Below are positions 1 through 64,000 of a stretch of DNA of 64,000 nucleotides, in pieces (positions within the stretch are counted from its first letter, which is position 1; each line of letters begins with the position of its first letter). The position numbers and the translations under genes are program-made. Origin of the DNA: Tubulanus polymorphus (taxonomy: Eukaryota; Animalia; Nemertea); assembly GCF_964204645.1 (NCBI RefSeq), contig NC_134030.1, forward strand, positions 9,761,222 through 9,825,221. The letters are read 5' to 3'. The notes beneath the pieces are model-generated. The model worked only from the letters and a program-made list of their open reading frames with translations, made no database searches and was not told the origin of the DNA.

Positions 1-2246
1 TGTTTAATCTCTAAACAGCAACCGCTTTGGTTTCAATTTCATAAATTGAAAGGATTTTTGATTCGAGGGGAAATTAAATCTAGCATAGTAAATAACCACT
101 CCCGGTAATATATCGTTGCTCGCGGAAATTGGATTCCGCGGAAAAGCCCAGAGAAAACGACGATCTCTTGTTGTTGCTGGTTACGTCGAAATATTTTTCT
201 TGTCCGCTTCTTTTTCATCCTCGCAACACGCACAGACGACCGACTCTCGATGAGAACAGCGCATTATAGCCCAAGTGTTACGTACCGCAGACGATAACGA
301 TCGAAAAGAGAAGCCCCGATCTAAAGTAAAATAACAGATTGCTTTAATCGTCGGTCGATTCATGAATAAAGTATATGTTGTGCAATAGTTCGTGATCAAA
401 ACGTTGCAAACGCCGTGTCTGAGGTTCGTATATGAAAAGGAATCGACGCTGTGTTCTCTGTTTTTTTCTTTATTCATGTTGTCGGCAGCTTCGGGAATGA
501 AGATGTGTGGTAGCTAGTGTGCTGTAGAAGAAACGCGATTTGGATCTGGCACTTGTGAAGCGTACTTCAATCCTTTTTGATATCGGAAAATCTTTCTCAA
601 GTCACTTCTAGATTTTCGAAAAAATGAATCAACTGTATGGCACATCGTGGGCCAGTCTCCAGAATGTTGATTCACTTGTTCATTTTTTGTTTTTGTTTTC
701 ATTTTCTAATGCCGGCCCTTTTTGGATTACTTTAACCGAAATCCTGTTGGCGTCAAAGTTCGAGTGATATTCTAAATGTCGACGCAGATCCAACCACTTT
801 TCAAGGGAGAGCGCTGGGTGGTAAATCTTCGCCCAGTATTACGTAGGTATAGATCCCCCATATTCAGTTTTCTATCAAACTAGAATCTAAAACTCAGATG
901 AAAACCTGGATAATTCTTTTTACAACAAAATTTAGGAATACTTTCCCAGACATTTTATTATTACTTTCAACATATGATTTTCTTCATAGACATTTTCAAA
1001 ACTACCATGATGTCATTTTTAATGCATGTAGCTTGAATGTAACTTGCTAAAAGTCACAGAATAATGTCATTTTTATGCGCGTAGCTTGCTGAAAGTCACA
1101 GATTATCCAAGGTGAAAATTGTGACGACCACCAAATCATGGAGAATTTGAAATTTTTTAAATCAATCAATGTTTTTCAACATAACAATATTGATTTTGTT
1201 GGATTTTGTTATAAAATCACATTTGGAGTTTTTTACCATGGGGGATTTTTACCAAGGGGGTTAGTTACCCAGGGGGGATTTTACTGGTGGGATATTTACC
1301 GGGGGGGATTTTTACTCTTCATCTTACGTTTCGGCAATGCGTGCATTCTTCCCGACGCTGCATTTTTACTATCGGAATACATTGGTCGTAACGGCAACAT
1401 GCCGAGTCCCCCTGTCAAAGCGCTGGACATGTCTTAACCTGGCATAATCGAAATGAACAAATCCCGAACTTATCGGGAAAATTGTGCGTAATAAGACGCC
1501 TAGCGGACAAAATAGGAACCACCGAACCCGTATAGATATTTCAGCATCGGATAGAATCAGAACGGTTAAGAGCAGTTGCATTACTAGATACTCAATTCGA
1601 GTTGGTCTCCATTGAAAACTCTCTCGTATAAATACTCAAATCCGCGCTAATGCACCCTCCGCATTTGACAAGGCGATTGAAAACAATATCTCATCTCGCG
1701 TCTTACGGCATTTCCATAAATCACAATACAAAAAAAACCTACGCCGATCATCGATTGTAAATGCGGTACTTACCCTGTCACCGAGTGACGCATCCCGGCT
1801 TTACACGCCAAGCGAAGCGACTCGACCGTCGTTTACGGCGCGGTTAATGACCGCGTAAAGCTACCGTTAACGGGTCGTCGAGTTCCAATAATTGCCTCTT
1901 GATGAGGAACGGTTGCGTCGTCGTCTGGCTAGTTGTAGTCTCTCAATTGTCGGTTGATCCTATTACACCTGTTCACCGGCGGTAGAAGACGAACGACGGC
2001 GATCCCCGTGTGTGTCACCGCTGTCAACGGCGGCGTTACCGACGACGTCGTCGATCAGCGTTGCGAGCGCGAAAACGAGCGGACCCGTCATTCGCTGCCG
2101 GTTCGGTAATGAACGATCGACAACATTTCTCCATCCGAACGGTAACCAGATCTAATCTGCGACAGCTGCGTTTTAAACACCTCCTGATAGGCTTATGTGT
2201 AGGAGAGAGCACATGGTCATAATGTGAAAACGAAAAATATACACAA

Positions 2247-2627
2247 CGTGAAAAATCCTGCAATAGATTCAGCCAAATAAAGAAAGTTCTATAGTGGAAT
2301 GGTTTATGCATATTTCGAGCAACGTTTCGACTAAATACTATTTGCCATTACCATTTTACTATAGAACTTGTTTTCTCTTTTGGCTGAATACTATTAGCCA
2401 TCATCAAGACCCAGTTCCACAGTTCTGTGTTTAGACTCAGAGTCAACTTACTGAAAATTAACTTATTTGAACTCAGACTTAAATCTAATCACAAAAGTGG
2501 AACTGGATCCCGGCGTACAGATACGCCTGATGATGGCTAATAGTAATTAGGCGAAATTTTGCTCGAATCATAAACCATTTTACTATAGAACTTTTGTGGC
2601 TGAATCTATTGTGGGATTTCTCTCGTT
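2247..2627. mobile_element. Penelope-like inverted-repeat remnant with degenerate hammerhead cores, interrupted by a MITE
   Basis: Arms about 2247-2406 and 2524-2627 are imperfect reverse complements; CTGATGA-stem-GAAA at 2527-2556; ends in ttgtgggatttctc. Confidence 0.6.
2409..2510. mobile_element. Short palindromic MITE (GACCCAGTTCCA...TGGAACTGG family)
   Basis: Inverted ends; homologous copies at about 8653-8762, 12052-12160 and a related one at about 49575-49660. Confidence 0.7.
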
Positions 2628-3921
2628 ATTCGTATCTTACACGCGGATATTATGGTTTCTTCTCGACTCTGCAAAATATACATATATCAATGACCGCTCT
2701 ACGCCCTTTACGATAACCTAATCTTAAAGTTTTGAAGTGAAAATTCCGTGATAAAAGTCATTGACCGGAGATTTCCCGCCGCGTTTTGCCTACGTAATCT
2801 GTCGTAATAATCGGATATTAGTAACAAATTAAACACAGTTTAGGATCCTAGTTTTATAAGCAAATATGTCAACGGTTAGTTGTACGTGCGCGTGAATAAA
2901 GCTGACTCGGGTGATTATCTTGAAATAAGTATACTACAGCCGCCAATCGGCTGGAATACGTGCAGCGCACAAATCACCTCGATCGCGGCGACCAGTGCGT
3001 ATAAGATGTGCTGATTCTATTATCCAAACTTGATGAGGAAACGCTCTGTTCTGCGCATCCATCGCCTATTATGTGGCAATTGAATGACGAAATGGCGACG
3101 GTTCAAAGTTGACTGTTGATTTATCACTCGGTTACCGTCCATCCGTTGACAGCCAACCGCACAGAACATACGGACGCCATTTCCCGTCGACGTGTCAGTC
3201 GTATCTGTATACGTTGTTGCGATTGCTTGAAAAATATGCATATTTAACCTTCAGTAAGTTATCAATGATAGCGAAATCTAAGCAAAAACCGATGCATCTC
3301 ACGAACAGTCAGTGGAGCGTCTGAAATGACGCTCATTAGCAAAAGAATTATGAAGGCGACGACACTTCAGATGACTTTCCGAACAGGCTTAATGATACGG
3401 ATTGATGCAGAGTACATTGAAATGAGAATGAGTTTTTAATAGCAGATGAGTTAACGGGAATATTAACCATATATCAGATACACAACAGTTATGAATAAAA
3501 AAAAGATATAAATTGATCAATACGGGAACGGTCGATTCTAGGAGCGCCGCTTTGACAAGGGAGCATCTCAAAATGTCGATAGCTGTTTCAAAAGTAACTC
3601 GAAAAAGTGAGTTGAAGAATACACGAATGCCGAACTATCGATCATTGCTGCATGATTCGAACATTAATCAAAAAAGATGTTTTTTTGAGAAAACACGCAC
3701 TCTTTACGAGAAATTTGTCGAGGCCTATTTTTTTATAAAGTCTCTTAGAGTTTTAGGTTTTTTTCACATGTTTTTAATGGTTCTTCTATTTTATTTTCAA
3801 TTAAAAGTTGTTGAGAACTTAACTCTTGAGAACTTATCTTTGTCTGCAGTCTCTCATTAGAAAATCAATAGTTCCAACTTTGGCATGCGTCTGATCAAAG
3901 GTCAGGTTTGGAGTACGAAAG

Positions 3922-4499
3922 AATGGGGTACCAGCACACACCAGATGGAGCAACAATGCACTCAGTTTTATAGATAGTGAAATTAGTTCATTTTCAAGAA
4001 CTTTAAAAACTGGATTCTTAGGCTCCGAAATGGTTTCAAAACAAGTCATCAAATAATATTGGCGTCCCCAATGAGTGTATGGTTATAGTTTTACTGATTT
4101 GCCGATGAGAAAAGTTGATTCGAATTAAATTGAAATGTCGAAGAAATTGAAGCGCGGTAACCGAGTAACCACTAGCGAGCCTGGTACGATAGCCACACTC
4201 AAACGTGGTGAACAGATGATAAGATAAAAACCCACTACTTACAAATTAAAAGAAATCTAAAATCGAGAATTTATTTATTGAAACAATCTAAAATATAAGA
4301 ACACGATGATCTCTAGTGAGAGATCGAAACGTCGTGTTCTTATATTTTTGATTGTTTCAATAAATAAATTCTCGATTTTAGATTTCTTTTAATTTGTAAA
4401 TAGTGGGGTTTTATCTCACCTTAATAGCGAACCTGGCGGACCCTCACCTGCCATAATCGATGTCCTCGATTGCCACAGTAGCGGTACCGGTACCCCATT
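3922..4499 (+). mobile_element. MITE with AATGGGGTACC/GGTACCCCATT terminal inverted repeats, with nested Penelope-like palindrome
   Basis: TIRs at 3922 and 4489-4499; internal tagcgaacctggNggatcctcgcctgcc shared with at least 7 other copies in the window. Confidence 0.75.
4222..4416. mobile_element. Penelope-like palindrome with truncated hammerhead core
   Basis: About 80-bp near-perfect inverted arms around gatgatctctagtgagagatcgaaacgtc; same family as 29199-29320. Confidence 0.65.
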
Positions 4500-7077
4500 C
4501 TTATTGACATCTTGATATGCTCCCTAAAGTAGGCCTACGTGTATATATGTATGTACACATGCGGTGGTAAGTCGAGTGAATTGTAAGCCAATGACCAAGC
4601 TAATACCGCGCGTAGTAATGAATGTAACGTGAGAATGGTCGATTTTCCGATACAGGTACCTTGATAAATGAAACTCGATCAAAAGCCCAATCCCATCGTC
4701 GTCGAGATTGGCATACGATGTTCTTGTCCAGCGTAATTCGAATCATCTATCGCGTCTTCGCTCGCGGTCGACCGGATTGCGCGATGCTTTTTTGCGGCCG
4801 TGTTGTTGTTGACGTGTAGTCGGAGTCGCCCCGATCGCTTTAATCATCGAATGCTACGACGGTTCCCAAGAGGAATGCCGACAAACGAATTCCCTTCCGT
4901 GCGCGGGCGTTCTCTGCAGAGTATCGTACGTTGTTAATGCCTTTTTAAAGACAATGTCGGGAGTGCATCAGACTATACGCGGGCGGTAGTTGTCGGGGAC
5001 GCTGTCTAAATTAACGAAGAGATTTCCATTTTCGAGGTACGGTCTGTCCGCTCTCTCTCTCTCTCTCTTGACTCGTTATTAAGATCAGCTCGAATGATTA
5101 ATTGATCTTCGAATATTTATCTCAGAAAATCGATCATCCCAATCAGCGCTATACGTTACAATAAGCGTCCCAGTAGTTTTATGAGCGACGATGACAAGAA
5201 GTTGGAATTATAAGTGATTTGTTCCCCTTCATTTCCATACCCCGATTCAAGAAATGTATGTTGACTCGACATATTATATATAACCAACAAAAAAATTGTA
5301 GGCCTACATCGAATGCGCAAGGCGAAAATGGACATGTTGACGCTGTATGAAGATTTAATTAAGACGTATTGCAGAGAATGATGATCTTTTGTACGGCATC
5401 AATGCAACTTGTAGCTCGTGTCCGGAAGTTGGCCAATTTCCTGCCATGGTTTCATTCAGCTGCGGAAACAACCAAGATAAGACCAGACGCTACCAACGGG
5501 AAAACAAAATACCGTCAACGTCGCCTTCGAGCCGAACGTTTTTCCCCCGTTCGAATCGAGTTACTTTATTCACTTCGATAGCTCGAAATGGGAAATTGGC
5601 TTTTCAGTCGTCCACACATGGTTCAGGCAAACATAGAGCGTTCAGTCTTTTCTTCGACTTAAACCCCGACTTTACACGTAATTCCAAAGTACGTTAGAAG
5701 TATGTTGCCGTTTTTTTCTCGAGATTTTGGCGTTATAGGGAATTCGATGAAATGGCTAGTACAGAATTCGGAATGAAGGAATTTGTACTGAGATACAATT
5801 CTGGTCTGGATCACTGATCGTACAGAGCTTCTGGTTACAGCAGAGGCCAACACGATGATAACTGAAGTCTGGCCTCCTAGAATAAGACAGTGTTTTCATT
5901 CACCAAGAAACAATATGGTGGTGTGATCATCATAAAATGAGTAATAATTAATGGTCGCTGTTGTGAATATCAATTTCGCCTATTCGATTTAGTAGTAGGT
6001 TTACAAAGAACCTGCATGAGTCAAAGCCTTGTCGTCTATAAGTTACTTTGTGTTACTTTACTTCTTATTGCGTAGGAGAAAATATCTCCTGTTACAACGG
6101 CGTTGAATAAGAAACCTAACACCACATTGTACATCCGTAATGCGACACTTCTGTGTAAAGTGAGCACCATCCCCCGTACAGTCGGAAGAAAAGCTCATTC
6201 GCCCCAGGTTCACCCCGGATTCTGGTTTCATATAGTCAAGGTGTCGAAGCTGACGGCGGGTGTCAAAGAGTTGGGGGGTTGTTTTTCGTCACTGTATACA
6301 ACGCCGTCATAAGTGCGTTTATTCAGGTGGTAATTGCCTACGCGACGATTCGTTCCTGCCGAGGCTTTCGTCATATCACGTCGGAACAATACGGCTAGGA
6401 AATTCCTAATTTAGCGATTTCAATGTTTGAAAAATGTCGATTGAATATTTTGCCCTTTCGCCACCGATGTACATATGTGGCCTTGTCGGAGGCAAGTACA
6501 CGTATTCATGATTAAACCATCGCCTCTCCCCGTTCGGATCCATTTCTAATCACCGTCCAGCGATGCATCGCAATCAATCATTTAATGTCGTTCTTATTTC
6601 ACGTGAAATCAATGATTATCTGCGTCTGACACTTTTCACTAATAGAACGTACGTTCCGATGACATGGCGACGGCGCCTGGTATTCGTTCCCGTGCGTCGA
6701 GATCGTGTTTTCCGCACTCAAATAATCAAGTCTTCTTGTATCGATAGCTCGGTGGCAAACAACCGAAAGTATAATCTTTTATACACACAGCGAAACACGG
6801 TTTACACGCGTCGCGATTATTATGAAGCCGTCGAGTGTCTTCGGATTTCATTCGACGAACGAATTTTGACACAATCCAAACGACGGAGTCTGACTTTCCG
6901 AAGAAAGTGAAAGGCATCGCATTAACGCCGATTGTGTGTAATGCGACCTCATAGGAAATATCAAATCAATTTCTGCTCAAACGTTTTACATTTGATTAAT
7001 GAATCTGAGTGCAGTAGATTTTAGAATAAGAATTCCAGTTGCTACGACTGTTAAACGTGGTGGTGATTTAATGGACA

Positions 7078-7338
7078 TCTTACTATATGACTTCTCATGG
7101 GCGGAACGTACCAGAGCTTTGAGCAAAGGTCAAGCGCTGTGTTTCCCCAGATATATTTCTAAATGGAAAATGCATTCATAAAAATGTGTAAAATAATTTC
7201 TGGCAGACGCCGAAACAGCAATCGAGATAGATTTGAATTGTAATTAGTTCCAGCGTTATATGATTGATATCGCTATTTTAGAACACGGAGCTGGTGGTTG
7301 AGACTCCCTAAACCTCCCTCTCCTTGTATCCGTCCCTG
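7078..7338. mobile_element. Non-autonomous DNA transposon (hAT-like ends ...GGATCCGNCCCTG)
   Basis: Homologous to about 42365-42535 (cccagata...aaaatgcattcataaaa...gactNcctaaacct...tccgNcctg). Confidence 0.5.
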
Positions 7339-7407
7339 CATCTTCGTCGTATCGATAATTCGTTTGTTTACTCTTGTTCAGCGTACTTCTATAGGTAATT
7401 CGAAAGC

Positions 7408-7750
7408 AATGGGTTACCGCAGTGCTACTGTGGCAATCGAGGATTCCACGTATGGCAGGTGAGGATCCACCAGGTTTGCTAGTAGATAGTTGATCGTCCG
7501 CGTTCGATTTCCTCTACATTTCAATGAAATCCGAATGAATTTTTCTCTCAAATGAATCGATTATTCATATATCTACACCGATATCCGAGTAGAAGAATGA
7601 AAGTATTTTATATTTTGGTGGGCGCTGTGATGGTGTATGGATTGTGGAGCCTAGAAATCTAGTTCAAAGTTCATTGAAAATTTGACACCGGACGACCTAC
7701 TGTTCGTCATGCCATCTGGCGGGATAGATGTTTTTGCGGGTCACCCCATT
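7408..7750 (-). mobile_element. GGGGTACC-TIR MITE copy (reverse orientation)
   Basis: aatgggttacc...ggtcaccccatt ends; ggcaggtgaggatccaccaggtttgctag is the reverse complement of the family core. Confidence 0.75.
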
Positions 7751-8652
7751 GATGCATCGTGTAATTTTATCGGTTTTGTTATTTCTCGTAGTACGATGAA
7801 GTTTTTGGCCATGAATATAGGGAACGAAACGTCCGGCCAATGAAGCTTTTCACAGCGGGCTATTATACCTTCTACTTTGCGCTATAGGCAATATCACGGG
7901 TTTGATGTTTCCTAATTTCTTAAAAACAAAGTCAACGCGAGTCAATTGTTTTTCTTCGGAATCTTGACGATAATCACAAGTCGACGACGAAACTGATGGC
8001 GAATGATTACGGGTTGCTATTCGTAAAGGATGGTATGGAGCCGGAGTAGGTCGTTATCGCCGTGAGCTATAGCGAGATCCGAATAATGGTTGAGTTTTAG
8101 GATAGACACGAGCAGGGGTGAAAACCGCTGATTTCCGCGCGAAATGTCAACTCAGATTTGAAGTCGGTTCGTCGGTTAATCGGGTGCCATGAATAATTAA
8201 GTACAACGTCATCGTTTTGCCTACCACCATCAAAACAACGCCATTTTCGCAAATAAACACATAACAGTCATCTTTTCCATTTAGTCGTTTTCGTCGAACG
8301 TCCCCGAGCGACAGGGAATAATTGCCTTGATCAATCCCGCAAGGGAATTTAATCGAGGCAGAATTTGCTTTTATTTCTTTGAAAAGATCGCTGCTGCTTA
8401 CAAACGAATCAAAAACGTGTTTGAAAGTCCGTTTCTTGCTTAATTAAATGAAGGTGAAATTGAATTGACTATTCGAACGCGCTTCTCGAGCGTGCGATCG
8501 TCAAATTGCGACGGTATCATAATATAGTCGGGGAATATGATGATAATGTATTTTTTTCAATCGAATAATATTTTCGATATAGAATGGCTATACCAGTGTT
8601 ATGGCTCCGACAGAAATTATAAGTACAGATCTACAGCAAAGTATATCTCAAA

Positions 8653-8762
8653 GACCCAGTTCCATAGTTGTGAGTTAGAGTGAACTCTGGGTTAAAGTTA
8701 GTTTATTTTCCAATGAGTTAACTCAAGAGTTCTATCTTAACTCGGAACTATGGAACTGAACC
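8653..8762. mobile_element. Palindromic MITE (same family as 2409-2510)
   Basis: gacccagttccatagttgtgagttag...ctaNcttaactcggaactatggaactgaacc. Confidence 0.7.
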
Positions 8763-11700
8763 CGGAGTAAAAACATTCGTCTATGCTTTATTCATTTTTT
8801 AACCATGCATGGACTCCAGAACTTGAGAGTCGATGGATGTATATATTCCTTGGTTCCAAAATCTAAGAAGGGAGGCTATAATTATTGGTGACATCTAGCT
8901 CACTAACCTCGACTTTTGAAACCGAATCGTTGTCGTCACCCCTTAGAAATTGTTAAATCATGCAACATGATATCTATGCCTATATTCATTGCACGCTGCC
9001 CTTTTTACAATGGATCTTTGGAGATATCTATAGCGTCAGTGCCTAATCCTAATTTCCTTGTTAATTCGTGTCTGTTCTTTACCTGTTCCCTGCGTCTTTT
9101 TCTTCTATATTACTTGCCTACACTGTCTCGCAATTACACGAACACCCATCTCTAAGACAATAATAGAGCAATCCTTTTACGCAAATTTAATCCCCGTCTG
9201 CGCAAATTACCTATACACTATTCCGGGTGGTATGCGACAGCAAGCGTTTACGTAAAAACACCTCTATCGGAGTTCTTTCTTTAAAGTCCCGTCTACATTC
9301 AGTGCTTCGTTGATTATTCTATTTACGCTGGAACGTGTTCGAAAAAAACCTACGTCGTTGTATATTAATTAAACATCTTTAGGCGGAACCATTTAACGGA
9401 AAGTTGGGCGCTAGTCCCTATATGGCATTATAGTGCGTGTGTAGAGTAACTGTGCGTTATTCGGTCATTGTTCGTAGCAGTTGACCGTTGACAATCGACA
9501 GCTAGAGTAAACTACGAAAAGAGGTGGAAACCTATCAACCTAGCAACCAGAACTGAAGTATGACAGTTATTCCACCCCTTTTACTGCTATTTCGTTCCTG
9601 ATTTTCATTGTTTCTCATAAATCCATTGCGTATAATGAAGTTGCGGATGATTTGGATGATATTGGCATTTCGAAATGCTAAACAAAGATGCGCGAATGCA
9701 AAGTTGCTCATGGACATTTTGTAACGGAAAATAAAAGCGGTTCCCGGTTGCCCGGCTGGTGGCGCCCCCTTTGGCTCAAGGACAACCAGCCAATCAGAAC
9801 CACGGAGTCACGTTCTTTCATTTCCGGAGCTCAGGCGTAAAGTTAACAGCGTAGAGTAAACGTTTTACTCATGTATACATAACATTCAAATATGCCCTAT
9901 ATATCTAGATAACTAGGGTTGGGGGTTTATGTTTTTGAATAAGTAGCTAATTAATCACACGCAAAACGTAACTGCTATATAGACGAGTATCTTTAAGAAT
10001 TCAGAGTATAAGAAGGCGATAAATCATCGCATACAGAAACTGATTGTGTATATGTATACATATACGTATTCATGTCTGGCCGACACTTCAGAATGATGAC
10101 ATAGACACAGCGCGGAGACAAGCGTGTAAAATTCACGAGGCAAGGCGGCAAATGTAGTTTGAAAATAAATTGAAGCAAAAACGTCGTCTTGCCTACGATA
10201 AATTATTAATATCTGAAACATCCCATTCAAGTCGGATCATATCACCGTTCTGTCTGCGGATGGTTCCTCTAAGATTTATGATTCTGTGAGATTTTATGAA
10301 GTCTCAATTGACGCTTTGCGATTCGTGGTTTGCGGCGGTATAATGGATTCGCGTCGCAAAAATCATTACGCATTTTAAAGGTGTCTGATGCATCGGCCGT
10401 ATATTGATACGTCTTTGTTTTTTTGAAGCGAAGTAAACATCGTCGGCCACGATTGTACAGTCGAAGCTCGTCATTACGATTCGGATTACGACAAAAACCT
10501 CAGTAATACGATGAATGCAAGAATTCCCAGCTTTTCTTGTGGAAATGTGTCCTTAGTACGCTCAAGTAAATACGGAAATTCCGGGTAATACGATAGCAGA
10601 TTTTACGATCTTCTATTCATTTCTATAGTAAATAAACACACTTATAGTACAATGGTCCTGAATGAATTTGCCTTTTTTTATAAAGTTTCACTTTTCCGCA
10701 GTATTTATGAGAGTCGTCTGAGCTATCTATTGTGTGGTGGCGCTGACCACACCCAGAATAAATCTCTATGGGGTGTCCGTTGAGGTATGGAATCGTTTTT
10801 ATCAAATTAATGGTCAATCCAAAATTCGGTTAGCACGATAATTTTCTTAAGTTTCTAACGGACATCGTAACAAGGTTCGGAAAAATTATCGCCCCGAACA
10901 GAAAGGTAAACAAAAGCTTAAAACATTAGATACAGATTTCATTGAAGCACTACACGAACATCGTTCTTCATCACAGCTGCAAGTTTTACTCGTCTAACAT
11001 TTTTTCTAACGTTTTTTTTTTAATGTTGGGTTTCTTCTGGGTGACTAGTTCATTCGCGAGAAACCAAGGATGGGGCCAAGACGCGAGATAAGCGATATGT
11101 TATGTAAATGACCATCTGTTATTTCTGTATATGTATATAAGCAGCTATTAACAGAAATATAACTGTCCTTATGCCAGTTTCCGTAAGCTCTTAAACTGAC
11201 AGCTAAGCGGGGAACTGTAGTTATCATCTCTTTATATCATCCGACTATCTCTGTGTGATCACTATTATATCATAAGCTGACGGGATGACAATCTAATCGT
11301 CCTCGTTGTTTCCCAGGCTTTATCCGTACCGTCGAACGCGCGTATAGAAAAAAGACCACCAGTCTAGAAAAACATACGTCCCCAGTTTCCTGCGCTGCAG
11401 ACAAGACACTTTTAAGCCATAGGATATACGTTTTTCGTTTGCGGGGAAATTGCTCGCTCACTAATAGCTGCTTCTACCGCAATCGGAATTAGTCGCGGGT
11501 GACACCGGGTCGCTTCAAAGACGGTGGCGCACGCAGTTTCGCTATTCGAACATAATTGTTTCAAATTAGTATCTGGCGAAACTCTTAGTCGACAAACTTA
11601 TAAGCGACTCGGCTCCTACAATTAAGTTTACCTGTTCGTACCAAAGAAATAGCCCCGGATAAAACTGCTGAACGCTGCCAAATTCGATCGATCGTGATTG

Positions 11701-12051
11701 CGCCACGTGATGACTACCGCGAATTAATCGTTTCAAAATGAGATGAACCAATTCGCCTGCAGTGCGCGTCGAGTTTCCAATATCGTGTTCGCGCAAGGTC
11801 GCCGTCAGTGTTGAAAGTTGCGTACGTGCGTCCTCGATTGATGACGATATTGATGTATACAAAATTATATAGCTTTTAGTCATTTTGTATTTTCGATACT
11901 CATCGGGCCAAACATCATTTCTTATCCTCGCCCAGCGCCAACCGGTAGGATTAGAAAAACAAACAATGCGCGAATTTGATTAAACAAAAAAATACATTTT
12001 AAAGACTATTCGTTTGCGGGCTATTTGCCACCAAAGATGGGTGGTTTACGG

Positions 12052-12160
12052 GGCCCGGTTCCTAGGTTTTGAGTTACAGTTATCTCAGAGTTGAATCAGT
12101 TCGTTTTCAATGTTTTAATTCTAGAGTCAAATTTAACTCAGAATTGTGAACCTGGGTCCA
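12052..12160. mobile_element. Palindromic MITE (same family as 2409-2510)
   Basis: ggcccggttcc...gagttac...aactcagaattgtgaacctgggtcc. Confidence 0.65.
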
Positions 12161-15100
12161 GGCTTTTATAAGTTGTGCACTTTATGTATATTTGATGATT
12201 ATATCAGGTGCGCGGACTGACGGCCGTTCGGGGAAGAAGCACGCAATCAGGGTCAACAAATCTCTCAGCCTTAGCGTAATATGCCAACGACATATCGTAT
12301 TACACTTCCATCATAAACGGTTAACCACTTTGCTTAATATGATGTATGTGTAGTTGGTGTGTGAAGAGCTGCAGAGATAATGTATCAAGTTTCACCTAAA
12401 AAAACGTGTTTGTCCGCTGAAGTCTACGCATCGATGCACCGCTTTCAGAATCCTAATTCATTGCTCGCTCAAATCCGATTCTGCGAAGTATTTCGTTATA
12501 AGGCCGAAAGATGAAATTGCGAAATAATGATCGTTCGTTCCCCGAACCGGAGGAAAAGGATCGGTCACATCGATTTTGCAGCAATGGCCGATTGATTCCG
12601 TTGATTACCGTTGAATAGACGCGTTGTGCCCGTGTTGTGACGACTACGAGAATTCTACAATATCCCATTATCCCACTTACTTATAGTCATCTTACGACTA
12701 TTAGTATATAGTTGAAACGTTGGATAAACTACACTCTAGCTCAAGAAAAACGTTTTCGGACTTTTTCGTCTTTATTGTGAGATTCTCGTAATATGATTTC
12801 GTTGATGTTAGGGAGATTGGATCGAAGTAATGTATAAACAACAGATCACATTACGAATGACTGTCTAGTCTGGGGTGTGGCATGTGACAGAATATTTTTT
12901 ATCATATTTGCATCGAAAGACATGCCAAAACGTGTTGCATTAAGGGGCATTCGAATGATTGGAATTTTCTTACATGGTTCCAAGTCATCCATTAGGAAAT
13001 TGAACATAAAGCTCGGCTCGTGATGCTTTGTACCTATTTCAAAAAGTTATATGTTACAAGAAATCGCGTGTGTAATTTATCTAATAGCTCAGAATATCCA
13101 TCATGCTTGATACGATATTCCGACTCCAACGCAATAAAGCCTCCTTATACTCTTCAAAGCCTTCAGTTCGAATCTAGAGACATTCAACAATTAGATCCTT
13201 GCCATGATGTCGAATTAGAAAATTGCAGAACTACCCCGATTGAATGTATAGATTGTCATTGTTATTATCATTATTATCGTAATTATTATCAGCATAAGGA
13301 GACGGATAGAACTTTATAGGTTAACTTATCTACGAGAAGTCTGATGTTTCGTTGCTTATGTGTAGTTCGACACCTGATGAAGTTGGATTTCTCCTGCCAA
13401 AGCTAGGCGGAATAAATAAACCGAGACGGATAGCACTTTTTATAGGGTAACATGTTTATTCGAAGTGCGGAATTTCGCGCTGATCTGTTGCTATTATTGA
13501 TGAATATGGCTGATGATAGTTATTAGCCTTTTTACGAAGATGGATCGTTAAGTCGCACTTGTTACGTATGCAAATCATCTTCAAATCATGAAATTCAATT
13601 GACTGAGCCGGTAAATTTGTATAATATCGGCGTATAGATTCGCTCGTCAAAACTGAAACATCAAAAGCGCGAATCGGGTGTATTTTCGAGACACTGCCGA
13701 ACACACACAAACAGATTTCCCTTGGAATCGTGGACTAACTATGACCTATTTCAAAAACGAGATTGGCGGCGAAGTATTCAACACTACGGTGAAATGAACG
13801 CCAAACATCTTCTCGGTGTTGACATCGCGTGCGACATGAAATGAACGATTCACAAGTCGTAATAATTACCTGCGCATCGAAATTCACTTCCGTTCTATGC
13901 TCTATTACGTATGACGTCATCGACACGCCGCGCCATCGCCGTAGATTTCTAATTGAATGTCTCTTTGTCGTTCGTTTCCGTTTTGGTAAAGTGATTTGCT
14001 GGTGGCGCGCGGCGAAGTTCGTAATTTCTGAAATCCGATTGTTTATGGATGTATAGCGCGGTCGCGCTGTATGTTTTTACTGTTGAAAGATGTCCTTGAA
14101 TGTAATTAATTAACGCGGGTAAACACCACTAGGAAAACGGCCTACGAAATATTTGATTTGTCGTTATACTGGTTGTTTTAATGTTTGAATAAATCGGGCG
14201 TTCTGCTGAAGAGATGAGTTGTTAACACGCTATTATCTATTTACTCATGCGGATAGTAAATTAGAATGAAAGAAAAAACCAGTCACGACGCCTCATTAAA
14301 ACGTAACATGATTAGTTAACCAAACAACCCGAGTAATATAATGTGTTTTCCATGCGCCAGTTTGCATGAGTGATGGATTGGTTATGTATAAAGCAACAAT
14401 AACTGTCCCTTTTTTCAACTAGAATATCCGGCACTTATCCTGTTTAGATAATTTTGATTCGACCATGGACTCCAAAATACGAAAGTCCGTTAATCAACGA
14501 ACAGTATACGCGGTGGTGTTGTAAATTGAAATCGGGATGTTCTGAAATAACGAAATTCCACACCTCTTCCAGCTTGAGGCAACATCTGACAAATGGATCT
14601 GGCGGAAACCGAATCAACAAGGTGAACCCATCAGCCGGCGGTCGCGCCGCGCCTCATTTACCTTTCGGCTCGATCTCGTAAAGCTTGATCTCATACGATC
14701 GTGGCGCTATAGTGCTCTCTGGAACTGGCACCGGAAGCCCGCGCGCCGTTATGGCCAATCTATATCGCGGATCTGTTATTTCGGTATGCGTCGTAGGTAG
14801 CCACGACCATAGCTATGCATTAAAGGTATTTACATGATACTTATTTGTATTCATATGACCGCTTATATACACATGTAGATATGATTGTATCGAACGGCCA
14901 AATAATGGAGAATTTTGATTCTTACGTTACAAAGTGTAATAACGAGGTTAATATGGCACGTATTATGTATCACGATTATTGAATATATATACCTATACGC
15001 CTATCTTTATCGCGAATAAATTATGATCGAACGAAAACAAAAAGTCAACCGCAGGGAGTTGATTTCTATCGCTCGACGAAAACGTTTTTAAGCGATAAGA

Positions 15101-15174
15101 AAAATAAATACATGTTTCAAGCCGGTATCAAAGGCTTCTTAAAAGTCAACAAAACGTCAGCGAAAGAGTCAGTG

Positions 15175-15535
15175 AAGAAATCCCACAATTCAAATTTTAT
15201 ATGAGATGATTTATTAGAATGAAACCACAACTTTCGGCTGTTGACTAACAGCCATCATCAGGTGGACTGACGGGAAAACAGGAAGTAACGCTGCACAAAA
15301 ACTTACAGGACATAAACAAAAGCGATGTGTAAGAATAAATGTAAACAGAATAAGAGACATATGGAAACAACCAGGGGTACCTTAGAAACCACGAAATCTG
15401 TAAACATTCTTACACATCGCTTTTGTTTATGTCCTGTAAGTTTGTATGCTACGTTACTTCTGTTTTCTGGTCATTCCAGCTGATGATGGCTGTTAGTCAA
15501 CAGCCGAAACGTGGGTTTCATTCTAATAAATCATA
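15175..15535. mobile_element. Penelope-like inverted repeat with a hammerhead-like motif in each arm
   Basis: Arms about 15206-15345 and 15405-15535 are reverse complements; CTGATGA-T-GGCTGTT-agtc-AACAGCC-GAAA on + (15480-15509) and on - (15225-15265). Confidence 0.75.
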
Positions 15536-18131
15536 TGATAATTCGACGACGTTAGTGAAAGAGATTACACTTACCGGGTGAATGCGACAATCGTTACTTA
15601 AATGTAATCAGCGTTCGTCGAGCGGCTTTTTATTGAAACATACATCGTCGTCGTATCATTTAAGTATTTCCACGGCCGTTTAACGGAATAGTCCCGTCGA
15701 AACAATCTCAGACTCGACGATAATGATCTCGGGAGACATCTCCGTTCAGCGACGATGAAAATTACATAATGAACGATAACGCTTTTAAAAGAAAGCGAAG
15801 TAGTGACGGTCGGACACGGTGCTGCGTAGCCGCTAGTTGAACAGCGGTTTCATAACGACTGTCGCAACGCGCTCGCCAATTCGATTTATAGCCATGCACG
15901 TGTGCGCGTTAATGAAACGGATACCATAGCCATGAAAAATGCGAACCGAGAAATCCAATTTATTAAAAAGAATCTTATTATCTTGTAAGTCGTATCGGCC
16001 ATTAGTTCTAGGCGATTGCAGTCATGATGTCGACGGTATTTTAGAATACTGAACGAGTGTAAAAAACAACACCGGGTGATACTGCCGAACTAATGGCTTA
16101 TCGTCTATCGTTAACTACCTGATGTCTTCTATCTAGAAGGATTATCAACAATTTCCTTTGCAAATAAAATCTTAAAAGGACAAAATATAAATCCAAATGT
16201 GTTGTTATGAGGGTTAGAAAAGCTCCGTTTTGTCCAGTGTTTTCTCTGTGGGAGGGTCACCAGAAGACACGCAAAATTTCGTGCTCCCAGCCCTCACATT
16301 GCCGTCACATTGTAAGTAAGCCCTATTCAAATTAAGTGCCCATTCCAATTTTCAGGTCCATCCCCTTCTAGACCTCTAGATTTCTAGAATTCTAGATCCA
16401 TCCGGTGCGCGTCATATTTTCAGAGTAGACCCGGAAAGTATCATCAGGTTATCGGAAGGGCACTGGATACGTTATCATCATCCGGAAATTTCCTCTTCCG
16501 ACGCCCTAAAAGCAAGGAATTCTTTTTTGCGCGCCAAACGGAGAAAACTAGTAGTTTTTGGCGTTCGAGGCTTCTAGCGCCCTCATTTGCATGTGTATCA
16601 GGAATTTCAGGTAATGGCCCGAATCAGTCACCATATTCCCCGCCAAGCAATATTCATAAACAACTACTCCCCGCAGACGTTTGGGGGCGTATCTTGATCT
16701 GATCCACTTCCTTTGTTTTCGACTATACCAGCGCTAGAAACTGCCTTAAAGAAGTATGTAAGTTTGTGATGTTATAAGGCGTTAACAATCTTCAACGTAT
16801 ACAGATTTTGTTATGCATAACATGAACACTTTCCATTTGTTTGTTCGTGCAAAACGTAAAAATATATACATATATCAAGAATGATAATAATCATAATAGT
16901 AATCTATTTCCACAATAAATTACAACATGCCACGAGGAGATATAAAAATATACAATTACAAGATATTCTAATGTAATGTGGATGAGATTAGTTGAAGCCA
17001 ACAAAGGCTTATAAAAGTTTCAAATCCGCCAGCGCACATTGATTCAAACTAACTGACATACACATATATAATACGTGCACAAGCATGTCACGCACACACT
17101 CACACGAACATATCCAAGAAATATGATTGTAAAAAAATCAAAAAATTTCTGTGCTTTTACTTTGAAAGAAGTGGTGATATCCGACGAAGTTTACGGAAAA
17201 AAGTTTTTCTGTGAATGTTCGTCATTTATATTTCATCCCGTGCCTAAAAAAGGATGTCCCTTTTTTGCACCAATGATTTTACTGTGCAGTTGAATGTTGG
17301 GAATGGAAAATTCTTCGTTTAAACGGATTGCTGAAGGTAATTCAGCGATTATTCGTTTCGGCGTTCTGGCACCTTCGTCATTTGCATATCAGGGATGTTC
17401 CGTTATAGCCAGAATCAGCCACCATAGATAAAACGGAGACCAGTGAAATGGATTTTCTATCCCAAATAAGTATTCGGGTTAATCGATGTGGTACGAATGA
17501 AGTAGTTAGTACTTGACTCGTTTGAGAGACATACAAAAATGAATCGATCAAATAAAAGCAGTAACAAGCGGAAATTGATACGCTCAAAACTATCATAAAT
17601 CAGGTTAAGAGCGTCTGGCGTGGTTTGGTCGCTGCTCCGTAACGCGTATCTGTTTCACGGTATAGTGTATATGCATCAAATGCGTAATGTGCACACTCGA
17701 AGCTATGGCTATGCCAATGTCATCGGAAACACTTCATAAATTCATATGGCTAAAAACGATATTTCTTGTTTTTTCTCTAAATGTATATGCGTATCTATTT
17801 TCAATCGGTCATTACGCAAAATATGTCAAGGCGTATCCTATTTCAAGTATATCTATATATAATTGACCGACCTTCCATCGCGTTCAAAAAAGATGTGCGT
17901 AAATTGCTGGCGACGCAATAGCCAGAAATGTCATAATCGTGCGATCAAATCTAAATCAATTCGAATGCAGTTTTCTATTCAGTTTGATTTTTCAGTTCAA
18001 TATATTTGATTAAATCTGAAACCCCACTTCGGGTGTAACAAGCAAGACAGTTACTAAATACGAATTATCTAGTGGACGTTCTCGAATGGACATATTAAGA
18101 TGAATCGTCGGTGTTGTATTTTAGAATCGAC

Positions 18132-18615
18132 ACAGCGGCGGATCCGGCTTATCTTCCATGGCTTCCGGAAGGCAATATAGATTTCCAAAATGCCCTTTTA
18201 AATTCAAAGTAGTAGATTTTCATGAAAAAAATCTATCTTTCTTTTGAGAAGATAGGTGAAGACGGATAAAAAGGCGCACCATTTCCAATTGAAAAGCCAC
18301 ATAAACTAATAAGAACAAAGAAAGGGGCACTTTTTCTGGGCCAATATTGTGACAAAATTTTTTAAAAGGGCAAAAAACTTTCAGAAAATCTTATCTTAAA
18401 ATTCCACTTTGATTTTCTTTGTGTTTTGAGCCAATTAGAACCTCTTAAATTGCATCTCAGGGCCCTCAAACCCCCGATATTGCCTTCACGCCTATGCCAC
18501 TCGCATGGCATGGATCGTCGCGTTGTGTTACACCCTTGCCCTTTTATTTAATATTAAATAGTGCCCTTTTAAATTTGGAAGGTATAGTTTAATATAGCCC
18601 ATCGATCCGCCCCTG
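18132..18615. mobile_element. hAT-like MITE (CAG..GGCGGATCC / GATCCGCCCCTG ends)
   Basis: cagcggcggatcc at 18132 and gatccgcccctg at about 18604-18615. Confidence 0.55.
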
Positions 18616-19567
18616 CAAATCGAAGTTTGTCAAGTCTCAGCCTTAGATGAATCGACTGTCTGGAACGAAGACTGTGATCTATCTGCCCAATGGTTTATAA
18701 TCAATAGTTCGTGTATGCCGCATACGTCCTCTCGATAAGAAAATATTGAAATTTGTGCCATTGTGTCGTCGTATAAGCCGATTGGAATATGTGAAACGAA
18801 AGGAATCCTCTTTCTTCAAAACCTTCTTCCTTTGCACCTGTGTATATAAACTGGCTGCAAAGTAATGGCCGATGTGATCCTGTCACCACAAAAATACCGA
18901 ACGCTTTTACGACAATCTTAATTAATATCGATACGATCACATCGCTGAGCCATCTATGAGAACCTGTCAGCGTCACGACGCATGGTAAACATCTTACAGC
19001 GTTTCCCACGTATCGATTCGGCGATGGACTTAGGCCGCGTTTGACGTTGATCCTTATTACCTTGTCAAAGTATATTTTCTAATCAGCGAACAATACGAAG
19101 AATATCAATTTATAGCCATTACATTCGTAAAGTACGTTCGGTACGCGCACGAACTGTCGGTTGAATTTTAAAAAATGAAAAAAAAATAGGCGCAGAGCAA
19201 TTCGAAGCGTAATGAGAAATCGCTGGAAAAAAATGAAAACCGTGAATCTACACTTCGATAGAGTGATAGATTGAATATTTACCTAGGAAAACTTTGACGA
19301 TTACCGCAAATCAAAGACACTCGAAGGGGAACACGGAAATTCAATTTCCAGTGAATGACGCTTAAGCTGTTTGAAAAAGTTTACCACGCAACGATGTTGG
19401 CGAAACCTCTTCGTACCATAAATCATTAGTTGGCATATTTTCAAGTACGAGACGGAGCTCGGTGAAAATGAGTATAGAGTCTACTAGATGCTCGCTTTAC
19501 AGCAGCAACATGGATGGACAAAACGCTTTTGCATATTCTTCTTAGGAGATGGTATTATCGAGCTTCG

Positions 19568-19890
19568 ATGGGGAACCAGTAACACCAGTTATCCCACCAG
19601 GTGGTCGTCTCGTTGTGAAATTAGTTCATTTTCAATGCATATGAACTGGATTTTTAGACTCCCTAATCCATATATCACCATAGAACCAAATATTACAGAT
19701 AATTAATTTTTCTACTCAAATGTTGGTATAGTTTCATTACTGAGTGATTTATTTAAGAGAAAAGTTCATTCTGATTTTAAGTAGAAGAAATCGAATGCGG
19801 ACGACCAACTATCTACTAGCGACACTTTGCGGATCCTCGCCTGCCATACGAGGAATCCTCGATCTCACAGTAGCGGTGCGAGTACCCCAT
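19568..19890 (+). mobile_element. GGGGTACC-TIR MITE copy
   Basis: atggggaacc...gtaccccat ends and the family core sequence. Confidence 0.75.
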
Positions 19891-20002
19891 AATCTGTCGG
19901 AAAACCTCATCAAAAAGAATGCATTTCAAAACGTCTAATAGACACCGAAATAGGTACTGATTTTCGCGTGTTACAAAGTAACGATTGTTGGCCCTTCATT
20001 TC

Positions 20003-20350
20003 ATCCTCCCTCGGCAGGGATTCGAACCTGATGGCATCGCTACACTCAGCCATGGCACGAATTCCTGCCACACTAGACTGGGTGCGCAGGTACATGCGCT
20101 ACATGAGCAGTTTTGCCGCACGAAAACTTGCGGCACCAATTAGATTGCTTGTGGTATTATCGCTGAGGTAAATTTCACGGAAGAACTATAAATGGGAAAA
20201 CCCGGGCTGAAGTTAAACGGGATATCTGATTGGCTAATAATGACATCACCAAAGCTGCGCGTGTAGCTGCACACTCGGTCTATTGTGGCAGGGTTTCGTA
20301 CCGTGGCAATCTCGATGCCATCAGGTTCGAATCCATGCCGGGAGGATGCT
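20003..20350. mobile_element. Foldback/MITE with B-box-like GGTTCGAATCC in both arms
   Basis: catcctcc..ggcagggattcgaacctgatggcatcg versus cgatgccatcaggttcgaatcc..gccgggaggatg; reverse copy at about 44498-44760. Confidence 0.65.
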
Positions 20351-21985
20351 TCAAAAATACACCAAACATGATCAGGCGAGCCAATGAAATTATGATCTTT
20401 CGACACCCAAATCTTACTGTCTTTTCATGAGTCCAAAATATGCTCTGCAGATATTTTTTTTCAATTTTCAGCATTCTGTGTAGCGAGTCGGAGTTATCTC
20501 TACGCAAAACACACTGAACGTTCATTTGACGCTCCATAATTGTCAATTTGATTGATTGATTCGATCAGCCACTAGCGCTTACATTGAAGTTATCATTATG
20601 GACTCCTTCGGGTTTATCAATAGCAATCTCGGATTTGAAGCAAGATTTCTGACAAAGATTTCAAATGGTAACAATATCAGTACTACATTTCATTTTACTA
20701 ACAAGGGATGATGAATTGAGATGTCGATGCGCATTGCTGCTTCATGACGGGTCTTGAAAATTAAGTGGTATAGAATCAACAGGGACCCATTTCACAGACA
20801 TACTTAAAAGTCTCATCGGTCATGACTGAAATATTGATGATATTTTAATGAAATAGATAGTGAGCGAGCCCATGGAAGGGAATCTTCTGAGTAAAGCCGG
20901 TCGTGGGTCGGCCTTGCGACTCACTGCGATGCGATTCACTGTGACCCAACGCCGACCTACGCCCGGCATTAGACACTTATGACGACCGGTGCTTTGACGG
21001 AATTGCTCGTCAAAAAAATAATGGAACCTCGAACACAAAGACTTATTCGAAAGAAATGAATGCTTTTGTTACGAACGGTAATATCCGGTATGCTCGGGGT
21101 TTAGTTTCCCTGATACGTCGCCAACAACGCGGGAGATCGGTGACCCCTGAGCCGCGCAGACTGTACAGAAATTTCCCGTCTATCGATATTCGCTTGCAGT
21201 GTCAGACGACGCCTGACGTTTTGACACGACGATGTTTTGTGCGATATGGAACCGATGTTGATAAACATGACAATCAATCATATGCACTTGTTCGAAGATA
21301 ATCTCCAGTTTCCTTATTCGCAGATGATTGAGCAGGTAGATAGAATCGAATTGATAAAAACGCGTATATAAGTTCCGCGCGCTACATCGACTATTTATCC
21401 AGTTTGGTCATATCTTCAGCTTCTGCCATATCACATATTCGCAATAAAACCGATGTACTTTCATTTGCGTTTCGAAATGTGATTCCGTTCGAGCAAGCCA
21501 ACACGCGGGACAAATCAACTACTTCTACATCAACTTGTACCCGAGAAAAAACATAAAAAACATAATCATAAACTTTCGGTCTATTTACACGTAGGAAACG
21601 ACCAAAAAACATTTAGAATGGACAAAATGTTCTTCAACCTTGTAATATAGTGTTATTTCCGAAATATCGATGTATTAAATTGGCAGCCAACAAACTTAAC
21701 CACAATCGCCCGCCTGCCGGTTCAGACTGGTTGGAAGATTGTTTGAATGCTCTTACTATATCTGTACTTCGATTTCCGATTAAAAAATCAAACCCCCTGT
21801 TTCGATCCCGGCAGGTGTGGTGGGTTTGTAAGGGACACGAAATCAAACGAAATCTACCAATCAGACGAATAACAGGGTCTCTATTCTGAGATAGAAAAAA
21901 TACTGAAGTACTTATTGAAAAAGAAAAACCCAATACAGTCCGATTGCTCACGATTGGTAGAACACTATATCCGTGTTGACGCGAT

Positions 21986-22495
21986 GAGGAGAGAATCCCA
22001 CAATGATAATAAAATTTTCACCCCATAATAAACTTATATCAAAATTCCTCTGTAAACTGGTTAAACTCAACACTTGATTTCCCCTTTGATTATTTGTTAT
22101 TTGTTCTCTCATCAATTTCGTCTCTGACTTAACTTGTATTCACCTTTGTTTTAATTTAAGTGCCCCCTAGTTTGTCTTTCTTTTTACTGCTGACTTTAAG
22201 TTTCATTTATATTTATACTCACTATTGTTGTTTATAATTACCCCTTAGTTTGCTTCCCTTTAATCTATTTTAGCGTGTAACTGTTTCTACGTTAATTTTC
22301 CTTTAGTTTGTATCATCTCTGATTACTTGAATTAGTCTCTTTGTCTCTGGATTGTATATATATATCTCATAATTTCTGTAGTATCTCATTATTCCTGAAG
22401 ATGACTATTAGGATAAAGTCGAAACGTTGAAATAAACTACTATCTCGAAGTTTCATTTTCGGACTTTTTATTATCATTGTGGGATTCTCTCCTCA
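21986..22495 (+). mobile_element. Penelope-like 3' fragment with minimal hammerhead
   Basis: Terminal inverted gaggagagaatcccacaatgataataaaa / ttttattatcattgtgggattctctcctc; hammerhead core at 22392-22431. Confidence 0.65.
22392..22431 (+). ncRNA. Minimal type I hammerhead ribozyme motif (PLE type)
   Basis: TTC-CTGAAGA-T-GACT..AGTC-GAAA-CGTT-GAA: core CUGANGA/GAAA, stem II, palindromic AACGUU, GUU triplet, 3-bp stem I. Confidence 0.55.
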
Positions 22496-22830
22496 GTCCG
22501 ATTGATATTTTCCTATAAGTAAGTATTTAGATAAAGATATATATCCTGATTGGCATGATGGCCGTTTTGGGATTTTGTTTTTAGTCAAATCTAAAGTTAG
22601 TTTATATTTTGAGTTTTGTTTATAATTATTTGTAGCCAATATTTCTAGTATGTCTTTTATATACATATGAATTTGCTTATAATGTACTATTACTGTACCT
22701 CAGCGAATTCTATACTGTAAATCTTTATTTAAAAATAAAACGCTATATTTAAGTTAAAAAAGTCAAATTCTAATACTGTCCGATGATAATCTAATCTAGG
22801 TATAGTTAGTTTTTAGAGGTTATGATTGAA

Positions 22831-22981
22831 TCATCATCGTCGTCATAGTCATCACCGCCGCCGTCTTCACCGTCACCGCCGTCGTCGTCACCGTCACAGC
22901 GGCCGCCGCCGCCGCCGCCGTAGTCGTCACCGCCGCTGCCACCGTCGTCGTCGTCGTAGTCGTCACCGCTGTCGTTGTCGC
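22831..22981. repeat. Compound trinucleotide microsatellite (CGT/CAC/CGC)
   Basis: Runs of cgtcaccgccgtcgtcgtcacc. Confidence 0.9.
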
Positions 22982-25900
22982 CTCTACAGGAGCGGATAAT
23001 CTCGCCATTGTCGCTAAATGCGTCCCCTTTCGCGTCCCTTCGACTTTTCCACGTATAGTAGTGTTATTGAGTGTTCGCTTAGAGCGAACTTCGCCAAAGT
23101 TTCTTGCTCAACGCCTAATCGATTTGTGAAGTGGAATCCAGGGCGTCGATATGAAAAAGAATTTCTTCTTGACTTTGAAAGACTTGTGAGCTGCGTTTGC
23201 TGTACGTATTTCCGGTCTGTAAGAATATCGAATTTGGTTAGCTATCGACCTTCTCTCTTGTTGAAAAGAAGGCCCCAGAACTAGATATCAGAGTCGCTAG
23301 GGCCCAAACGAAACCGGCCTGAAAACCGATTGTCTAAAACAGAACTTTAAAAGTAGCCGAGATATTGACCGATACAGACGTATTTTGAATATCAAATCGA
23401 GCCGTTTATCGGTGGGAATATTTTTAGCCGACGGCATATCTTCAAATCTTTTGCGTGTCGATACGGCAGCGCTGTGAGTAAAAAAGGGGCGGTCTGATTC
23501 CACCGCAAGACCTGCATGTTTGTTCGCATTTCATCCATTTATTGCCGGGAAACGACGCGTGTTCAGCCTTGATCAGATTGTTTTGATCAAGACACACGTC
23601 GACGTATAATCATGTCTACATTCCGTATGTATTTTTGGTTCGGTGGACGCGCTAGACCGTCGTTTTCGATACTCGGCAGCCGATCAGTCTTTGACACGGT
23701 TAGGAGGCAGCAGTCCGGGGTTCAGCTGCGCGAAAAGGTTTAAACGGTAAACCGAAGTCCGAAAAACAAATCAAAATCAACATAAACCTTTTTGTTAAAA
23801 AGGGCGGTGCGCTAGGTCTTCGTCGATATCGAAAGAGGAAGAAAATCAGTTTTAAAATGACTGCGCTAACTAGACAAAATGCAGAAAATTGAGCACAGCT
23901 TAATCAAAGTACTTCTTAAAACATCCCCTCATCGAATGAATGGGATCTGAGCAGAAACGATTAATCAATAAGTTTGAAATGACCTTTTTGGAATCAAAAA
24001 AGTAGCGATCCCCGGCTTGATAGGAAAATCAAGCAGAGTTGACCTGAACCCTGATCGAACTCCAGTCTCATCAGTCATTCTACATCATTACTGCGTTTAC
24101 GACTTATTTCAATTTCGATACATCTTTTTAATGTTTTTCATCGTCGTAAAATCTGGAAACCGGTGACATTTCAAAAGCACGCGATGTAAACATTAAAAAG
24201 ACCTCCTGCATTCACGTTAATCGTGATAGCAGTGTACACACGTATTGAGCGTTGCAGGTGCGTATTTCAAAAGTAGAACGAAAACGGCGGCGTCTCCATC
24301 GTTATCGAAACAGTTGAAATCGACTAGCTTCGATTTTATCTCTCGAATTCGAATCTATCGAATTCATAACGCAAGGGAAAATCTTAACGAGGATTATAGC
24401 GTATAGCAGTTCTAAATCCGTAATGATAAAAGCGTCGGTAATTATGATGTTTGTATCAAGAAGGTGTTTTACGCTACGGTGTTCACCGGTATAAAAAGAA
24501 ACCTTGGGAAACGCTATATCTTCACGCAAATTAGAATTTGGTTGAATACGATTCTTTGATGTAAATGCTTTAGTCGGGCCAGCACTATACTGACTTATAA
24601 AATCTAAATCAGGGCTAGGCATCTTTCTCTTTAATTCTATTTATTATTTAGACATAACGTGTATGTGACGATAATAAATAAATGAATAGCAGACGCATCC
24701 CTATTAATAATAACAAATGAATGTATAATGAAACTGAATTCCACTGTCAACGAGAACAACAACTTAAGAATTTACGAATTAAGATGTTCTACAATAAAAT
24801 ATTATACGATGAAATTTATGAAATGGAAACCAGTTTCGGCCGTTGCTCCATTCCACCTGATGATGGCTGTGAGTCAAAGAATTAAGATGTCCCGCAATAG
24901 AATTTTGAATGATGAAATTTTGAGAAAAAATTTCATCATTCGCAAAATTTGTGGTTTCGATTTCATAAATTTCATCGTATAATTTCAGATTTTCTGGCAA
25001 CATTTGGGTCCTGAAGATGCTGCAAGTAATCTTAGTAAAAATGTCTGGCTGTGCTGAACTGATTTCCAATAGATGGGTAGAAAGATCCAGAATCTTCTGG
25101 GTTTCATCATAAAATCCATTGTGGGACTTCTTAATTCATCTACAGTTTAGGCGGAGTGTTTTATTCGACTTACTAACAATTAGAAGGTTTATTGACACAG
25201 GTATATATTGCTTATACTATCGACAATGAATACTGTAATATGACATTTAGGATTTCTTAGTTTAGTTTATCGACAATTAGATTAGGTTTGCCGGCAACCA
25301 GGCTAACCAGGCTAGCCCAAATATTGATGATGGAGGGCACATCAGCTCAACGCTGATTATCAAAGATATGCATTAAGAAATTTATCAAATTGAAAATAAG
25401 AGATCAGTAATATACATTCCAATCATTTTTAGGATGACCAACACGTACACTGTTATAAAACGTAGTAATAAACTTCCTGTTCAACCTACCTTGACAGCGT
25501 GATCCGTGCGGTACTTCCCACATAACGATACCGCGGTTATGAATTCGTAAATACGATTGGAATAAGTTTTCAACAGCTAAAAAAGATGATAAACGCACTT
25601 GTAATAATCCGACGATTATGTTCGCATTCGTAGATCAAAGGAATAAAGCGACGCGCGTGCGCGAGTGACTATTTTTGCTTTCACATCGAACGTGCAAAAC
25701 GTGGCGCGTAACGTCCACGGCGCGAAATGCGATGAAATGTTCAATTTTCCAGAGCGCTGAAGCAAACGTTGAGACAACGCTTGAAAATTGAATTCGTAAT
25801 ATAGATGAATGCGACCAGCCCAGACGGCGTCGGCTTCGGCGGCGCAACTGTCATTCGGCCGCGAATCGATTTTACCCGGTTAGCAACGGTCAGTAACTTC

Positions 25901-27639
25901 CGCTCTTGATCGCCCGCTTTTTTCCGCTGTGACGTATAACTTAGTTAACTGATTCCGTGCTTTTCCGGTGTTCTTTAAATCACCATCGCGTCGCGAAGGG
26001 AATTCGATTTTTACTTCACGTAAATATACTCTATGGAATCTGTAACGAAAAGCAGCGACCAAGACTGAAACAAACCTTGAAAGCAATCAAGCAAACAAAC
26101 TGATTCTTCTCTGTGAGCTGCAATTCGAAATGTATAGTTCGACCAAAAAATTAATTAAAATTTGCCAGGTGCTTCCTAGCGCAGTTGTGCCTTGAAATCT
26201 CTTTATCGAGAAAAATCCACTAAAGTGTATTTGTCTGTATGAATGTATGTAAGTTATTGCTGGTCCGTGTTTCTCGGAACTCCGATCAATATAGGAGGAC
26301 AGAGCGCACGATTGCGACGATCAATCGCGAAAGAAAACTCGACCGACAACAACGTACAGCGTGTCGTCGGTATTTCATCGCCTTGTATAGTTTATACCTC
26401 GAATCGGAGACGACTCGATCGTGAATGCGGGAAGCAAAAATTGATGACACTTTATTACGGCGCATATTCACGCCGGGTGACATTTCACTAGACCCATTGT
26501 CATGTAGATTTATTGGCGCTATAGCTTAAGTGTTATCATCACGTCCGCCGCGCGTGAAGTACGCGCAATTCATATTTTGCATAACGTTTGCAGCCTTTCT
26601 AGTGTTATTATCATTAATGTTGTATAATTTTGAGCGAAATTGTGTATAATGGGCTCAATAAGAAGTTTGATAATCGTGATCGTCTGCCGGCAACGGAAAC
26701 TGTGAAATCTGCTGTGAGGAAGCTTTGCGAAAGATGCACTCTTTCTATTCGAACGTTATACGGATGTAGTTCATTTCGATTATCATTTCGATAATACGCA
26801 ATATTGACCGGAACTATTCCAGAACGAAGCCCGGGCGATTTCGCCTGAATGATTTACAAGTTGCAGCTCTGTACATGCGTTGAAATTCAATGTTGGATAA
26901 CGTCACAATAATCAGTTATCAAACGAAGATAAACCGGTAATAATTCATGTTTTGTTACGCGAGCTGTCTGTTTACGATGGGCGGCTTTGTCGCATGATTT
27001 GTGGGCAACAAGAATATATCGATCCGTTGTTCGGGACGTTTAAACCATTTTCTCCGCGTCGTCAATATAGTTTAATAGTTAATATTCACTTCGAGTGTTC
27101 GGGTAGTGTTCGGGTATTGTGCGGAGTTTATGAGGGCGAACTTCGGTTTTCGTAGCTAGCCGACTAGTGGTCGGAACTGATAAACATAACGCGCTTAGTT
27201 CGGTCGTAACGTATTTCAGTGTCGGCCATCTTGGAAGTATAGGTCGGAATTACAAGTTCGCCCTATGGGTGTAAGTCTAAGGGCAAATACAGGATTTTGT
27301 GGGGTTACTCTGCTAGTCATCGCCCAGAAAATTTTGAAATATTAGTCCTGTTTTCATGTATTTTGAGCATTTAAGCCCTGTTTTAACCAACCATGTAGTT
27401 AGTAGCGTCGGCAAACTGAAAATAGATAATTCGATGGAAATTTTATTTGATGGGCTGCTCTTGCACCCAAAGCGTGTTCTGTCCCAAATCAGCCATCGCT
27501 GTTGTTTGAATTTTAGTGATCATCGCAACGACCCTTGCGTTTGTGCCTCTCTCGTGGAAACACGACGCCCACGCCCACAGCTGCGCCCATCACAGCGTCC
27601 GCGTGATCAATTAAAAATCAATTAAGTTTCTTTGGTATC

Positions 27640-27835
27640 TGAATATTGACCGGTATCATGTGTAGCCCCGATACATTGATAACGAAGTGCATCCTCTCAA
27701 AAATAAAAATTCAAATTTTTCAAAAATAAGATAGGAGTTAGGAAATATATCTGATTACAAAATAAACGCCGAAATTCACAATTGTAACTGTTATTTTGAA
27801 ACACCAATATTGATGACGTAGTGCACATCGACTCT
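27640..27835 (-). mobile_element. Interspersed repeat (gagtcgatgtgcactacgtcatca family)
   Basis: Reverse complement matches about 33685-33815 and 53260-53420. Confidence 0.6.
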
Positions 27836-29198
27836 CGGAGGACCCCTCAACGCATTCTATGTATCAATGTATATAAACATCATTATAACGGTTTTTACGG
27901 CGCCTAAAAGAAAATGAATACCATGTGGCTGCAAAGCAGTCCCTGTAAGATTTCGTGAATACGCTTTTAATGAATATAAAATCACCAAGAATTCTTCCTC
28001 TATCGCAATTTCCTCGGAAAACTAAGGGAACTATCTTTTATTTCGAAATAATTTAATTCATTTGAGTTAATCCGCGAGATTATTTTAGAGAAAATTGATG
28101 ATTGAGGAAATGCTGTTAATCAAAACGTGACCCGCCATAAGACTGAAAAGTTTTAATCCGACTTTTGTGTCGATTCATTTGTACAGAATCACGTAAAATC
28201 GTCGTTTCGCGTCGGTTTTTGTGGCGATTTCCCGTGACACGGGCTGCTATAGAAAACAGCTCGACCTCTCGACGCGACCTCAAAACCGGTGGCATTAGTG
28301 GCCACAGGCGTATGCAATCGGCAAGGATAATCTCCTCTCTGTAGACGAGAACGCGTAGCCCATTAATTGAGCGAGACATGCCTAATGCAAACCCCTTTTT
28401 CTAAAGCCACATCTCCCAAGCGTGTTCGCCATAATGCACCGTTGGCATTCTTATTACCAATTCGCACAATCGGCGAGTTCTCTACTCGTCGCTAAGAAGT
28501 ATATGACATATACAATGATTATGACGGTCGTAATGGGCTACATATTTCTTGCATGCACTCGATGACAGTGATTGAGATACGTTATCTTATAGTATTTTGG
28601 TTATCTGCTATTTGTAATCACGATCTTATTCAGCGGAAGATTCTCCACCGCATACTATTTCGTTTGAAATTCGTACATTGCGAAGACACGCTGCCTTTAA
28701 AAGCCGGATCTATTTGATATGAGATTCGTAAACAGTTTCAAACTCACGCATGAACCCATGTTGTATTTTGTTCAGGAAAACGGGTGTTATGAAATGGGGT
28801 TTTTAATATAATATAAAGAGAATAAATATTCACTTCCCATCGCATGGTATCGGAAGATCGCAGTTACGTTCTCCTCATCTGGATTATCAAAGAAACGTTC
28901 GACACGGGATCGCTTCCGCTAGAAAGGCCAGCTTTCTATAAAGTCTCTTCAACATTGGCACGGTATTAACGGGTCGACCAGCACGAAAGTACAACTTTCT
29001 CCTGATCGTGGAATCGAGGCAGACAAAATTTCAGCCAATCAGTGAGCAGGAATTCTAATCATGGACTCTTACTGCACCCAAAACAATTCTTCAGTACTGT
29101 ATCACTATGCTGTTTCAATGGCCAGTACCAGTACAAGACTGGCGCCTGTTGGGTCAGAAGTTCGAGTCCTGCGCAACACCATACATACTGGCCCCTGT

Positions 29199-29238
29199 CA
29201 CCTGACGATGATCTCTAGGGTGAGATCGAAACGTCGTG
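29199..29238 (+). ncRNA. Minimal type I hammerhead ribozyme motif (PLE type)
   Basis: CAC-CTGACGA-T-GATCTC-tagggt-GAGATC-GAAA-CGTC-GTG: intact core, 6-bp stem II, GUC cleavage triplet, 3-bp stem I. Confidence 0.65.
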
Positions 29239-30329
29239 TCTTAAATATATTTTAGATTAAATAATAAATTCTTGTTTTTAATTTTTTTAAATCTGTAGAT
29301 AGTGGGTTTTTATCTTATTATAACACCGTACATACTTTGTTTACGTCCGATAGTTCCCGGTCTCCACGGGTACAGGTCATCAAAGCTCATAGGGTCTCCA
29401 CGGGCATGGACACATAGATTTTAAATGGCCCGGACTTAATTCCATTGCGAATAGATTGAACAGTTTGAAGTTCTGGGCCAAAGGAAATCACACGTGGTTT
29501 CCACGGGTATAACTCTAGTAACATATAAATGGCGGCTGACATGTTGTGTACACGAACGGCGTTTTCTCCGTAAAAACTATGGCCAGCCTTCTCGCTCGAG
29601 CTCTAACGTGGTTTCCCGCGACGAAACCGCGGCCACCAGTCAGCACAGTTTCCGGTATGAGTCTAGTTAGGGGTAATCTGTTCATTAAAGGCCCGGGGTT
29701 GACTTGTCAACTGTCGAAACGCGTTTCCGTCGGTGCCTGATCAAAGAATACCGAACACTAGTAATTTTCTTCGACGACGCGATTCGGAGTTCGTCATATC
29801 GACGCATCGCGTGATTTAGGGAAGAAAAAAAGCTCGATGCATTTTTAGTTACGCCATGGAAGTATAGAATAACAATGAAGATTCCTCCAGCGAGGAGCGC
29901 TTTAACAGCGATCTGTTAAACGTATCGTTGTTCCTCGTAACCTAATTAGGAAACAAGAAACAAAAATACCAGAACACTGATAATTTATGTACGGTAATTA
30001 GAAGATTCGTAGAATAGCCGTGTTAACCGGGTGTAGAATAGATACAACGAGCAAGTAATACTTATATAGGTTAGCTATTTCACTCTTGACGCACGAGCTT
30101 TCGCTACTAATGTATAGTAGCTTAGGTGAATCTATATAGCTACTTTACATCCGTAGACTAAGCTCGCGCGTCGAAGTTAACCAGTTAGAACTACTCGTCT
30201 TGTACGGTAATTGGGCGTTATTCTCTACCCACGATGTACTCTATTCGATAGTGTGCATTGGATTAGATACTCATCTTCAAACTTCAAACAGTCATCATAT
30301 TAAAGACGATAGACAGATCCATATACCTA

Positions 30330-30809
30330 CACAGAACCAGGTGTCAGAACCAGAAGTCAGGTGTCCGAAAACTTTGGAAACGTTTTAAGCTACCGTCGTG
30401 AATGTTGCGTCAAAAATACAAACTTTACTTCTTAACTGAACCCCCAATCTGTATAGTATCACAGCACCAACCAAATATACGTCAACACTTTCATCCTTGA
30501 GACGAGAAAACACACAATACCCGTGTACGATGAATAACGAGAGAAATCCCACCAATAAATTCAGCCAAAAATCAGTACGCCTGACGATGGCTGATAGTAT
30601 TTACCCGAAACGTTGCATGAAATATATACATATATCATTTTACTATAGAAGTTTTCATTTTTGGCTGAATTTATGGTGGAATTTCTCTCGACTTTCATTC
30701 AGATTCAATTGAAATTTAGAAAAAAATCTAACGGTGACCATCCTACGGATCCTTGCCTGCCATTACGTCGAATCCTCGATTGCCAAAGTAGAACTGCGGG
30801 TACCCTATT
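30330..30809 (+). mobile_element. GGGGTACC-TIR MITE copy with nested Penelope-like palindrome (30535-30690)
   Basis: Family core ggatccttgcctgcc...gggtaccctatt; the insert has CTGACGA (30581) ... GAAACGTT (30607) and gagaaatcccac/gtggaatttctc ends. Confidence 0.65.
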
Positions 30810-31221
30810 CGACGAAAAACCCTAACTCAATGGTGAAAACTCGACACTTTGATGAAGCGGGGAGATAGCTATTAGACGGATTCAGCGCGGACAGAATGGA
30901 CGACTTCTCAACGACGATGAAATTATCGAACAGCAAAAAAATGTTTTGAATGGAAATTCTGATGATCATATACAATAAAACTCCAGCATTTTACAGGAAG
31001 GATGAATCGACACAAGATACTAGATTTAGTTAAAAAGTTTGCGTGATAATCCTGGATGACAGATTAGTCAGATCCCAGTAGACAAAACTGGATATTTTGA
31101 TTGCAGTATGTTCAATTTGTATTCATTAGATACTTATTCCGGTGAAGAATAAAATAGATATATATCATGTAGAAAAACTGAATCGTAGCCGGATGACTAA
31201 GAATTAATGTCGTCGATAAGT

Positions 31222-34200
31222 TTACTTTTTCTTCCTTCCAAGGGTCACTGAAAAAGAAAATCAGCCACAAGTAAATATTCAAGCGAATAATGCTGGTAAC
31301 TCGATAAAAGATTTGTATATTTTCTGCGGCCTGCTTACTCAAATGGTTTGATCCACCAGAAAATTGCTTCGTGCACGTCGCACCCGACACCGTGTATCCG
31401 TCTGGACAAGTCAGAATCGGTTCTGCAATAAAACCAATCAACTATTTAAAACCGATTAAAAAAACATATATATCGTCTACGAAATGTCAAAGACTTTTAT
31501 TTGACTTAAAAGATGACTACAGATGACTAGATAGAAAAATTAACCTTTGAGGGTTAAATTACCGGGTTCTGGAACTTACCCCCAGCAGAATTGATACAGT
31601 ACGGGGTGTCTTTTGCCCATTCCGATCCGGCCGCACATGTGACCTTTATACCGTCGGGTACACTACCGCCGAACATAGCCTCCAACGTCCCCAAACATCG
31701 TAACCCGTTTTGCACCGTTCCGTTTGGACATTGGCTTGTTTGGCCTTAAAGATTAGAACGATTAATTTTTCCGTTCATTTCATTTCAATAAAGAAAGATT
31801 TAAGTATTAAGATAAAAAAGACTATCATCCACTCGCAAACCTCTGACTATTCCGCCGTAATTAGAATCACATCAAAGTATAGCAAAGGCTTTACGAAAAA
31901 AATACCAGTGCATTTTGAGCTGTACTTACTCGCACCAAGAGACCCGCTAGAATGCGTCGATGAACCGCCAGACTGGACCCCGCCCTGTTCCGTAGCTTTC
32001 TGCATGCACAATGAGTCCGACGACATTGAAAATCCATCCGGACACGTTAGGACCGGTTCTGCAAACACGTCCCGAATATAACGTTTACAATGGTGGCCGA
32101 TTCGAGCCGCATACGTATCTTTCCATCCCCCACGAGAACGCTCAAAAAATTCTAACCGTCCAAAAACAAATCTAACCGTCCAAAAACAAATCTAACTGCC
32201 AAAAAAACAAAGCGCGCAGAAATGAAATTGTTTGCTTTTGATCGGTTTATAATGGAACACCGGCACCTACCAGATGGCGCCACATAACACTGGGTCATTC
32301 GTAGTGAAAATCGGTCCATTTTCAATGAAAGTGGAACGTGATTTTTAGGCTTCCAAGTTCGCCAATTTTTAAACAAGTCATTGAATGCATATATAAGATT
32401 CGCGGGGTGTGGTATTGATTTTGCTAAAAATCTATTTACTTATGAGAAACGTTGAATCGAATGTAATTGAAATTGAGAATGAACTGTAACCCAGTGCCAC
32501 TAACGACACCTGGCGGAATCCTCGCTGCTGACACAAGAAGCGTTGCCATTGATTTTGCGTTTTGCAAAAAAAACGGTTTTTTTTCACATTTTCTGGGAAA
32601 ATGGAAAAATGTGGATGTGGCTCGAATCAGCTAGTTTACAGAACGTTGCAGCTTGAAAATTCATTATAACGCAAAAGATATCGCGCAAGCTCTTTATTCA
32701 CACTCACTCACCCCCGGCATGGTTGATGCAATACGGAGTGTCTTTCACCCATTCCGATCCGGCCGCACATGTGACCTTTATACCGTCGGGTACACTACCG
32801 TTGAACATAGTCTCCAACGTTCCCAAACATAGTAACCCATTTCGCACCGTAACCTGTTTTCTACCGGCTCGACACGGGCTTGATTGGCCTTTAAAAGATG
32901 TAAACGATACATGTTTCTATTCAGCTTATTTCGAAACGAAAGAATCGGATCGAAGAAAAGGAATTTTAGAATCTTCGAATTCTATATACATATAGAATAT
33001 GAGGCAATATCGATCATCTCTACCGGTAATCACTAAACCAACTGATCGTCACTGCTTATTATATCAACGAATACGAAGACTTGAAAAATGAATTTGTACC
33101 AAGAGATCCACCAGAATGCATCGCGGAGCCTCCAGACTGGACACTGCCCTGTTCCGTGACTTTCTGCATACATGATGAGCTACCAATCTGTGAGTATCCT
33201 TCGGGACAAGTGAGGATCGGTTCTGCAAATAGAACACCAAGCAAAGCATCTGAGGCCGGTTCCTATAGTCGAGACTTAATAGCATAAGTTGTCATAAATC
33301 TGAAGACTGAGCTGACGTTTTTCTAGATTAGCAACGTCATATCCTACTATGGTAATCTTAGAGTGGTCTTAAAGTCTAAGCGACGACTATGGAAACGGTC
33401 CAAGCAGAATAACGAAGCTTGAAATGCATCGTAAGGAAAAAATATCGCATGGTTTTACGCTCACTCACCCCCTGCCGAATTGATGCAATAAGGTGTCTGC
33501 TCCACCAATTTTGTGCCGGCCGGACATGTGACCTTCGCGCCCTTGACCGCCAATTTTTCCAAACAATAACGCCCTGCTTGTACCATGTCCGCTGCACAGT
33601 GATGAGTTTGACCTTTGATATTGAAAATAGTTACTTAAGAGTTCTACTACATTCTCTTATGTAACTTAATGCGTTATTTAAGGGGTTCTGCGTTCGAGTC
33701 GATGTGCACTACGTCATCAGCCGTTTAAAAAGTAGCAATTTCAATTGTGAATTTCGGATGTGATGGATTTTAGAGATGATGTGCACCACGTCATCAATAT
33801 ATCGGGGCTACATTGGTTGATATATTGAAATCCGAAATAACCATCTTGATCCTTATGATTTATATTTAATTTATATATTACTTATCGTTTGTTTTCTTGT
33901 TCATCGGGGATTCAATGGCTATTAGATATTGGATTTACATGTTTCCAAGGTTATTTTGCAAACTATCCATTTTAAATCGATATCGTTTCAACATAACTTC
34001 ACCTGGTTTAACGAACGTTCTAGTCATATGTTTCACGTATCCTTCCATTGAGTTGAATTGGGTGAAATATTCCACTAACCAACTTGCGCTCCACCTTTCG
34101 CTCCCAGACAGAATGCGGAAGAAGCCGAATTTTTTGGCTTTGAGTTTGAAGAAATACGGTTTCATCTGGTGTTGCACAGGCGTTGGAGGGCTGTAGTACC

Positions 34201-37200
34201 CGACGACAACGATGCTTCTGTCGAAACCATCTCGTAGTCTAAAATGGAGAATAACTGGTTACAATCTCAGCTGGAAGTTGTTAAAAATTCAAATAATCAA
34301 AGCACACAGCCCAGGGAATCGGGAAACAGTGCAACAGAGAAATACAGAATCAGACATGTTCAATCCCGAAACCACGTTTCTCGTTTTACGTAAACGCACG
34401 TGACCAGGGAAACGCTCGTAAGCATTGATATTTGATTCCGTGTTTCTGCGTTTGCTGCCTGTTATCCTGTGCCGGGTTCGTTGGGCTTAAGATTATCACA
34501 TCGAATCTTACGTACTCGATATTGGAGGCCATTTTCCATTGGTTGACGTAATCGGGTTGACCAGGTTCCCGCCTCAACTGCATCAACTGCATCACGTAGA
34601 AATGCTTCTTCGTTTCGTCGGTAAACTCGAGCTTCACGTTCGGGCTCGATTTCATTCCTGATGAAAATGGTGACCACTATCAATTAACACTTTGTTAACA
34701 TGATACACCAAAAACAAATACGAACGGGACTTTGATTTCATTTTGATACTATGCACTAACAATGGGATACTGGGGCCGTAATCACGAAGCACCCGTAATC
34801 CCACGTGTCACGTAACTCTGCCCGTAAGTTCGCCCGTATATCTTACGTGACACGTAACATACGGGTGCTTCCTGAATACGGTCCCTCGCAACACCAGATG
34901 GCACTACAAAACACTAGCTTAAATTGTTGTAAATAGTGTATATATATTATTAATAACTTTGTTATATTATATCAAGACAAGCTTATATTTTCTGTCGAAC
35001 GTAAATATTGTATACTTTACAGTCTCCCTCCATGTACCACAGAAAAGATTGTAGTGTAATAAAATCTTTATCCTTATCCTTATCCGTAGTGAAAATTGGT
35101 TCATTTTCAATGAAATTTGCACCTGAATTTTGGGCTTCCAAATCCGAAAATTATCGAACGATTAATCGGATAGATATAACATTGACATTCTTACTCAGTG
35201 TATGGTATAGATTTTACTGAAAATTGATTTACTAATCGAAATAGTTCACTCGAATTTAAATGAAATGTAGAAGAAATTGAAGTGCGGTAGCCTAGTGCCA
35301 CTAGCGATCACCGAATCCTCGCTTCCCTCGGTAGCCTTGCCGGTATTCCATTGATAGCTTTTCTAATATGAATAGTTTGATTACGACTTTCGCGTACTAC
35401 ACTGACCTGTGATAATTACATACATCCGTGTGTACTTTGGCCCTAATCGGAATAACTGGACGAGGAATTGCAGGAATTGCACGGCGATTTGGAATTCGCC
35501 TTCACCGACCGATGCATCGACCATGAAAATCATATCCATTCGCATTTCCAGCATCAAACCTGTTATAAAATCAAGTGGATTGAACGAGGGATATGTGTTA
35601 CGTTACGTTGTTAAGAAGACAATAAGGAAAATGATAAACAATAAGCATAGAAAAGTTACCGGTAAATTCGAACTGAGCTTCGCTTGGCGCCAACGATTGC
35701 ATCATTTGTGCTGACGTGCTGACGCTGCTTATCACCTCGAAATTTGTAACCTTTTTCAAGAATTCCGAATCTACGCTTTGTCCAATGGGGACGATGTATC
35801 CTCGCGCGTTGTTTCGACTCAAAGTGTTTTTGTAAGTTTCGGAGAACAACGTTTTGAACTGCGGTTTATCTTGTTTGTCCGGGTTGAAGGCCCCGATCAG
35901 AATCGTAATTACACCAGCCGATGGCTCTGGTCGTTTGAATTGCCTTAAATGAATATGTAATCACCTGAATTTTACTTCAAATTATGATTTCTGTATTAGT
36001 ATTAGTATTTGAAAATAACTCAATCGCGAGACATGTTGCGCCATTAGTGAATTCAATCGCAGCAATCGATGGCAGGCGAGGATCCACCAGGTTCGCTAGT
36101 AGTCGCTCTGTCTTGCGCGATTGATTTCATCTTCATTTCAAATGAAACTGAATGGATTTTTTCTTAAATGAATCAATAATTAATGAAAACAATACCGATA
36201 TCTGAGAAAGAAAAATGACGAAGATAATATATAGATTCGGGAACCTCAAAATTCATATCAAAGTTCATGGAAAATGAACTAATTTTTACAACGTAAGACT
36301 GAGTGCTCGTCCCGCCATCTGGTGGCCAGTTCCCCATTCAAAGGCCCTTTTTACCAGCACAATCGGAACAGATTAGCAATTTGGATTATGTAGCCCATTA
36401 GTTTCATTTAATAACCGGGTATGTTGGTTGATGTGTAAGGAAACGTACTTGGAATTAATCAAATTGATTGCAGTTTTCACCAGTGACGTGTAGTCCGGTT
36501 TGTTGCCAGTGTACTTAATATTCTCAATCGACGTGACGTAACCCGTGATGTCATCCGCCGTCGGAGACTGCTGCTTTTCAGCCCGCGGGAATCTAGACGT
36601 TAAAACCTTTTCGGAAACACCTGTGACGGAATAATCAAGAATCATACGAGCAAGGCAATAAGCGAGGTAGAAAAAATAGCGACCTCCTTCATACGCAGAT
36701 GACTGGAAGGTCAGTTTGTACGGGCTACTTCATCAAGGCGAGTTCGATTAGTCTCTGCCTTAACCGGAATTCTCTTCTCGCCGACCAGAATACGCTCCAT
36801 ACACCTTTCCGTAATATCATCAATCTGTTAACATGGCATAACGTGGCTGATTTGGGCCATTTTTTCTGTATAGGCACGATGACAAATTTTTAGACAAATG
36901 TTTTCTGGCGCAAGAACTCAAAAAGGTTTCCAAACGAAAAAAAAACCTTTTTGTGAGAATTCTCGCGCGAGAAAACAAAAAAGGACCAGCGAGAAAAGTT
37001 TTCTATCGTGCCTAATGCCGTACAGAAAACAATTTTAGTATCTTAGTATGGGCCAAATTAACCACATGTCTAACCTGGTATGTCTAAGTCCGGTAATCCG
37101 GCATAGCCATTCATAAAATGGAATACGTTCATTCGAAACCAGACCAACTCGCTATTCTGCGTGAAAAACTCGATCACGATAGCATTCGATATGGATATAT

Positions 37201-40200
37201 TGAATTTCATTCTTTAATGATTAGGTTCACGTTTACCTGTGATGAAGACAAATATCCGTGTATTTCGTGGTAACTGTTTTATAGTTCGTAAAAAGCCGAT
37301 CAGCATAGTTTTCGCTTTCTTGAAACCATCCAGTCCAGTTTTTCTCGAGGCGTCGACGAATAATATGAAATCTAGCGGTTTATCGACAGCAGCTACAGCG
37401 AGATATTAAGAAACAAATACGTAATGTACATTATGTAGATCGCGTTAGAAGTCGTCATTTCGGAAATCGTTCCGGGGCTTTTTCAGCGAATGATTCCGAA
37501 GGCGCAGTTTAAACTCAAATTGAGACGTATTACAGTGCAGCCGCGTGTGTCAACAAAATGGTGTCGAATCCGTTCAAATTTTCAGACAAAAAGAGGGCTA
37601 CTTTGATGGTTAACAAGGTTTCATCTTGAGCGCGAGTTTCCACTACCATAGCGCGGGTTACCTGGTGAAGCCACTATACACTAGCGAAAGCCCGTACTTT
37701 ACAATAACATTACAGTTACCCTTCAAACTATTGTCCTATTTGTCTTCACGTTTGCAACGTAGACAACCAGATCGGTTTCGCCGTTACGTAGTTTGGCGAT
37801 ATCTATCCGAATCCTTTGCTCGTTTTCCGTGTATAAAAGAAACGTTTTATTCCGAACGGAATGTTCACATACCTCCTGAGGGATATGGAATTCCGACATT
37901 ATTTGCATGTAGATTTCGTAGTCCCGTTTCTTTTAGGGCTCCTACTAAGAGAAGAGAATGACAGCAAATTGAACAAATTGAACTACGAGACCTAGCTATG
38001 CTCACTGGCTTACTCGTGGACATACATCAAGTTTATTTAGTTTGTAAGTTCGTGGTTTTATAATAGAAGACATTGGTTGATTTGCTTCTTCACTGAAAAT
38101 ATAAGTTTGGTGGACTAAATATTAGATAGGATGAAGGAAACGAAAAAATATGTCCTTCTCTTACAGAGCTTGTATCATCAGGAAGGTGAATAACTAAGAA
38201 TACTAATATTTCCGCTCACCTGGTTTTCTTCCAGTTGGTGCCCCTCCAGTTGGTGCCTTTCCAGGTGGTTTCACTCCTGTTGGTGTCTCTCCAGACGGTG
38301 TCTCTCCGGATGGTATCTCTCCATGTGGATTCCCTCCAGTTGGTGTCTCTCCAGATGGCGTCTCTCCAGCTGGATTCCCTCCATTTGGTGTCTCTCCATG
38401 TGGATTCCCTCCAGTTGGTGTCTCTCCAGATGGCGTCTCTCCAGCTGGATTCCCTCCATTTGGTGTCTCTCCATGTGGATTCCCTCCAGTTGGTGCCTCT
38501 CCAGATGGCGTCTCTCCAGCTGGATTCCCTCCGTTTGGTGTCTCTCCAGATGGTGTCTCTCCAGGTGGATTCCCTCCAGTTGGTGTCTCTCCGGATGGTG
38601 TCTCCCCATGCGGATTCCCTCCAGTTGGTGTCTCTCCAGATGGTATCTCTCCATGTGGATTCCCTCCAGTTGGTGCCTCTCCAGATGGCGTCTCTCCAGC
38701 TGGATTCCCTCCGTTTGGTGTCTCTCCAGATGGTGTCTCTCCAGGTGGATTCCCTCCAGTTGGTGTCTTTCCATGTGGATTCCCTCCAGTTGGTGCCTCT
38801 CCAGATGGCGTCTCTCCAGGTGGATTCCCTCCAGTTGGTGTCTCTCCGGATGGTGTCTCCCCATGCGGATTCCCTCCAGTTGGTGTCTCTCCGGATGGTA
38901 TCTCTCCATGTGGATTCCCTCCAGTTGGTGTCTCTCCAGATGGTGTCTCTCCAGGTGGATTCCCTCCAGTTGGTGTCTTTCCATGTGGATTCCCTCCAGT
39001 TGGTGCCTCTCCAGATGGCGTCTCTCCAGCTGGATTCCCTCCATTTGGTGTCTCTCCATGTGGATTCCCTCCAGTTGGTGTCTCTCCAGATGGCGTCTCT
39101 CCAGCTGGATTCCCTCCATTTGGTGTCTCTCCATGTGGATTCCCTCCAGTTGGTGTCTCTCCAGATGGTGTCTCTCCAGGTGGATTCCCTCCAGTTGGTG
39201 TCTCTCCGGATGGTGTCTCCCCATGCGGATTCCCTCCAGTTGGTGTCTCTCCAGATGGTATCTCTCCAGCTGGATTCCCTCCGTTTGGTGTCTCTCCATG
39301 TGGATTCCCTCCAGTTGGTGTCTCTCCAGATGGTGTCTCTCCAGGTGGATTCCCTCCAGTTGGTGTCTCTCCGGATGGTGTCTCTCCATGTGGATTCCCT
39401 CCAGTTGGTGTCTCTCCAGATGGTGTCTCTCCAGGTGGATTCCCTCCAGTTGGTGTCTCTCCGGATGGTGTCTCCCCATGCGGATTCCCTCCAGTTGGTG
39501 TCTCTCCAGATGGTATCTCTCCATGTGGATTCCCTCCAGTTGGTGTCTCTCCAGATGGTGTCTCTCCATGTGGATTCCCTCCAGTTGGTGTCTCTCCGGA
39601 TGGTGTCTCTCCAGGTGGATTCCCTCCAGTTGGTGTCTCTCCGGATGGTGTCTCTCCAGGTGGATTCCCTCCAGTTGGTGTCTCTCCGGATGGTGTCTCC
39701 CCATGCGGATTCCCTCCAGTTGGTGTCTCTCCAGATGGTATCTCTCCATGTGGATTCCCTCCAGTTGGTGTCTCTCCAGATGGTGTCTCTCCAGGTGGAT
39801 TCCCTCCAGTTGGTGTCTCTCCGGATGGTGTCTCCCCATGCGGATTCCCTCCAGTTGGTGTCTCTCCAGATGGTATCTCTCCATGTGGATTCCCTCCAGT
39901 TGGTGTCTCTCCAGATGGTGTCTCTCCAGGTGGATTCCCTCCAGTTGGTGCCTCTCCAGATGGTGTCTCTCCAGGTGGATTCCCTCCAGTTGGTGTCTTT
40001 CCATGTGGATTCCCTCCAGTTGGTGCCTCTCCAGATGGCGTCTCTCCAGCTGGATTCCCTCCATTTGGTGTCTCTCCATGTGGATTCCCTCCAGTTGGTG
40101 TCTCTCCAGCTGGATTCCCTCCATTTGGTGTCTCTCCATGTGGATTCCCTCCAGTTGGTGCCTCTCCAGATGGCGTCTCTCCAGCTGGATTCCCTCCGTT

Positions 40201-43200
40201 TGGTGTCTCTCCATGTGGATTCCCTCCAGTTGGTGTCTCTCCAGATGGTGTCTCTCCAGGTGGATTCCCTCCAGTTGGTGTCTCTCCGGATGGTGTCTCC
40301 CCATGCGGATTCCCTCCAGTTGGTCTCTCTCCAGATGGTATCTCTCCAGCTGGATTCCCTCCGTTTGGTGTCTCTCCATGTGGATTCTCTCCAGTTGGTG
40401 TCTCTCCAGATGGTGTCTCTCCAGGTGGATTCCCTCCAGTTGGTGTCTCTCCGGATGGTGTCTCTCCATGTGGATTCCCTCCAGTTGGTGTCTCTCCAGA
40501 TGGTGTCTCTCCAGGTGGATTCCCTCCAGTTGGTGTCTCTCCGGATGGTGTCTCCCCATGCGGATTCCCTCCAGTTGGTGTCTCTCCAGATGGTATCTCT
40601 CCATGTGGATTCCCTCCAGTTGGTGTCTCTCCAGATGGTGTCTCTCCAGGTGGATTCCCTCCAGTTGGTGTCTCTCCAGATGGTGTCTCTCCAGGTGGAT
40701 TCCCTCCAGTTGGTGTCTCTCCAGATGGTGTCTCTCCAGGTGGATTCCCTCCAGTTGGTGTCTCTCCAGATGGCGTCTCCCCATGCGGATTCCCTCCAGT
40801 TGGTGTCTCTCCAGATGGTATCTCTCCATGTGGATTCCCTCCAGTTGGTGTCTCTCCGGATGGTGTCTCTCCAGGTGGATTCCCTCCAGTTGGTGTCTCT
40901 CCAGATGGTGTCTCTCCAGGTGGATTCCCTCCAGTTGGTGCCTCTCCATGCGGATTCCCTCCAGTTGGCGCCTCTCCAGATGGCGTCTCTCCAGTTGGAT
41001 TCCCTCCATTTGGTGTCTCTCCATGTGGATTCCCTCCAGTTGGTGTCTCTCCAGATGGTGTCTCTCCAGGTGGATTCCCTCCAGTTTGTGTCTCTCCGGA
41101 TGGTGTCTCCCCATGCGGATTCCCTCCAGTTGGTGTCTCTCCAGATGGTATCTCTCCATGTGGATTCCCTCCAGTTGGTGTCTCTCCAGATGGTGTCTCT
41201 CCAGGTGGATTCCCTCCAGTTGGTGCTTCTCCAGATGGTATCTCTCCATGTGGATTCCCTCCAGTTGGTGTCTCTCCGGATGGTGTCTCTCCATGTGGAT
41301 TCCCTCCAGCTGGATTCCCTCCAGTTGGTGTCTCTCCATGCGGATTCCCTCCAGTTGGCGCCTCTCCAGATGGCGTCTCTCCAGTTGGATTCCCTCCAGT
41401 TGGTGTCTCTCCGGATGGTGTCTCTCCAGGTTGATTCCCTCCAGTTGGTGTCTCTCCAGGTGGATTCCCTCCAGATGGTGTCTCTCCAGTTGGTGTCTCT
41501 CCGGAAGATTTCTCTTTTGTTGGTTTCTCTCCAGACTGAGTGTCTCTGTTGGATGGCCCCCCTTCAGCTGGTTTCCCTCCGGTTGGCTTTTGTTTACCTG
41601 GCGTCTCCTCGCTCGATTTCTCTTCACTGGAATTTTCTTCACCCGATTTCCGTCGACTCGTAATTGACATGATCATTTTTCGGACCGAAATGAATTTGAT
41701 AATGTTGTATTTCATCAGCCATCCCGGAATTCTAGCCCTCCCCAATGGAACACGAGCAAATTTGAATTTTTCCTTAACGAGTTTAGAAAAATATGGTATC
41801 ATTTGCTTTGACATCGTCTCAGCAGGATTGTAACGGCCGACGAATACGATGGCTCTCTTAGGGACATTTCGAGGTCTGTAAGTGAACATAAATGAATGAT
41901 TTCATCTGCACTGAAAATTCGAAGATTTGTCCTCACTCCATGGCGGGACAATAAGGGACGACGTGCATGGTTATATATCGCAGCCGATTCGTGCGTAGCG
42001 TAAAACGATGATATACGCACGTCGAAAAGATTTTTTTTTTAATATCGTACTTTGAAGATGTATATTTTTATTCGAATCGGCTAAGAAGATAATGCACAAC
42101 GTCCACGATAAGCCGCCATACTTACTGAATGTCGGTAGCCGTTTTCAATTGGGTGACGTAGTCGGGTCGTCCAACCTCGTACTTCAAGCTTGCCAACTGG
42201 GTTAGATAAGATTGCTTGTCCTTTTCATCGGTAAACTCTAGTTTTACGTTGGGGCTCGATTTGATTCCTGTTAAGATGGTGATGGTGCACAAGTGATAAC
42301 AGAAGTTAGTGATTCCTGGTTAGATGGTAATGATGGAATATTTTACGGAAATTTTAGCAGAGAGGGCCAAGTGCAATGTTTTCCCAGATAACTGCTTTAT
42401 ATAACGATGAAAAATGCATTCATAAAAGTTTATGGACTACATACAGCAATTACCAACAGATTGATATCGCTATAAAAAAATCGAGAATGGAATGGGGTCA
42501 AGACTACCTAAACCTTCCGCCTTGGATCCGACCTGGGCCCTGGTGACCACTGAAATCTACTCACCTGTAATTATAACGTAAAGCCGCGCGTATTTGGGTC
42601 CCAATCTAAATGTTCGGACAACGATTTTCACGAAGTTCACGGCATCTCGGAATTTTCGTTCGTCGACCGATGCGTCGATCAGGAAAATCAAATCCATGTG
42701 TATCTTCACTCTTGGTAGAGCTGGTTATCAATGTTGCGTTAGGAAATTTGAAAAAGAAATTAAAAACAGCGGATAAAAAACGAGAAAAAAAGATTTTTCG
42801 TTCGCTTGAAAAAATGTGGACCGGTTTTCAGAGCTGCCATCTGTTCCTAATTTTCAGTATTTGTTACTATTTCATTATGAAAAACTGATTTATTTAATGC
42901 GTACAGAAATATGAAAGATGTTACTGAAGGTCTGACTGTTGATTACTGATCAACTTTAACATTTCCTTCGATATTTCAACGGAATGTTACTGAAAAGAAT
43001 TCAATTTGTTACTGATAGCACATTTTTGGAGGTTGGCGGCCCCGAGTTTTGCTCGAGCAGTCGACTAACAGATCTAGACGCTGTTAGTAATGAGTTACAG
43101 ATAGGGAAAAGAAACCCCTAAGAAATCGAAAAGTGTGCTTCAACGTGGACAAACAATACACAGCTCCCGTGCAGATGTAGTGTCCGTTTTGGGTTTGGTA

Positions 43201-46200
43201 TTGATTAAAGTGGAGACAAGGTCTGGAAACTAGAAAATGCCTGGGCCCATTGTCTAGAGACGGTACGATACGTCCCCCCCCCCAAAAAAAGTCTGTATAC
43301 AAATCCTGAATTCATCGAAAACGAAAATCTTTATCAATGATTTAGATTCTGAATCAACCGCAAGTGCGTGAGTCGATAAAACTGATACATACTGCAAGGC
43401 AATGTCATTGATAGTTCGGTTCATACCTTGATTTGACTTTTCTCTACTTATTTCTTCACTCGATTTCTTTCTTTTCGATTTATTCCTATTCGCTTTTCGT
43501 TTGTTTGTTTTTTCTTTGCTTGGTTTTTCTTCACTACTTGAACTCTCTTCACTTGAACTTTCTTCACTTGAATTTTCTTCATTCGAATTACTTGTTTGGT
43601 CTGCGACGTAAAATTAAAAAGGTTGCCAACTGAAGTTCATTTTCTACGCGAGTTTACCGTAAAGTTGATTAGCTCAAAACAGTTGAAGATACGTAGATAA
43701 GAAAAGTTACCGGTATTGAGTGACGTTGATCGTAGAAATTTTCGAATTTCACTGCTAGGAATAACCCGGAAATCTGTGATCGTTCTCAAGGATTTTGAAT
43801 CGACGCTGACTCCCATTGGCACGATGTACCCTCGTACGTTTTTCAGACCCAAGGTTTTAAAGAACGTCATAAAATATGGTTTATCTTCGTCTTCCAGGTT
43901 GAAAGCGCCGATCAGAATGGTCGATACACTCACCGGTGGTTCTGGTCGTTGGAACTGCCTTAAATATAAAGAATAAGCTCCACACTTTATACGACTGATC
44001 GTCCTTTCTATACTGATAACTCAAAATCGCTAAATCACAAGGCGATTTCGTGCTGCCATTGGTGAATGCCTGGGGCTGGTTTTATAGGCTGGTAATCTGA
44101 ACCCTGGGTTTAACTCAATGAAATTATATCGCATTTACCCGCGGATTTAAGATACTACCAGTCTATAAAACTAGGGCCTGGTCATGGCACATCGAAATGG
44201 TCACATTAACCGATGCCCGTTATCGTAATTCAAGTATTTTAACGTACTTCGATGTGATAAAATTGACTGCAGTTTTCACCAGTAATGTGTAACCCGGTTT
44301 GTCACCCGTGTACTCAACAGTTTCGATAGATTTGACAAAACGTGTGACGTCATCCGCAGTCGGAGACCGTTCATCAGTTGGTGGAAATCTTAGCTGTATA
44401 ACTTGATTCGTAACACCTGCAAAAAATCAAATTCAGAATTTACACGAATCATTGATATTTGAATTGATGATTATTTTATGAATATTCAACTTGATTGGCA
44501 TCCTCGTGCAGGAGGAATTCGAACCTCGCTACTTCGATGATGTCATTCTAAGCCAATCGTAAATCCTGTTTTATTCTAACCCGGGTTTTTCCATCTACAG
44601 TTATACAACAAGCAATCTGATTGGTGCCGCAAGTTTTCTTGCATGTACCCACGCACCCGGTCAAGTGAGGCGAGGGTTCGTACCGTGGTTCGTTCGTGGG
44701 GTTCGTTCGTGGCTGAATGTAGCGATGCCAGAAGGTTCTAATCCCTGCCGAATGAGAATGCTCGATCGGTCACTGAAGCCCCAAGTATAATGATTATCAA
44801 ATGGCTAAGTATTGTTTATTGTATGTCATTGAATGTCCAGAAAATGACGCTATGGAATAACTAACTTTTCAAATCAAAATGTTTATCAGTTAGGCCTTCT
44901 GCAAGGGGACTTAACAGAAATATATGTTGTATATTGATGGGCGCTTAACAACAATATATGTATTACATAAGAATATCGCAACTTTGATCAAATAAGGCGA
45001 GTCGTGAACCGCAGAATCGAGTAATCATTCCGTCCCAATGAAAGCCATTTGAAAGGCCGACTTCAGGGTTCACTCACCTGTTATAAAAACGAATATCCGT
45101 ATATTTTGCGGCACCTGGGTTCCGCGACGTAACCAGTCGACTAAGATCGTTTTCGCTCGCTTGAAATAAATCGGACCGGTTTTGCTGGAGCCGTCGATGA
45201 ATATGATGAAGTCTAGACGCCGCTTACCATGCTGAACTATAACAAATAACCAAATAACGAATGGCGTGTACCTAGATAGGCCTCGATTGCAATGAATGTT
45301 GTAAGATGCACACGCCAAATGGGCATCATTTTAGCCAGGTGTCCTATGAGTACTCCCCAGGAACAAATTCGAAAATTGAATGCAAAGAGAGGAACTATTT
45401 CACTTCCTCTGATTTTGGGGTGAAATCTATGGTGGCTGGTAACGGCCACGTGCATCATTTTTCTATGCCCTCGATTACTTATAAAGACCGAAACTTATAA
45501 AGTAAAGACGAAGTTTTCATTTTTGCTATCGGATGAACATCTTTCTTCGAAAAAAAAGTTGAAGAAAATTCGGCGAAAAAGTGATCGTAGGATACATTTC
45601 TATCAGAAAACAACCACGCGATAAGTCAGCGGAACAGTAACTCATACGTTGGCGATTACTTTTTTGCGTGGAAAAGTGAGTCGTCCTTGACTTATGTCCC
45701 CAAGACGCCACGGTAATCGGATTTTTTTTGCAAAACGAAAATTTTCTGCGAGAAGAATTTCCAAAACAAATGATTTATCTCAATGACTTGAATCCAAAAA
45801 TTCCACAAGAAATCATTTATCTCCCAGGACTCTTTGTTACTAAACAGCCACCATAAATGGCCAATAGCATGCAAACCACAGAACCACAGAAGTCTTTTCT
45901 ACTTACTGTCTATACTCGGCAAATGAACTGCAAAATTTAGAAAAAAAATGAATATCAAAACGTAGTCCTTATTTGGTCCATGGACCTACGTGCGTTGTCC
46001 TAATTTTTACAATGACGACAAAGTAGAACAAGCTTACTTACCAGAATAGCCCTTCGCGTATTCGGTCAGTCTTGGGAAACTCGATGGAAACTGAATTTGA
46101 TTTCCTAAATATTGAGAGATTTAAAATGTTCAGTCGTGACTGCACGGTAAATTCTCAACCGCAACAAATTTGGAAGCGAGCGTGAAATCAACAAAAAGAA

Positions 46201-48557
46201 ATATTTTTCAAAAGATTTTGTTAAGTAAGTGACGTGCAAACGATGATGATATCGTACCAATTTTGGGAAGATTCTTCGCGATCTGGATTCCGATAGATTG
46301 TGGATCTTTCTGCGATATTATCGGAACCTGCGATGGCAGCGCACCTGGTTCTATGGTCGCCGAGAAAGGTATGACATAAACGGAGACGTATTTCGTCAGC
46401 GTCAACCAGACGAAGTCGAACATCATTTTCGTCTGCGTGGTCGTACCCTTTAAAACGCCGCCAAAATATAGAACCATTCGAGGATTGGCGTCGGGCGAGC
46501 GAAAAAAGTAACCGGTTCTCAGGACGTAATTTATGTACGCTAGTCGAAGATCCATTTTCATAGGCGCATACTGATGATAGCTTCTGCCGATAGCTTTCAG
46601 TAAAGCCGGTACCCGTTTTGGTCTTCTCAAAACAGCGTGAGTTACCTTTGCGCCCCTGCCATTCAAAACTAATACCATCAGGTAGATTATCTTGGTTTGT
46701 CGTAACATTTGAGGGAGTGCAGCTAGGAGGGTTCGCTGGGTTTTATCGATAGTCGGTTTCGAAGATTCGTCGATGACGACCATTAGTTTCAACGCAGAGC
46801 TTGATTTCTTTTCATGCGATTTTCCCTTTTTGCGTCGCTCTTTGCTCGAAGAACCAGAACTTTCTTCGCTTGATGTTCCCGTATTGCAGCCCATTCTCCC
46901 TTTACGGTATCGGCGTCGTTGGTCCATTGAATCAGGAATGTCTTGCTCGTCGCTCATTTGACCATGCCTTAAAATCGTCGATGAAAAAAATGTTCATGCG
47001 TAACGTGTTTGACTGTACTATACGGAAGCGCCCTGGCGACACGATTTAAAGAAAATATAATTTTTCTAATGAGTTTTTTCTGACCACGAAATCATTTACG
47101 ATTAATAAAAACGGTTTCTTCGATTTAAATCGGGTTAAAAACTCGCCAACGAAGGTTTTGCCGATTTCGCGACGAGTTATCGATGCGAATACTCGAATTT
47201 AGAATCGACAAAACCTTTTACTGATCGTAAATGAATTTGCGTTGAGTCAGGAACTCAACATTAAATCTGAAAAAAAAGATTCTATAATCGAAAATAATTT
47301 ACGTTGAGATATGACTCGAATTTCTATTTTTCCTAAATGATCTCCACGGGATGCTTCCGCACTTTACATTCAAATATACTGAGATAAGTTCGATTCCATA
47401 TTTTTGTTCCCTTAATTATCAAGTATTACAAAATACAGAATCAGCACGTACATGTACCTACAACGATATCACTAGCGTTATTAGGCCGTTATCTTTTTAA
47501 GTTATAAGAATTATTGAATCGGACGTACAAGTTGGGGATTATAGATGGCTTAAACATTGTGAGACGACTTAAGCAAGTTTGACTTTTAGTAACGACGCAG
47601 CATTAGACCGTTTTTCTATTTTTTAGATAACGGATCAGCCACCGAACATTTCCTATTTCTAGGTGTGAAAAAATACAATTTCTAGGGGTGAAAAAACTTC
47701 ATTTTCATTTTTCCCACCGCCCCCGTATTTTCAAGCATAGATATGAAAATAGAAATAAACATTTATAATTTTTTCCACTGTCACATCATCCTTTGACATT
47801 ACACACAAAAAATCAAAGTGGACGATGGTGTTCTAATGGATATTTTGTCGGTTTCGTTCAGTAAATAGCCTGACTTGCAAAAAGGCGGCATAGTAATAAT
47901 ATAGGCCATAAATAGACAATATTCGGGTATCATTATCCAAAACGACCTCCAAAATAAAGCAATCTGTTTCCAAATTCTATTTTCTAATTCACCCCCTCCC
48001 CAATCATGTCAAGTCTATCAAACCAGTAATTCAACTTACAATAAAAACGGGCTTACTCCCATAAAAATATTTCTAGCTATATTGAAATAAGAATATTTGT
48101 TACCATCGGTTTGATATCGAGTTTTTCTTAACAAAATAAATATTCAAGATATCAACTCAGATTTAATGATTCATATTTCAAGTTATGAGTTGCCTTACCG
48201 TTCATTGTGTCGCGAGATGACCTTCTTTATCTTCAGACATTTTACGCTGCCGAAATCTTTAAAATTTGAAGAAAAATAGTGGAAAAAATGTTCACGTGAA
48301 TCTCTCGAAAGCGACTAAACAGCTTAGAAGTTTATGACAGTCGTCTCTTCGTATATTGCTGAATAGCGCGTGAGATATAACTCCGGATATCAATAATAGA
48401 CTATAAGGCCTTGTATTCCATAGATAAATTTGCATAAAAAGATACTAGCTGGCAGAATTCATTTTTCAATTGTTCAAAAGATGATTTATGCGCGTAACTT
48501 ACTTGAAAGATTGACAGCGATGTACAGAATAAGGATCGCCAATGTCCAAACCCTCAT
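31222..48557 (-). CDS. Giant secreted multi-VWA protein with Gly/Pro/Thr/Glu/His pentapeptide repeat and C-terminal Cys-rich modules (26 coding exons, ~2564 aa)
   Basis: Coding exons: 48503-48557, 48199-48256, 47222-47266, 46258-46967, 46042-46104, 45078-45236, 44248-44416, 43711-43958, 43427-43600, 42565-42720, 42126-42267, 38220-41875, 37873-37941, 37237-37392, 36449-36620, 35660-35943, 35407-35559, 34516-34657, 34003-34238, 33469-33612, 33100-33222, 32712-32888, 31930-32058, 31580-31744, 31339-31422, 31222-31247. All introns GT-AG with matching phases; total 7695 nt, open to TAA. N-terminus MRVWTLAILILYIAVNLSNFGSVKC is signal-peptide-like. VWA first strands: LMVVIDESSK, LDFIIFIDGSSK, MDLIFLIDASVD, LDFILFVDASRK, MDMIFMVDASVG. 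Weakest junction is the GTAAAA donor at 47221. Confidence 0.85.
32090..32632. mobile_element. Intronic MITE (gccgattcgagccgcat / atgtggctcgaatcagc ends) holding a 20-bp tandem repeat and a GGGGTACC-MITE fragment
   Basis: Inverted ends; tctaaccgtccaaaaacaaa about 3 times at 32151-32208; related ends at 60234-60392. Confidence 0.5.
34761..35352 (+). mobile_element. Degenerate GGGGTACC-TIR MITE with a nested palindromic MITE (34771-34885)
   Basis: aatgggatac / ggtattccatt ends; nested ggggccgtaatcacgaagcacccgta...tacgggtgcttcctgaatacggtccc. Confidence 0.55.
36045..36338 (-). mobile_element. GGGGTACC-TIR MITE copy (reverse), intronic
   Basis: ggcaggcgaggatccaccaggttcgctagtag...gccatctggtggccagttccccatt. 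Confidence 0.75.
38220..41875 (-). CDS. Exon 12 of the multi-VWA gene (3656 nt): end of the third VWA domain plus pentapeptide repeat
   Basis: Acceptor cacttacag| (phase 2), donor CCAG|gtgagc (phase 1). The 5' part (RAIVFVGRYNP...MIPYF) is paralogous to exon 34003-34238 (RSIVVVGYYSP...MKPYF), which fixes the GETPT/GGNPH frame as the real one. Confidence 0.9.
38232..41505 (-). repeat. Coding tandem repeat, 15-nt unit with 45-nt and 135-nt higher-order blocks
   Basis: + strand units tggtgtctctccaga / tggattccctccagt / tggtgtctctccatg over about 3.3 kb; encodes GETPS, GETPT, GGNPH, GGNPP, GGNPA, GEIPS, GEAPT. Confidence 0.98.
44498..44760. mobile_element. Second copy of the B-box MITE
   Basis: acaagcaatctgattggtgccgcaagtttt and cgatgccagaaggttctaatccctgccga match the reverse complement of the 20003-20350 element. 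Confidence 0.6.
46258..46967 (-). CDS. Exon 4 of the multi-VWA gene: basic/Ser-rich segment plus an intronless VWA-like domain
   Basis: ORF 46208-46957 contains SSEESSGSSSKERRKKGK then LKLMVVIDESSK...RMVLYFGG...VSVYVIPFS; acceptor ttttaag| at 46967, donor G|gtacga at 46258. Confidence 0.8.
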
Positions 48558-48647
48558 GACTATGCAACGTCCACTAACTATTCGCTGCTACTCACTGAAA
48601 TCGACGAATATATCCCAAGTTTATCACCAGATTCTTACAAAGCTTAC

Positions 48648-48801
48648 CTTGCGAGGTGAAGCGAAAAGAACAACAAGAAACATACCCACTAACAGAGTAA
48701 AAACAACGACCAGATGAACAGTAGAGGAGTTTCGAAGTTTCAATGCGTTTTGTGATATTGAATGTAACGCGTAACTCCTTTGCTAATCGCCTCTTTTTAT
48801 A
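48648..48801 (-). promoter_or_regulatory. TATA box and non-coding first exon of the multi-VWA gene
   Basis: Minus-strand TATAAAA at 48795-48801; strong donor AAG|gtaagc at 48648; acceptor tttcag| at 48594 just upstream of the signal-peptide ATG. Confidence 0.6.
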
Positions 48802-49847
48802 GCATGGAATTATCGAGGAGTGTTGTTAATTAGCGATTTGCTCAAAATTATTGGCTAGAATTTCTTAAAACACAATAGAACACTTAAACATTTGAAAACG
48901 TTTGCCAGATGGTCGAGTGTCACGAATCGCTGGCTCGTCTTGACGTGTTTTATCCAACCACTTACAGATAATACTCTCGAAAAGGTAATGAATTGATTAG
49001 CTGAAACCCTTCAACGGGAAGTTACATCGTAATGTCAGCTGTCGGTCATTGAATTTCCCCACTCTAGAATAAGATCTTATTCGATAAAACGGATAAAGTT
49101 CTGAATAGTGTGAAATTAATTGCTAGCAAACACGACCTCTTCAAGTCTATGTGAGTGGTTTGAACGCATGGTTTTCTTGGGTGTGACCATATCGAATCGA
49201 TTCGGGTTATAAAGCTCTGCATTTCTGCTAAGAATGGACGTGGTAGGTCCTACAGTTAATTTCGTTCTTTATTTGTATTGTCTATGGTTTTCTTGATTGA
49301 AGAAAGTCGAATGATAACTTGTAGAGCGATTAGAGTATCTTTGTGATACTACCATAGCGAATGAGTCACAAACGATGATCGGCAAGATTTACATCTTTTT
49401 TGAATAATGAAATCGTTTCTACCTTGAGCAAAGCATTCTGTAACCTTAACTTGCACTTTTTATCAGAAAGTTTACCCAATCTGCGGTCCAATTCTCTCCA
49501 GGAAAAAAAATGATAAGTATAGTTTATTAGAAATGTACAAATTTATTATAGTACGTCACTGCATAACAACATCTGGGGCCAGTTCCATAGCCAAGACTTA
49601 AATCCAAAAAGTGGTCTTGAGTCTTAAGAATTGTCTTAGGTTGCTAGATCGCCTATAGGATTGTCTTGGACTTGTCTTAAGTCTTTGACAAAACTAAAAT
49701 GATGTATTTGATGAGCTTCAAAATGGCTGATAGAATTGAATCGAGACGTCACTTCTCGTAGAATCTTATCGTGGGTTTTTCTATATTTTCTATAATGTTC
49801 GTTCGTGTGTCGTCACGACGGCAATAACTACTTATTCGGGAGTGTCT

Positions 49848-51546
49848 TTAATTGATTGTCGAAGAACTACTTTCTCGCCTATTTGAGACGTTAATCAACG
49901 TGCTCTCCAGATTTTTCCATCGAGGATCGTCGACCATGTTCATTCGACTGATCGTTTTCGCCTCGTCCAACATTTTCTGTTTTCGGGCGTACAAAAGCCT
50001 GTTCAGGTTTTCGTTCGCTTTCACCATCATCCTCGACGGCAACGTCTTCGTCAAACGCACGATCACTTCGTCGTCGCATATAGGATGTCGTTTGTCGCGG
50101 ACCGTCGGATATCTTCTCGACGAAGATTCTCGGCTGCGAGGAATGTCGTGATCGACCTTCTCCTTTTCGAACGCGTCACATGTATCGCAACTATCGCCGA
50201 TCGAAGTATCTTTGAAAACGCCATCGTCGTGCAGCTGCGGTCGAAGGTCTCCAGCCCTTTCCCGGTCAGTTCTTTTGCTAGCGATCAACCATTCGTGAAT
50301 TTCTTTCGACATATCGGTTTCCGCGGTGTGAAAAACGTTGTCGCAATTTTCTTCGATTTTTTCATGCTCTGGCGGTGCCTGATTACTAGTTCCATTGTAC
50401 ATTTTTCCAACCCTACACCGACCGGCCTCTTTTTCTGGAATGGCTGGGAATTCGGCCGCTATTTGTATCTTAGTTAGGCTCGCCAAATCCTTCATGCTAC
50501 AGAACGATAACCGTCGCAACTTCGATAAAGGATCGTCTATTTCGCCGATGATTTCATCGTTACTTAAAGTCTCCCCGCGGGTGGTGGGAACGATATCCTT
50601 AGCGCGGTCATTGAATGCGGCCAGCTTTTTCTTTCTTTGAACTTGAAGCGAATTGGCGAATATCCCGAAAGCTTTTGTTTTGATCAACGGTAACCGGAAG
50701 CGATTTTGTCCAGCCCCGGCTGAATCTCTTTTCTCACAAATGGGTCGGTCCGGTGTCACGTCTGTAAGACACTCGACAGATTTATCACCTCTCCTATTTT
50801 CTATATCTTTCCAGATGTTACCTGTGGAGAAAAAAGAAAAAATACGACTCAAAAAGTAATACTTTTTGGAAATCGAACGAGTGTTTGAGAAATCTGTAGC
50901 CGGTATGCGAACTTTCGAACACTGTGGTATACACACGAAGAAAAAATACAAGTTGCTCGCATTCGTTTCCATTTTGTTTCTACAACCATATATTGTCGGG
51001 ATCAATCGCCAACTTAAAGAATATCCGTTAACTTGCCTGCAAATCTAAGTCTGAGATCTTGGTCGAATATTTGATTCATGAAGAATTGTCGTTGAAACCA
51101 GTTCATCGTGTTCTCGCGGCGCCTCTTTTCGATGCGAATCTGGCGCAGTTTTTTGTCGAGTTCCCTTTCTTGCCACGGGTTGCTGTTGAGGATAACGGTG
51201 GATATGGACGCCTTGCCGGCTGGCGTACGCTCCATGGGAACCTTGATTCCGCGCTCGAACGAGCCGGACAGCTCGGCCTCGAGGTCCGGTGATTCCAATA
51301 CACAGCGCTTTCTTTCTATTCGGTGTCTACCTGTAATAAGAATGTTTCTAGGAAATTGTTTTCGGATAGAAATGTCTCGATATTTGGGAACCCAAAATGC
51401 GAACAAAGTTGATCGTATGACATCTATGAAATTTTGTTGTACGAGTGACAGGGTGGAAAAAGTCATTTCAATTTATTTCTGCTCTGAAGTCAAAAAGGCT
51501 GAAAATACTGCTTCTTACCATTCAGGTAGGCTCCGAAAGCGGCCAT
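49848..51546 (-). CDS. Uncharacterised coiled-coil protein, 431 aa, 3 coding exons; likely ciliary/flagellar
   Basis: Exons 51519-51546 (MAAFGAYLN), 51037-51330 and 49848-50821 join in phase 1/1, the second intron being GC-AG. Coiled-coil-like NPWQERELDKKLRQIRIEKRRRENTMNWFQRQF; C-terminal DDPRWKNLESTL; minus-strand AATAAA at 49523-49528. Confidence 0.75.
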
Positions 51547-51721
51547 CGTTTTCAAAATTCGGCTTCGCGTCTGTTATCCTAAAATGAACGTTCGCACGCG
51601 ACGCGAGCCGTCGAAAAATCCGTCTGCGGCAATGACATTGCTCGACATGTTCATGTCAGTAACAGTTTACATCTACACCGGACGCGCAGACGTCACAAAC
51701 AATCAAACAATTTAACACAGC

Positions 51722-51736
51722 GTTACCCTAGGTAAC
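51722..51736. promoter_or_regulatory. RFX X-box
   Basis: GTTACC-CTA-GGTAAC matches GTNRCC-N(0-3)-RGYAAC, about 180 bp upstream of the ATG at 51546; forkhead-like ACAAACA/TCAAACA at about 51695-51709. Confidence 0.7.
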
Positions 51737-52264
51737 CACGTTACATATATGACCATTTAGTATACGTATGTATATATATATATAAGGTAAATGCATCCCA
51801 CCATCGATATTAATTGAAAAGTTTCGATTAATAATTGATTTGTAAGGGCGACGTTGTCGAAGAACCCATTGTTTTGTTGTACAGCCCGACGGTGAACTGC
51901 AGTACCGATCGAACAGCTCATGAAATGGAATCCCACCTGCCAGGTTTGCCGCTTGTAATCGTTCCAGGTTACTTCTGTTTTTCTCCTCGATATATCATTC
52001 TAGTTTCGGTGATATGTTGTGGGTCTCGCGATTCATAATGGAAAATAAGATTTATTCATTCTTTTCAGATATTTCAGAACCAGATTTTTTTCTCCATCTT
52101 GAAATAGGGATTGACCCAGTTATTCATTTGATTGGTATAGATTTCGTTTTGTTCTGCCAGGAGCGAAATAGGAAGTTGTATTTTTAAATTGGAAATTGAA
52201 GCACATATTGTATAGTTGTGTGATCTGCGGACGAATTCACATATCTTTTGTTTAAATCTGAGTA

Positions 52265-52552
52265 CAAAAACTAGTTCATTTTCGATAAATTTTGAAATTA
52301 ATTTTTAGACTCCCGAATCCATATGTTATCACAGCGCCCACCAAATACATACTTTATTCATTTTTCTCCTCAAATATGGGTATAATTTTCGTTATAAATC
52401 GATCCATTTAAGAGAAAAGTGCATTCAGTTTTAATTGAAATACAGAAGAAATCGAGCACCAAAGACCGCCGACTATCTACTAGCGAACCTGGTGGATCCT
52501 CGCCTGCCACACGTGGAATCCTCGATAGCCACGAGCACTACGGGTACCCCAT
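52265..52552 (+). mobile_element. GGGGTACC-TIR MITE copy (5'-truncated)
   Basis: ctagttcattttc...tagcgaacctggtggatcctcgcctgcc...gggtaccccatt. Confidence 0.75.
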
Positions 52553-54484
52553 TATTGTACCATACTTATCACAAGATGATAGAAGATAAGACGTTATTTT
52601 CATATCGATGATTATTTTTTTATTTTTACATTTTGTGTACAAAGTATCGTATTGAATTTACAAAATGAATACTCGAAGCATGATTACATCATTATTCATA
52701 CACGTTATTTATCAAAAAGCACATCTTATATCACACGTCATGCATGCACACTTTTACCACTTATACTTGGAAGGCTCGTAGTTTCACTAAATATATACAT
52801 AAACTCTATTTTCTGAATCCCCACTGGATCGTTATAAATACATAAATATTTCTTCAGTGATTTTGAGCGATTATAGGAAAACAAAGTTCGTTGATCTTAC
52901 AAAAATTTGACCCAAGCGCTGTTGTGAAAACATCCATTTTAATGACTAGTTCCATTTCAACGTTTGTAAATTTGATTTTGCTTTATAGTCTAAATTGTCG
53001 TCATAGGTAAACGGAAACAAATGCCACCAGAAGATATGCCACCGGAAAAAAACTGACTCAACTATGCAGCATAGAAATGCCAATTTTGCGTAGTAGCCGA
53101 AGAAGTGCCTTCGGGAAAATAAAATCATACTAAATTCAAGTTCATCTGCTACGCTACAATCTACAAGTTATGTGTCCTGTCAGTCAGTGGGATGTTTTGA
53201 TGCCGTAAAAACCGTTACAATAATGTTTATATACATTGATACCAAGTAGGCGTTAAGTAAAGGGTTCTGTGTGAGTCGACACGCACTACGTCATCAATAC
53301 TGGCCGTCATCAATACTACTTCAAAATAGCAATTACAATTGAGAATTTCTCGGTGTTTATGTTGTAATTGAATATATTTCATATCTCTTATCTCGAGTCG
53401 GGAAGATACACAACATCCGTGTAAGATGAATATACGAGAAAAATCCCACAATAAATCAAAGATGATTTTGGCTGAATATCTTATCTTATTTCCGATAAAT
53501 TCTAATAAGTATTTTTGAGAGGATGTGCAATGTACATCATTAATGTATCGAGGCTAGACTGATACATGTTATTGTTCAAGGCGTCAATAGACTTTAAAGT
53601 TGGTTTTCTTGTTAAAAACAGTAATGGCGGCCATAATATCCGACTGACATTATCACACAGACTGTGACAAACATAAAGATGACATGTCTATTGTTATTTC
53701 AAATGAAATTCATAATTAGTAGTCGATCATACTATGAACGTGTATAGAGTCTGCAAGTAGTCTGAAAGTAAACTGTACCATTTTCATATCGCAATTTGTT
53801 TGTAAATTGATGACAAAATCATTGGTACCAATTTTACGGTGGCATTTTCTCCCGGTAACATTTTTCGTCTTACCGATTCTAACTGAATGATTTTCTCTTC
53901 TAACTAAGCGATTTTGTATCGCTAGTAATTATCAGTGTCGGTATCCCTATAAATCGCTTGCAAATATCGAAATCTCGAAAGTAACGGCGTACGAACACGC
54001 ATCGTTGTTTTTTAGAGACTTGAAAAACGATTTTAAATTATGAAATTTGCAGAATATGCACGGAATGTTATCAGAAAAAAATACAAATTAAAAACATTAT
54101 CACTATTATTACCAAATGCGATGAAACTCGTATCAGCGTTCTGGGAAAGTTTATTTTCGAATTACTCTAGCAAATTGAGGATTGTTGCAGCAACCAAAAA
54201 GCACAATAATATCATAATGGTTTAAAATTCCAGCACTCAGTTCAACAGTTCTGAGTTCTGAGTAATTTGACTACAGTTACTAGCCGCGATCACACAGACA
54301 CAAAGCGAAGCGGATCATTTCCGGTTCCAGTTGCAATTTAAACGCAATCATTTGTCTGGTGCTAAAATTTTGCTCGGGCCTGGTCCGACCTTTTTGGTCG
54401 GGCCAAATTTGGTACCCGTGTGAACAGTTTTTCCGGGTCAAATTTGCTCGTGTTATCGCGGCTTCTATCTGCCCAGGGCGCTTG

Positions 54485-57400
54485 TTAAATCAACATTACG
54501 ACATTTACATCTGGCTCAATGCCTTCGTCAATTTTTGAATCGATTACGTTTCTCTGACGACCAGAATCATTTTCATTAAGTGTCAGGTTATTCAGTTCTT
54601 CGTATGGGCCACTTCTGGTTGAGTCGCCCCTTTGCACGGGATGTGTCGGTAGTTCGGACGCGTCCTCACTCGGCACGGGCGGTAACGCCGACGTCCGCCT
54701 ATCCGTACCGGAGACGCCCATTTTCGGGCGCCTTTTGCGTCCCGGTGAGTCTGATTTCCCGTTAATTTCGTCGGGCTTCAGGTAGTCGGACGACGCAGAC
54801 TCGCCGCCGGTAGCCGCCTGCTGGCCGTGCAAGTTGTGAATCTGCGAATACCGAGGCGGGCGCGGAGACTGGTCGTAGTCTACGTATAGAGGATCGTTCA
54901 CGTCCGGTGAGTCGCAACCACTGCTGCTGTCCGAACTGACGTCACGCGGTTCTAGATAATCCGGGTCGTATGCCTGACGTTTTAGATACGACGGTTGTTT
55001 GCCTTGGGGAGAGACGAGCGGACTCCTGCCGGGCAGCACTTGTCCCGGTACCGGTTTGAGTTTTTCGTATTTTCTTTCCTTAGCCGCTGCCTCTTCTAGC
55101 GAACTCAACGAAGTGTAATCCGTCTGTTGAGATATACCGTCACCTACGCGCGCGGTATGGATATCGGGACTGACGGAGGCGCCCTCTATTACTTGCAGAT
55201 ACGGCTGGTTGTGTATAGACGAACGAGGGGACGTAGAATTCGAATTCACGTCCGTGCTCCTCATGGAATCGTCGTGTTTCGCGTACGCGCCGTTCACTCG
55301 CCCGTTGGCGATAACGACCAGCGACGACTGACTGGTCCCTAAATCGGGCGCCATTTTCATATCACGTGGTACGCGTCTGAAGACGGTATAGTAGAATTTG
55401 TCGGATGTTCTCGTCAGGGCGATGAACCCTCCGAGAAACAGTGCGACGAGGAAAACGGTTACTACTATTCCAATTGTGAGATTTCGGGATGAATCGTCGG
55501 GCGAGCTTTGGCCAGACGGCCGTGACGTCATGACGAACATGGTCGTCTGGTAATCGTCGCCGATAGTTCGAAAAACCGAACACGATTCGTAATTGCAGAC
55601 GGGCAGTTTGATGCATATCGCGTAATACGTGTTCGGCGCCAATTCGAATAACGGGAACGTACGTCTTGCTACGTCGACGCCTCGCGCCACCGTTTCTACG
55701 GTACTTTTTCCAGCGTCGATGTTTCTCAAGTTGATATCCACGTCGGCGCCACCTATTGTACAATCCGAACGCCATTTGAGAACGGTACTGACGTTCGTGA
55801 TATTTGATGTGCTCAATTCGTACGGACGTAGGCGCTTGCAGTCGGCTGGGGACAGGGTTGGCAGAGTGGTCATTCTGGGCTCGGGTTCCGCCGACGGTGA
55901 GCTAATTGGTCCCGTTGTGGTTGCCAAGGAAGGGCAGAACTGCGACAGATCCGTAGATTGAACGTCGAATGGCCTTTCGTTTTTCGGCACGTAGCACGCG
56001 GCTGCTGCGGCAAAAATGATACTTCGACTAGCGAACGTATCCTTCAAATCGTTCAGCGTGCAATCGCACAAAAACTTATTTCCTTCGAGATTAATTTGCC
56101 ACAAACTCGACAAAGGTCGCACCACGCCCGGATTTATCGTGCTCAGTTCGTTGTTAGATAGGTCTATGCGCTGCAACGCTGTCAAGCCGTCGAACGCCCG
56201 AATGTCGATAGTTTTCGTACCCATCCGCGACAATGAAAACGTCACTAAACCAGTCAACGTGGTAAAATCGCTCGGCAACAGTTTGACGATCCTATTCCCC
56301 GATATATCCAAACTGCGCAAAGCACTCGACCCTTGAACCGATCTTATCAGCGATTTCGGGTCTATTTTGTTGTCGGAAAGGTCTAGCACGGATAGATGGC
56401 TACAGAATGAGAAAATGCCTCCGAGTAAAATTTTGATAGCGTTATGACTAATGACGAGTTCTTGTAGCCTAGGTGTACTGGACGTGCATAGGTCATCGGG
56501 TAATGTCGTGAGCGCGTTGAAGCTTACATCCAACGTGACTAGATATCGGAGTTTACCGACGAAATCTGGAAAACAATACAAAACATTCTAACGATTAACA
56601 TCTTAAAGTTGGTGAAAGGGACACTTGAATTTAATTTTGAACTCAAAACACTGCGATATCAGGCCCGTATCAACTGGGGGTAGCGAACGAACCCATAGAA
56701 TTTTTTAAGTGCCCTTCAAAAAGTCAGTATGAAAAAAATCGGGTCAAGAACTTTCGAAATTTGGATTAAACTTTTATGTTTTCTTTGGAAAACGAAAACT
56801 AATCAATTCTCAAATTATCTATTCAGGTAGTCCCGAAAAATCGCGTTTAGGATCCGTTCTTTTTTCGATAGGAAAAAGCCCCTTTTCGTTGTGAAAAAGG
56901 GCCCTTTTCTTGAGATAGAATTGCCCCTCAAAAAAGCTAGGCACCGGTCTGGATGTATCATAGCCGGCTTCTTTAACTCAAACGTTTTATTTATCTTTTT
57001 TTTTTCTCCTAGGTTAGTCTGAGCATACTTGGTATTTTTCACTGATCTCTGGTGGCTTTATCACCGTATTACGCCTAGAAACTTACCTAACGAAGGGATT
57101 GAGTTGTTGGACAAGTTTAACGCGACAACGTGTCCACCGATTCCAGCGGGGACGCTTGTCAGACGACGGCTACTGCAGTCTATCGTATTGTCCGTCGGGC
57201 ACACGCACTCGGGCGGACAGGCCGCCGAAGCCCGATGAGCGACAACTGTGTATGCGACGATCCACAATACTGTACAACTCGTCTGAAATTAAAAGAAACC
57301 TTATCAGAAACGTGTTAGAAACTCAATTGGATGTGTAGTATGTGTTGACGTGAATCGAAGTTTAAGCAATTCCTATAATTCCAAAGTGATGAGGAAATTC

Positions 57401-57976
57401 GAAATATTGTATACAGTAGACTTCGCTCAAGTCGGATCTTTTGGGACCGTAAAAATGTGTCCGACTTGAGCGATATCCGAGTTGGATGTTATGTATTTCA
57501 TAAATACAGTAAACCTCGCCTTGCTCGGACGTGGCCAACTCGGATTTTCGACGAACTCTAACGTGAACCTCGCCCTTTACTAACTTCCAAACTCATTTTC
57601 CTATCCTCAACTCTGACGGTTTGAACGGTTATCCGAGTTGGTCGGATCCGACTCGGGCGGAGAGTCTACTGTATACCAGTAGACTCCGTATGATCATTGA
57701 TGATAACAACCATGTATAGGAATTTGAAATGCATTTGGTATCAACATCTACTTTCGAGCGATGTTACTGATTGACCCAGGAACATGTAGAACAACGACGC
57801 TCAGAAATCTTGACTGTATGAATTTCATTCCGTAACCGTACTATGTAATTTGTTAAAAAGTATTAACTGTTCGTGTGATTATATGCATCATGGTTTACGA
57901 AAAAGAAAAAGGAAATAAAAAATAAAAAGTCATCGATAAAGATACGTAGAATAGTCCAATACATATGTATTACCAT
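54485..57976 (-). CDS. Leucine-rich repeat, fibronectin type III, single-pass transmembrane protein (FLRT/LRRN/ELFN-like architecture), ~759 aa
   Basis: Exons 57974-57976 (ATG only), 57087-57282 (signal peptide, LRRNT CPPECVC, first LRR) and 54485-56565. About 8 LRRs, LRRCT GNKFLCDC...CYVP...C, FN3 (VLKW...LAPNTYYAICI), TM IGIVVTVFLVALFLGGFIAL, about 300-aa tail. Candidate minus-strand AATAAA at 52619-52624. Confidence 0.88.
57414..57671. mobile_element. Tc1/mariner-type MITE (CAGTAGACT TIRs, TA target duplication)
   Basis: ta|cagtagacttcgctcaagtcggatc ... gatccgactcgggcggagagtctactg|ta. Confidence 0.75.
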
Positions 57977-58540
57977 TTTTGGATTGCAGTGTCACATTGA
58001 AATCGCTCGTTCTATACACCTACCAGCCTTCAAAGAAGGTCAAACAAATATTGGATTTATCATTCGTCAACCGGTACTAATTAAACGCCCTTATTACCGT
58101 ATTACCAACATTCGCAAAGCAAATATATATATATATATATATACTTATAGAAAAATGTATCAAAATGTCGGAAGCTGGAAAAGGTCAACGACAATCAACG
58201 CTTCCTGTCGTTAACGATTAAATGGGTGACTAGAAATACAACGAAGCAAAGTAATTGTTTCTATGTTCTAATAAGAAAAGTGTATCCATTTTAAGTTTTT
58301 GCCACGACGTTCACGTTGCGCATTTTTTGTATCAATCATGAACGTTTTCGGGAGATCGAAATCTGAGACCACAGTCGCACAGTCTATGAAAGGTATCTAT
58401 ATACAGATTAACGTTATCCTGGGACTAGACATCGATCTATTATCTAATGTCGACAAAATGGGATTTCTGCTACTGAATAACAGTTGTGTCACAATTAGTG
58501 TATGTGGATTTATATCAGCTGCAATGAAACTTCACAATTC

Positions 58541-58998
58541 AATAGGGAAGTTTCCAGTTACCAGGCGCCATTTGAGGCGGTCCCACAGGTCCCGCATTGT
58601 TTGACAGATTTAAACTTTTTTTGAACTAAAACCTCTACCGCAATAAATTGTCGTCCATCCCCCTGTAAGCACAATATTTAGTGAGAAAGGTGACAATTTC
58701 TATTTTCCGATGGTGTTTATTCCATTTTTCTCGGTTGCAACAATCGAGCATAGTTACAGTTTAAAAAGATACGACACTTTTAAAAGGCGCCTCAAAAAAA
58801 TGGTTATTTTTTGTCATTCGCTGTCATTTTTTGAGATACAATTTAGAATTTTTCACGGAAGATATAGTTTTATCTAAGGATTTTGTTGATACTGCACTCG
58901 TAAAAATATCTTCTTAAAAACGCGTGTGGCCACCGGTTGACCGCGGGACCTGTGGAACCGCCTCGAAATGGCGCCTGGTAACTGGAAACTTCCCTATT
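58541..58998. mobile_element. MITE with about 55-bp terminal inverted repeats
   Basis: aatagggaagtttccagttaccaggcgccattt..gaggcgg..ccacaggtcccgc and its reverse complement at about 58943-58998; related end at 63731-63782. Confidence 0.85.
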
Positions 58999-59516
58999 TT
59001 ATCCATTTACTACGCTACTTTAAACTTAAAATCGGAATTAGTTGTATATGTCACATGTTTGTTGTGTAACTTGTAAAGTGTGTCTTGCAAGCCGGCCTTA
59101 TTATAGGCGGTAATAAGATTACACAATACAATGATCCAACAACCAAAATCTGTTATCCTGACATTTCGGAAAAAAATCCCTCCCAAATATACACTAATCT
59201 ATACAACTTTCAATCAACAAACAACATCGTGAAGGATTTTATATAGAATTATATTGAAGAATCTATAGGTTTAGTGGTACCGTTCTGTGACTTCAATTTG
59301 AGCCATTCCAGATTCATCAGAAGCTTTTATTTACCGAATAAAATGATAGCAAAATAGTAGAAAGTTACATCATACAAATATTGACGAACCGATCCAAATA
59401 TAAGCACAAAGAATAGCGGAAATAATTGCAAAACGCTAATAGAAAATGTAATCTTTTCCGCACAAACTGAATATGTTATGATTACATATATTGCTAAAAA
59501 GGTATGTCGATCGAAC

Positions 59517-59660
59517 CTTTATGTAAATGCAAAACAAAATAATATTATTCCATTCGCTTGTTATTATTTTTACTGTATTTATTCAACGCTGAGTCAGCCG
59601 TCGTTCGCGTATTGGTGCAGCCGGAAGTGTTGATTCACGTGCAGCGCTGTGGAGTGCGCG
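59517..59660 (-). promoter_or_regulatory. Probable promoter/first non-coding exon of the LRR receptor gene
   Basis: CpG-rich patch with ETS/GABP site CCGGAAGTG (59621-59629), AP-1-like TGAGTCA (59590-59596) and a possible donor aag|gttcga near 59517. Confidence 0.35.
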
Positions 59661-60233
59661 AGATAACACAAGACTATTTTTCGGAAATGTGCCCTTCAAA
59701 ATCGACGATATCAATTCGTGATACGATAGATTTTTCGCGACACGAGCACAGGAAACGTCGTCTCGACCGAAATGAAAGAATGTCACCAGGGCCGTTGCGG
59801 CGGCGGTGGCAGTGGCACTTATATTCAAATATTGACGACGGACAATTCCTTGAAATATGCCGAATATTTGCCTATATCACACACTAAACAAGAAGGACTT
59901 GTCATTTTTTCTGCCTGATTGTATACCAAGAATAGGCTGACATTCATTTGATATCTATTCATATTTCTATATTTATATAAATAGATAAACGTCCGTTTAC
60001 TATATTTCGGTTAGTGTCATTTAATTTAATAGGATGAATACGAAGTGAGACGATTGATTGGGATGACGCCTTGGCCAAATTATCACGAACTCATTTGATT
60101 GATAAAAACGAATGATAGTATATCTTTCTGATGCACTTTACTTAAAATGAAAAATATCAATAAATCGACCAATAGGAATTAATCGGGAAAATAGTCATAA
60201 CGTATTCGCAATACTAAGCTTATAAATCACATC

Positions 60234-60392
60234 TATGGTGGCTGATTCGGGACAGGTCAATAGCCACCATACTATGGTGGCTGATTCGGGACATGTCAAT
60301 ATTTTTTTCATCCTCCACGAAAACGCGCAGAAACAAATATACCCGCGCAAAAACGCATATTTAGTTTTTGCGGATTAAAATCAGCCACCATA
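60234..60392. mobile_element. Small MITE with tandemly duplicated left end
   Basis: tatggtggctgattcgggacaNgtcaata twice (39-bp period); right end aatcagccaccata. Confidence 0.55.
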
Positions 60393-63300
60393 CATATCAT
60401 ATCATCATATCATTCTCAAAAAAGAATTTTATACTGATATGGCGTCATTTTATGATATTAGATTTGTTTATCAATTGTTATAAACAAAGGCAAACTGCCG
60501 GGTAGCAAATAATGCATATTTGTACCGTGATAATATCCTTCTTTATGAGGCCTGCCTTGAAACTCACACCGCAGATAACTCATAACTCATTATCTTAAGA
60601 GTCAAGCGGAAATTTCTAGACTCCTCATGTCGAAAGAGGCTACACACAACTTTATAAATTAATCATGTCAGGAGGTCAGAAAATATCTGGACTAATCTCG
60701 AATGTTGAAAAAATGGCGAACGCGTTTTGGCAGGAAGCAGATAGAATAGTGACACTTGACCCTCGATAAACCGTTAAACTATAGAATGTATTTACGCGGA
60801 AATTATGCGTATAATTTTCGCTGGAGAGCGCATTACGTCAAAGCGACATTTTCGACAAAAATAGTGGCCGATGCCTCAAACGCGGAAAATATTCTTTTAA
60901 CTATTCCCCGCTGGTTCAGGTTTGTTTACCAATGCCAATTTGTTAACCTTCTATCACGCCAAACGTTCTTATGAAGAGAATTATTCATTTTACAAAACTA
61001 TACCGTAGAACTGTCGGTTATAGTACAACTTTAACCATTTTAGCTCAAACTCTTTTATACGACCCGATGACAGTGAATCGACTTGTATCATTAAAAAGGT
61101 ACACCTCATTGGTTTCATAGATGCTATAAAGGCTAAACAAAAATGATACCTTGCGTCTCCGCCGGGTCATTTTTGTGAAATACAATAAGATTTGTCAGTC
61201 CATTTCTATAGCTGCCGGGTCTCTTATGGCAAAATTGATCACGATGTTGAAAAACCGTAACATACAGGGTAGATAGGCGACCGGCCGGGCCAAATTTTAA
61301 GCTCAGCAGAGCGGAGAAACAAGGTATCAATTCTTTAGGCTAAGCATTAATGTATAAGCCAAAACTTCTTTAAGTGTAGTAATGCGTATTTTTCGAGAGA
61401 TTTATATCGTCGAAAAGAAAAGGATGACCGATGACGTTACTTCCAACGAACGTGAATTAAACCAACATTTTATTTAACAAAGGCGAATCAAGCGTTCAAA
61501 CTGCATTTTTAACTTTTGACTAAATCTATTTCTTCATAAAAGCAACACGAATCCACCTGAAAGATCGTACGCGTATGATATCGTTCACGCGTAATTTTCC
61601 ATAACAATGGGATCACCAATATCACGCCGTCGTATTCATAAGTGAATTTCGTAAATATATATTTGTTTAAAACAACTAGACTCGATCTATTTTTTGATAA
61701 AAGGAACACCAATTCACCTGAAAAACTTATGATCTTGTTCACGTTGATTTTTTCATGACACAATGAGATCACCGCTGGAGTTTGGAAAGTTTACAATAAA
61801 CTTCATTACAAGCATATGTCAACGTGCGTGAAATCTAAGATGGTATTATATCATCATATCGTATTTTAGCGGATTTCGTAAATATATTTATCTATTCAAA
61901 ACAAGGAGTATATACGTTTTTCGTTAATTATTAACGAAATGCGTCTATAATCCTCATTACATATTAGATGTATTCATGTTCTTTTTTATGATAAGGGGTG
62001 TATACGTATGTTTCCTAAAAGAAGGTACTCACTTTAAATTCCATTACGGTTTTCACAAATTTTCGAATCAATCGTTAATATATTCTAGCCCGAACTAACA
62101 TCCGATATGTGTATATGCACACGATGTACGTTAATAATAATGAGAATATTGGTCCAGCGTTATCAGTCAGAATATATCTGTGTCACCTGTGTTATTATCG
62201 CTAAATACACACGAATACTCAATGTTTACCTCTGACCAAACCGGCGCTTTAAATCAGAGAATCGCTGACACCGGCGCGATACCGGGAAGTCATAAGTAAT
62301 GAAAATTCCACGGTTACCCCCGCGTGTATAATATACGTAAACCACTCGCCGCCCGATCGGGGCATGTATCACAGGTGCGTCTATGGGTCTATAATATGTA
62401 CGCTCTTCCAGCCGGCCCGGTGTAGACACTGGAAAAAAACACTCCGCAATATATCGACTATACCCCTCTACGGATACGCGGTGTCAAGTGGCCTGGGCTT
62501 CCTAGAAAATAATGCAAGAGTACAAGCACGCACACATACCGGCGAGGCGCTGAAGCACCCTTGAAACAAAACACAAATTGCTCGTGCATCACCTACCCAA
62601 ATCTAACCCGCCATTGTTTGGTTAGTAACACGATGAACGTGGAAAATATGGTAATAATCTTCTTCGTATGATATTGCGTACGGACGATCGAACGTTCATT
62701 TGTGTTGTCATCACACTTATAATCTGCCCGCCAGAATTCTGCAAAAATCATCAAAATCAAAAGGGTAAAATTCAAAATACTCAGTTGATAAGAAAAATTT
62801 GTTTTTATTGTTTTTACTGACTGCGTGTACCAGAGCTCGCGTGCGACAGCGATACGCCACTGACATTAAGGTTCTCGGTGAAGTACAAAGGGGAAGGTTG
62901 GACAGAACAGACCCCTTAATTTTGAATAGGTGTAGCATGTGCCTCGCAAATGTACCGGCCTCCCTTCGATTTTCGAGGCAGAAAAACTCCGAACCTTCAC
63001 ATTTTCAAAGAAGCCATCTCAACTACACAATGCTATGTTGCGCCATTGTGTATGACGAAAAGGCGTATCGAAGATGTCAGCACTATCTGGTTGGTAGAAT
63101 AGAGAAATTCCGTTTTGCCACGCGGGTCCATTTTGCCCCGCATCTTTCTCTGAATCCGCATCGGACGAGATCCAAAAGACAGCTAGCCTCAATAGATCAA
63201 GACAATCAATCCACATTAGTCCGGACGCAAATAGTTAGAAGCGTTTCTTTGTGAAAATAAAAAGAACTCGCCTGTCAGTATATGCTAGTAATTGTTTCCG

Positions 63301-63483
63301 ACCATTCGATTCGAACGCTTCCAGTTTTGTCCCAGAAAGGATAAAGATTTGAAATCTAGTGAGCTAAAATCTAGGGAAGTTTATCCTTTCTTTACTTTCT
63401 TTAGGAATTAGGAAACCCATGTTTACTGGCCGCGTGCTTGCATTGTTCAAGCATTGAAAACGACAACCCCAATAAATGAGTTA

Positions 63484-63980
63484 ATTGCCCGTTCAGACTG
63501 GTTGGAAGATTGTTTGAATGAACCAAAACCGAATTTCTCAATACTGTACTTCGATTAAACAAAAAATTATATAATTTCGACCACCGATCACACGCAACTA
63601 TATCTGTTATCTGCATTTTATTTCCTTTAAAATGCTGTATAAATTAAGTTCATCGAGCAAGGGGCTGCAGAACTATATGATATTCAATCTAAACTTATGT
63701 TTTAAAAATGAGCGCAAATCATCGCAACAATCGGGACCTCGAGGGACCGCCACAAAATGGCGCCTAGAAACTGGAAACTTCTTTATTGCCCGTTCAGACT
63801 GGATGGAAGTTTTTTTGAATGAACCAAAACCGAATTTCCCAATACTGTACTTCGATTAAACAAAAAATTATATAATTTCGACCACCGATCACAGGCAACT
63901 ATATCTGTACTTCGATTTCCGATTTCAAAACAAACCCTTTGTTTCGCTCCCGGCAGGTGTGGTGGGTATATAAGGGACAC
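63484..63980. repeat. About 124-bp direct duplication within an interspersed repeat
   Basis: 63484-63607 is near-identical to 63785-63908; same family as about 21720-21840. Confidence 0.8.
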
Positions 63981-64000
63981 CAAAACAAAAACAAAAATCA

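Follow-up and report, generated by a model that had tools for sequence, protein, structure and literature searches.

VWA domains occur in tandem arrays in collagen VI and vWF, as they do in the protein described here, and serve there as structural, ligand-binding domains of the extracellular matrix (ECM). In the A1 domain of vWF, D-G-S-S-K/R stands in place of D-x-S-x-S. In SVEP1 and other Sushi + VWA proteins the VWA domains are found together with small Cys modules, while BMSP and Pif, secreted proteins of the molluscan shell, are built of VWA domains joined to blocks that are charged or of low complexity. Very long repeats characterize two further groups of extracellular proteins: the PTS domains of mucins and the cores of proteoglycans, for example the region of aggrecan that is rich in Ser-Gly and carries chondroitin sulfate; and the pentapeptide elastomers, which include elastin (VPGVG), spider flagelliform silk (GPGGX) and the flanks of mussel preCol-P. 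Among lophotrochozoans, PTMP1 of the mussel byssus is a secreted, VWA-containing protein of an extracellular material (PMC4754843). Nemerteans have a thick mucus coat (PMC6410017); published proteomes of nemertean mucus list mostly unidentifiable proteins, and their main text mentions neither VWA proteins nor mucins (PMC12846013, PMC11768458).

The window analysed is a stretch of 64,000 nucleotides from contig NC_134030.1 of the nemertean Tubulanus polymorphus, whose assembly measures 268 Mb, while flow cytometry puts the genome at 313-358 Mb. On the minus strand of the window, at 48557..31222, a model of 23 exons was rebuilt from in-frame open segments and an analysis of splice sites and phases, with the 3′ end completed by eye. 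Judged from its sequence, the locus is, with somewhat better than even probability, one large gene for a secreted, lineage-specific structural glycoprotein of an extracellular gel, which could be epidermal or proboscis mucus, a tube lining, or matrix.

The 22 introns are all of the GT-AG type, with lengths of 91-1,231 nt, and the joined coding sequence of 7,518 nt encodes 2,505 residues, every junction being in phase and free of in-frame stops. It begins with the ATG at 48557 and closes with the TAA at 31224-31222, the protein ending in ...TLGRKKK. The original prediction had proposed a single spliced, in-phase reading frame of 26 exons and about 2,560 residues; the single frame and both of its ends are retained here, whereas the number of exons and the length are revised. 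The order of the blocks is as predicted: a signal-peptide exon, a Ser/Glu and Lys/Arg block, VWA0, VWA-A1, an acidic/basic linker, VWA-B1, the repeat, VWA-A2, VWA-B2, three six-Cys modules and GRKKK-stop. The members of the pairs A1/A2 and B1/B2 are split by introns at identical positions, with phases 1, 2 and 1 (the third being that of the intron after exon c), and the introns of the Cys modules have phases 1-1. Such matching of intron positions and phases between paralogous domains cannot have arisen by chance. All nine pairs of paralogous exons give dN/dS values of 0.21-0.37, which speaks for constraint on the coding sequence.

Two splice elements of the model are weak: exon 18 has a poor donor, and exon 2 (48256-48199) is weakly supported. 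The latter was included solely to reconcile the phase-1 end of exon 1 with the good acceptor of exon 3, which requires phase 2; direct splicing of exon 1 to exon 3 was considered and rejected, the only phase-compatible acceptor (46941) having no pyrimidine tract. The first exon reads as a signal peptide, as had been predicted, and its hydrophobic leader is joined to exon 3 only through this 58-nt exon; translation from the ATG at 46957, within exon 3, would yield a protein with no signal peptide. No internal start other than 46957 and no internal signal peptide were noted across the model, and exons 11-23 carry no initiator of their own. The ‘TATA’ element upstream consists of the sequence motif ATATATT, about 50 nt before the ATG, and of nothing more. 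One search of sequencing runs of any kind returned three that contain the locus; all three consist of genomic DNA contigs, with coverage continuing across the introns and no splice joints. A collection of 15 billion proteins contains no protein with exon 3, although the RefSeq protein of the neighbouring gene (a 100% match to LOC141907019) is present there; given this, the locus may be unannotated or unsupported.

Exons of the rebuilt gene model, with the repeat of exon 10 (positions in the window)
Feature	Position	Strand	Description
Exon 1	48503..48557	-	ATG and 18-codon hydrophobic leader (MRVWTLAILILYIAVNLS), read as signal peptide; donor CAA|gtaagt, phase 1
Exon 2 (tentative)	48199..48256	-	58 nt, in phase 1, out phase 2; short basic peptide with one Cys; sole support: top-scoring phase-compatible exon in path search
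Exon 3	46258..46967	-	Ser/Glu + Lys/Arg block (…TSSEESSGSSSKERRKKGK…), then whole VWA0 in one exon; VWA0 net charge +17; MIDAS position DESSK
Exon 4	45078..45236	-	VWA-A1 part a (β1-α1-β2; DGSSK); exon-a profile matches PDB VWA domains
Exon 5	44248..44416	-	VWA-A1 part b; 56% identical to A2b, intron phases alike; hhalign against VWA profile collinear, weak (E 0.014)
Exon 6	43711..43958	-	VWA-A1 part c; exon-c profile against same-genome VWA profile: hhalign E 5.8e-5, collinear
Exon 7	43427..43600	-	Linker: Ser/Glu run (11 S-x-E motifs), then Lys/Arg run; Pfam: compositional sub-threshold matches only
Exon 8	42565..42720	-	VWA-B1 part a (DASVD); Pfam VWA E 6.1e-4, 20.5 bits against cut-off 23.8, profile positions 1-43
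Exon 9	42126..42267	-	VWA-B1 part b; 61% identical to B2b, boundaries alike
Exon 10	38220..41875	-	3,656 nt, one open frame: VWA-B1 part c, short Ser/Glu-Lys block, pentapeptide repeat, short basic end; acceptor position and phase common to B2c
Repeat in exon 10	38233..41532	-	220 x 5 aa; main units GETPS, GETPT, GGNPH/P/A
Exon 11	37237..37392	-	VWA-A2 part a (DASRK)
Exon 12	36449..36620	-	VWA-A2 part b
Exon 13	35660..35943	-	VWA-A2 part c
Exon 14	35407..35559	-	VWA-B2 part a (DASVG); Pfam VWA E 1.8e-3, 18.9 bits
Exon 15	34516..34657	-	VWA-B2 part b
Exon 16	34003..34238	-	VWA-B2 part c
Exon 17	33469..33612	-	Cys module 1 part a (4 Cys)
Exon 18	33100..33222	-	Cys module 1 part b: 2-Cys CPxGY hairpin and Ser/Gly linker; weak donor
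Exon 19	32712..32888	-	Cys module 2 part a
Exon 20	31930..32058	-	Cys module 2 part b
Exon 21	31580..31744	-	Cys module 3 part a
Exon 22	31339..31422	-	Cys module 3 part b; Pfam cEGF E 0.009, below cut-off
Exon 23	31222..31247	-	Final 8 codons (…TLGRKKK) and TAA; acceptor ttctttttcag, phase 1

All searches and folds were run exon by exon. A profile built from the five exon-a segments matches 29 PDB sequences, every one of them a VWA domain, with collagen VI α3 at the top (4.6e-13) and collagen VI α2 (2.2e-5), MIC2, vWF A1 and an integrin I domain also among them; a β1-α1-β2 core with the D-x-S motif is thus recognisable by comparison with solved VWA structures. In Pfam (PF00092 / CL0128), the a exons of B1 and B2 align with positions 1-43 of the VWA profile at scores under the cut-off (see the table), and no VWA match is obtained with A1a, A2a, VWA0 or any b or c exon. 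Against Pfam-positive VWA domains of the same genome, the hhalign alignments of exons b and c are collinear, weak for the former and stronger for the latter, and VWA0 aligns with bona fide VWA domains of this genome over 137 collinear columns (E 3.6e-4); by its Atlas features it falls in the VWA family (0.94). Searches of the PDB with the exon-b and exon-c profiles and with the single sequence of VWA0 returned nothing. An AF2 model of VWA0 made without an alignment (pLDDT 36.5) has the β-α-β order only and was not taken to a fold search. We regard the VWA identity of the five domains as moderately well supported.

An intact MIDAS (D-x-S-x-S) is absent from all five VWA-like domains, which read DGSSK, DASRK, DASVD, DASVG and DESSK at this position and have lost the second Ser; they would belong to the MIDAS-less VWA type of vWF-A1 and collagen VI. 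All five are free of Cys and net basic, at +8 to +19 each and +61 together. Patches of Ser/Glu with Lys/Arg lie at the N-terminus and again behind A1 and behind B1. The S-x-E motifs, which are putative phosphorylation sites by motif only, number 5 in exon 3, 11 in the linker and 67 in exon 10, the last figure including every SGE.

The centre of the protein is a block of 1,100 residues, in which 220 pentapeptides follow one another in an unbroken register and 217 of them fit G-x-x-P-x, in good agreement with the long (GxxPx)n array that had been predicted. In TRF the array resolves into periods of 15, 45 and 135 nt, the highest score being 3,809. The block is composed of Gly (27%), Pro (22%), Thr (17%; 184 residues), Glu (12.5%), Asn (8%), Ser (6%) and His (3.5%), has no Cys, Asp or aromatic residues and next to no Lys or Arg, and carries a net charge of -129, so that the predicted contrast between basic globular domains and an acidic midblock is borne out. 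It contains 113 Thr-Pro and 60 Pro-Ser-Gly-Glu motifs, and its 39 His residues are regularly spaced. Four further frames, on both strands, are also open across the repeat; comparison of the units at the Gly1 and Pro4 codons gives 24 synonymous and about 4 non-synonymous differences, and this nearly synonymous-only variation fixes the reading frame. The array is young and homogenised. The only Pfam match is a sub-threshold one to Extensin_1 (37 bits, against 105), and a search for homologues brought up nothing beyond low-complexity similarity to unrelated proteins of bacteria and fish. A collagen reading of the repeat was rejected, the period being five rather than that of Gly-X-Y and a Pfam Collagen match being absent.

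The C-terminus bears 18 Cys in three six-Cys modules, as expected from the predicted Cys-rich end. The Atlas features of part a (exon 19) indicate Sushi/Sushi_2 (Sushi/CCP) at 0.89, which is taken as a lead only, and the part-b profile weakly matches the CCP protein Crry (E 0.026). The modules have no Sushi/CCP match in Pfam, nor did the part-a profile find a match in the PDB. An AF2 model of part a (three sequences, exon 21) has a pLDDT of 57.7; with this low-pLDDT model Foldseek has no PDB match at E <= 0.001, and EGF-like domains head the weak rows, whose E exceeds 1.

Relatives of the protein were sought with its non-repeat parts. Among 1.84 billion representative proteins VWA0 has no true match; the sole one returned, an arthropod-cuticle-like repeat protein aligned in 13 weak stretches, was rejected as compositional. 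The non-repeat start of the large exon 10 has no homologue within the length range covered by the search, and no paralogue was found elsewhere in the 268-Mb genome. The sequence comparisons thus support a lineage-specific protein, as had been proposed. In several other genes of the same genome, VWA domains are likewise found together with Pro/Thr/Lys repeats and with CPxG Cys modules, which fits a toolkit for secretory materials in a mucus-rich worm, and the best reading of the protein is as a fresh variant of the known VWA-plus-low-complexity material proteins.

If the protein is a secreted glycoprotein of a gel, the Gly/Pro/Thr midblock would be extended and hydrated, and probably O-glycosylated on Thr-Pro, while its 60 Pro-Ser-Gly-Glu sites may bear glycosaminoglycan or phosphate. 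The basic VWA domains could act as nodes of non-covalent cross-linking by binding the polyanionic midblocks of neighbouring molecules, other polyanions of the mucus, or collagens. The Cys modules, together with the two odd Cys residues near the N-terminus, may stabilise the molecule or tie it to others, and linkage through VWA domains and Cys would produce a viscoelastic network.

A similar set of domains could also serve within the body. An internal ECM protein of basement membrane or connective tissue, comparable to collagen VI, matrilins or SVEP1, would bind collagens through its VWA domains and use the repeat as a flexible spacer. Collagen VI chains are the best PDB matches of the exon-a profile, the placing of VWA domains around a Gly/Pro-rich centre echoes collagen VI, and the weak Sushi/CCP leads for the Cys modules recall SVEP1. 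However, the centre has a period of five instead of Gly-X-Y and is very acidic and Thr-rich, the array is young and homogenised, and no orthologue is detectable outside T. polymorphus, although core ECM proteins are usually conserved; we consider such a function unlikely.

Less likely again is an unglycosylated, self-assembling block copolymer, in which the basic VWA domains and the Lys/Arg runs would pair with phosphorylated Ser/Glu patches and the acidic midblock and coacervate into a glue, fibre or tube that is cross-linked through Cys, the array perhaps having a regular elastic structure like that of other pentapeptide elastomers. This would agree with the strong segregation of charge, with the patches rich in S-x-E that adjoin Lys/Arg runs, with the strict register over 220 units and selection on Gly1 and Pro4, and with the regular spacing of His. 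The net charge is far from balanced, however, so that self-coacervation would need counter-ions or partners, the Thr-Pro and Ser-Gly-Glu motifs make glycosylation likely, and the repeat lacks both the Tyr/DOPA-type and the hydrophobic residues that glues and elastomers typically have. Since its Thr-Pro and Pro-Ser-Gly-Glu motifs suit a mucin or proteoglycan, a glycosylated repeat seems no less likely than a bare one that coacervates. The secreted-material interpretation of the original prediction is in keeping with the lineage restriction, the signal-peptide-like first exon, the charges, the Cys end and the other genes with VWA domains and blocks; secretion, gland expression, phosphorylation, coacervation and cross-linking through Cys stand as predictions.

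A bolder proposal, which we regard as a long shot, is that the G-x-x-P-x array, with invariant Gly and Pro under purifying selection and with periodic Glu and His, adopts a regular conformation of a new kind, fibrous or elastic. In concert with the basic, MIDAS-less VWA nodes it would form a self-assembling material for mucus or tube that can be switched by pH or metal, as part of a nemertean-specific VWA-and-block toolkit that has no counterpart in other phyla.

Finally, it is improbable that the model is in part an artefact, that is, at least two genes (for instance VWA0-A1-B1-repeat and A2-B2-Cys) or a decaying or unexpressed gene whose repeat is open as all frames of such repeats are: the DNA-only runs lacking splice joints, the lack of a matching protein in a public collection despite RefSeq models for the genome, the four further open frames and the weak exon 2 and exon 18 donor speak for it, but no in-frame stop precedes the final one, the sole internal start noted is 46957, phase is kept at every junction, exons 11-23 have no initiator, no signal peptide was seen inside the model, every duplicated exon has a dN/dS below 0.4, and the synonymous-only pattern at Gly and Pro sets the frame.

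A secreted gel glycoprotein at this locus would be of interest on two counts. Work on the mucus of nemerteans has dealt almost exclusively with its toxins, and this gene and the similar VWA, repeat and CPxG-Cys genes of the genome are concrete candidates for the polymers of its gel. For biomaterials, the protein is an extreme and cleanly segmented polyelectrolyte, with +61 on five folded domains set against -129 on a repeat of 1,100 residues.

No sequence relationship was detected to PTMP1, BMSP or Pif; the present protein is far larger, its 1,100-residue pentapeptide block has no counterpart in them, and no exon carries a chitin-binding or other Pfam domain. It shares with SVEP1 the combination of VWA domains and small, possibly CCP-like Cys modules (leads only), but these are Sushi-negative in Pfam with a C1-C2 spacing that is too short, EGF and pentraxin domains are absent, and the domains differ in order and in number. 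With the pentapeptide elastomers the protein has in common a period of five residues in which Gly and Pro stay invariant for hundreds of positions. In contrast to these, Pro is followed by x-Gly and not by Gly, so that the Pro-Gly turn is absent, and the repeat is acidic, hydrophilic and devoid of hydrophobic residues.

A gel-forming mucin was rejected, as VWD and CTCK domains are absent: no exon has a Pfam match to the VWD-C8-TIL or C-terminal cystine-knot domains at E up to 1 or 10. The link and lectin modules of lecticans are likewise missing, and the strict G-x-x-P-x register and the 12.5% Glu are unusual for a mucin. The likeness to mucins and proteoglycans lies in a very long Pro/Thr/Ser/Gly-rich tandem repeat in one giant exon, with Thr-Pro sites, 60 acidic-flanked Ser-Gly sites and flanking globular and Cys-rich modules.

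With respect to collagen VI, the protein has no triple helix (its period being 5, not 3) and no Kunitz or FN3 domains, and in comparison with both collagen VI and vWF its VWA domains are highly divergent, only exon a being significant, and are all basic and Cys-free. It is nevertheless collagen VI (α2 and α3) and vWF A1/A3 that provide the best sequence matches for its β1-α1-β2 part, and the replacement of D-x-S-x-S is the same as that in vWF A1.

The gene region and exon chain described in the original prediction are confirmed. A three-frame scan of the window gave stop-free segments that chain along the minus strand from 48557 to 31222, with translations comprising, in order, a hydrophobic leader, a Ser/Glu and Lys/Arg block, five alpha/beta-type domains, a 3.7-kb open exon (exon 10) and three Cys-rich units. 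The exons were modelled by scoring frame-keeping donor/acceptor pairs, seeking bridging exons at the 5′ end and reading both ends directly. The model consists of 23 exons, separated by GT-AG introns of 91–1,231 nt, with every junction in phase; the sole in-frame stop is the terminal TAA (31224–31222), and the coding sequence of 7,518 nt corresponds to 2,505 amino acids. The predicted ATG (48557), GRKKK terminus, domain order and single in-phase reading frame were all recovered, while the exon number and length are revised from 26 and about 2,560 aa.

The strongest internal support for the model is the paralogy seen in its common intron positions and phases. The VWA-like domain pairs A1/A2 and B1/B2 carry introns at the same two places, giving exons a, b and c with phases 1 and 2, then 1 after c, and all three Cys modules are built from a phase 1-1 ‘a’ exon with four cysteines and a ‘b’ exon with two. 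Across nine pairwise comparisons of paralogous exons, dN/dS is 0.21–0.37, indicating that the duplicated units evolved as coding sequence. Three sequencing runs holding the locus (X1–X3) cover introns as evenly as exons and show no splice joints, and therefore represent genomic DNA.

At the 5′ end, exon 1 ends in phase 1 and exon 3 has a single good acceptor (46967), which requires phase 2; the best candidate to bridge them is a tentative 58-nt exon 2 (48256–48199), proposed purely on phase fit. Exon 18 has a poor donor. The TATA promoter of the original prediction corresponds to an ATATATT some 50 nt before the ATG; a short 5′ UTR intron near this element is as possible as the putative promoter. 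The same-strand upstream gene ends at 49848, and the remaining gap of about 1.3 kb for a promoter fits a model in which coding begins in exon 1.

Features at the locus and at similar loci of the same genome (window positions for the first three rows, contig positions for the others)
Feature	Location	Strand	Description
Exon 22 of the gene	ends 31339	-	
Two adjoining open frames	49848-51466	-	385 + 150 aa; directly upstream of the gene, same strand; probably the final exons of another gene lying upstream
LOC141907019 gene	54485-56581	-	Single large exon; LRR, FN3-like, transmembrane (the last two by eye)
Large gene, five or more VWA domains	G000:C1:29495000-29504999, also L016	-	Pfam VWA E is about 1e-23 for two of the domains
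Gene with several divergent VWA exons	G000:C5:8772000-8781999	-	First exon is the closest A-type exon-a relative outside the focal gene
VWA exon, then three fibronectin-type-II-like exons (by eye)	G000:C9:16180000-16189999	-	

The neighbouring LRR gene encodes a protein with 100% identity to ‘uncharacterized protein LOC141907019’ of Tubulanus polymorphus; the next-best matches of this protein, chaoptin and Toll-like LRR proteins, are just 27–35% identical. Introns 7 (42760–42959) and 4 (44560–44759) of the focal gene contain short elements at which the X1 contig depth is about 11,000, compared with about 25 around them; these are very high-copy genomic repeats, possibly MITE-like. In exon 3, the X1 contig differs from the assembly at 46626 and 46832–46833, with the X2 and X3 contigs agreeing with X1 at 46626; the differences between the X1 contig and the assembly may be allelic variation.

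Every search and structure model took the exons singly. On this basis, Pfam detected VWA only in B1a and B2a, slightly below cut-off. A profile built from the five ‘a’ segments matched VWA domains only, 29 PDB sequences in all, led by collagen VI alpha3 (4.6e-13) and followed by collagen VI alpha2, MIC2, vWF A1 and the integrin alpha1 I domain. Run against the genome, this profile picked up a small number of distant VWA domains at other loci, two of which, each in a single exon, pass Pfam VWA across the whole model (6.5e-14 and 4.8e-10). To a profile of these two, exon c aligned collinearly (E 5.8e-5), exon b weakly (E 0.014) and the exon 3 domain, VWA0, over 137 columns (E 3.6e-4). Language-model features also assigned VWA0 to the VWA family (score 0.94). 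Profiles of exons b and c alone had no match in the PDB, and AF2 modelling of VWA0 without an alignment gave no usable fold (pLDDT 36.5). We conclude with moderate confidence that there are five VWA-like domains of a divergent subfamily. None of the five has an intact MIDAS, the motifs being DGSSK, DASRK, DASVD, DASVG and DESSK; all lack cysteine, and their net charges are +17, +9, +19, +8 and +8. The A1 domain of vWF is a VWA of the non-metal, ligand-binding type, which the five domains appear to resemble.

Exon 10 is dominated by a pentapeptide array, which TRF detects in the DNA at 38226–41547 with period lengths of 15, 45 and 135 nt. The encoded 1,100 residues (38233–41532) form 220 pentapeptides in one unbroken register, 217 of them G-x-x-P-x; the commonest units are GETPT and GETPS (49 each), GGNPH (38) and GGNPP (23). 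The composition is G 27%, P 22%, T 17%, E 12.5%, N 8%, S 6% and H 3.5%, with no Cys, Asp, Tyr, Trp or Phe, and 138 Glu face nine Lys/Arg; Thr-Pro occurs 113 times and Pro-Ser-Gly-Glu 60 times. The open frame by itself is no proof of coding, since the array leaves four other frames open as well, counted over both strands. The reading frame is instead fixed by its continuity with VWA-B1 part c, by the consensus phase-1 donor that closes it and by the synonymous bias among units in the Gly1 and Pro4 codons (24 synonymous and only about four non-synonymous differing positions). The codons are highly uniform (GGA in 209 and CCA in 204 of the 220 units), indicating a young or homogenised array. Pfam gave just a sub-threshold compositional match to Extensin_1, protein database searches returned low-complexity look-alikes only, and the same repeat was not found at other loci of the genome, where the next best is at most 38% identical. 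A 2,399-aa open frame at G000:C12:4173349-4177929 (-), another giant low-complexity exon, has a different Gly/Pro/Thr-type repeat, 35–38% identical to the GETPS repeat.

The Cys modules are joined by Ser/Gly-rich linkers, and their ‘a’ parts share 53–81% identity. Pfam recognised no family in them, and Foldseek with an AF2 model (pLDDT 58) gave no significant match. Sushi/CCP is suggested by two leads, both weak and independent of each other: the Atlas features of part a (score 0.89), and a match of the part-b profile to the CCP protein Crry (E 0.026).

Tubulanus polymorphus is a palaeonemertean with a small genome, measured at 313–358 Mb (PMC8468679), which the 268-Mb assembly fits. No protein containing exon 3 was found in a 15-billion-protein collection, though the genome has RefSeq models, and a database search gave no protein of 670–2,131 aa containing the start of exon 10 or the repeat; the locus seems to be unannotated, or annotated very differently. 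In a genome search the VWA0, A, B and Cys exons matched one another only, making this a singleton gene, and together with the lack of an exon 3 match this upholds the proposal of a lineage-specific protein. The gene's design is not unique within its own genome: loci on contigs C5, C1 and C9 combine multiple VWA domains with Pro/Thr/Ser, Pro/Lys or Lys/Glu/Gly repeats and CPxG-type Cys hairpins, and one has FN2-like exons. In the C1 gene, Pro/Lys-rich repeats of GAPKPTKP type make up an open exon of 784 aa, and several hairpin modules of the form C-P-x-G-x(6-8)-C resemble part b of the focal Cys modules. The C5 gene carries a Pro/Ser/Thr/Lys block and, at the C-terminus, an (SGSGQMMS)n repeat whose last residues are GCHGGCGK. 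The C9 gene, which also contains two repeats, one Lys/Cys-rich and the other of (GKPKEGKPEEKNKTAA)n type, is predicted to encode another modular secreted protein.

The predicted signal peptide, the basic VWA domains lacking a MIDAS, the acidic S-x-E-rich patches adjoining Lys/Arg runs, the giant acidic Gly/Pro/Thr midblock formed by the repeat and the terminal Cys modules make a putative extracellular network-forming polymer plausible. Polyanions, among them the midblocks of adjacent chains, could be ligands of the basic VWA domains; the 18 module cysteines would probably be paired inside each module, and two odd cysteines near the N-terminus could link chains to each other. A Glu-flanked Ser-Gly is both a xylosyltransferase-type motif and a Fam20C S-x-E motif. 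With these and its Thr-Pro sites, the midblock bears the predicted hallmarks of a mucin/proteoglycan attachment region, and for this reason a glycosylated, hydrated spacer is rated more likely than a bare coacervating block.

Nemerteans secrete a thick mucus (PMC6410017). Published nemertean mucus proteomes contain mostly unidentifiable proteins, and their main texts mention neither VWA proteins nor mucins (PMC12846013, PMC11768458); in an Antarctic heteronemertean, mucins and VWF are reported among the genes upregulated in the proboscis (PMC9132205). This striking orphan architecture, in a neglected phylum, offers in its predicted protein a concrete candidate for a polymer of nemertean mucus.

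Among known families, a collagen is ruled out by the period of five, and a gel-forming mucin by the absence of VWD and CTCK domains. No relationship to PTMP1, BMSP or Pif could be demonstrated. The closest in mode of working to the predicted product are the material and matrix proteins that combine VWA domains with low-complexity sequence, and by this analogy it is filed as a lineage-restricted variant of them.
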